Assembly: GCA_964016885.1 (NCBI GenBank)
Contig: OZ024742.1
Coordinates: 218,860,001 to 218,924,000, forward strand
Length of the DNA: 64,000 nucleotides
Origin: Eledone cirrhosa
Lineage: Eukaryota
Reading direction: 5' to 3'
Shown here: positions 1 through 64,000 of the stretch, piece after piece
Layout of the letters: every line of letters starts with the position of its first letter
Numbering within the stretch: position 1 is the first letter of the stretch
The notes under the pieces: generated by a model
Databases searched by the model: none
What the model was told of the DNA's origin: nothing
What the model saw: only the letters and a program-made list of their open reading frames with translations
Translations under genes and position numbers: made by a program

Positions 1-209
1 TCGGTGTGAGTGGTGATGATATGGCCATTGGTGGGATTCGAATCTTGAGGTGGAATTTGAATTAAGAATGCAAAAAGCCGGAACAGATACTGCTCTAACA
101 ATATCGCGAATCCACTAGCCTGGCACTTTATTAACCTAGAAAGGATAAAGATAAAGTGGATCTCGACAGGATTTGAACTCAGAGCAGAGAATCGGAACAA
201 ATACTAGTA

Positions 210-255
<46 letters not shown>

Positions 256-542
256 ATTTCTGGGCATCCACTGATGATTTATAAGTGCCCACCTGCATAT
301 ATTCCTATAGACTATGTGTAGGCTTCTACAAAACCTGGACATTATTTTCCCAACTTGTAGAAAACTTACAATGAAACGATCGTTTGGAAAGAGGAATGTA
401 TTTGATTATGTCTCATATAAAACAATACAACTGGCTATCCACAAAATAAGTATAGTTAGCACCCCAAACGTATAATTGGGATTATACTTAGGTATACCCT
501 AATGTTTGTTGAGTGAGACGGAAGTCGGGTGGAGTATATTTA

Positions 543-1233
543 TATATATATAAGTATGTATACGTACATACATATATGTATACAGACGTACAGTAGTATG
601 TATATATATATACATACATGCACACATATATATATGTACGTATGGATTCACCGAACATTTATTATAATGCTCGGTGTGTTTGTAAACAAACACACCGAGT
701 ATTATAATAAATGTTTGGTGAATCCATACGTACATATATATATGTGTGCATGTATGTATATATATATACATACTACTGTACGTCTGTATACATATATGTA
801 TGTACGTATACATACTTATATTTAAGTAACAGCCGTACTAAGAGTGAGAAATGAAATTTCGTTTCATTTTTTCCGTTTATTGTTTTCGGTACCCCGGCCG
901 ATTAACTCACTCGATATGCAAATTAGGCGGCTCAGCCGTTAATATGCATAAGGAAAGTATATACTTTCAGACGTTCAATCATCTGGCAGGAAGGTATATG
1001 TTGCTGACGATAGCTAATAAGCTTGAAACTAGTACAGCGTTCCTTTGTCAGGGTTGAACAAATGAGCAATGATGGTTGCTAGACACTGTACGGCTTAATT
1101 CGGGATGTTTGTTTACAAACACACCGAGCATTATAATAAATGTTCGGTGAATCCATACGTACATATATATATGTGTATATATATACATACTAATGTACGT
1201 CTGTATACATATATGTATGTACGTATACATACT

Positions 1234-1240
<7 letters not shown>
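543..1240 (+). mobile_element. Non-autonomous hammerhead-bearing PLE/retrozyme-like insertion (inverted arm + ~429-bp unit + partial repeat)
   Basis: ~548-683 is the reverse complement of 686-821; 686-821 recurs directly at 1115-1240; hammerhead at 999-1039; flanked by TA runs. Confidence 0.75.
999..1039 (+). ncRNA. Minimal type I hammerhead ribozyme
   Basis: tgttg CTGACGA t-agct-aata-agct-t GAAA ctag TA cagcg: intact core, palindromic stem III (ACTAGT), GUA site. Confidence 0.8.
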
Positions 1241-1287
<47 letters not shown>

Positions 1288-1359
1288 CATATATAAATAT
1301 ATATACATATATAAATATATATACATATATATATATATATATGAATATACGTCTACATA

Positions 1360-1403
<44 letters not shown>

Positions 1404-1414
1404 ATATATATTTA

Positions 1415-1527
<113 letters not shown>

Positions 1528-1543
1528 GAGCGAGAGAAAGAGA

Positions 1544-1582
<39 letters not shown>

Positions 1583-1707
1583 TATATGTATATATATATA
1601 TATATATATATGATTCCACTTCATTTACTCTCATCTCGGGAATAATTTTGAATAGCGCCAGTTCGTAATTTGAATTCAGGAATTTTATATTCTTCAAATG
1701 AAAAGAT

Positions 1708-1789
1708 CCTTCTGACGAGAGTATTTCTTTGCAACGGATGCCGTAAGGACTCCGTTTATTTTTGAGACTCGAAACCGATTCGGTAAAGG
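1708..1789 (+). ncRNA. Type I hammerhead ribozyme
   Basis: cctt CTGACGA gagt...actc GAAA ccg-att-cgg TA aagg. Confidence 0.8.
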
Positions 1790-1981
1790 TAACTATAGTA
1801 AGTAAAGTTAATTTTTTAAAATTTATTTTAAAATTTATTTTGAAACTTTTTCTTATTTGCTAAACCTTGATTATATATGTTCTGGCTCGTTAATTTATTA
1901 ACCTGCCATTGAACCACATTGGCATATGGTTGGACAATACATGTGTCCCTTAGCTCCTTGTGCGTGTAGGAACATATACAC

Positions 1982-2057
<76 letters not shown>

Positions 2058-2400
2058 GTAAGTATGCATGTATATATATTAAATTCCCTATATATATATA
2101 TATATATATAGGGAATTTAAAAGCAGGTTAGTTCACTTCGTGCGGAATATATATATATGTGTATATATATATATATATATTTGATTTATTGATTTATTGA
2201 TATTTTATCTGAGTGTCCCGAATCTTCCAGATCGCAATTTTTCGGTCGTATGGTTGATTGTAGACATGTTCTATATGTGACGGTATTTAAACGATAGTTA
2301 TAGCTCTGATTTATCTGAATTATTGAGCCCTCTGCCGCTCATTTCGAATTTTGTTTATCGTGAACTCGTGCGCCGATTTTTCGATACTCGATTATTCTAC

Positions 2401-2432
<32 letters not shown>

Positions 2433-2507
2433 AATATATACATATATATATATAAATATATACATATATATATATAAATATATACATATATATATATAAA
2501 TATATAC

Positions 2508-2545
<38 letters not shown>

Positions 2546-2551
2546 GTATAT

Positions 2552-2616
<65 letters not shown>

Positions 2617-2620
2617 CATA

Positions 2621-2672
<52 letters not shown>

Positions 2673-2681
2673 ATATATATG

Positions 2682-2818
<137 letters not shown>

Positions 2819-2905
2819 GAAGGAAATGTGGTAAGGAACCAGGTGGACCATAACGCACCAAAGTACTCAATACTTAGGGTAGTAGAGGTAATAGGAACCA
2901 GTAAG

Positions 2906-2999
2906 ACCCCGACGGCTGAGCTCAAGCCGTTTCGACGGCTAATTCTGGACTAAATGAAAATTTATCCTGGTATATACATAGCCGAGCTTCTCAAGGGGT
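2906..2999 (-). ncRNA. Type I hammerhead ribozyme, U3-A8 variant core
   Basis: minus strand: acccc TTGAGAA gctcggcta...tagccgtc GAAA cggct-tgagctc-agccg TC ggggt; related fragments at ~31135-31170 and 41601-41788. Confidence 0.75.
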
Positions 3000-3770
3000 A
3001 ATTCCATATATGGTCAAAGTGATTGTCACAAGGATTGGTCACAAGTTAGTAGTAATTCTGTGATGGCAAATTAGTGGGGGAGAGGGTGGCTAAGAATTAT
3101 TATCTCGTACTAGTTTATTTTTCTGCACTGGGTGGTTGCTGGCCTTGTGCCCGGGGTAGAAACCTTTATTAATTATTTCGTGGTAGTTTCTTTAGTATTT
3201 TGGCCCCCATTGTTGACCCGTCACCGTATGATATACGTACTTATACCTCTTAAAAGGGTCCTTTCCTATCCGTCCCACCTAGTTTATTTACTTATTTTTT
3301 TATTTCTTTATTTCTTTATTTCTTTATTTCTTTATTTCTTTCTTTATTTCGTTCTTTATTTCTTTATTTATTTATTTATCTAGCCTAGCAATAGCTAGAG
3401 ACTTAGGTCGTAGAAATTGCTTATATTTTTTTCTTTACATTTATTCGCTTTTTATCACTCTCAGTATTTTTTTTCATATATATTTTTTTACCCTTCATTG
3501 TTCTACTTACCGTTTCGACTTCCTCCCCCTCCCCCTCCCTAGTATCTTCTTTGACCTCATGCCCAGCTGTAGCCGGCTCTACCAACGCATGATTGGGTCT
3601 ACTCCACCCCCTCCCTCTTTTCTCCTACTGGCAGGTTTAGCCACCCTCTCCCCCACTAATTTGCCATCACAGAATTACTACTAACTTGTGACCAATCCTT
3701 GTGACAATCACTTTGACCATGAATATGCCAAAAAGGGAATTTAAAAGCAGGCTAGTTCACCTCGTGCGAA

Positions 3771-3826
<56 letters not shown>

Positions 3827-3905
3827 TTCGCACGAGGTGAACTAGCCTGCTTTTAAATTTCCTTTTTGGCATATTCTGGCAGTGGTTTAGGCTTACCGTG
3901 TTTGA

Positions 3906-3986
3906 GCTCTACTGATGAACGATTCCAACCGTGACCATCCCCACTGAAAAGTTTCGTGAAATAGTCTTTTTAAGATTATATAGAGC
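3906..3986 (+). ncRNA. Type I hammerhead ribozyme
   Basis: gctcta CTGATGA acga...tcgt GAAA tagtctt-ttt-aagatta TA tagagc; 3' half of a relative at ~39861-39900. Confidence 0.8.
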
Positions 3987-4007
3987 ATTTGTAGTTTTTC
4001 ATTTGTA

Positions 4008-4857
4008 GTCACGTTAGAAAGAATGTGATTAGTTGCTTATATATTTTATCAAATGATTCTATGGACATACTTTTGAAATATTGCTCTGATTATTTAATTT
4101 ATTAACTCTTCATTGAGCCACATCGTGAATGGTTGCCACATATATATCTGTGACTTTGTTTAGTTTGTATATATGTAAATCTTTATATTTAATAATCTCC
4201 CATTAGGTTGAGATGCAATTTGGGCAATATTGGGCTGCGCTTTCTAGCAACCAGCCCACTCACCGTAAGCAACTAATCACATTCTTTCTAACTTGACCAC
4301 TTCCACGTCACGATTCTTAGCCATTTTTTAATCTATTTCTGGCGGGGATCGCTTTGGAAAATTACCTGTCCTATGAGTTTGTCTCCTGATGAGTACGAAA
4401 CTCGAGATTTTATCCTTAATAGGATATCTCAAAACGCGAACGAAACCCGAGGGTAGGGACATATCATGGTAGGAGTGTACGCATTTCTTCTAACTTTAAA
4501 TTTACACCTAATTGTGTATGGTTGACGGTATATTTAGTCAATTTCTACATGCTGTTGAAATGTTAGGTAAATATTCTATTGCGGTCGGCCGCGAAGAGGC
4601 TGCTGTAGTTTATTTATCAAATATTTCTTCATAGGAGCCTTTATTCTTATAGCCTGGTCTAATTGATTTTTTATGTGGTTAATTATGCTAATTGGGAGAG
4701 GAAATGGTGTATATATTTTATCAAATGATACTATGGACATATTTTATGATATATTGCTCTGATTATTTAATTTATTAACTCTTCATTGAGCCACATCATT
4801 GAATGGTTGCCGCATATATATCTGTGACTTTGTTTAGTTTGTATATATGTAAATCTT
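4008..4857 (+). mobile_element. Non-autonomous hammerhead-bearing unit (~673 bp) with terminal direct repeat and short inverted arm
   Basis: ~4040-4183 repeated at ~4713-4857; ~4008-4040 is the reverse complement of ~4266-4298; hammerhead inside. Confidence 0.65.
4380..4461 (+). ncRNA. Type I hammerhead ribozyme with extended stem II
   Basis: tgtctc CTGATGA gt...ac GAAA ccc-ga-ggg TA gggaca. Confidence 0.7.
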
Positions 4858-4940
4858 CTGTTGGAAGCTCCCGGAGCTTCCAACAGAAATGGTCACATTC
4901 TTTATGTCAATATTTATTTATAAAACTGCTCTATATTATA

Positions 4941-5001
4941 TTTTATCTGATGAAAGTGCACCATAATTTAACTTGGTGTCCTTGAAATATGTATAATGAA
5001 A
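4941..5001 (+). ncRNA. Type I hammerhead ribozyme (mirror copy at 5132-5188, minus strand)
   Basis: ttttat CTGATGA aag..gcacca/tggtgt..ctt GAAA tatgta TA atgaaa; 4945-5188 is an inverted repeat centred on a (TA)n run. Confidence 0.7.
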
Positions 5002-5044
5002 TAAATATGGTTTTATAAATATAGTTTCCATTTGTTAATATATC

Positions 5045-5088
<44 letters not shown>

Positions 5089-5205
5089 GATATATTAACA
5101 AATGGAAACTATATTTATAAAACCATATTTATTTCATTATACATATTTCAAGGACACCAAGTTAAATTATGGTGCACTTTCATCAGATATATATATATAT
5201 ATATA

Positions 5206-7396
<2,191 letters not shown>

Positions 7397-7690
7397 GATG
7401 TGAGAAAAATCACAGACCCTCCATCTCAACTCTACTATTGAAAAGCAGAAGAACTGCGAAACCGGTAAAGGGACCAAATAAATATATATATATTTTTTAA
7501 AAATAAGACTCCATTTGCATTTTCGATTTCATCTTTTTTTCTTTATACTTTCACTCGTGTAAGGACACCTCGGTTATTTTTCATTTTGTAAAAACCCCCC
7601 ACTTTCTAATATATATATATATATACATATATATATACATATAGTAATAATAATAAATTTGAAGACTAAAATCCAAAGAGGGCTCAATAA

Positions 7691-7745
<55 letters not shown>

Positions 7746-7771
7746 GATATATAGATATATAGATATATACA

Positions 7772-7871
<100 letters not shown>

Positions 7872-7926
7872 TATATAGATATATAGATATATAAATATAT
7901 ATATATATATACATATATATATACAC

Positions 7927-8896
<970 letters not shown>

Positions 8897-9073
8897 TATA
8901 TATATATGCAGAGGTTATATTTAATTTGTTGGGATTCAACAAGCTTTAACATTTTTATAACTGATATAAAGCACTCAACAGTTTAGTGAAGTAAATATAC
9001 AATATATTAATAAATGGAATCTATATTTATATTTATATATGGTTTTATAAATATAGTTTCCATTTATTAATAT

Positions 9074-9154
<81 letters not shown>

Positions 9155-9155
<1 letters not shown>

Positions 9156-9861
9156 AATTTTAATACAGCATTACGAAGCTTTTGGCTGCGGCTAAGCTAA
9201 CGAATGCAGATTCGGAATCCAGCATAGCACTCGATGGAGAATAATACCCCAGAGTTATAACAATACGTTTAGACAGCTTTGCAAATCAAATATAGCGACC
9301 GACAGTCCAGCCGCATTGCCATGGCAACCAAAAAAACTGAACTCAGGAAAAGATTTTGACTGACCTGGACCATCACGTGGATATCGAATGCAACACATAA
9401 CGCATAACGTATAGCATACAATATACATCACATAAAACATACAACATCCACGCTAGGTTTCTGTAAATCCGAGATCGACTAATTCCGCTTGCAGGGGTCT
9501 GCAAGTTAATGGCCTTTGATGACAGAACAAAGGATTTACTTTGTCAACAAGTCTTACGTTCTATAGCCTCGGCGGGTGTGTTTTCTAGCAGTAATTTTGG
9601 CGGTCAATTCGAAATTTGGGACATAGGAATGAAATTCCCTTAGACAAACCGAATTAAGCACTCAACCAGAAATTATCAAACAAACATAAACAATTAATCA
9701 ATCAATAGAATTGTCTAATTAAATTAATCAGTTAATCGTTAATTCTAGGAGTTAAAAATACAAATTTTAGTACAGCATTAACGAAGCTTTTGGCTGCGGC
9801 TCAGCTAACGAATGCAGATTCGGAATGCAGCTTAGCACTCGATGGAGAATAATACCCCAGA
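9155..9861 (-). mobile_element. Non-coding ~608-bp unit with ~97-bp terminal direct repeat in (TA)n; degenerate hammerhead
   Basis: ~9155-9251 repeated at ~9761-9860; minus strand TTGACAA a-gtaaatcc...ggatttac-a GAAA cctagcgtg at 9445-9547 (stems I/III damaged). Confidence 0.6.
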
Positions 9862-10113
9862 TATGTATATATATATATATTAGAAAGTGAGGTTTTTTTT
9901 ACAAAATGAAAAATAACCGAGGTGTCCTACACGAGTGAAAGTATAAGGAAAAAAGATGAAATCGAAAATGCAACTGGAGTCTTTTTTTAAAGAAGAACTG
10001 CGAAACCGGTAAAGGAACCAAATAAATATATATATTTAAAAAAAAAAGACTCAAGTTGCATTTTCGATTTCATCTTTAAACTCGTGAGCTGATTTTCCGA
10101 TACTCGATTATTC

Positions 10114-10194
<81 letters not shown>

Positions 10195-10369
10195 CAATGC
10201 TAGCGTGGAAGATGGACGTTAAACGAAGATGATATATATATGTATGTGCGTGTGTGTCTGTGTCTTTGTGTGTCTGTGTGTTTCTGTGTGTGTGTCTGTG
10301 TTGATTGACTGACGAAGCACTGGGTAATTTGAAATTTGAAAAATATATTCGCCGCAATCCAAATAACTA

Positions 10370-10499
10370 TAATAATATTTTATAAGTATAGATAATAGCT
10401 GAATAAATCAGGGAAAGTATCCTGAAAACGGAAAAAGGTCGAAAGAGATGTCCTCGGGGAATCGAACCACGCATCTCTTGTGTGTCGGGCGAACGCGTT

Positions 10500-10503
<4 letters not shown>
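10370..10503 (-). mobile_element. tRNA-derived SINE fragment
   Basis: minus strand B-box GGTTCGATTCC; tail similar to copy at 44912-45027. Confidence 0.5.
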
Positions 10504-10559
<56 letters not shown>

Positions 10560-10566
10560 ACACACA

Positions 10567-10603
<37 letters not shown>

Positions 10604-10605
10604 AA

Positions 10606-10638
<33 letters not shown>

Positions 10639-10640
<2 letters not shown>

Positions 10641-10795
10641 GTTATGTAATAAACAACATAAGATAATTATTTCATTTACCAGTGGTTTCTTGAAGACAGA
10701 TGTTTATGCCTGTCTTGAAGACAGACATAAACATCTGTCTTCAAGAAACCACTGGTAAATGAAATAATTATCTTATGTTGTTTATTACATAACTA
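10639..10795. repeat. Near-perfect fold-back palindrome containing the 3' half of a hammerhead
   Basis: apex at 10717; right arm reads ...ctgtcttcaa GAAA ccactgg TA aatg. Confidence 0.85.
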
Positions 10796-10854
10796 AAAAG
10801 CTCTGCAGCCTACATAGAGCACTCTCTTTTCCTTTACCATTCCTACAGAAATAC

Positions 10855-10893
<39 letters not shown>

Positions 10894-10901
10894 CTAAATC
10901 G

Positions 10902-10935
<34 letters not shown>

Positions 10936-11328
10936 CGATTTAGATCGATATACGATGATTTCGTTGCTTACAACACGTTCAACAGATTATTAACACACGT
11001 TAAATTTTTGCAAGGCAACATTATCAGGCAGAAACTCTTGCAAGAAAGCAATAAAAATTAATAATTCAACAGCTTAATATAGGCAAACGTTTAAGTACTC
11101 AGAATTTCAATTATTTGAATAAATCAGTATACATATATATATACGCGCCACACAACAGTTTTCTGAACAGCCTCGTTTACAAGATTCTAGTCACAAGTTA
11201 TTGGTTAATCTGGTGCTACGCCAGAGTACATTTGTTGAAGGTATAACATAGTGGGAGAGAGAACAGAGCTTGCACCCATTTTTCTTAGTAGTAATACAAT
11301 CAAGAACAAGTTTTATACGACCTAGTTT

Positions 11329-11767
11329 CAGACCTGCCAACCTCTAAAAACCTAAACGGAGAGTACCATGAAAAAAAGTGCCCCAAAACGGGGAGAAGTG
11401 AGGCAAAATGGGGAGATTTGACATAATTGTTTCTGCTTTAGGCACAAGGCCAGCAATTACCCAGTACATTACTGGTACTTTATTTTATCGACCCCGTAAG
11501 GATGAAAGGCAAAGTTAACCTCGGCGGGATTTGAACTCAGAATATAAAGGGACGTAACTATGCTAGAAAGCATGGCATCCAACCCTCTACCGATACTGCC
11601 AATTCACCGCCCTTTGACATAATGAAAGCTAATCCCATTTTCACAAGAGAAGACATCTCTCTCCCACCCACTTTGGGGTGGGTGAGAGATGTCTTCTCTT
11701 GTGAAAATGGGATTAGCCAAAGTGTGTGGGAGATCTCCTCGTCGAACGGGGAGAGTTGACAGGTCTG
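11329..11767. mobile_element. MITE with nested SINE
   Basis: TIRs cagacctgccaac / gttgacaggtctg; 6-bp direct repeat tagttt on both flanks. Confidence 0.7.
11428..11612 (-). mobile_element. tRNA-derived SINE (family A)
   Basis: Near-identical to 23542-23725, 46565-46755, 50159-50507, 51683-51825; TSD tttgacataat at 11417-11427 and 11613-11623. Confidence 0.9.
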
Positions 11768-12505
11768 TAGTTTTTATAATATTTTTAATACTAAAACAGA
11801 TACTAAAGAAACCTAAAAACAAACAAACAACACAGAAACAATGGAAACAGTTGCTATTTGTTTTGTTAGTTTTATGTTTATGTGATGTTGGCTGCAGAGA
11901 GCATTAGGGGAGTCCAGCACAACAATCTATGTCTATATTTGACTACAATGTTAGAGAGAAATAATAAACAAAATAACTCTAAACGAGAGAGAACTCAGAA
12001 AAGAGTCGAAATTTCATATCAGAAAAATTCATGCCAAAAATAAAATTATTTTAGGAATCAGAAATTGAAATTTGAATGTAAAGAATCTAAAAACTTGTAA
12101 ATACACGTCAATTTTAACAACATTGGTTGGTATATTAGCGACTATAAAATATCTACATAGAAAACAAACGAAAAAGAAAATGACTACATTCAGAAAACTT
12201 TGATGATGATTTATTACTATTTATAAAAGCTGCAGAGAGTCCTTCAACTTACTATAAATTATTATCAACATTAGGCATGTTTGAATTTTAACATTTTTCA
12301 TTACATATCTCTGATTTTATGCAAACGTGGATGTTTAGTTAAGGGATTTACGGTTCATTTTCACTGCTCAACGCATTGAGCAAATGTTTTCTTCTATAGA
12401 TTGGGGTTGATTAATGCCTTGAGAATGGAATTTGGTAGATGGAAGCTGTATTGAATTCCGTTATATCAATTTGTCTGTTTGTTTGTCTGTATGTATTTAT
12501 GTATG

Positions 12506-12587
<82 letters not shown>

Positions 12588-14418
12588 GCTCTCTCTCACT
12601 CTCTCTCTCTTTCTGTCAGTTTCTGAGTTTATGCTTGTCGGTGTAAGCGGATGCCTTTATTTGTGTCCTTTAAATTTAAAAAGTAACTCAGTCATTCAAT
12701 AAAGATCAATAAATAAAATAAAATACCAGACTGAAATATCAATTAGTATTGGGGTTGTTGATATGATCGATAAAAAGGAAAATGAACTCTTGGAAGCGAT
12801 ATCTCAGTATGGCCGCACTCAGCATTCCAGCTGTGATCATCGCATCTAGTTTTCAGATATAGTGTACTCTGAACTGTCACTCACTGTATCATTTCTTTAA
12901 GACAATACATATACCCATTTTCCAACGTGTTAAACGGACAAGAGTTAAATCAACTCCTGGATATTCAAGAGATATTTTAACAACATTGGTTGGTATATTA
13001 GCGACTATAAAATATCTATATAGAAAACAAACAAAAAAGAAAATGGCTACATTCAGAAAACTTTTATGATGATACTATTTATAAAAGCTGCAGAAAGTCC
13101 TTCATTTTCCAACGTGTTAAACGGACAAGAGTTAAATCAACTCCTGGATATTCAAGAGATATCGCTGGTTGATATTTTTTTTCTTTTCACGTGCATTGTG
13201 AATTAAACAGAACTGGTGGACAAATGAAATTCTTGTAAATTTTAGTGATGCTAAGCTGACACGAAAGCTGAAACTACTCGTGGACTTAATCACATACATT
13301 ACTTAGTGTCTTCAGCAAGATAGGATCCCTCGATTCTGCAGTCAAACAAAGAGACATATTGTTGTTATTGTTACGACCTACACTGATAACACTGGTTTGG
13401 GAGCGTCGGTAGAGCATCGGACAAAATGCTTTGTGTCATTTAGTTACGACTTTCTATGTTCAGAGTCCGAATCCCGCCGAAGTCAATTTTATTTTCATCT
13501 TTTCGGGGTCGATAAAATAACGTGCCAATTTAATATTGAGATCGATATAATTGACTTCCCCCTTCCCCGAAATGTTTGACCTTGTGCCAACGTTAGACAG
13601 AATGATTACGACCCATAACTGCACATGTTTCGCGAGTCTCCTATCATGTTACATCTCACACGAGGATTCCTCCGGCTAATGATGCCTCCAGTTTTCCGGC
13701 GATAGTAACTAGGATTTGAACTCAGAACACACAAAACTGGAGCAGAAAACCATCGAATGAGATACCATGACAAATCTCATTCGATGGTTTAACAGTTCTA
13801 CCTAACCACTGATTTGGAATGAAACTTTATTTATTGATCCAGAAATAGGGAAAGGAAAAGTTAACTCCAGCGAAATTTGAACTCAGAGAGCGGAAAAAAT
13901 ACAGAAAATCATTTTGTCCTATGTTTTAACGACACCACCAGTTCGCAGCTGTAAGGTACGATTTTAAAAAAATGGATTTGGTTGCTATTTCTTGCAGGTC
14001 AAACGACCACATACTTGAATGTTTCTATCTTTGTTTTCTCTATGATGAGCATGCCGCAGTTCCGTGTTATAGAAGAAGAAAAAACAACAGTATCAACAAC
14101 AAAAAGCAAACAAACAACAACAGCTTATTGTCGCAAGGCAATTATAGTATACTATGACATTTTATAGAGATATCAATTGTGGCTGATATTTCACTACAAG
14201 ACAGATACCTTTGTCATTTGAGACGGCAAAAAAGGCAGGATTAGATTTTAAAGATTTATATCTGGTATTGTTAAAACAGTTGCTTTTTCGTTGTTGTTTT
14301 TTACAGGCAAGTACTTGAAAGATACTGTATAATACCTAAATGGTGTAAGAACAGAAACGAATACGAATATTGATTCCCATCTAAAATCCTATTCGCATTT
14401 ACATAATTATATTTGTTA

Positions 14419-14817
14419 TACTCTCGAGTCTCGAATAATCCCCCTCCCCCTCCCGCTTATTAATTTTTCAGATTTTTTTCACCCTCCCGCTCTTACCCTC
14501 CCCTCGCTTACAAATATCTGCGGTGAAATTTTATTTTAAATGGTAGCATTGCTGCGACAATTAATTTTCTATAGACATTAAAATAACATTATACATGACA
14601 AAAAAAAGTACATTACAATAAATCCCATACGTTATAGAGTAAATAGGATGAGCTGGGATCTCAATATGTAAACTATGTAAACTAAACGAGTAATTCTGGA
14701 TCTTATAAATATCAACGGAAACAACCTAGAAAAATTACCGATTTTTCACCTACCCCCATCTTATTCCAACCCCCTCGCTTATCCGCTCCCACCCCTATTA
14801 TTTGGGACGCGAGAGTA
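14419..14817. mobile_element. TA-flanked MITE (Tc1/mariner-type ends)
   Basis: TIR tactctcgagtctcgaataat / attatttgggacgcgagagta; second copy at 21846-22177. Confidence 0.7.
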
Positions 14818-15962
14818 AAAGGCAGACTTTGGATTTCTGAACAAAAGAAAGTGACACATATAATAAGCATTGAAACATAAATTCCTGCTTTTAACAATCT
14901 AGTGCAATTGGCAGTTATAAGCCTAAATATAGAACAGTAGACTCGGAGACATAGAAATATCTGTGGCGTCGCAGCTATTTTTAACCACTGTTAGCGATAA
15001 ATAGAAAGAAATTCTTACAGCATGCCTGACATAGTGGCACTAATAAATATTGTTAAAAAAAAATGTCTAATTTCTAGAATGACAGAAAATAGTGATTAAA
15101 CCAGCAACATATATTAAATTCTATACAGTAAACTAACCAAAGACCCTTCAAACCTAATTGCATGCCCCGTTATATTTTAAGTCAATTTGGAGTTAATTCC
15201 CATGTCGTAGTATTATCATTAATGCTAACTGTTTTCTCGTCATTACAAGTATGACTTTAGCTCTTCAAAAATGTTCTTTGTTTCACTACATTCAGTATGT
15301 TATCCTCACTATACTCGTGCACACACACACGCACATCTCTATATTGCTGATAACAAAATCATACACAACAATTTAGTCTATTTTAAAGTGTTTTGGGGGA
15401 TGAAATAGAGGGGAAACACTATTGGTATTTATAACATGGATTCTGCTATTTCTATGGCGTATCTACATATATCGCTATTATACAATGTTGATGACGCATG
15501 TTAAATATTATCTGCTATTTTGAAAATGCGATGCCGAGACAGTTAATTACTAAAGTCGTTAGAGTGTAAGAACAATGACCTGCAGTGCTTATTCCTTGTG
15601 TCCCGCCCATAATCCAAATCCATCCCGCCGTAATCCAGGGCAGTAAATTGAAGGAATCGTTTCAGGGTGAGACGAAATACCTTGCGGTATTTGTTCCGGA
15701 TCTTTGGGTTTTAAGTTGAAATCCTGCTGTGGACTATTTGGACGGCAGATTTAATCTATTGCCCGTTTTAACACTACTCTCTGGTCCTTGGGTACCTTTA
15801 AACGGAGTCCTCTATGTTACAATTATTCGGGCCAGGTCTCCGTATTTAGGATTTTAGGACTCTTTCTATTTTCCTCCTTGACTAAACAGTAAAATACAAG
15901 CGTGTAATGAATGCTCAGTACTTGACAAACTTTGTTCATTCTTGAACACACGCACGCGCACA

Positions 15963-16033
<71 letters not shown>

Positions 16034-16059
16034 ACACACAAACACACACACACACAAAC

Positions 16060-16260
16060 CTACATTAATGATGGTTCTGTGGGGAACATTTGTTCAGCGC
16101 TACGACCTCCGTACGATGTTAAATTAACTGCACCCATTGAATAAATTCAACGCTGCTACACTAAGAAGATTGCCTCAGTGAAATAGTTGAATGAGCTACG
16201 AGGAAATGATGGAAGAACACAAACTCTATTGTCTAGAACGAAGGCGGAAAAGATATACAT
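16060..16260 (+). mobile_element. Decayed CR1/L2-group LINE 3' fragment
   Basis: Translates with stops/frameshift to IE*IQRCYTKKIASVK*LN..YEEMMEEHKLYCLERRRKR, like the CR1 post-RT region. Confidence 0.55.
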
Positions 16261-16498
16261 TGATATATAAATATGTGTGTATACATTGATATATATGTAT
16301 ACAGCGGCGGTGGAAGCATTTCTGAATTGTGTGTGTTTGTGTGTGTGTGGGGTGTGTGTGTGTGCAAATTTTGCTCAACTTAGTTGTAGTGATTGGTTTA
16401 GCTCTTTGCACTCTAAAAGGGTCAGAAAACTTCGATATGCGATAAACATAACACGTACATAAATTGTTGCGCATTTCCAGATAGTTCAACCGCACCTG

Positions 16499-16526
<28 letters not shown>

Positions 16527-16530
<4 letters not shown>

Positions 16531-17552
16531 ATTAGTATATTTACCAACATATGCGTACAGATGTACACTAATGCTAGCAAATACATAAGTTATGTCATAG
16601 TACCTAGGTGCTTCTATGCAGGGGGATGCAGAACAATTATATGAAAGACGTAAAATAAGAAAATTTTAAAAATTAAAAATTAACTTACTTACTAAAATTT
16701 TCACTCCAACTAATTAGTTTCTGTAATGGGATAAAGATAGTTACGCAATGTAACTATCGAGAATTCATTACGTCATCAGGGAGTCTATTCTCAGCTAAGT
16801 TCCCAGGCAATGCGCGGACACTAGGAACTCATATAAAAATAATAATTCGGTGGATGGAACAGCTAGCGGGGATTGCATTCCATAGCACTGAAAAAGTTCA
16901 GTGTCTCTGGTCAAGTGGCAGATTCTAAAGAATCAATCACGTGACACTGAGGCTAGTCAGTAGGAGTGGGATGGTATTATGACAAGAGCCTACTACCACT
17001 ACAATATGAATTAGCAGTGGATTTGGCAAGTTTGCTCAACAAATAAATAATTTGGAGATAAATATAGAGAATTAGTATATTTACCAACATATGCGTACAG
17101 ATGTACACTAATGCTAGCAAATACATAAGTTATGTCATAGTACCTAGGTGGTTCTATGAAGGGGGATGCAGAACAATTATATGAAAGACGTAAAATAAGA
17201 AAATTTTAAAAATTAAAAATTAACTTACTTACTAAAATGTTCACTAGCCTCAGTGTCACGTGATTGATTCTTTAGAATCTGCCACTTGACCAGAGACAGT
17301 GAACTTTTTCAGTGCTATGGAATTCAGTCCCCGCTAACTGTTCCATCCACCGAATTATTATTTTTATATGAGTTCCTAGTGTCCGCGCATTGCCTGGGAA
17401 CTTAGCTGAGAATAGACTCCCGATGACGTAATGAATTCTCGATAGTTACATTGCGTAACTATCTTTATCCCATTACAGAAACTAATTAGTTGGAGTGAAA
17501 ATTTTAGTAAGTAAGTTAATTTTTAATTTTTTAAATTTTCTTATTTTACGTC

Positions 17553-17562
<10 letters not shown>
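16527..17562 (-). mobile_element. Non-autonomous hammerhead-bearing 540-bp unit, partial tandem copy and inverted arm
   Basis: 16531-16705 repeated at 17071-17245; ~17243-17562 is the reverse complement of ~16638-16957; flanked by TA/GA runs. Confidence 0.85.
16703..16784 (-). ncRNA. Type I hammerhead ribozyme (damaged mirror copy 17416-17496)
   Basis: minus strand: actcc CTGATGA c-gtaatg...cattac-a GAAA ctaattag TT ggagt. Confidence 0.8.
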
Positions 17563-17628
<66 letters not shown>

Positions 17629-17831
17629 CGTTTCTGAATTTGTTTAGCAAGATTCTTTATCTGAAATCGTGTGTTGAAACCGATATTGTTATACTTTGGG
17701 AGGGTCATGTTGCCAATAAGAAACACACGCACCAGTTGCTTTCACTTCAATTTATTATAATAAATTTATAATAAATTTATAAATTTCTGATTGGTTGGTT
17801 GGTTCCAGAACCAGATAGTTGTTTATATATT

Positions 17832-17874
17832 GTCATAGTTCTTTCGTCACACACTCTGTGACCTCTTCAGTGAC
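17832..17874 (-). ncRNA. Minimal/degenerate hammerhead motif
   Basis: minus strand: gtca CTGAAGA g-gtcaca-gagtg-tgtgac GAAA gaac TA tgac; stem III very short. Confidence 0.5.
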
Positions 17875-18052
17875 TGGGGATTCCTTTCTTTGTTTCTGTG
17901 CCTCTCCTCTGTTCTGTCCTACGCCATTTTGTTTTTTAAACTTAAAACCACAACTGAATACTAACCCATACAATCACTAATACTCTTTTATTCCTAATTA
18001 AACCATTTTTCAACTGTGAACAATTTGTCAGCATTTTCTATTCCGTTTACCA

Positions 18053-18116
<64 letters not shown>

Positions 18117-18375
18117 TTAAGGTAAATATTGATGCAATTCAATTCAAGCACTCAACCTACTTTTTCCACATAGGAGTGATGGAGTATATATCTTCAATGA
18201 TAATGCTGTGATAACATATTTCAATGACGACAGTGGCCACACGGTTCGGTGTGCCGAGTGTCGTGACATCATCAGACAGCTTCTTACATAATATGTGGCC
18301 ACTGTCGTCATTGAAATATGTATCACAGCATTATCATTAAAGGACTTTAACATCTGAAACTACTTCGCTTTTTCT

Positions 18376-18457
<82 letters not shown>

Positions 18458-18479
18458 ATATATATATATATGTGTGTGT

Positions 18480-21220
<2,741 letters not shown>

Positions 21221-21440
21221 GTGAAGGGCCCCTAGCCTTTGTCAGGTCATTCTTCTAGGAGAAGGCAGCTCAGGAAACTGGGATAACTCCGATATAAAAC
21301 CTGCGGCTCAGTAGTTCCCGATGATGTTGATCTTTTCTTCTTTTCGGGTTATAGTTACTGCCACTCAGAGAGTGGGATTGGCCCAGTGCACAGTCTTTCT
21401 TTACTTTTAAAAAAATGTTCACGCACACAGGCATTGCACG
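21221..21440 (+). mobile_element. Fragment of RTE-related non-autonomous element
   Basis: Similar to 29960-30180 (minus) and ~47030-47230, including ctaggagaagg and gatgttga.c....tcttctttt motifs. Confidence 0.55.
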
Positions 21441-21845
21441 ATAGTATTAATTAATAATTATTAATAATGGTATATCGTGAAATTACCGTACTCGATACCG
21501 AGGGGTCAGCCATCATATATTCCTAAGGAGTTAATATATCGATCTTATTCGCATTTGGTAATAAACTGTTATTATACTCAATTTATTCATCTCCTATATA
21601 TATATATATATATACAATATATATATATATATATATATACATTCCTTTATTATGGCTATTGGTGAGCTTTGTTTCTCTAAAGTTTCACCTGCGCACTCAC
21701 AGGATCACCAGTCTTTTCTGATGACCCTGTGAATACGCAGGTGAGACTCCAGAGTAACAAGGCTAATCAGTTAGCCATAATAAATCAATATTTAAACTCT
21801 ACTTCGGTATTGAGTTTTCATTCTTAAGTCCGTCAATAATTCACA

Positions 21846-22177
21846 TACTCTCAGGTCTTGCATAATCGTCCGCCCCTCCCGTTTATTCATTTTTCAGATT
21901 TTTACCCCCCCCCCCCTCCGTTATTACCCCCCACCCTCAATCCCCCGCTTATTAAATTTTGCTAATCTATGTCCGGCGAAACTTTATTGTAAGTGATTCT
22001 TATTGATACAGCAGCCGGAGAATCTAGTAATTATTTATTCTACATTAAAAAACATTATATACGACAAAAAAAAAACATTACAAGAAATCATATATCTACG
22101 AACGTACACTATACAATTACTGATTTCCTAAGCCACCCTATTATTGCCACCCTTCCTATTATTTGGGACCCAAGAGT
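21846..22177. mobile_element. MITE, same family as 14419-14817
   Basis: Shared degenerate TIRs and C-rich subterminal motifs. Confidence 0.65.
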
Positions 22178-22179
22178 GC

Positions 22180-23185
22180 CACCAAATTCTCCTCCTCTCT
22201 CTGTTTATCACACAAAACTCTCTTTTAATCCCCCTCTCTGTGTCTACTAAAATCAAGCTCTTCTCCTCTTTATATCTACCATGACACCGTGGTAGATATC
22301 TACAACCACCAAAATCTCCCCCTCGCTATATCTAACATACAAAACATTGTCCTAATTCCCCTCTTAATATAAATCATCTCCAAACTCCCCCCCTCACTAT
22401 CTGTCTCCCACTCTCACGAAATCGTTCTCTCTGTATCCATCAGAATCCCCCCCCCCCATATATATTTTACGACAATGTCTCAGCCAGCCCCGCCCCCCTC
22501 AAAATATCTAGCATTAGTTATCTCTCCCGCCCCCTCACTATATCTTCAAGCATTGAAATCTACCCCTCTCTATATCTACTACACGACACTCTCCCCCAAT
22601 CCTCCTCTCTATATCTACCATACAATACTCTCTAATTCCCTCTCACTCTATCCATCACTACCAAATCCCCCCCCCCTCTCTATATCTATCAATACTTATC
22701 TTTTTCAATCCTCTCACTCTATTCATTACCACCAATCTCTCCCCCCTCTACATCAACCATACATCACTCTCTCCCAATCCCCCTCTCTATATCAATTAAC
22801 ACCAAACTCTCCCCCTCTCTGTATCTACTATACTGAAATCTCTTCCGATACCCCTCTCTATAACATTTAACACCAAACTCTCCCCCTCTCTATACCTATT
22901 ACACGGAACTCTCTTCCATCTCCTTCTATATATCAATTAATACCAAGCTCTTCCCCTATCTATATCTATCAATACCTATTTCTATCAATCCTCTCACTCT
23001 ATTCATTACCAGCAAACTCACTCCCTCTCTACATCAGCCATACACACTATCCAAATCATCCTCTCTATATTAATTAATACCAACACTCCCCCTCTCTATA
23101 TCAATAAACATCAATCTATCTCCCTCTCTATATCTAATATACAACACACTCTCCCGACCTTCCTCTCTATATTAATTACCACTTG
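22180..23185. repeat. Degenerate C/T-rich minisatellite
   Basis: Recurring ccccctctctatatcta-like motif at ~35-bp spacing. Confidence 0.75.
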
Positions 23186-23189
23186 ATAT

Positions 23190-26100
23190 AGACGTGAATT
23201 ACTTCGCTCCGGATTTTTACGGATTATTGTAAAAAAAACTGTGAGTTCATTGCTCAATTTAATAGCATTGTTTAGTTTAACCCCTTGCCTGGGCCGTCAG
23301 ACGTTGAGTCAACTAATTTTCGCCCCTTTCTGGGGCGAAATTTTCATTTTCATCTCAAAACTGTGTAGACTTGGTAGTCAGTAGTGGATGCCATTTCCAC
23401 CTCGCACACTGTCGTGAGTGCCAGGCCCACTAAGAGAAGTGGTGGAGGGAAGGTAGGAGTACAAAGTTTGAGCCTTCCCCCCTAGCATTATCGAAAAACG
23501 TTGAAAATATTGAAACCACGAAACCAAACCCGGTAAATAATGGTTTCTACTTTAGGCACAAGGCCAGCAAATACCCAGTGCATTACTGGTACTTTATTTT
23601 ATCGACCCCGTAAGGATGAAAGGCAAAGTCAACCTCGGCGGGATTTGAACTCAGATTGTAAAGGGACGTAACTATGCTGGAAAGCATGGCGTCCGACCCT
23701 CTACTGATACTGCCAATCCACCGCCCAAACCCGGTAAATAATACCAGCACCAACAACAAGAACAATGACAATAACACCACAACCAACAACTGCAACAATA
23801 GCAACACCAAGGAAAAAATGAACAATATTACCAACAGTGACAACAACAGCAGCAACAAAAAAGACAACAACACCAAAACAACATTCGCACAGACTGTAAA
23901 AAAAAACGAACTATACACGCCAATAGACATAACAAATGCTAAACAACTATTACAAGACGCAAAACAATTCGTGACTTTTGGCGAAAACGGTTCTTTTAGC
24001 ATCAATTCTCCACAGGAATTACGTAGAGAAGCTGTCCTGAAAACTGGTTTTCAGGACAATATCGAACGAAACAAGAAAACCAGCTCAATTAAGATGCAAT
24101 GAAGGACATTTGTGATGTTTGAACTTCATACAAAAAGGTAAACTGTTTGGTAGCATTTCGGTGCTAATGAACAACCAGTCAACAGCACAAAAGTACTCGG
24201 TATCACCCATTGTGTCCCCCCGCTTCACCTTTTTCCCCACATACAGGGGAAAAAGGACACAAAGAATAAAAATAATGAGTATCACACCAAATGTAAATAT
24301 TTGGTGGATACTATGTGGAATCATTGACTTTGATGAAGACAAGATAATTTCAATAGGAAAGTCCTCCGGAGGTGTATTTGGTGGGACCAGCGTAGAAGTT
24401 CTGGTGCAAATGAGCCCAGAACGAATAGCGAATATCCCACAACGCGGGCCTCTGGACGGGCTAACTTATATAAACATTTCAGTGGAGGGAAGGTGGCCGT
24501 CATGTTACCACTGCTAAACAGGGGTCACCTGAGGGCTGCCTGTCCTCAATTAACGAGTAAAAAAAAAAGGTTCTTTTGCCAAACCCGAACACAACCACCA
24601 CCACCACCACCACCACCACCACCACCACCACCACCACCACCACCACCACCACCACCACCACCACAACAACAACAACAACAACAACAACAACCACAACAAC
24701 ACGGAAAAATAACAACACAAAACACTGTTCCACCCAACCCCTCCCCACCTAAAACAAATACAAAAGCAACCACAACAAAACCCCAAAATATACCCCTCCC
24801 CAACAACACGGAAGAGGACTCTGTATCAACGTCACCCAGTGACGACGAGGGAGAACCCTTTCAACAGGTGAAAAGGAAAAAAAGGCACCACATTAACAAA
24901 AATTCCACAAACACACAACCACCAGCACAAACAGAACAAACATCACAAATAAAAAAACCCACCCCTCCCCAAAACATAACACATACTACAAAACGCAAAC
25001 ACGCACAAGAACAACAAACAAAAACAAACACAACACAAAAACTCTATACATACATTAACAAGAACAATAAAACGTTGATGAAAACAGTAGAAAATAACCC
25101 TTCGGTGGAAAACGAAGGGATCACTTTCACCTACGCAGCGAACAAACCGCACCTAATGATGATTAGGGTCCCAACGGAAACCTATGTAACTTTGAAAAAG
25201 AACCATCAAATGCATGTGGGGACCAACTGCATCAAACCACTTAACCACGTCCTATTGAGATGTTTCCCCACCCCCACACCAGACACCCACACCCCACCAA
25301 ACACCCTAATCCCACCACACACTGATGTCCTCACCCCACCACAAACCACCACCCCACCAAACAACCCTTCCAACACCCCCATGGAAATTGTGCAGCCTGG
25401 TCCCCAGGAGACGAAGAGGTAAGTAATTTCCTTTCCTCTACCTTTTTAACTCTTCAGCACCAACATGGCCAATATAAGAGTTGGATGTGTGAATGCACGC
25501 GGCCTGGGGATGTCCTGGAAACAGGGCACACTTTTAAATGACCTCAGGTCGCACAGAGTGGATGTAATGGTTATTTGCGAGTCCAGGATCAGCAGCGAGC
25601 GCCAACTGGCCCCATCTTCGACGACTTTGAAATCTACGCATCTCTCTGTCAGCCGAGGGGTGCGGGTGGGGTTGTCGTTCTGCTGCGAAAATACCTGGGT
25701 CTTGCCACACAGAAGGTACACCTGGACCCGGAGGGTCGACTGGTGGTTTTAGACGTCGGCAGTGGTGAAGTTGGAGCTTTCAGGCTGGTGGCAGCGTATG
25801 CCCCATCTGGGACACCGCGACCGGACTTCTTCCGACGCCTGGAGAATTTCCTGGGAACGTCTCTCTCCTTGCTTTTAGTGGGGGACTGGAATGGTATCCT
25901 GGATGCACGTTGGGACTATGTAGGGGCATGTCCCGATAGAGGGGGGTGTAACAGCCTCAAACGATTAATCGGCCGATTTGATCTGGCCGATAGATATCGA
26001 CTAGATTTTCCGACTGTGCCACTGTGGACGTGGACTAATCTTAGCGGAACATCTAGGTCGTACCTAGATAGGTTCCTAGTTAGAAATAAGGATAGGGACA

Positions 26101-29080
26101 TATTAAGCTGTCCACGAATGTTCATGGTTGACTTTTCGGATCACAAGTTGGTGACTGGAGTGGTCAGCCTTGATAGAACTCATAGACAGGGACCCGGTTA
26201 CTGGAAGCTAAACTTGTCTTTACCGACAAACAAAGCTTACAGTAAGCGGATTAGCACACTAGTTAAGAAGCGTTTGACAGGGGCAATTGTCAACAGCAGG
26301 TGGTGGGGCTCTCTCAAGAGAGAAATTAGAATAGAATCGATAGGTTTTAGTTCTGAATTAGCATCAGATAGGAATAGAACTGAAAGGGAATTAATAAATA
26401 GAGTAGAAGAGGCGATTAGGAGTGGAAACGTGGCCGGCGTGCTGGCGTCAAGAACGGCCCTAGACCAGTTCTTTGATGCGAAGCACGAGGGCTGCGTTGT
26501 CAGGAGTAAAATACGTGCTCTGGGTAACGAGGGAGCCAAAGCTGTTAGCTGGGCCCGAGTGACAGAGGCAAAAAGTGGAAACAAGTCCACGATTCGGTCT
26601 TTGAAGGACCAGGATGGACGAGTGATCCTTGAACATGAGCGGATGAGCGCGGCCTTTCAACGGCGCTTTGCACGACTGTTCGGGAGGGGCGGCAGGCCGG
26701 GTGGGGCCATGGATTTCGGTCCATACCTCGACGGTCTGGCGCGGCTCTCGGACGGGGAGGCGAAGTCCTGCGAGAGGCCGATTTCAGCCGCTGAAATAGG
26801 GGAAGCACTGAGCCAATGCGTCAAACGAAAATCTCCGGGTATCGATGGTCTACCATACGAACTTTATGTAGCGATGCCGGGCTTGTTCTCCGGTCTCTCC
26901 GAGGCGGTCTACTGCAACGGGAGAATTCCCAGTTCTGTGACCAAGGGCGTAGTCACAATGGTGAGGAAGGACGAGAACAAGGGGGATGACATAGATAACT
27001 TCAGGTCCATAACTCTGCTAAACACAGAGTTAAAGATTTTGGCCAATGTGTTAGCGAAGAGGTTGGCGCTTGTCGTCGGGAACCTGGTGGAAGAAGCGCA
27101 GACATGCGCAATCCCGTCCAGTTCCATACACGACAACCTCCACCTCATGCGATACATGGTAGAGAGGGTAGGGAACGAACCCGGCTTTGGTGGGGCCCTG
27201 ATCAACTTGGATCAATCTAAAGCGTTCCTTAGGTACCTGGATGCGGTGCTCGCGGCGGCAGGCTTCGGACCCGTTTTCAGGGGCTGGATTGCTGCAATGC
27301 ACAGCAGCAACACCTGCTCGAGCGTCAAAATGAACGGCTACCTCTCGGAGCCGTTCCAAATCACACGATCCATCCGACAGGGATGCCCTCTCTCCTCCCT
27401 CCTGTATGTGCTGGCTCTCGAGCCACTACTGCGGAAGCTGGAGCTGTTGCAGGGCATCCCCTTGGAACCGGGATTGCGGAAAGCGGTGTCGGCCTACGCC
27501 GATGACGTGACAGTAATGGTTTCGTGCGCCTCGGAAATCGGGGTGATCGGCACCTTACTGGAGGAATATGAAAGGTTCACAGGAGCCAAGCTGAACCGGG
27601 ACAAATCCGTCGGTTTGCAACTCGGGACGTGGAGGGGCAAAACGATGCCCTCCGACGGCATCGTCGGACGCTGGACGGAGGGACCGGTGAAGCTGCTCGG
27701 GGTCTGGTTCGGACCGGACCTCCAGGTGGAGAAAAACTGGGACGAGGTAACGGACAAGGTGTTTGCACTCGCCCAGAAGTGGACCGAGTGCAAACTATCC
27801 CTGAAAGGTCGAGCGGAGGTGGCGAACGCTTATATAGCGTCCGTCATCTACTACCGCTTGACCGTCGTGCCTTGCCCAGAGAAAACACTCGCCAAAATGG
27901 AGCGCGCGCTCTTCCGATTTCTTTGGAAGAAGCGGGCTCCTTTGGTGAGAAGATCCATCTGCTGTCAACACCCTTCGAACGGAGGGCTGGGGATGCCGTG
28001 GATGACGATGCGTAGACACGCATTAAGGCTACGGCACCTCCAGGTATTCCTCACCGGTCAGCCGGGGTGGGCCCTGTTTGTGAGGCAAGCCTTTCCGAGA
28101 CTCGTCTCACTCACCGAGCTGCAATCCTAGGTCAAGCAAAGACCGAGAAAAGTGGTTGACTGGCACATTGAATGTGCCCAGGCGCTCACGGCCCTCTGGC
28201 AAGCGGATCCGGCAATCAGTGGAGACTCAACTTCAACCAACATTCTATAGATTGTTGGTGCGCAGTAAGTGCGACGACGCTCTCGGAGAGGCTCTGGGCA
28301 TGGAGGAAGATGAGTTGGCCAGTCTGTTCGGTAGGACGTTTGGCCCGGGACCGATGGACAACTTCCAAAAGTCCCTGGCTTGGCAATGTTACCGAGGAGC
28401 TCTACCTGTTCGGGACAATATCTACCCGTTCGAGACAAACCCTCGAAGAAGATCTGTCCGAGATGCGTGCGTGACGATGAAACCGTTGCACACGCATTCG
28501 TACACTGCCGGGCGTTGCTGACCTGTGGAACGACTACTGTCGCGGGTGGGACCAATCCGGTTGACCACAGAGAACATTGTCACGATCAAACCGCCTCCCC
28601 TATTCAAAAACGAAGGAGAGGCGGTTTTCTTCTGTGTGATAGCTATGGCGAAAGAAGTTGTATGGTGGATAAGGTTGAAAGGGCTGAGGTCTGACACCTT
28701 TCTCTCCGGCCAACAACTGGTCTTTTTTTTCAAGTACCACTTTAGAAGAAGGATCAGAATGGAGAGAGAGGTGCTCTACCCCAGCAAGTTTTATGAAAGG
28801 TGAGTGAAAGTAGCGAGAATGGCCCGAGTGAATGGGCCTTCTCTCTATATCAGCTTGTAGGTGAGAGAGGAGAAGAATGAGAAGAGGAAGGAAGCACCCG
28901 CTCTTTGTGCTCCTGAAGAGGAGGGTTGCACATTTTTTCGGGGGTGTGTGCGACCTATGTCAACGCCCCTCCCTATTGAGGACATCGATTGTTAAATTTA
29001 ATTTGTTATATGTTTTTTACACGTCTTTTTAAATGTATGTAAACTCCCCCCTTTGTATTTGTCCCAATCTTTGATGCCCT
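23190..29080 (+). mobile_element. Near full-length Tx1-like LINE, frameshifted (copy 1)
   Basis: ORF1 pieces 23743-25422 with VEGR..CYHC...GHLRAAC knuckle; ORF2 25465-28860 with APE motifs (VNARGL, GDWN, YLDR, SDH), RT (RQGCPLS, YADD) and C-terminal CPRC..ET..H...C; 5' boundary uncertain. Confidence 0.9.
23542..23725 (-). mobile_element. SINE family A inserted in the LINE 5' region
   Basis: 17-bp TSD caaacccggtaaataat at 23525-23541 and 23726-23742. Confidence 0.92.
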
Positions 29081-29138
29081 GGGAGAAAATTATTTTGGTA
29101 CAAACAACAGGAGAGAGAGAGAGAGAGAGAGAGAGAGA

Positions 29139-29336
29139 CCAATGTGGACTGAAGAGTTCATAGGCCGACTATGAAGGAGTGATGTTAGGGCTATGAAATC
29201 TTGCATGCATTAATTTCAACTCGTATTAATAACTGCATTGTTTCTTTCCAGAGACTATGTTGAAACATAAACCCCCATCTTGTCATTCCATGAGAGTATC
29301 TTGGTATGCCTATGAATTTTTCAGTCGACCCTCGTA
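29139..29336. mobile_element. Mariner-derived MITE
   Basis: Right end reverse complement tacgagggtcgactgaaaaattcataggc matches degenerate left end gactgaagagttcataggc. Confidence 0.6.
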
Positions 29337-29739
29337 GATAGGTATGCAGACAGTCAGACGAACAATCAGAGTGAAAGATGTGCTAAAATAATGGTAATAG
29401 TGATTTACTGAAGAAACAACGCGATGCCTGCAAAGCTTCACTTCAAATCTTTAAAACAATTCTTTTTATCTTATTTAAATTATTTTTTCCTTTAGATCTT
29501 TTGCTACCATGGTTGCTGTTATTGTTATTGTTGTTGTTATTGTTACTATTATTTTTCGTAGTGGTGGTGGTGGTGGTGGAGATAGTGGAGGGCGGGGGGT
29601 AAGGACTCATCAAGTTCACTGTCTGTCAGCACGGGGTGATCTATCCAATTGCGGCGGATCTTGACTACACCTACGAAGCCTAGTTCAAAGTTGTGGTTGT
29701 ACAAAATTGTACATACATACATGCATGCATACATGCATA

Positions 29740-30325
29740 TATGGTGGCTGCCAACTCGTTTTCGAGTACGGCCACTACTTTACATCCATGTATGATAACC
29801 CCTACCGAAGCGCTGAACGAGTGTGACTTTTTAGTCCAGCCAGCGACTTGAAACCTCTGGTACAAACACTACACCTGTGACAATTATTGACACATAGTGC
29901 TAGGCCCATGGTAGGACAATTATTGACACATAGTGCTGGGCCCATGTGAGGACAAGTGCAGAGAGATCTCCAGATATAAAGCAATGCCTGTGCCGTGAAG
30001 CTTTTATAGTGAGCAAAGGCACTGCACAAAGCCAGTCCCACTCTCTTAACCAAGATGCTATTTACCAAAAAGAAGAACAAGTCAACATCATTGGATACCA
30101 TCAGGGTTGCAGGTGTTATATCAGAGTTTTCCTTCTCCTAGAATTCTGCCTTGACTAAGGCTAAAGGGGTCATCTCTCCCGGTGATTTTGGATGGCCATT
30201 GACTCTTAAGAGCTCCTTTGCCCTTTGACAGGTTTTGTTTTTAGTCCTGCAGGATGTCCAAAGTCACCCTCCTCACCAAGAAACCTTGGTGGGGTTGCCA
30301 GTTTAGTCGCCAACGACCCGACCAT
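29740..30325 (-). mobile_element. Bipartite RTE-derived non-autonomous element in (CATA)n
   Basis: RTE-like 5' UTR motifs joined to a C2H2-like ORF end (CSVCTRGFKSLAGLKSH); related interrupted copy at ~46340-46540 + 47030-47355. Confidence 0.6.
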
Positions 30326-30502
30326 GCATATATACATACATACATACATACATACATACATACATACATACATACATACATACATACATACATGCATGCA
30401 TACATACATACATACATACATACATACATACATACATACATACATAAAAACATACATACATCATACATACTTACACACACATACATACACAGATCTCTCA
30501 CC

Positions 30503-30579
<77 letters not shown>

Positions 30580-30784
30580 CTGTGTGTGTGTGTGTCTGTG
30601 TCTGTGTCTGTGTCTGTGTGTGTGTGTGTGTTTGTGTGTGTGGTAAACAAAAACTTACCCAGCCACCCACCAACACCCAAATAAAAAATAAATAAAATTA
30701 ATAATGGAAATTCGGTTGTTTTAGAAATGCTGGGAATGTTCTGTTTAGCATCAAGTATTGTTGTATGAGAGATGGAGCAATAAC

Positions 30785-30911
<127 letters not shown>

Positions 30912-31042
30912 ACATAACAATATATATAGTTATATATATATGTGTGTGTGTGTGAGAGAAGGTGAAAATGCACAGAAATATATATATATATAAAGATTAT
31001 ATTTTCTTTAATCCAACAGAATGAATAATTCTATCATTGTTG

Positions 31043-31100
<58 letters not shown>

Positions 31101-31179
31101 AGCGTATATATATATATATATATATGAACAGATTTTGGACCCCGACGGCTGAGCTCCGGCCGTTTCGACACCTAGATCC

Positions 31180-31256
<77 letters not shown>

Positions 31257-31504
31257 TATGCAACAATTTTTTAAATTGTTCATTCTGTTGGATTAAAGAA
31301 AAAATAATCTTTAAATATATTATATATACATACAGACACGCAGTCACACTCACATGCACAAATATATATATAATTATACTTCTTTTTTTATACAACTGTA
31401 AATAACATGTTTATGTATGTATATATACGTATAAAGGAATGCTGTAATAAAATGTACAGATTAAACTGTCTCTTATTTATGATACTAACACACACACACA
31501 CACA

Positions 31505-31581
<77 letters not shown>

Positions 31582-31706
31582 AATTGAAATACTAGAGTGT
31601 GTTGGAGTTAAACACCCTCTTCGTATTATAGAAATGACAGTAAAGGTATAGCTCAATGTAATTAAACAGAGCCGAAGAATTATATATACATAATATATAT
31701 ATATAC

Positions 31707-31789
<83 letters not shown>

Positions 31790-34700
31790 ATACACTATAT
31801 ATATATACATACACACACACACACACACAGATAACCAAGTCAATGTACAGAATGGTTTTCATAATGCAGACAGACAGACATACGGACAGATATTATAAGG
31901 GCGTGACGTTATAGCTATGTATCTATCTAAAAAGACAGACTAAGAAAAAGAGAAAGATCGCTAACATTTTAAAGAAGTGAATATTTAAATAAACAATCAA
32001 ATATCTTTAATTTTTAACCAAATTTAGTTGACAAAATACTCTCACTTTCTTACTTGGAAAAAGTTACATCTATGGTGCAAATTTGCTGCTCTTTGGTCCA
32101 GCCCTCAGCTTTATAATATATATATATATATATATATATAGTATTAGTTATACTATTTATGGTTATGTAAACACAAAACCTTAAGCAGTTGTAAGTATTT
32201 TACACACACCCTAAATAGTGGTAGGCAGTAATGTATTACTACCTTATTACCAGTAAGTTAAGTAGCTCAATGTAAAAACATCAGATGATTTACAGAGCAG
32301 TTATATGAAATATAAGAATCAAAGAACTGTTCAAAACATTATTGTGCTTACAGCTGTTTCCTCCAAACCGAGGTTTGGATTCTTCGGAGCAATTTATTAA
32401 TGCATGGACAGTTATATGACCTCCTTTTCAGCCGAGAGACATACCAATACATATTCAAACATTGATACATATTCAAACATTGTGGGTCAACATTCATTAC
32501 AAAATTTAGAGTGGCAGTACACACTTCGAGATTACATTTATATTAATAGGTACAATCAAAAATCAAAGATATAGGTTAAAGTACAACATGAAGATAAGTG
32601 GTTATATAGTGCAAATGTTATATGTGTGGCACGCATGTGCGTCTTGTTTATATAGTGTGGCAGAGAGATATGTGTGGTAGAGGCACTTAGGTAGGTAAAT
32701 AAGAGTGTTAGGTTGGTAGATCTGGTGGCAAAGTCTTTATATGATTGATGTAGTCTGTGTGTGGAGAAATATTATAAGTATTAAAGATAGTGCAAGCATT
32801 AAAAGTGTTATAAGTATTGGAGATGCACAACGCAGGGATGTCAAGTAATTCATGTACTTCGGCATTTTCATGGTCAAGGGAGTGTATATTTCGATTATAT
32901 GCCTTTCACATAATCCACGACAATCCAGTTAGAGATCGTAGTCTGGTGTTCTTTAGTTCGATACAGGAGGTTGTTACGTTTCGAGAGACGCCATTGAATA
33001 CCGGAAGTGTGTGTGTGGCTAAGGGGAGTTAATGCATGCGGGGAGGTAACTCTGGGGTTTCTATATCTAGCCATTAAAATGTGTCCCAATATGGACCCTA
33101 AATTCTATGGTGAGGTGCACCTTCCAAGAGAGACTTTTAAAGCATAAAGTGCACTAACTATAGAGTAGTTTAACTAAATTATGCTGAAGGTGATCATATT
33201 ATTATTAAGGTGGATTAACCCATCTTAAGGTGCTACAAATGGAAATTATAGATGATGAGCGAGGATTCTAAATTAATGATCTCTGTGGTTGTAGTCTGCT
33301 CATATGACCAGGCGTGGTGATTGCAGGATTGCTTCAGGACCCAATGATCTCTGGTAAGATCTGGGTCATCGCTTGCTACATTGGATGTCGAAAGATAATC
33401 GTCCCCAGGCAGGCCAAAGGTCAATCCGCAGTCCTCGCGACCCCTCTCTGACCGTCAGATCATCCATATACGTACAACCCGCACGGCAGTTGCATTGCAT
33501 TCACTCACTGCGCTCAGCAGCCCGGTCCTACTGGTCAACAGCGCTACTCGATTAAATCATTTTACATCTGTCTAAGGAAGGTGTTTCCTCTGCCCAACAC
33601 CATCCAACCGATCAATTCATGCTCAAATTACCCTTAGTGTGGTAGAGGCACTTAGGTAGGTAAATAATTGTAACTGTAGAGCTAATAGAACCTGCCCCTT
33701 AGATAAAAAATGCCTAACCAAGGATGTCATATACTCATGCACAGTCACGACTAATAACTCTTCAGAAACCTATGTAGGCTCCACTTCTAACTGCTTCAAA
33801 ATTAGATATAACTCGCACATCCACTCGTTCAAAAAGCACAGCCTAGCCAACTCCACCTCACTTTCTAGCTACATACACTATCTAAAATCTAAAAATAAAC
33901 CATACACACTCAAATGGGAAGTGATAGGCAGCGCGACCTCGTACAAACCACCTAATAAATTCTGTAACCTCTGTATACTAGAGACACACAATATTATCTT
34001 CTCCAACCGTAACCTACTTAACAAAAAATCTGAGGTGTTTGCAACTTGCCAACACCGCCTCAGACATTCCTTCCAAAACTTTAAGCCCTATATATAGCAA
34101 TGTCGGACTGGAACCTAACACCACATCTAGCATCAAACACCAGAGACACACCCTATACTACATACCCAACACTAGCTGATCCATTATAACACAAACAACG
34201 ACATCCCTCTGGAACCCTTCGCAGGGAAAATACCCATTTATACCTCTACGGCAGGTGTGACAACATCCACCCACCTGGACGGCACTACACCGCTCTAAGG
34301 GTAATTTGAGCATGAATTGATCGGTTGGATGGTGTTGGGCAGAGGAAACACCTTCCTTAGACAGATGTAAAATGATTTAATCGAGTAGCGCTGTTGACCA
34401 GTAGGACCGGGCTGCTGAGCGCAGTGAGTGAATGCAATGCAACTGCCGTGCGGGTTGTACGTATATGGATGATCTGACGGTCAGAGAGGGGTCGCGAGGA
34501 CTGCGGATTGACCTTTGGCCTGCCTGGGGACGATTATCTTTCGACATCCAATGTAGCAAGCGATGACCCAGATCTTACCAGAGATCATTGGGTCCTGAAG
34601 CAATCCTGCAATCACCACGCCTGGTCATATGAGCAGACTACAACCACAGAGATCATTAATTTAGAATCCTCGCTCATCATCTATAATTTCCATTTGTAGC

Positions 34701-35540
34701 ACCTTAAGATGGGTTAATCCACCTTAATAATAATATGATCACCTTCAGCATAATTTAGTTAAACTACTCTATAGTTAGTGCACTTTATGCTTTAAAAGTC
34801 TCTCTTGGAAGGTGCACCTCACCATAGAATTTAGGGTCCATATTGGGACACATTTTAATGGCTAGATATAGAAACCCCAGAGTTACCTCCCCGCATGCAT
34901 TAACTCCCCTTAGCCACACACACACTTCCGGTATTCAATGGCGTCTCTCGAAACGTAACAACCTCCTGTATCGAACTAAAGAACACCAGACTACGATCTC
35001 TAACTGGATTGTCGTGGATTATGTGAAAGGCATATAATCGAAATATACACTCCCTTGACCATGAAAATGCCGAAGTACATGAATTACTTGACATCCCTGC
35101 GTTGTGCATCTCCAATACTTATAACACTTTTAATGCTTGCACTATCTTTAATACTTATAATATTTCTCCACACACAGACTACATCAATCATATAAAGACT
35201 TTGCCACCAGATCTACCAACCTAACACTCTTATTTACCTACCTAAGTGCCTCTACCACACATATCTCTCTGCCACACTATATAAACAAGACGCACATGCG
35301 TGCCACACATATAACATTTGCACTATATAACCACTTATCTTCATGTTGTACTTTAACCTATATCTTTGATTTTTGATTGTACCTATTAATATAAATGTAA
35401 TCTCGAAGTGTGTACTGCCACTCTAAATTTTGTAATGAATGTTGACCCACAATGTTTGAATATGTATCAATGTTTGAATATGTATTGGTATGTCTCTCGG
35501 CTGAAAAGGAGGTCATATAACTGTCCATGCATTAATAAAT

Positions 35541-35587
35541 TGCTCCGAAGAATCCAAACCTCGGTTTGGAGGAAACAGCTGTAAGCA
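35541..35587 (+). ncRNA. PLE pseudo-LTR minimal hammerhead, U4C variant (copies 39740-39786 +, 32345-32391 -)
   Basis: tgct CCGAAGA a-tccaaacc-tc-ggtttgga-g GAAA cagctg TA agca. Confidence 0.75.
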
Positions 35588-35836
35588 CAATAATGTTTTG
35601 AACAGTTCTTTGATTCTTATATTTCATATAACTGCTCTGTAAATCATCTGATGTTTTTACATTGAGCTACTTAACTTACTGGTAATAAGGTAGTAATACA
35701 TTACTGCCTACCACTATTTAGGGTGTGTGTAAAATACTTACAACTGCTTAAGGTTTTGTGTTTACATAACCATAAATAGTATAACTAATACTATTAACTG
35801 CTCCATATCGTTGAGCTGACATATAATATTGCCAAT

Positions 35837-38296
35837 ATGCTAATCAAAGACCAACTCCCCATGTCAACCAAGAACATACCAATACCATCCAGGAATACAT
35901 ATGAGAAATTGCTGATCAACAGTGTAAATTCATTTATCAATAGAGTGAGATGGAGGACATTCCATTATGATAGAAACAAATCTAACAACTTGAATAATAC
36001 TAACAATTTTGACTCCTTCGGCTTTAAAACCTTTAAAAGCCCCCCTCATAACACTCTACTTAACTCCTTTGAAAATGACCTAGTTAAACTAGTTAAGAAC
36101 ATTAAATACAATAAGCACCATATTAGAAGCAACACCTTCTTAAACAAACTTAACACTTCTATTAGTGGATTCAAAACTAGTAATAAAATTATTGTACACG
36201 CAGATAAAACTAATAACATATACAGCCTAGATTATATTACTTATAGAAAGTTTATATATAATGAACTACATAAAAGCTACAAAAAAACCACCTTGAAAAA
36301 CTTAGAAGATATTAATGTAGAGGGTTATAATATAGTGTCTAAACTAGGACTACAGAGGCATACACAACCTTTCACTCCGAACCCCCCTAGATTCTCTCTG
36401 AAGGACCATAAGGAGAACTTCATCAGCAACCCCACGATAAGACTTATCTGCCCTTCCAAGTCCGACATTGGTATTATCAGCAAGAAGATTTTGGATAAAA
36501 TCATCCCACAAATTAAACACAAGATACACCTTAAACAATGGGGAAATACGGGTGAAGTAATTGAATGGTTTAAGGATATCAAGAATAATAAGAACAAAAA
36601 ATTTATTCAATTTGATATCAATTCATACTACACCTCTATTTCCCCTATCCTATTAAATAAGGCACTTATCATGGCCATGACCAATAGCGACCTGACTAGA
36701 GCCCAGGTTGATGTCATCCTTGCGGCCCGTAAAACCATAATCACCTTCGAGGACCAACTATGGACACGCAAGGATACGCACAACAACTTCGACATAACCA
36801 TGGGATCTAGTGACTCGGCGCAGGTCACTGATTTGGTCGGCCTATACCTCCTCAATGAAATCCATAAAGACCTCCCTTACCTCAACGGTGGTTTGTACCG
36901 CGATGATGCACTTCTACTCATAGAATATAAAAAATTTAATATAGAAAGAACTAGAAAACAACTGCATAAGACATTCAAAAACTTTAACCTTAGTATCACC
37001 ATGGACAAAAACACTAAAAATGTTAACTTCCTAGACGCCACACTATACCTAGACTCAAAAATATATACACCTTTCCATAAGCCTAATGAGAAACTTATTT
37101 ACGTAGATACCAAGTCTAATCACCCTAGATCAATATTAAACTCTATCTCTAAGGGGGTGTCCAATAGAATCTCTAGTCTGTCCTATGACGCAAACATATT
37201 TAGCAAAAACTCACAATATTACAATCAAGCATTAGCTAGCTCCGGCCATAATATAGAAATAGAGTTCCTACCTAAGAAAACACATAGCTACAACATCATC
37301 TCGCACAACATGTCCATGAGGAAATCTAATAATAGGAATAGCAACCACAAGTACACCAAAGCGGAGGGTGCCACCGGAAGTAACCATTACCATGGAAACT
37401 ACTGTGAGGCCTTAGGAGGAAGCAACACACCAAACACTAAAAGCAAAAATAGAAGAAGAAATAATACATTTTTCAACCCTCCTTTCAACCTAAATGTCTC
37501 CACCAACATACCTAGGGCTTTCTTCTCACTACTAGATAAAAACTTCCCTCTAGGACACAAGTACCACAACCTCTTAAACAAAAACACCATTAAAATCTCA
37601 TACTCTACGACGCCTAACTTAGCATACCACATAGCTAGCAGCAATAATAGTAAAATTAGTTCTTACTTCCAACAAACAAAATCACAACGGGATGCAAACC
37701 CTCTAAATACCACTGTAGCAAGCAACAATAGCAACGGCAGTAACAATAGAAATAACACTAGTATAAGTAATAACACCAGGGTTGTCAACCTGAACACCCA
37801 AAATCCTATATCCACCACACAGACTTCCGCATTGCATTATAACCAGCGGACTAACGCACAGAATAATTGTAACTGTAGAGCTAATAGAACCTGCCCCTTA
37901 GATAAAAAATGCCTAACCAAGGATGTCATATACTCATGCACAGTCACGACTAATAACTCTTCAGAAACCTATGTAGGCTCCACTTCTAACTGCTTCAAAA
38001 TTAGATATAACTCGCACATCCACTCGTTCAAAAAGCACAGCCTAGCCAACTCCACCTCACTTTCTAGCTACATACACTATCTAAAATCTAAAAATAAACC
38101 ATACACACTCAAATGGGAAGTGATAGGCAGCGCGACCTCGTACAAACCACCTAATAAATTCTGTAACCTCTGTATACTAGAGACACACAATATTATCTTC
38201 TCCAACCGTAACCTACTTAACAAAAAATCTGAGGTGTTTGCAACTTGCCAACACCGCCTCAGACATTCCTTCCAAAACTTTAAGCCCTATATATAG
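35837..38296 (+). CDS. PLE reverse transcriptase + C-terminal GIY-YIG endonuclease (819 aa)
   Basis: ADKT, FDINSYY, ITMGS, LYRDD, FLD; linker CNCRANRTC (CxCx5C); VIY..YVG nuclease motif; C-terminal CNLC..E and C.H; uninterrupted ORF. Confidence 0.95.
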   Translation: MLIKDQLPMSTKNIPIPSRNTYEKLLINSVNSFINRVRWRTFHYDRNKSNNLNNTNNFDSFGFKTFKSPPHNTLLNSFENDLVKLVKNIKYNKHHIRSNTFLNKLNTSISGFKTSNKIIVHADKTNNIYSLDYITYRKFIYNELHKSYKKTTLKNLEDINVEGYNIVSKLGLQRHTQPFTPNPPRFSLKDHKENFISNPTIRLICPSKSDIGIISKKILDKIIPQIKHKIHLKQWGNTGEVIEWFKDIKNNKNKKFIQFDINSYYTSISPILLNKALIMAMTNSDLTRAQVDVILAARKTIITFEDQLWTRKDTHNNFDITMGSSDSAQVTDLVGLYLLNEIHKDLPYLNGGLYRDDALLLIEYKKFNIERTRKQLHKTFKNFNLSITMDKNTKNVNFLDATLYLDSKIYTPFHKPNEKLIYVDTKSNHPRSILNSISKGVSNRISSLSYDANIFSKNSQYYNQALASSGHNIEIEFLPKKTHSYNIISHNMSMRKSNNRNSNHKYTKAEGATGSNHYHGNYCEALGGSNTPNTKSKNRRRNNTFFNPPFNLNVSTNIPRAFFSLLDKNFPLGHKYHNLLNKNTIKISYSTTPNLAYHIASSNNSKISSYFQQTKSQRDANPLNTTVASNNSNGSNNRNNTSISNNTRVVNLNTQNPISTTQTSALHYNQRTNAQNNCNCRANRTCPLDKKCLTKDVIYSCTVTTNNSSETYVGSTSNCFKIRYNSHIHSFKKHSLANSTSLSSYIHYLKSKNKPYTLKWEVIGSATSYKPPNKFCNLCILETHNIIFSNRNLLNKKSEVFATCQHRLRHSFQNFKPYI

Positions 38297-40297
38297 CAAT
38301 GTCGGACTGGAACCTAACACCACATCTAGCATCAAACACCAGAGACACACCCTATACTACATACCCAACACTAGCTGATCCATTATAACACAAACAACGA
38401 CATCCCTCTGGAACCCTTCGCAGGGAAAATACTCATTTATACCTCTACGGCAGGTGTGACAACATCCACCCACCTGGACGGCACTACACCGCTCTAAGGG
38501 TAATTTGAGCATGAATTGATCGGTTGGATGGTGTTGGGCAGAGGAAACACCTTCCTTAGACAGATGTAAAATGATTTAATCGAGTAGCGCTGTTGACCAG
38601 TAGGACCGGGCTGCTGAGCGCAGTGAGTGAATGCAATGCAACTGCCGTGCGGGTTGTACGTATATGGATGATCTGACGGTCAGAGAGGGGTCGCGAGGAC
38701 TGCGGATTGACCTTTGGCCTGCCTGGGGACGATTATCTTTCGACATCCAATGTAGCAAGCGATGACCCAGATCTTACCAGAGATCATTGGGTCCTGAAGC
38801 AATCCTGCAATCACCGCGCCTGGTCATATGAGCAGACTACAACCACAGAGATCATTAATTTAGAATCCTCGCTCATCATCTATAATTTCCATTTGTAGCA
38901 CCTTAAGATGGGTTAATCCACCTTAATAATAATATGATCACCTTCAGCATAATTTAGTTAAACTACTCTATAGTTAGTGCACTTTATGCTTTAAAAGTCT
39001 CTCTTGGAAGGTGCACCTCACCATAGAATTTAGGGTCCATATTGGGACACATTTTAATGGCTAGATATAGAAACCCCAGAGTTACCTCCCCGCATGCATT
39101 AACTCCCCTTAGCCACACACACACTTCCGGTATTCAATGGCGTCTCTCGAAACGTAACAACCTCCTGTATCGAACTAAAGAACACCAGACTACGATCTCT
39201 AACTGGATTGTCGTGGATTATGTGAAAGGCATATAATCGAAATATACACTCCCTTGACCATGAAAATGCCGAAGTACATGAATTACTTGACATCCCTGCG
39301 TTGTGCATCTCCAATACTTATAACACTTTTAATGCTTGCACTATCTTTAATACTTATAATATTTCTCCACACACAGACTACATCAATCATATAAAGACTT
39401 TGCCACCAGATCTACCAACCTAACACTCTTATTTACCTACCTAAGTGCCTCTACCACACATATCTCTCTGCCACACTATATAAACAAGACGCACATGCGT
39501 GCCACACATATAACATTTGCACTATATAACCACTTATCTTCATGTTGTACTTTAACCTATATCTTTGATTTTTGATTGTACCTATTAATATAAATGTAAT
39601 CTCGAAGTGTGTACTGCCACTCTAAATTTTGTAATGAATGTTGACCCACAATGTTTGAATATGTATCAATGTTTGAATATGTATTGGTATGTCTCTCGGC
39701 TGAAAAGGAGGTCATATAACTGTCCATGCATTAATAAATTGCTCCGAAGAATCCAAACCTCGGTTTGGAGGAAACAGCTGTAAGCACAATAATGTTTTGA
39801 ACAGTTCTTTGATTCTTATATTTCATATATTTCATATATTTCATATATATATATATATAAAGTTTTCGTGAAATAGTCTTTAAGACTATACAGAGCATTT
39901 GAAGTTTTTTTCCAAATTGAAGGATGAGTATTTTAAACTTTATTTTATCATGAGTTAAGGCTCTATTGATTTGTCCATAGATTTCACTAAATTCTGTTGG
40001 ATAAATCTATATCCTGATTCTTTTTGAGTTGAGTTTGAATTCTTTTTCCCACATCTTACGTTAACTATTTTTCCCATTTTGACGCTATAGTCACTTATAT
40101 ATTATGGAATACTGTTGGCTTTTTGCTACAATATTTTCTATACCTTTCATTTATATATATATATATATATACACACAGATAAATCCACCAATTAATGGTA
40201 GGGTCTAAACCGTATGAAGAACTCAATGTAATCTGTATGTAGAAGATGTCGTGAAGCAAAGTTTAAAATACAAAATTTTCAACGATATAATTCATAG

Positions 40298-40496
40298 AAA
40301 TATTAAAACAATGAAATTAAACAAAAAAACGGTTAATTCATAGTAAAACTCATTATTTTACGATCGTTTCTGGGGGGGGGGGGTAGTTCCCAATAGAATA
40401 GACATACGGGGAACTACCCCCCAGAAACGATCGTAAAATAATGAGTTTTATTATGAATTAACCGTTTTTTTGTTTAATTTCATTGTTTTAATATTT
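40298..40496. repeat. Fold-back palindrome containing the 3' half of a hammerhead
   Basis: Arms mirror around ~40397; right arm ...gggaactacccccca GAAA cgatcg TA aaat. Confidence 0.8.
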
Positions 40497-40500
40497 ATAT

Positions 40501-40736
40501 AGGAGACTGAGGTTAGCTGGACATGCTCACCGACATCCAGAGTTGACATTGCACTCAGTACTACTTTGGGAGCCCCTACATGGACACACTAGAAGAGGAA
40601 GACCAAGGTTAACGTATGTTGATGCCCTAAGGACAGACACTGGTCTGTTGGAGATGCAGGACATGGCAGCGATAATGAGGGACAGAGACCGCTGGAGAGA
40701 ACTCGTCCATGGATCTCGGGAATTTTACCCGCCTTA

Positions 40737-40737
<1 letters not shown>
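40501..40737 (+). mobile_element. RTE-clade LINE 3' fragment
   Basis: RRLRLAGHAHRHPE..LLWEP.HG..RRGRPRLTYVDAL; near-identical copy at 63830-64000 (minus). Confidence 0.85.
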
Positions 40738-40800
<63 letters not shown>

Positions 40801-40806
<6 letters not shown>

Positions 40807-41585
40807 TATAGACATAGAATATTCGAAAATATTCTGTATGTTTATAATAAACATTTTGAAGACCTAATCGCTATAGAATAGAATACGTCACGTATTACAA
40901 TTAGATTCTCGATAAAAGCAAGGGAAGTAATCTACGCGTTTCATTCTTGTTAGAAATCTTCAGGACTACATATCCAGTGCTTTTATCGAGAATGACACAG
41001 CTAGAGACTTATAGAATACTTAGCTGTGTACAGGAACTGGTTTGAAAGAGCGGTTGCCGGTCCGGCAGAAATTAGAAATTGGAATAAATGCTCTGAAATA
41101 GCGATATATCGAGATATATTGCTTTTATCGAGAATCTAATTGTAATACGTGACGTATTCTATTCTATAGCGATTAGGTCTTCAAAATGTTTATTATAAAC
41201 ATACAGAATATTTTCGAATATTCTATGTCTATATTCACATATATATCGCTATTTCAGAGCATTTATTCCAATTTCTAATTTCTGCCGGACCGGCAACCGC
41301 TCTTTCAAACCAGTTCCTGTACACAGCTAAGTATTCTATAAGTCTCTAGCTGTGTCATTCTCGATAAAAGCACTGGATATGTAGTCCTGAAGATTTCTAA
41401 CAAGAATGAAACGCGTAGATTACTTCCCTTGCTTTTATCGAGAATCTAATTGTAATACGTGACGTATTCTATTCTATAGCGATTAGGTCTTCAAAATGTT
41501 TATTATAAACATACAGAATATTTTCGAATATTCTATGTCTATATTCACATATATATCGCTATTTCAGAGCATTTATTCCAATTTA
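40801..41585 (+). mobile_element. Non-autonomous hammerhead-bearing 310-bp unit: inverted copy + 1.5 tandem copies
   Basis: 41121.. repeats at 41431..; 40801-41109 is an inverted full unit; both ends in (TA)n. Confidence 0.88.
41381..41423 (+). ncRNA. Minimal type I hammerhead (mirror copy 40927-40969)
   Basis: gtagtc CTGAAGA t-ttct-aaca-agaa-t GAAA cgcg TA gattac; palindromic ACGCGT stem III. Confidence 0.85.
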
Positions 41586-41903
41586 TATATATATATATAA
41601 CGAAGGAAGTGTGGTAAGGAACCAGGTGGACCATAACGCACCAGAGTACTCAATACTTAGGGTAGTAGAGTGGGTAATTGGAAAAAGTTCAAGACCCCGA
41701 CGGCAGAGCTCAAACCGTTTCGACGGCTATTTCAGAAATAGCCGTCGAAACGGCTTAAGCTCTGCCGTCGGGGTCTTGAACTTTTTCCTATATATATATA
41801 TATATATAGTGTTCTGTATAGAATCAAGTATTGTTGTAAGAGAGACAGAGCAACAACCTGTTTATTTTAAGGAATGATTGAGTAAAAAGGAGGCGGGGAG
41901 GTG

Positions 41904-41976
<73 letters not shown>

Positions 41977-42128
41977 AGTGGATGTGTAGGTGGGGAAATG
42001 GAAAGAGATGAAGGTTTGGCTGTGTGCGAGAGGGGGAGATGGGATGGTTTATATCGTTTTCCAAAATGACGTGCATATATATAACTATGGTAGTTGCATC
42101 AGAAAAAATATCTTTACCAGATATTTCA

Positions 42129-42191
42129 TGATGATGATGATGATGAGGATGATGATGATGATGATGATGATGATAACAATGCTGCTGGTGC

Positions 42192-42254
<63 letters not shown>

Positions 42255-42353
42255 TGGTGGTGAGGATGATGATGATGATGATGATAACAATGCTGCTGGT
42301 GTTGCTGCTGCTGCTGATGATGTTGATGAGGACGATGATGATGGTGATGATGA

Positions 42354-42385
<32 letters not shown>

Positions 42386-42473
42386 ATGATGAGGATGAGG
42401 ATGAGGATGATGATGATGATGATGATGGTGATGGTAACAATGCTGCTGGTGTTGCTGCTGCTGCTGCTGATGT

Positions 42474-42531
<58 letters not shown>

Positions 42532-42580
42532 AACGAAGACCACGGTGATCGTGATGATGCTGATGATGGTGAGGTGATGA
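42129..42580. repeat. Compound (GAT)n/(GCT)n microsatellite with higher-order repeat
   Basis: Recurring aacaatgctgctggt block three times between GAT runs. Confidence 0.9.
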
Positions 42581-42673
42581 TCAATTACATTTTCTCGACA
42601 TGTTTTTCCTCGTAGACTGGTTTCTCTCTCCCCCTTCACCTTCTTTCTTTTTCTCTCTCTCATTAACACCCTT

Positions 42674-42740
<67 letters not shown>

Positions 42741-42789
42741 TTCTATCTATCTATTTATCTATTTATGTAACCCAGAAGTGGGCAGAGTG

Positions 42790-44225
42790 CAAACTATCCT
42801 TGAAAGGTCGCTTTCATAGCGTCCATCATCTACTACCGCTTGACTGTCGTGCCTTGTCCCCGTGAATACCACACCAAGATAGAACGCATGCTCCTCCAGT
42901 TCCTGTGGAAGAAGCAGGCTCCCCTGGTAAGAAGATCCGTCTGCTGTCAGCACCCTTCCAACGGAGGGCTGGGAATGCCGTGGCTGATGATGCGCAAACA
43001 TGCGCTGAGGCTACGGCATCTTCAGGTATTCCTCACCGACCCCCAACTGGTGTGGGCACCGTTTGTGAGACAGGCCTTCCCGCAACTTGCCTCACTGACG
43101 CAGCTGCAGTCCTGAGTCAAGTGGAGACCGAAGAACATGGACGTCTGGCACATTGAATGCGCTCAGGCGCTCACAGTCCTCTGTCAAGCGGGCACAGCAA
43201 TCAGTGGAGACTCCACTTCGACATTCTATGGAGAGTTAGTACGTCACAAGGGCAACGACGTGCTCGGAGAGACTCTGGGCGTCGAAGACGACGAACTCAC
43301 CAGTATGTTTGGTAGGACTTTCCGCCCGGGACCTATGGACAACTTCCAGAGGTCCCTGGCCTGGCAGTGCTACCGATGAACTCTACCAGTTCGAGACAAG
43401 ATCTACAGGCACGGACGCCCCGGCAGGGATCCTTCCAAGAGGACGTGTCCAAGATGCGAGCAGGACATTGAAACCGTCCTGCACGCAATTGTACACTGCT
43501 CGGGCGTAACCGACCTGTGGAACTACGCAGAACAACTGCTGTCGGGTATGGGACAAATCCAGTTGACTGCCGAGTCCATAGTAAGGATCAAACCGCCAAC
43601 CTCTTTCAAAAACGAAAGAGAGGCGGTTTTCCTCTGTATATTGGCTATGGTGAAAGAGGTTATATGGTGGACGAGATTGAGAGGACTGAGAACAGATGCC
43701 TTTATCTCCGGATAACAACTCATTCCCTTCTTTAGGTACCACTTTAGAAGGAGAATCAGAGTGGAGAGAGAGGCACTGCACCCCAGTAAATTTACTGAAA
43801 GGTGGGTGAATGTGGAAAAAATGTCCCGAGTGATTGGGCCTTGAAGGTTGAAGAAGAGAGTAAAAGGAAGAAGGGAGCACTTGCATAACACACTCCTGAA
43901 GTTGAGGGTTGTTCTATCGACGGGGTATTAAACAACGCATTTGTGGCAGCCCCCCCCCCCCCCCCCCCCCCCATTGGAGATTTCGATTGTTTTATTTGTT
44001 TGTTTCAATATTTTTACACGATTGTATGTAAAATCCCCGGCATGTGTCTTTGTTTTGTCCCCTTGTGCGCAAATAAAGAAATATATCTATCTAACTATCA
44101 ATCTGCTATCCATCTATCTATCTATCTATCTATCTATCTATATTTTACACGTTTTTATTGTATGTAAACTTCCCCCTTTGTATTTGTCCCCTTCTTTTGT
44201 GCCCCTGTGGCTAATAAAGAAATAT
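42790..44225 (+). mobile_element. 5'-truncated Tx1-like LINE (copy 2) in (TCTA)n
   Basis: Colinear with ORF2 3' part and 3' UTR of copy 1; stops; two successive 3' ends each followed by (TCTA)n. Confidence 0.88.
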
Positions 44226-44232
44226 ATCTATC

Positions 44233-44291
<59 letters not shown>

Positions 44292-44522
44292 GTCTAACTA
44301 TCTCTCTCACTTCTCTCTAGAATGTGAGTGAAGAAGATCGTGTACTTCTGGTAAAACAGGTGACACCCGACAGGTCTAGACTCAGTCTGACATCAGCTTG
44401 CTACTAGACATGCCAAGGTAAACATGCCACCCGGATACACAGAAAACATGTGTAACGAGAGGGGGAAGAAGGAGGGAGAGAAAAAGATAGTGAGAGAAAA
44501 GGGGTAAAAGATAGGCGGAGAG

Positions 44523-44607
<85 letters not shown>

Positions 44608-44911
44608 AGGAATAGAAAGAGTGTGTCTGTGAAAAAGAGACAGGAGAATTAGGAATCTGCAGGCAAATCGATGGCATTTTATCAAGATGGCTGTAGTGAT
44701 CAGCAATAATCTGGGAATCGATAAGAAAGGATATGCCTTTAAAAGCCAAACCTGCAGGTTGTACGGCCATATTTAACCTAGCGGAAAATATAGTTACTTC
44801 TCTTGGACAACTATATTTCAACTTTGAAATTTTACCATTTTTTTAAGCTAACCGGAAGTTTACACGTCTAGCTTAGACTTAAAATATTGTAAAAGATGAC
44901 TGTTGGTGGTT

Positions 44912-45023
44912 AGGAACTTCATAGTATAATGGTTAAAGCACTCGCACGGCATTCGAAAACTGCGGCGTTCGACTCCTCGCAGGCGCCTTCGTCCCCGTTT
45001 TTCTGACTCTATTTTTCTCAGCT

Positions 45024-45027
<4 letters not shown>
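44912..45027 (+). mobile_element. tRNA-derived SINE
   Basis: A-box tagtataatgg, B-box gttcgactc; no full cloverleaf. Confidence 0.5.
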
Positions 45028-45117
<90 letters not shown>

Positions 45118-45688
45118 ATGGAAAAATTTGAACAGGGACAAAACAGAGAGGCAGTACAACGAATGTTTATTAATTTCACGCTCTGGAGAGTGGGGTGTTG
45201 GTGGGGGACGACGTTTCGGGCATAAGCCCTTCCTCAGGTGAGAAGTGTGTGGGAACAGAGTTCAAAAGGAGTGTAGGGGAGTGGTGGAGAGACATATAGC
45301 GAAAGGAAACGGTGCGAATGAAAAAATAAAAAATAAAGATATATATATATATATGGATATAGATGGATAGATATAGACACACATACATATATATATATAT
45401 GAAGTGTGTGCGTCCCAATAAAAATAACCATAATAATTGACAACCAAAAAATAACAGTTGAGAAAATCGGATAAATTACCTCTCGAGGTAGAAAAAGTGG
45501 TCAAAGACGCGTTTGTCTCTCTTTTACTGTCTTCAGGGTACTTTAACCGATTTTCTTAACTATGATCGATTATTATTATAGTCATAGGTGTTGAGACGCA
45601 CACGTTTCAAATTTCGAATTTTCTCCATATTTCTTAAATCATACACACATGTACATACAGACACCCATATACGTACCTACACACGCAT

Positions 45689-45719
<31 letters not shown>

Positions 45720-46221
45720 CACGTATATACGCGGCGCGCGCGCGCGCACACGCATATATGAATATGTATATATATATATATATAGTAGAATAATCGAGAA
45801 TCGGAATATCAGCCCACGAAATCACGATAAACAATATCCGATATATGTGGCAGAGGGCTCAATAATTTGGAAAAATTAGAGCTATAACTATCGTTAAAAT
45901 ACCAACACATAGAGATCATGCCTAAAATCACCCATGCAGCCGAAAAAGAACGACCAGGAAGATTCGGGTCACTCAAATAAAATATCAATAATTTAATAAA
46001 TTAAATGAATGTAAAAAACTCACCCGGACCCGCTAGAACGATGTTAAATCTAGCTTCTTGGGTTTCTGCAATTCCTTAATCCAATCACTATCAGCCCACA
46101 TAAAAGATATATAAGACTTCTAGAGAAGAGAGGAACGAGGAAAGGCTTCTTCAACGAGTATTTCGTTCCATAATATAGAGGGGACCTGAAGCCAAACAAC
46201 GCACATGGTATTCAGCAAGGG

Positions 46222-46302
<81 letters not shown>

Positions 46303-46564
46303 TATATGCTTACATACACACATATATATATGCATACATACTCATATGATGGCTGAAACTTGAGTTCGAGTAATTCCTTCGCTACTGGTAACATGTAACC
46401 CAGTACAGCCTCTGCATACCCCACCGGCAGCCCCACTTGGCTTGCTTGGTGAGGTGGGTGATTTTGGACACCCTGCGGGATGAAAAATAAAGCCCTTCAA
46501 TGGGCGGAGGAACTCAGGAGAGTCAACGGCAATCCAATCAAGTTTTTTTTATTTTATTATTAAC

Positions 46565-46755
46565 GGGCGGTGGATTGGCAGTATCGGTAGAGGGTCGGAC
46601 GCCATGCTTTGACGCATAGAGTTACGGCCCTTGCCATTCTGAGTTCAAATCCCGCCGAGGTTGACTTTGCCTTTCATCCTTACGGGGTCGATAAAATAAA
46701 GTACCAGTAATGCACTGGGTAATTGCTGGCCTTGTGCCTAAAGTAGAAACAATTA
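46565..46755 (+). mobile_element. SINE family A
   Basis: Full copy, A/B-box-like head (tggcagtatcgg, gagttcaaatcc). Confidence 0.9.
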
Positions 46756-47369
46756 TTATATATGAGAGTATTGAAGTTTGCTTGAAGCATTATGGAACAA
46801 TAAGTAAATATCTTTAAGTCGTTTGGAAGCCTCGACAATGCAAATGGGTAAATCTCCGGGTAACAAGGTCCGGTGGTGGAGAGAGAGAGATGTAAGTGGT
46901 GTACGTTGAGATGCGTGGTGTGTATAACATGTGTGAGATGTGTAGAATGAAGGGAAGAGTATAAAGGATAAAAATAAAAATAAAAATAAAAATTAAAATA
47001 TTATATATATTTTTTGTTTGAGCGAGAGATTCCCAGTCTCCATGAAGACATCTCTTTAGGAGGTCACTCTGATAAAAAAAAAACCTACGACTTCGTTTGC
47101 ATCCAATGATGTAGACCAGTTCTTCTTTTTGGTCAAATGCATTCAATGTTCAGAGAGAGGGATTGGACCTGTGCAAAACCTTTCCTCACTTAAAATGCTT
47201 CAAGCACAGGCATCGCTTGATATGTGACATTTTTTGCGATGCATCGTATGGTTCGCCATGCCAAGTATCTGGTATGACTAGAAAGCCACGTCTGTGATGC
47301 TCATGCGTAAGTATCAAGCAATGACATTACTCGAAATCGAGTTGCAGCAATCATATATATATATATATA

Positions 47370-47587
47370 AAGGAACGATCAACTTTCGTCAAATCGGACC
47401 GAGGGAACAATGTTTCCGTTGGTCTTTCCAATTGCTAATACTATCTATCGGTCGCAACTCCAGGTAGAAGGAGCAACGTGAAATAAAGTGTCTTGCTCAA
47501 GGACATAACGCATCGCCTGGTCCAGGAATCGAACTCACAACCTTACGATTGCGAATCCAATTCTCTAACCACTCAGCCACACGCCTT
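47370..47587 (-). mobile_element. tRNA-derived SINE (family B)
   Basis: Reverse complement of 50907-51125; A-box tggctgagtgg, B-box gttcgattc. Confidence 0.88.
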
Positions 47588-47600
47588 CACAAAATGATTT

Positions 47601-47673
47601 AGGTTCCAGCGAGTTTCGAACTCACGACCTTCTGCGTGTTAAGCAGATGTGATAACCACTACACCATGGAACC
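47601..47673 (-). tRNA. tRNA-Val (anticodon AAC), gene or recent pseudogene
   Basis: GGTTCCA/TGGAACC acceptor stem, TCTGC-TTAACAC-GCAGA anticodon arm, GTGAG-TTCGAAA-CTCGC T arm, TTTT 7 nt downstream. Confidence 0.8.
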
Positions 47674-47689
47674 ACATATACATACATAT

Positions 47690-47796
<107 letters not shown>

Positions 47797-48593
47797 TAAA
47801 ACAAAAGTAACGAAGATCACTGGTATAAATAGAGCGCCCCCGGCCATCTCACTCAATGAATTTGGTGAATTGCAGTAATGCAGCTGCAATCAACTGTTCA
47901 TATTGCACACCTGCAGACAGCTGGCTGTGTTTAGTTAGAGATAAATGTAAATATCGCATTTCCTGGACGATCGTTTCTGTGTAATATAACTTTACCAATG
48001 CAGATATTACTCCTGCAATGTTCAGAAAATCACGCTTAATCAGTGGATAAAGAGCTCCTTAACCAAATACGTCACAGCCATAGCTATTCCATTCTTTTTG
48101 TATATCTTGGACTACATAGGCAAATGTGAACACCCGTTGTTAAGATAGTGAAGTGAGATTTAAGAGAGATCTGTTTGTTATTTTTAACAATTTGAGCTAC
48201 CACCTAGAGGCTCCTTTTTTAGTCCAAAGAGCTAAAATGTGGTATTTCTCAACAAAGCAAGTAGACATTACTTCATTCCGTTTTCTTGCATATTCCATTT
48301 TAAAGTGTTTCAAACATTTGTATTTCTATCTCCGTAGATGACCAAAGAACAAGCTGGGTACTTTTCCTTCGATTCTGAAGGTGGACATGTGATTGACCAA
48401 CCATTTATATTCTAAACAAATGGGATGTTGACTTAGCTCTATATACATTTTTCTTTATGTGCCTACACGCGCACAAACACACTCACATTCACACAAAATT
48501 CTAAATGTTTTTGTTTTTTTTTAACTAGACACTTTTACGTTCTTACAGGCAACAAACCACCTTGGAGAAAGATGAAAGAAATATAGAGAAGGC

Positions 48594-48666
<73 letters not shown>

Positions 48667-48979
48667 TGTGGGAGACAAAAATAGAGGAGGAGGCTGAGAC
48701 AAGAAAAGAAAGAAGGGATGAGAGAGGAAAGGGAGATATACAGGGAGACTAAAAGAGACTAAAACGCATTGTAGGGTCATTTTAAAGAAAATATAATTGG
48801 CACACATCTAAAAATGTGGAGAATCTGTGCGTGTATATGAGCATATGGATGTATGAGTGTATATGTGTGAGAATATGTACATATGTATATTTGTATGTAA
48901 GTGAGTTTGAATATACATGCATACACACACAAACTCATTCACACGCACACACACACACACATATATCAGTGATTGTGTG

Positions 48980-49023
<44 letters not shown>

Positions 49024-49048
49024 TGCGTGTTGTCCATTCATGCATACA

Positions 49049-49079
<31 letters not shown>

Positions 49080-49091
49080 CATTATACATAC

Positions 49092-49185
<94 letters not shown>

Positions 49186-50158
49186 ATGTATATATACGTG
49201 TATATAAATATGCGTGTGTGTATGCACGTTTGTGCCTTTCATTATGCGTGTGCGTGTGTTTGCTTGTGCGGTGGCATGTGAAGAAATATAACACTGCGAT
49301 GATGAACCGCACTTTTGTAGAGAGACCAGATTAAAAAATATATGGCTGCTATCACTGAAGTAAACCATTGTATAGGAAGAGAAAATCATAGATAGATAGA
49401 GAAAGTGAGAGAGTGAGAGAGAGATAGAGAGAGAAAGAGAGAGGGAGAGAGAGGTGGGGGAACTGTAAGGAAGAGAAGGAGAAGTACATCAGATACAATA
49501 CGTACTATTCCACTAGCCTGAAAAGAATATTATCATCTATTATTAGACCACCGCTATGTGTTTGGTTTTTTTTAGCTATTTAGTGAGATCTAACCACCAC
49601 GGGTGAGACCATACCGGAGCACCGCATGCGTGTGTGTTTGTATATAAATAGCTGTAAGGTTACACAATTCCTTTCGTCACCACATGATTCCAGGTTCGAT
49701 CCTACTTCTCGATCATTTACAGAAGTATACTTTACTATATATATAGCCTCGGGTTCAACAATATCTCGTGAGTGGAAACTCGTACACGGAAGCTGTACAG
49801 GGGCACGCTGTATATATATATATATATGTATATGATGTCTCTGAGTATTTTAAAAACTCAAATTACGATAATTTCAGGGTCGGTGAAGTTATATAGATAT
49901 CCTCGAGTGAGGGGCGGGGGGGGGGGGGGTGTTATGATCAAAGTTGCTAGTGGTTAGTGGAGTTCAGAGAGCACTAGAGGAAGCACATATATTTGGAAGT
50001 GTCGGGGTGGTAGATTTTAAGCCAGTTTCTAAGAGAGGTGAATGTTAAAGCGGGTGGAATATACGTATAAGCAAACATTTTCCGGAGAGAAGCTTGAAGA
50101 AGTTTAGTCTGGACAGCAGATGCAGACTATAGATAGGCTTTGAAGCATCTTTACATGT

Positions 50159-50507
50159 AATTGTTTCTACTTTAGGCACAAGGCGAGCAAAATAACCAGT
50201 GCATTACTGGTACTTTATTTTATCGACCCCGTAAGGATGAAAGGCAAAGTTAACCTCGGCGGGATTTGAAATGTAATTGTTTCTACTTTAGGCACAAGGC
50301 CAGCAAATTACCCAGTGCATTACTGGTACTTTATTTTATCGACCCCGTAAGGATGAAAGGCAAAGTCAACCTCGGCGGGATTTGAAATGTAATTGTTTCT
50401 ACTTTAGGCACAAGGCCAGCAAATTATCCAGTGCATTACTGGTACTTTATTTTATCGACCCCGTAAGGATGAAAGGCAAAGTCAACCTCGGCGGGATTTG
50501 AAATGTA
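50159..50507 (-). repeat. Three tandem ~117-bp partial copies of SINE family A
   Basis: Unit aattgtttctac...gggatttgaaatgt repeated three times. Confidence 0.9.
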
Positions 50508-50786
50508 ATGACAGTGAAATATATTTGACTACAGAAACATGTAAATACCTAACTTTACCGAAATTATCTGACATGATATTAAACGAGTGAAGCAGTTCTA
50601 GTGGTTCTATATGAAATAAATATGTACATTCTAATATATTGAGTACTTGATTTAACTGCTGTGCCCTTTCGTTCCTCTTCGAAAAAAACATTCTGATCGC
50701 TAAGGAAGTTATGACATGTTCACAGTTTCAATATTCACAACGATACTGCGTATGTTTAGTATACGTAAACACATTGACTCTATTAT

Positions 50787-50892
<106 letters not shown>

Positions 50893-50906
50893 GTAGTATA
50901 TATATA

Positions 50907-51125
50907 GGCGTGTAACTGAGTGGTTAGAGAATTGGATTCACAATCTTGAGGTTGTGAGTTCGATTCATAGACCGGGCGATGCGTTATGTCCTTGAGCAAG
51001 GCACTTTATTTCACGTTGCTCCTTCTACCTGGAGTTGCGACCGATAGATAGTATTAGCAACTGGAAAGACCAACGGAAACATTGTTTCCTCGGTCCGATT
51101 TGACGAAAGTCGATCGTTCCTTGAT
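50907..51125 (+). mobile_element. tRNA-derived SINE (family B)
   Basis: Matches 47370-47587. Confidence 0.88.
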
Positions 51126-51185
51126 ATATATAGTTCAAGAATAAACAAGCCAAGCACAGGGATACAAAACACAAAGGTCCACACT

Positions 51186-51261
<76 letters not shown>

Positions 51262-51509
51262 GGGTTCAATCGGGGATAACCACTGTAAGTAAGGTACTCA
51301 ATACATTAGTAGAGTGTAAACAACTAATTAAATATAGAAATGGATTCTACAGGACTAGAACTGTTTCATTGGGAGGAAATCAACAGGAAAGTCGTGAAGA
51401 TTTCCTCTGAATGAACAGTTCTAGTCCTGTAGAAGCCATTTCAATATTAAATATTTATACTCTGTTATGTATTGAGTACCTTACTTACTGTGGTTACCCC
51501 CGATATCCC

Positions 51510-51562
<53 letters not shown>

Positions 51563-51625
51563 GTGTGTGTGGATCATTGTGTTTTGTATCCCTGTGCTTG
51601 GCTTGTTTATTCTTGAACTATATAT
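51125..51625. repeat. Old imperfect ~500-bp palindrome with mirrored (TG)n/(CA)n and a decayed hammerhead-like apex
   Basis: Arms mirror around ~51390; gaaacagttctagtc on the minus arm. Confidence 0.75.
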
Positions 51626-51646
51626 ATATATATACATATATATACA

Positions 51647-51680
<34 letters not shown>

Positions 51681-51835
51681 TGACGTATAGAGTTACGGCC
51701 CTTGCCATTCTGAGTTCAAATCCCGCCCAGGTTAACTTTGCCTTTCATCCTTACGGGGTCGATAAAATAAAGTACCAGTAATGCACTGGGTAATTGCTGG
51801 CCTTGTGCCTAACGTAGAAACAATTATTATTATTA

Positions 51836-54800
51836 TATCTCGTCAGCGAGACCAGTTTTTCCGACACGCGTGCACTAGCCCCCATTTTCGACGACTATCA
51901 GATCTTCGCATCTGTTAGCAGGCCGGGAATGGGAGGCGGGTGGCAGTGCTGTTTAGGAAAGGCCTGGATCTCGAGATAAGGTCGATCTTACGGGACCCGG
52001 ACGGTAAGTTGGTGGTCTTGGATGTGAGAAGTAGCGAAGGTGGTGCCTTTAGACTGCTGCCTACAGGGGCCGGACGACCGGACTTTTTTAGGCGCCTGGA
52101 GACCTTTCTGGGTACGTCTCGCCCTTTACTGCTAGCGGGGGACTGGAACGGCATCTTAGACGCACGTTGGGATTGTGTGGGAGTAGCTGATAGGACGGGG
52201 GGTGCAAAAGCCTCAAGCACCTAATCAGCCAGTTCCAACTGTCTGACAGGTATCGACTAGATTTCCCCAATGCGTCAGTATGGACATGGACCAACCGCAT
52301 GGAGTCATCTAGATCGTATATAGTCCGGATCTTCATTAAGAAAATAGATAGAAATAGTGTAGGCTGCCCACTTTTTAAAACGGTCGCCTATTCAGATCAC
52401 AAATTTGTGATCTGTATGGTCGACCTAGATAAAACGCGTAGGTTGGGACCGGGTTACTGGAAGCTGAACATGTCATTTCCGGCACGTAAGGCTTACAGGA
52501 ACCGAGTCAACAATTTAGTTAAGCAAAAGTTGACAGGGGGGGGGGGTCATCATCAACAGATGGTGGGGGGCTCTCAAAAGAGAGATTAGAGTAACTTCGA
52601 TAGAGTTCAGCAAAGAACTAGCATTAGAGAAAAATAGAAAGTAGGGGGAACTCGTAGATAAGTTAGACGAGGCTATTTGTAGTGGCATTGCAACTGACGT
52701 GCTAGCGGCGAGAATGACATTAGACCATTTCTTCAATGCGAAACACAAAGGCTGCATTGTCAGAGCTAAGGCGCGTGCGCTGAGAAACGAGGGAACCAAA
52801 GCTGTTCGATGGGCCCGCGTGGCGGAGGCGCAGCGTGGTAATAAAGCCACAATTTCGTCTTTGGCGGACCGAGACGGACACGAGATAAGCGATACCAAGC
52901 GGATGTGTGAGGCCTTTCGCCAGCACTTTGCTCGGTTGTTCGGGGAGAGTGGCAAGTCAGAGAGAATAGCGGATTTCAGTCCCTACATTGACGGCTTGCC
53001 GTGCATCTCGACGGTCGACGCTGAGTGCTGCGAAAAGCCGATTACTTCAGCCGAAATTCAGGACGCCTTTGTCGGCTGCATGAGGCGCAAGTCACCCGGT
53101 TTGGATGGCCTGCCCTACGAGCTTTACGTAAATATGCCAGACTTGTTCTCCGATCTCCTCGAAGCACTCTACTGCAGCAGAATGGGAGTATCCCAGTTCT
53201 GTGAGCAGGGGAGTGGTGACGCTGATAAGAAAAGACGAGAACAAGAGGGATACATTAGACAACTTCAGGCCCATAACTATGCTCAACACAGAGTTTAAGA
53301 TTTTGGCCAAGTGTTAGCAAAGAGATTGCGGCTCGTCGACGAGGATTTGGTTGGGGAGGCGCAAACTTGCGCAATCCCAGCCAGGTCCATACACGATGAT
53401 CTCCACCTCATGCGATACACCATAGAGAGGGTAGGGTGTAAACCTGGCTTCGGTGGGGCACTGATCAATTTAGATCATTCGAAAGCATTCGATAGGGTCG
53501 ACCATCGGTATCTGGAGTTTGTCCTCAAAGCGGCTCGCTTCGACCTTGTCTGGATCGCTGCAATGCACAGCGGCACACGCTCGGTGGTCAAGGTTAATAG
53601 CCACCTCTCGGAACCATTTCGGCTCTCCCGATCGGTCCGTCAAGAGTGCCCTCTCTCTTCCCTTCTTTACGTATTTACTACGGAAGCTGGAGCTGTTGCA
53701 GGGCATCCCGCTCGAACCGGGACGTGGAAAGGCGGTGTCGGCTTAGGCGGACGACATCACCGTAATGATGTCGGACACCTCAGAAATCGAGGTGGTCGGC
53801 ACCTTATTGAAGGAATATGAAAAGTTGACAGGAGTCAAACTTAACCCGGAAAAGTCGGTGGGCTTGCAGCTCGGAACCTGGAGAGGCAAGCCTATGCTGT
53901 CCAACAGCGTCGTGGGGCGCTGGACGGACGGACCGGTAAAGTTGCTCGGGATTTGGTTCGGACCAGACCTCCAGGTGGAAAAGAATTGGGACGAGGTAAC
54001 GAGCAGAGTAGCCAGTCTCACCCAAAAATGGGCTGGGAGGAAGCTATCACTGAAAGGTCGTGTGGAGTTGGCGAATGCGTACATCGCGTCCGTCATCTAC
54101 TACCGCTGACCGTCGTGCCTTGCCCCCGTCCGCGCCTCGTCAAGTTGGAACGGCTCCTCTTCAAATTCTTGTGGAGGGAACAAGTTCCGTTGGTGAGGCA
54201 GTCCATCTTCTGCCAGCACCCTCTACGCGGAGGGCTGGGCATGCCGTGGCTAATGATGCGCAGGCATGCGTTGAGGCTGCGACATCTCCAGATATTCTGC
54301 CTAAACGGTGAACAGGTGTGGTCGCCGTTTATCAGACGGGCCTTTCCGCAGCTCGTCTCTTTGACTGAGCTGCAGTCCTGGGTCAAGAAGAGACCGAGAC
54401 TGGGTGACTGGCACCTGGAATGTTGCCAGGCATTCACTGCCCCCTACCAAGCGGGCAATGCGATCAGTGGAACTTCCACTCTCGAGTTCTACAGCGGATT
54501 AATGGTAGGCAAGTGCGATGACGCATTCGGAGAAGCTTTGGGACTCGACGAAGTCGAACTGACCAGTCTGTACCGGAGGACTTTCGAGCCGGAGACGATG
54601 GACAATTTCCAGAAATCCCTCGCTTGGCAGTGCTATCGGGGGGCACCGCCGGTTCGGGATAAACTCTAGAGGCGCGGAGGTGCTCTCAGACGGACCTGCC
54701 CAAGATGCGCTCAGAACGACGAAACCGTTCTGCACGCACTTGTCCAATGTCCGTGCATTACTGACTTGTGGAGTTATGTCGAACAGCTACTGTCGCGTGT

Positions 54801-55389
54801 GGAATGAATCCGGCTATCGGCCGAGTCCATAGTGAAGATCGACCCGCCGCCTTCCTTAGTTCAGGAAGAGCAGGAAATTTTCCTCTGTCTGGTGGCAGTT
54901 GGGAAAGCGGTTATATGGTGGACCAGATTAAAAGGACTGAAGACAGATACTTTTCTCTTCGGCCAATCCCTCATCAACTTCGTCAAGTTTCACCTGGAAA
55001 AGAAGGTGAGGGTGGAGAGAGAAGTGCTGCCCCCCAGTACATTTGCTAAAAGGTGGATGAATGTGGCGAGAATGGCGCGTGTGAATGGGCCTACTCTGAC
55101 CATGCGCCTATAGGCTAGCTAACTTGAGGAGAGGGGTGCTTTCCCTGGGTGCCCAAGAAGCGCAGGGTGATTCAGGATTGGTGGGGACCTGAGTCACCCC
55201 AGGGTCGCCCACCCCCTATCGGGGAATTTATTTTGTTATATTTATGCATAGTTTATTTTATATTTTTTATATCTTCATTATTAAATTAGTCTTGCCATTG
55301 TGCACTTTAACTCGACCTTATTGTAAACCCCCACTGTCCCTGTCTTTGTATTATCCCCTACATGTCGGCCCTTGTGGCTAATAAATGAA

Positions 55390-55390
<1 letters not shown>
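51836..55390 (+). mobile_element. 5'-truncated Tx1-like LINE (copy 3), ORF2 disrupted
   Basis: APE and RT fragments homologous to copies 1 and 4; AATAAA then (TTA)n; short (TTA)n on 5' side. Confidence 0.9.
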
Positions 55391-55455
<65 letters not shown>

Positions 55456-55456
55456 G

Positions 55457-58400
55457 GCGACCTACGTAGGAAATCGTATTATCGTGAGCTCCGCAAAGGT
55501 TTGTTGTTTTCAGTTGTTTAAAATTGCCATTTATGGAAAAATTTTATTGTTAACTGTATATAAGTGCACATACATTGTTTTCTGAAAAGGACACTCAAAA
55601 AGATTGTGGCCTTGAGCCCAAAATTTAAACTTTTATAATTATCAAACAAAAAATTTCTTTGAAAAAATCATGGACGACTCACAGCTACACCAAGCAGCTG
55701 AGAGCCTTCCTCACAAACTAACACCTCACACCAACACCACCATTGTAAATATTACTACGTCTGCCAACACTAAAAATATAAGCAGTAGCAATAATTTAAA
55801 TTTGTCTCATGCAGACATTCATTTCCCGCCATTACCAATGACTGCAGGTGTTGAAACCGCCACCCCCACCACCACCTCAGCGACAACAGAAACAAAAGAA
55901 AAAATAAATTATCTCGTGACATCGAAATGGATTCATCCAGAATCGACTCTTCCACACCGAACACCACTGACGCCACCACCACCACAACTGAAACTAAAAA
56001 TAACAATAACAAAAATAACAATAACAACAACAGCAACAACAACAATGAGAATAACAACACCGTGTCATTTGCCAAAGCAGCTAAAAAATGCGAAACAATC
56101 CAGGTAACTCAGGAGGAATTAGATGAAACCAAGAGAATGGTAAAGAAAGATGGGTACAGGGTCAGCCTCCCTCCCCCACCTAATAAAATGGAGCATCGGC
56201 GCCTATTCACCGTGTCTTATCGAACGATTAACATAAAATCGCGCCGAGTGGAACGGGCATCCGAGTCCCAAATACAAAAAGCTTTGGGACATGTGTGGGC
56301 AAAAAAACCCTACATCAGACGTGGGCAGAAATATGGAATCGTGAACGTCTTCTTTGGAACACCACAGGAAGCCAGGGAGCACTCCATGGCCCCATTAAGA
56401 AGCGACGACTTCACATTCGTCCCAAGCTATTGTGGCCAGAGACTCGTAAAGATCAGGGTGACCCACGTTCCACCGGCCATCGAAATTGCCTGGCTAATAG
56501 CTGCCGTCCTCGCCGGCATCGAGGCCAACACCAAAATAATCGAAATAGCAAAAGAAAAGCAGGAGAACTGGTCCGGATCTGGGATGGAGCTCCTGATCCA
56601 TGCGGACCAAAACAGCATTGAGGAGATCCCAGAGGTAATAGCCCTCACTGACGGCAGCCACCTCACCGTAATCGTCGAGGGTAGAAGGCCTAGGTGTGTC
56701 GTTTGTGGTGAAGGAACCCACCTAAGGGCTTTCTGCCCTCAGGCTAAAAAGTTGAGGCCACCTCTCTTACCCACCCCAGTGACTCAACCATCAACACCAC
56801 CAGCAGCAGAAATGGCAGCAACAACTGTAGCAGCAAAAACAGAAGCAACTGTAGTAGCAACAACCCCAGCAACAGTAGCAAAACCAACACCACCACCACC
56901 CAACGCGCCAGAACTAGCACCAGCGCCTACACCATCCACCACGCCACAACCAAAAACCAACGCCTGTGGAGGAATTTCCACTCTCCGACCTATCGCAACT
57001 GGAGACAGATTGTGACGACGAGGAGTGGGAAACGGTATCAGGTAAAAAGAAAAAAAAAAGAAGCCAAAAAAGAAAAAATCCTCTTCCTTCCCCCTCCAAA
57101 AACAAAATACAGAGGGAAACAAACAACTATCAAACAAAAAAGTTAGGACAGCTATGCCACCATCCACACCAGCATCACCAACCCCATCACCACAAACACC
57201 AACACCATCACCATCATTAACCCCAACACCACCATCACCAACACCACAAAAGTCACCAAAAAGCGAAACAAACAAACCCACAACAAATGCAAACAAAACA
57301 ACCAAAACGACACACACTACACAGCATTAAATTTAAACAACAACCAATTACTACACTACATCCAACACAACACCAGCATCACAGAAAAAGACTACACAAC
57401 ACCCCAAAAGTTCACACCACCTCCACATAAACAAATCACTCGCATCACACAGAAAACATACACGACACTAAAACAAAAATTCCCCAAAGACATCGGAGAC
57501 CTCCGACAAGCACGCTCCAGAGGGGTTTATAAGGATATCCTTCCGGAGGAGGCCACAAGCAGTGAAAAGGATGGAAAAACCATCCTTCCTCTACGAGAAG
57601 TAAGGTAAGTGGTCTTTCCCATCTTTTCCACTCCATTTCAACATGACCTCACTCAGAATAGGCAGCATAAATGCGCGTGGGTTGGGGTCGTCATGGAAGC
57701 AGGGACACCTGCTTAACGACCTCAGGTCACTAAACATAGATGTAGTGGCCATCCTGCGAGACCAGAATCTCCGAAGCACGGGCCTTCGCACCGATCTTCG
57801 GCGGCTACGATGTGTACGCATCCCCCAGCCGTCCTGGATCGGGGGGAGGAGTTGCTGTGCCTTTTCGGAGAGTTTTGGATCTCGACATACGCGCCATCTT
57901 CCTGGACCCAGAAGGTAAGTTGGTGGTGCTGGACGTGACCAACGGATACGGGCAAGCTTTCAGGCTAGTGTCCGTCTATGCCCCGACAGGAGCAGGGCGG
58001 CCTGATTTCTTCCGGCGTCTGGAGACCTTTCTTGGAACGTCCCGCTCTTTAGTGTTAGTGGGCGACTGGAACGGGATCTTAGATGTACGCTGAGACTGTG
58101 TGGGATTAGCGGATAGGGAAGGAGGCTGCAAGAGCCTCACCAACCTGCTCAGGCGTTTTGAACTGTCTGACAGGTACTGATTGGATTTCCCGAATGTGCC
58201 AATGTGGACTTGGACAAACCCTCATCGGGTCATCCAGATCATATCTAGATAGAGTATTTTGTAGGGAAATAGATAGGTCTAGCATAGGCTGTCCACAATT
58301 CAAGATAGTCAGCTACACGGACCACAAATTCGTGATCTGTGTGCTTGACTTAGATAGGCTTCATAGACGAGGACCCGGCTACTGGAAGCTAAACGCGTCC

Positions 58401-61071
58401 TTATCAGCGGGCAAGGCCTACAGAGACCGGATTAGCGAACTAGTTAAGCGGGCGTTGACGAGGGCCATCGTCAACAACAAGTGGTGGTTTGCTCTGAAAA
58501 GAGCGATTAGAATAGAGTCCATTAGGTTTAGTAAGGCTTTAGCTATAGAGAAAAATAGAGCAGAGGGAGAACTAGTTAGAAAATTAGACGAAGCGCTTAG
58601 CAAAGGCATCGCGACCGACGTACCTGAGGCGAAATTGGCCCTTGACCAATTCTTCAATGTAAAGCACGAAGGCTGCGTTGTCAGAGCTAGCGTGCGTGCT
58701 CTCAGACACGAGGGGGGCGAAAGCCGTTCAATGGGCCCGAATGGCGGAGTGTTGCAAAAAGCCGATAACAGCCGCTGAAATACGGGAGGCAATGACTGGC
58801 TGCACAAGGGGTAAATCGCCTGGTTTGGATGGTCTGCCCTATGAACTTTACGTACAGATGCCAGACTTGTTGAAGAATTCCCAGCTCTGTGAGCCGAGAA
58901 GCGGTGGCGCTGCTGAGAAAGGATCCGAACAAGGGGGGTAACATAGATAATTTCAGGCCCATAACTCTGCTAAACACCGAGTTCAAGATTTTGGCCAAGG
59001 TGCTAGCAAAGAGGTTGGCGCTTGTCGTTGGTGGTATGGTGGGAGAGGCGCAGACATGCGCCATTGCCGACAGATCCATCCACGACAACCTCCACCTCAT
59101 GCGATACATCGTGGAGAGGGTAGCTAGGGAACCTGGCACGGGTGGGTCCTTGATCAATTTAGATCAGTCGAAAGCTTTCGATAGGGTCGACCATCGTTAC
59201 CTAGCGGCAGTCCTGAGGGCTGCTGGCTTTGGGCCCGTCTTCAGAGGCTGGATCGCTGCCATGCACAGCGACATCTGCTCTGTGGTGAGAGTGAACGGTC
59301 ACTTTTCGGAACCGTTCAACATCATGCGCTCGGTCCGCCAAGGATGTCCCCTCTCGTCCCTCTTGTATGTATTGACTCTCGTGCCATTACTGCACACACT
59401 GGAGACGTTGAGAGGGACCCCGCGCGAACTAGGGTGCGGAAGATCCGTGTCAGCATATGCGGATGATGTCACCGTAGTGGTGTCGAACGCCAAACACATC
59501 GAGGCGATCGGCACTACACTAAGAGAATACGAAGCGGTGACAGGAGCAATGAACCACCATGAAAAGTCAGTGGGCCTGCAGCTCGGCACCTGGAGAGACA
59601 GGTCCATGCCGTCCAACAGCGTCGTCGGGCGCTGGTCGGACGGACCGGTTAAATTGCTAGGGGTCTGGTTCGGTCCGGACCTTCAGACGGACAAAAACTG
59701 GGACGAGGTGACGAGCAGGGTGGCTTCTCTCACCCAGAAATGGGCCGAGAGGAAGCTATCCCTGAAAGGTCAGGCGGAGGTGGCTAACGCATACATCGCG
59801 TCCGTCATCTACTACCGCCTGACCGTCGTACCTTGTCCTAAGCCCCGCCTGACTGCGCTGGAGCGTTTACTCTCACGCTTTTTGTGGAAGGGACGCGCTC
59901 CGATGGTCAGGCGGTCCATCTACTGTCAACACCCGCTACGTGGAGGGCTGGGCATGCCGTGGCTGATGATACGCAGACACGCGCTCAGGCTACGACATCT
60001 CCACCTCTTCCTCGACGGTCATCAGGTGTGGTCGCCGTTTGCTAGACGCGTCTTTCCCCAGCTCGTCTCCTTGACGGAGCTGCAGACCTGGGTCAAGCGA
60101 AGATCGAGAGAGGGCGCTTGGAGACTGGAATGTCTTCAGGCGCTCACAGCCCTCGACCAATCGGGCAATGTGATCGGTGGAAACTCCACCTTGGCGTTCT
60201 ATAGAGGATTAGTGGAGGGGAAGAGCGACGACGTACTTGGGGAAACTCTAGGCGTTGACAAAAATCAACTAGCCAATCTCTTTGGAAGAACTTTCGGGCC
60301 GGGGCCTATGGACAACTTCCAGAAATCCCTGGCCTGGCGGTGCTACCGAGGAGCTTTGCCAGTTCGGGATAAACTCTACAGGCATGGAGGTGCCGTCAGC
60401 CGGGCGTGTCCGCGATGCGTGCAGGGCGACGAAACCGTCCTGCACGCACTCGTCCAGTGTCCGAAAATTGCTGACTTGTGGGTTTATGTCGAACACCTGC
60501 TGTCGCGTTTAGGACGGATCCGGCTATCATCTGAGTCCATCGTGAGGATTGCCCCGCCCTCCTCCTTTAGCCGAGAAGGGCAGGCAGTTTTTATCTGTCT
60601 GGTGGCCATGGCGAAAGAGATAGTATGGTGGACACGTTTGAAAGGGCTGAAGACGAGCACTTACCTCTTCGGTGATGCTCTGATTGACTTTTTCAAATTT
60701 CATTTGAAAAGGAAAATCAGAGTAGAGAGGGAAGTGCTCTCTTCCCAGCATTTTGTTGAAAGATGGGTGAAAGAAGCAAGAATGGCCCGAGTGAATGGGC
60801 CTACTCTGAGTATATATCTGTAAATTAAAGGTGGAAAACTGGGAGAGGGCACTTGCCTTGGTGGTCAGGGTCATTGTGGCCTTTTACTGGGCTTTCTCCA
60901 CAAATGTCCCTCCGAAGTCTCCCCCCTATTGGGGAATTTTTCATTGTTATTTTTTGTTACATCCTCTGTTTTTGTTTTTTACACGCAGAAATGCCCATTT
61001 GTACCGTCCTGTATTGTCCTGCACTGTCCTTAATGTCTACTTTATGTAAACCCTTGTGGTTAATAAAGAAA

Positions 61072-61072
<1 letters not shown>
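55457..61072 (+). mobile_element. Full-length Tx1-like LINE (copy 4), frameshifted, within (TTA)n
   Basis: ORF1 ~55670-57608 with VEGRRPRCVVCGEGTHLRAFC knuckle; ORF2 57643-60823 (APE fragments, RT RQGCPLS/YADD, CCHC); (TTA)n on both flanks. Confidence 0.92.
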
Positions 61073-61127
<55 letters not shown>

Positions 61128-61608
61128 TGTACAGATTAAAGCTTAAGCAAAAATCACTGCTTTCACCCTTTCAGAAGATCCCTTAAAACGGTGAAAGCAG
61201 CGATTCTTAAACTTTAATCTGTACAAATAATAAATATTTGCTCTACGGGCTTATATATATATATACAAAACACAAAAACAGGATGGTGTAGGACAGAACA
61301 AATGAGTGCCACAAAATAAAAACTAGTCACTGTGACGAAAGTAGTTTGACAATATATAAACAACCACCCGGTTATCAAACCAGCCAACCGGAAATTCATA
61401 ATAAATTGAAGTGAAAACCGTCAGGTGCGTGTGTTTTTATGTGCAGCATGGCCCTCCCAAAGTATAACAATATCTATTTCAACACACGTTTTCAGATAAG
61501 AAATCTTACAAAACAAATTCAAAAACGAAATATATATATATTTATGTATATATATATATGTCCCAAGGCTCTGATACCATCAACACTGGCATATCTAAGA
61601 ACTGACTA

Positions 61609-61664
61609 ACTGCCTGATGAGGTCATAGCCATTCAATGGCTATCATCGAAATATATATAGCAGT
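61609..61664 (+). ncRNA. Type I hammerhead ribozyme
   Basis: actgc CTGATGA ggt-c-atagccat-tca-atggctat-c-atc GAAA tatata TA gcagt. Confidence 0.85.
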
Positions 61665-61856
61665 AAATAAAGGATTATGAGTTCATGCAATTGACTTATG
61701 TTTCATCACTATATATATATATATATATATATTCCTTCTCACCCATATTTTCATATATATGCTCTATCTCCTCCACCTTCATTTATGTCGTCATACCTTT
61801 TCCACACCCACCACTTATGCAAATAAAAACCATACTAAGAACCCTGATGATTAGTG

Positions 61857-61889
<33 letters not shown>

Positions 61890-62149
61890 TGGTCATCACA
61901 TCATTAACTCTATAAGCATTTGTAGACACATGTATAGCTGTGTGGAGATGAACTGTTCAAACAAGCACTATGAAACAAATACATTAGACCTCTGAACAAA
62001 AAATCAAACTTAACATAAATTATACAATGTGTATGAAATGAACAACTAACTCTAGAATAGATGAAGACATGATCAAACACCACATAAAACAGAACATAAA
62101 ATGTATTATACCAAACAATATACGAATACTTTTAACATACTAAACAAAT

Positions 62150-62490
62150 CAATAAAATAATAAGTCTTATCAATAGCAAACTACAAGCTTCTTAGCCAAT
62201 GAACAAGCTGCTACACTTGGAGAAAACCACCGCATTTACAAGTTCTTGGGCTCATACCCAACACTTTATTAACTGCAACTATCATCTGTACTATGACGGA
62301 TGCTTCCGTGTTTTGAAAAACACTCAAGAAGTCCCTAATTCTAAACTGCTGTTGAACTTTTTGTTCCTTTGCCAACAGAGTATCTCATCCGTTCATTCAC
62401 CTCTTAACTAGGATTGTTCTGAGAGTAGTAATCGTGTAGAGAATGCCACCACATACGCTAGCTAAGAGTTGAAACATCTGTACATCATTT
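62150..62490 (+). mobile_element. Highly decayed PLE endonuclease 3' end
   Basis: AHTQHFINC..Y..GCFRVL...LCQQ...VHS resembles PLE GIY-YIG C-termini; weak. Confidence 0.35.
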
Positions 62491-63190
62491 GATTATAGTA
62501 ACATACGTATGCACGACATATATATCACTCTCTGAATATCCATGGTTTAATATCTTGAGGCAAACAAGAGCAATGTGACCGGAAACTATTTCAATCACAG
62601 GTTTTGTATCAAAAAGTCTTCTATACCTTCCCAATAAAAGGATTTCCACAAGTGTGTAAGGGTTTAATTTTGGAGTTTCCTTTTCCACATTGTCTTACTG
62701 CACGTCCACATACAAAACTCGCCGTTTTTACGCATACATACACACGTAGAATGAAAGATGAACACACTGATAAACATACACACATGATCACATTCGTGGC
62801 AATAACCATTTAGTTAGGGCAGTGAGGACAACAAGTGACGGATAGATAGATAGATTCAGTGATAGACAGATAGACACACTAGCAGATAAATAAATAGATT
62901 AAAAATAGATAGATTAAAAGATAGATATATAGATAGATAAATAGATAGCTCGATAAATAGATATATGGATCGATAGATAGATAGAGAGATGAATGGATGG
63001 CTATCGGTGAGACCGCGAAAGCAATAGGCAGAAGCTTTTCCCGGGACCGTAAAATTTCAACATTGTTAACTACACGAACATACATATATAAACATACACA
63101 TAGACACACGCGCGCATACATGCATATACACGTACACAAATATAATTTCATAATTATATTAACCTGTCTTAACATTTCTTCGTATATATA

Positions 63191-63589
63191 TATATTAATA
63201 AGAGGAATTCCAACTTTGTCTGATTTACTCGTTTTATTTATTTTCAATCCTTTAAAATATATAATGGTATAATAATGAAATAGTATGATAGAATATTAAA
63301 TTCTAAGTGTTAATTGAACAAGTACTTTCATGCTTTCGCAATCTTCAGGTTCATAATATGTGGTGACAGTCAAGTTTGCAATTTTCAACTGTTGAAAATT
63401 GCAAACTTGACTGTCACCACATATTATGAACCTGAAGATTGCGAAAGCATGAAAGTACTTGTTCAATTAACACTTAGAATTTAATATTCTATCATACTAT
63501 TTCATTATTATACCATTATATATTTTAAAGGATTGAAAATAAATAAAACGAGTAAATCAGACAAAGTTGGAATTCCTCTTATTAATATA
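63191..63589. repeat. Perfect ~400-bp palindrome with a hammerhead on each arm
   Basis: Apex at 63390; tgaac CTGAAGA t-tgc-gaaa-gca-t GAAA gtac TT gttca at 63427-63465 (+) and 63315-63353 (-). Confidence 0.88.
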
Positions 63590-63829
63590 ATCTTCTATAC
63601 ACAATCATACACACCCGTGTATATTTACCTATCTCTATATATATATATACATATATAATATACACACACATACACACACACAAACATATATATATATATA
63701 TTGAAAACAGAAAAAATGAACATCGTGTTGCACAGGGATCAGTACATGTGAAGACACTGCCCTACTTTGCTGACATAAGCACAAGAGTTCAAATTACTGC
63801 TATATATATATATATATATATATATCTAG

Positions 63830-64000
63830 GACAGGTAAAATTCCCGAGATCCATGGACGAGTTCTCTCCAGCGGTCTCTGTCCCTCATTATCGCTGCCAT
63901 GTCCTGCGTCTCCAACAGACCAGTGTCTGTCCTTAGGGCAACAACATACGTTAACCTTGGTCTTCTTCTTCCAGTGTGTCCATGTAGGGGCTCCCACAGG
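63830..64000 (-). mobile_element. RTE-clade LINE 3' fragment
   Basis: Reverse complement of ~40567-40735. Confidence 0.85.

Follow-up and report, generated by a model that had tools for sequence, protein, structure and literature searches.

The 64,000-nt stretch of Eledone cirrhosa DNA analyzed here (the window) contains a Penelope-like element (PLE) whose 3' ends stop a few nucleotides ahead of small hairpins, and units without an open reading frame (ORF) in the same stretch also end ahead of hairpins of this kind. The question that this arrangement raises is whether the hairpins specify where reverse transcription (RT) of these elements starts. A preliminary description had placed GCTC...TTGAGC hairpins just past both PLE ends and a CTC...GAG arrangement in six other units. 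The coordinates hold, with the second PLE end at 35794 instead of 35793, and CTC...GAG is present in all six of the other units where it had been located.

On its translated sequence, the 819-amino-acid ORF is that of a Hydra-clade PLE. By eye it contains RWR, DKT, and CNCRANRTC and lacks CCHH, to be compared with the RWK-like motif, the change of DKG to DKT, the CxCX5C linker, and the lack of CCHH listed for Hydra-clade proteins (PMC8557442). A Pfam search with the ORF gave zero matches, and the top fold match of its predicted model (mean pLDDT, 84.9) was TERT. The family is young, and many copies retain an open frame; each of the 150 genomic matches to the RT part that were scored was 98-100% identical. 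The assembly containing the window is that of an animal and measures 3.0 Gb. The PLE inserts into (TA)n and is accompanied by partial tandem and inverted 5' copies, as in the Hydra clade. A variant hammerhead core at 35545, part of a predicted ribozyme, lies on the sense strand in the pseudo-LTR, and the leader then runs in the order hammerhead, TA patch 1 (T1), hairpin 1, TA patch 2 (T2), hairpin 2, ATG (Table 1). A second, broken PLE of another clade lies at 18460-21220 on the minus strand with a canonical hammerhead core at 18596; no read-through copy of it was found in the genomic sample.

Table 1. Positions of the PLE, its terminal signals, and the other hairpin-bearing units of the window
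Feature	Position	Strand	Remark
Hydra-clade PLE ORF, 819 aa, RT and C-terminal GIY-YIG	35837..38296	+	ORF translation, motifs, fold match
Main unit, 4199 nt, ending at T1 (39829), then two additional 9-nt patch copies and (TA)n	35631..39847	+	
5'-truncated tandem copy (pseudo-LTR), continuing into the leader	33663..35630	+	Equals 37862-39829
Inverted truncated copy, ending at T2 against (TA)n; hairpin 1 kept	32138..33643	-	
Type I hammerhead-like motif, variant core CCGAAGA; predicted cleavage after 35583	35540..35588	+	Descriptor search
T1: TA patch, first fixed 3' end	35626..35630	+	17/35 distinct 3' ends at 35628-35630
Hairpin 1: 4-bp lower stem, UU bulge, 6-bp upper stem	35634..35667	+	
T2: TA patch, second fixed 3' end, 164 nt past T1	35792..35794	+	16/35 distinct 3' ends at 35791-35794
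Hairpin 2, finishing 20 nt ahead of the ATG	35800..35816	+	
673-nt ORF-less unit; hairpins 4083-4118 and 4195-4214; hammerhead core 4386	4038..4857	+	
593-nt ORF-less tandem unit; hairpins 5729-5788 and 5607-5623; U3-A8 hammerhead variant 5277-5364 (by eye)	5201..7211	-	
608-nt ORF-less unit; hairpins 9229-9255 and 9660-9752	9150..9861	-	
Short element and inverted copy; hairpin 10800-10820	10639..10857	+	
540-nt ORF-less unit; hammerhead core 16779; TTC/GAA hairpin 17151-17174; CTC/GAG hairpin 17034-17057	16520..17560	-	
Abundant short family (also 2818-2945); hairpin 41648-41671	41611..41791	-	Inverted copy stops just ahead
Inverted pair, hairpin on both arms (model hits 51290-51323 minus, 51451-51483 plus)	51277..51496	.	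Absent from the preliminary description

The 3' ends of the PLE are fixed. Hairpin 1 begins 3 nt past the end at 35630, with which the copy ending at 39829 agrees, and hairpin 2 begins 5 nt past the end at 35794, the match of the inverted copy at 32138 extending one base beyond the 35793 first given. At 56 loci outside the window, 33 of 35 distinct 3' ends fell at T1 (17) or T2 (16), one of the remaining two at the hammerhead cleavage site and the other at an internal rearrangement, and the 5' ends were scattered (59 ends at 58 positions); the copies mapped were the best-scoring, youngest ones only. The region from 35361 to 35836 offers 23 TA patches, of which 2 account for those 33 ends and 21 are unused. 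Placement at just any TA patch, which would have spoken against the preliminary description, is thus not what the ends show. Contig depth falls after T2 in one run (X1), whose contigs otherwise indicate no more than that the sequence is present; no RNA data set was listed as containing the PLE stretch. The copy at the cleavage site (L242; G000:C12, near 6.405 Mb) ends exactly at the predicted position, 35583, hinting that the variant ribozyme cuts and that a cut end can be copied.

The T1 patch was reiterated at 4 of 13 ends compared with 1 of 19 read-throughs. This difference is no more than suggestive of telomerase-like re-copying of the patch, for which DNA slippage is an alternative. Repeats of the 7-9 nt T1 patch, two to four times, are seen in the window at 39821-39847 and at six other loci (L015, L023, L232, L239, L243, and L258); at L232 the reiterated patch stands before an intact hairpin.

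Four tandem units (593, 540, 608, and 673 nt) resemble non-LTR retrozymes in being short and having no ORF. All four carry two hairpins and three carry a sense hammerhead-like motif, no hammerhead having been found in the 608-unit; the descriptor recovered that of the 540-unit, and that of the 673-unit in one search and not in a stricter one. At 27 other loci, 36 of 37 3' ends of the 593-unit lie at its two sites, and its 5' ends occupy 32 different positions among 34. The spacing of the two sites is 162-163 nt in the 593-unit and 164 nt between T1 and T2 of the PLE; both families are very young, and the window self-comparison found no similarity between them. The preliminary description had missed several hairpins, including the TTC/GAA hairpin at 17151-17174, which belongs to the second terminus of the 540-unit, those at 4083-4118 (673-unit) and 9229-9255 (608-unit), and further sites. 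It was right about the 673-unit hairpin at 4195-4214, but the window copy of this unit ends at 4857 against non-TA sequence, and the TA-abutting end comes from a homolog elsewhere. In two copies, at 9861 and 31647-31690, it is the 5' end that abuts (TA)n, at a hairpin or immediately ahead of one; the comparison for the 31647 site was spoiled by TA repeats. The window further contains LINE-like RT copies, mostly broken, with upstream ORF1-like frames (25575-28844, 42770-43841, and 51846-60823), an abundant SINE-like repeat (11415-11627, 23536-23726, 46552-46759, 50155-50509, and 51690-51830; once as a 116-nt tandem), and one tRNA match (47601-47673).

The association of hairpin and terminus extends beyond the window. 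The starting set comprised 1061 TA-tract flanks from the window and a further 1.2 Mb. For 67 of them a tandem or inverted copy that reads through was present nearby, and omission of 9 window rows and of 5 pairs more than 5 kb apart left 53 pairs in 35 families. Outside the window, CTC was present at +2 to +13 past the terminus in 18 of the 35 families against a background of 13.1%, and the 4-bp stem in 13 of 35 against 3.3% (p=4e-11); on the reverse strand the stem was found in 1 of 35. CTC was the top trimer past termini without prior choice. With the rule fixed beforehand, a held-out 400 kb had the motif past 8 of 19 family termini against a background of 3.0% (p=4e-8); one of the eight families new to this set was positive under the strict rule, and three more were near misses by eye. 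Read from motif to terminus, 78 of 116 repeated motif sites had a copy ending in (TA)n directly 5' of the stem; the corresponding counts were 5 of 63 for the 3' side of the stem and 102 of 1753 for TA patches taken at random. Counted by family, the figures were 20/45, 4/39, and 42/792, respectively, and 25 of the 45 repeated motif families had no TA-ending copy in the sample. As the preliminary description had expected, the motif is commoner at termini than at random positions, about 10-fold. Hammerheads found within 200 nt upstream of a terminus were all in sense (7/7), at 36-58 nt from the end; the distance is 47 and 211 nt in the PLE and about 80 nt in the 593-unit.

Not every TA-ending family follows this pattern. 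CTC with the bulge-GAG was lacking in 25 of 45 such families, and these motif-less families, about half of the total, may depend on other elements. They include the 429- and 310-units, which the preliminary description had likewise found to be without a clear motif and which have hammerhead cores at 1004 and 41387, respectively. TA-ending families without the Hydra hairpin lie in the window at 545-1160, 40803-41587, and 63191-63589. The read-through of a palindromic family of this type is AC-rich, and several read-throughs begin with a GTTT(T)C-like word. The sequences past these termini are possibly signals of other PLE clades.

The motif is also present in Hydra elements of other organisms. 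A scan of public metagenome data yielded 78 Hydra-like loci, 49 of them with a leader of at least 100 nt, forming 29 groups (foreign leaders). The 4-bp stem was found in 28 of the 29 groups and twice in 20, compared with about 7 and 1 in ORF or shuffled controls; the reverse-complement control was uninformative because the stem is symmetric. Sequence-only anchors recovered 47 motif instances in 26 of the 29 groups, mostly two each, between the hammerhead and the ATG. The paired hairpins are 54-83 nt apart; the bulge is UU, UC, UA, or UG, and most instances have an ACU tail. Of 20 alignment ends in the foreign loci, 11 lie by eye 0-8 nt before the stem or just inside it, 5 of these abutting a simple AT-rich repeat, and 9 are not near a hairpin. 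The (ATTT)n tract against which one foreign copy (L190) ends matches the patch of that copy, which fits microhomology-guided priming. Inspection by eye revealed the motif at the ends of four of six deposited Hydra consensus sequences, one with a CCC/GGG stem, without remark in the accompanying text (PMC8557442); it was not evident in the stretches inspected of Hydra-1_Obim and Hydra-1_Amil. The genomic sample of the present assembly contains many diverged Hydra copies (about 40-57% identity), two of which have a full hammerhead or hairpin-hairpin-ATG leader. Two blocks of loci (L131-L140 and L121-L130) represent other Hydra families whose leaders are complete; hairpin 2 of one family contains more than 100 nt of inserted sequence.

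The signal consists of a 4-bp N-C-U-C/G-A-G-N' stem, a 2-nt 3' bulge, and a variable upper stem, and is usually located 5-7 nt downstream of a short TA patch. The loop varies in length, as the preliminary description had noted, and does so from about 5 to more than 100 nt while the pairs covary; the conserved part, described there as a closing stem, proved to be the 4-bp stem together with the bulge and upper stem. Upper pairs 1-3 are Watson-Crick in 46/47, 30/43, and 21/29 foreign instances, compared with 32.6, 13.5, and 9.2 in class-stratified shuffles, in which kinship is retained; the Watson-Crick excess at upper pair 4 was not significant (47 foreign instances). The outer pair is kept in 17 of 20 genome families against 7.0 in the shuffle, kinship again retained, in A-T, G-C, and T-A forms. 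A few G-U pairs are found among the motif instances. RNAalifold predicts the identical fold from 14 aligned foreign instances; the lower stem is invariant in these 14 leaders and hence uninformative on pairing there. The fold is weak, being the minimum-energy structure in just 21 of 47 foreign instances. Mismatches at the outer pair occur in the two hairpins of the 593-unit (A.C) and at the 540-unit site (T.C), and the 593-unit is very active despite its broken outer pair. TTC/GAA variants of the stem occur in the 540-unit and at L201. Taken together, these observations identify the motif as a genuine structured cis element that is found throughout the clade and tied to the ends of elements. 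The covariation that the preliminary description had proposed to look for is present, and the motif is conserved across Hydra PLEs.

A covariance model was based on the 14 of 47 foreign instances with inserts of 12-14 nt; MAFFT misaligned variable loops. Trained on foreign leaders and run over the window, it gave 24 hits, among which are the two hairpins of the PLE, the site at 10800, the second hairpin of the 593-unit, and previously unnoticed sites, and it missed long-loop sites, the 540 site, and the 4195 site. Five of its eight best hits are in families with TA-ending copies. None of the 150 Rfam matches listed, of 167 in the window, lies at the PLE hairpins, and Rfam searches of eight foreign loci gave a single weak, unrelated match.

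How might such an element act? The hairpin past the 3' ends is probably an RNA binding site for the element protein, placing internal target-primed RT on the UA-rich patch upstream. Read-through, multimeric, or hammerhead-cut circular RNA would put the hairpins 3' of the body to be copied. The RT-endonuclease (RT-EN) would bind the stem and bulge and nick a (TA)n tract, and a TA primer would then pair over 2-6 nt with the patch. Copying would proceed upstream from the patch, and the hairpin used would for this reason stay uncopied. Two hairpins would give two ends, and priming at hairpin 2 would retain hairpin 1 as the optional "tail" (54-83 nt in foreign leaders and 164 nt here). That the hairpin positions the RT had been proposed in the preliminary description and is, with partial support from the sequence comparisons, still the best explanation.

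The placement of ends relative to the stem bears on this reading and on its chief alternative. The range of end positions that TA microhomology allows covers a distance of 5 nt from the stem in 16 of 20 families, 6 nt in 17, and 7 nt in 16, and positions -5 and -6 are A or T in 42/47 and 45/47 foreign instances. If the hairpin directed an RNA cut a few nucleotides upstream, by self-cleavage, a host nuclease, or the element's own protein, RT could start conventionally at the new 3' end; ends would then lie at a near-constant distance from the stem, as they do, and the one copy that starts at the hammerhead cleavage site hints that cut 3' ends are usable. However, the ends of one family shift among several neighboring TA patches, 0-13 nt from the stem, which a bound protein priming in a short window fits better than one exact cut; such shifts are predicted by flexible priming. 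In addition, the sites have no Rfam ribozyme match among those listed, the conserved core is very small, and the Poseidon element PAc initiates internally, with cleavage dispensable (PMC11167929). Cutting of the RNA at the hairpin is unlikely.

A role of the motif in DNA is quite improbable. The hairpin, extruded or single-stranded, would in that case be recognized by the GIY-YIG endonuclease, which would trim or resolve an integration intermediate upstream. Tails have been proposed to arise from EN-mediated resolution (PMC8557442), and the tail of D. virilis Penelope is reported to be required for EN recognition (PMC11167929). Covariation alone cannot separate RNA from single-stranded DNA, and the patch reiterated before an intact hairpin at L232 is a possible outcome of insertion into the element's own leader. 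Against a role in DNA, the motif keeps a strict polarity with the ORF and hammerhead, its loops of about 5 to more than 100 nt exclude a fixed double-stranded site, and a few G-U pairs occur.

We regard as highly improbable a different role of the hairpins in the leader, in translation, RNP assembly, or hammerhead folding, with the ends set by TA-richness or by distance from the hammerhead. The distance from hairpin to ATG is 31-66 nt in 24 of the 26 foreign leaders, and protein binding aids hammerhead cleavage in PAc (PMC11167929). However, they are kept in units that have no ORF, 21 of the 23 TA patches of the PLE are unused, the distance from hammerhead to end is variable, and each of the two hairpins owns an end. 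Chance in AT-rich repeats, favored by the shortness of CTC and GAG, has a negligible probability and is refuted by the enrichment at termini outside the window (p=4e-11), the held-out result (p=4e-8), and the conservation across foreign leaders.

Under the preferred reading, in which the protein bound at the hairpin places RT on the patch, ORF-less hammerhead repeats with the module would be mobilized in trans by some Hydra family. The preliminary description had extended trans-mobilization to the short units generally; it would apply only to those that are tandem and ORF-less. Among the short families are also truncated 3' ends of other autonomous Hydra families. Because the genome contains these families and many diverged Hydra copies, the 819-aa protein is only a candidate partner. 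A more general proposal, for which we consider the chances about even, is that the hairpin serves Hydra PLEs as an RNA "RT promoter" that is portable and present in duplicate. The hairpin would never be copied in the event that it starts, would act as a ruler of 5-7 nt for priming, could let the RT copy the patch again as telomerase does, and would also be the tag that recruits a PLE to hammerhead circular RNAs.

The motif bears on the choice of ends by PLEs, on their need for tandem pseudo-LTRs, on the optional nature of their tails, and on the identity of the enzyme that moves animal retrozymes. Priming at the hairpin would explain how repeats that encode no protein are mobilized. If confirmed, the proposal would for the first time tie animal retrozymes by sequence to a named clade of partner elements, and it would supply a start signal that could be transplanted to direct RNA-templated insertion. 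With the motif, ORF-less repeats can be assigned to a PLE clade and the boundaries of Hydra elements annotated, and template positioning can be compared in the sister group of telomerase. The motif also narrows the system down to a minimal RNA, about 40 nt long, for which disruptive and compensatory mutants can be predicted; because the family is young and has many open-frame copies, the proposal lends itself to a direct test.

LINE-type 3' stem-loops lie upstream of the start and are copied into each insertion. The hairpin described here, unlike this type of signal, lies beyond the end and is uncopied, and its position downstream of the start means that tandem or circular templates would be needed. 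In telomerase RNA, a short internal template patch stands beside a structure. The PLE resembles telomerase in its TERT-related RT and in the occasional reiteration of its patch. Terminons expose telomeric repeats downstream of the hammerhead and have no endonuclease (PMC6431247); unlike in these Terminon/Athena elements, copying here continues into the whole element. The LINE/SINE pair of eel UnaL2 likewise has a small bulged hairpin common to autonomous and non-autonomous partners (PMC1636434).

The PLE agrees with the Hydra clade in its protein motifs, hammerhead, (TA)n insertion, and tandem and inverted structure, but at 4.2 kb the unit is longer than the usual size of less than 3 kb (PMC8557442). 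The tails of Hydra elements are ascribed to resolution by the endonuclease, and the main text of that study contains neither "hairpin" nor "stem-loop" (PMC8557442). The preliminary description had known of no account of the signal. No description of the motif was found in the open-access text that was searched; internal initiation at a stem-loop is known in a Poseidon PLE, PAc, in which two internal RT starts downstream of the hammerhead define the tail (PMC11167929). PAc shares with the PLE of the window an AT-rich target, an RNA structure at the start, and two tail-bounding starts past the hammerhead, represented here by genomic ends. It differs in that its starts fall in the ORF, where an AC-rich stem-loop encloses them and the site has no homology to the target, whereas the ends described here are in the leader, upstream of each of two hairpins, at a patch that matches the target; a conserved, portable, or duplicated motif is not among the features reported for PAc in that account (PMC11167929). 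Metazoan non-LTR retrozymes, for which a dependence on PLEs has been proposed, are short, tandem, ORF-less elements that contain a type I hammerhead (PMC7229834, PMC7761336, bioRxiv 10.64898/2026.07.22.740005). According to the sections of a 2020 review that treat them, they show no conserved motif pointing to a partner (PMC7761336). Unlike retrozymes as reviewed there, the 593-, 540-, 608-, and 673-units of the window share their motif with Hydra PLEs.
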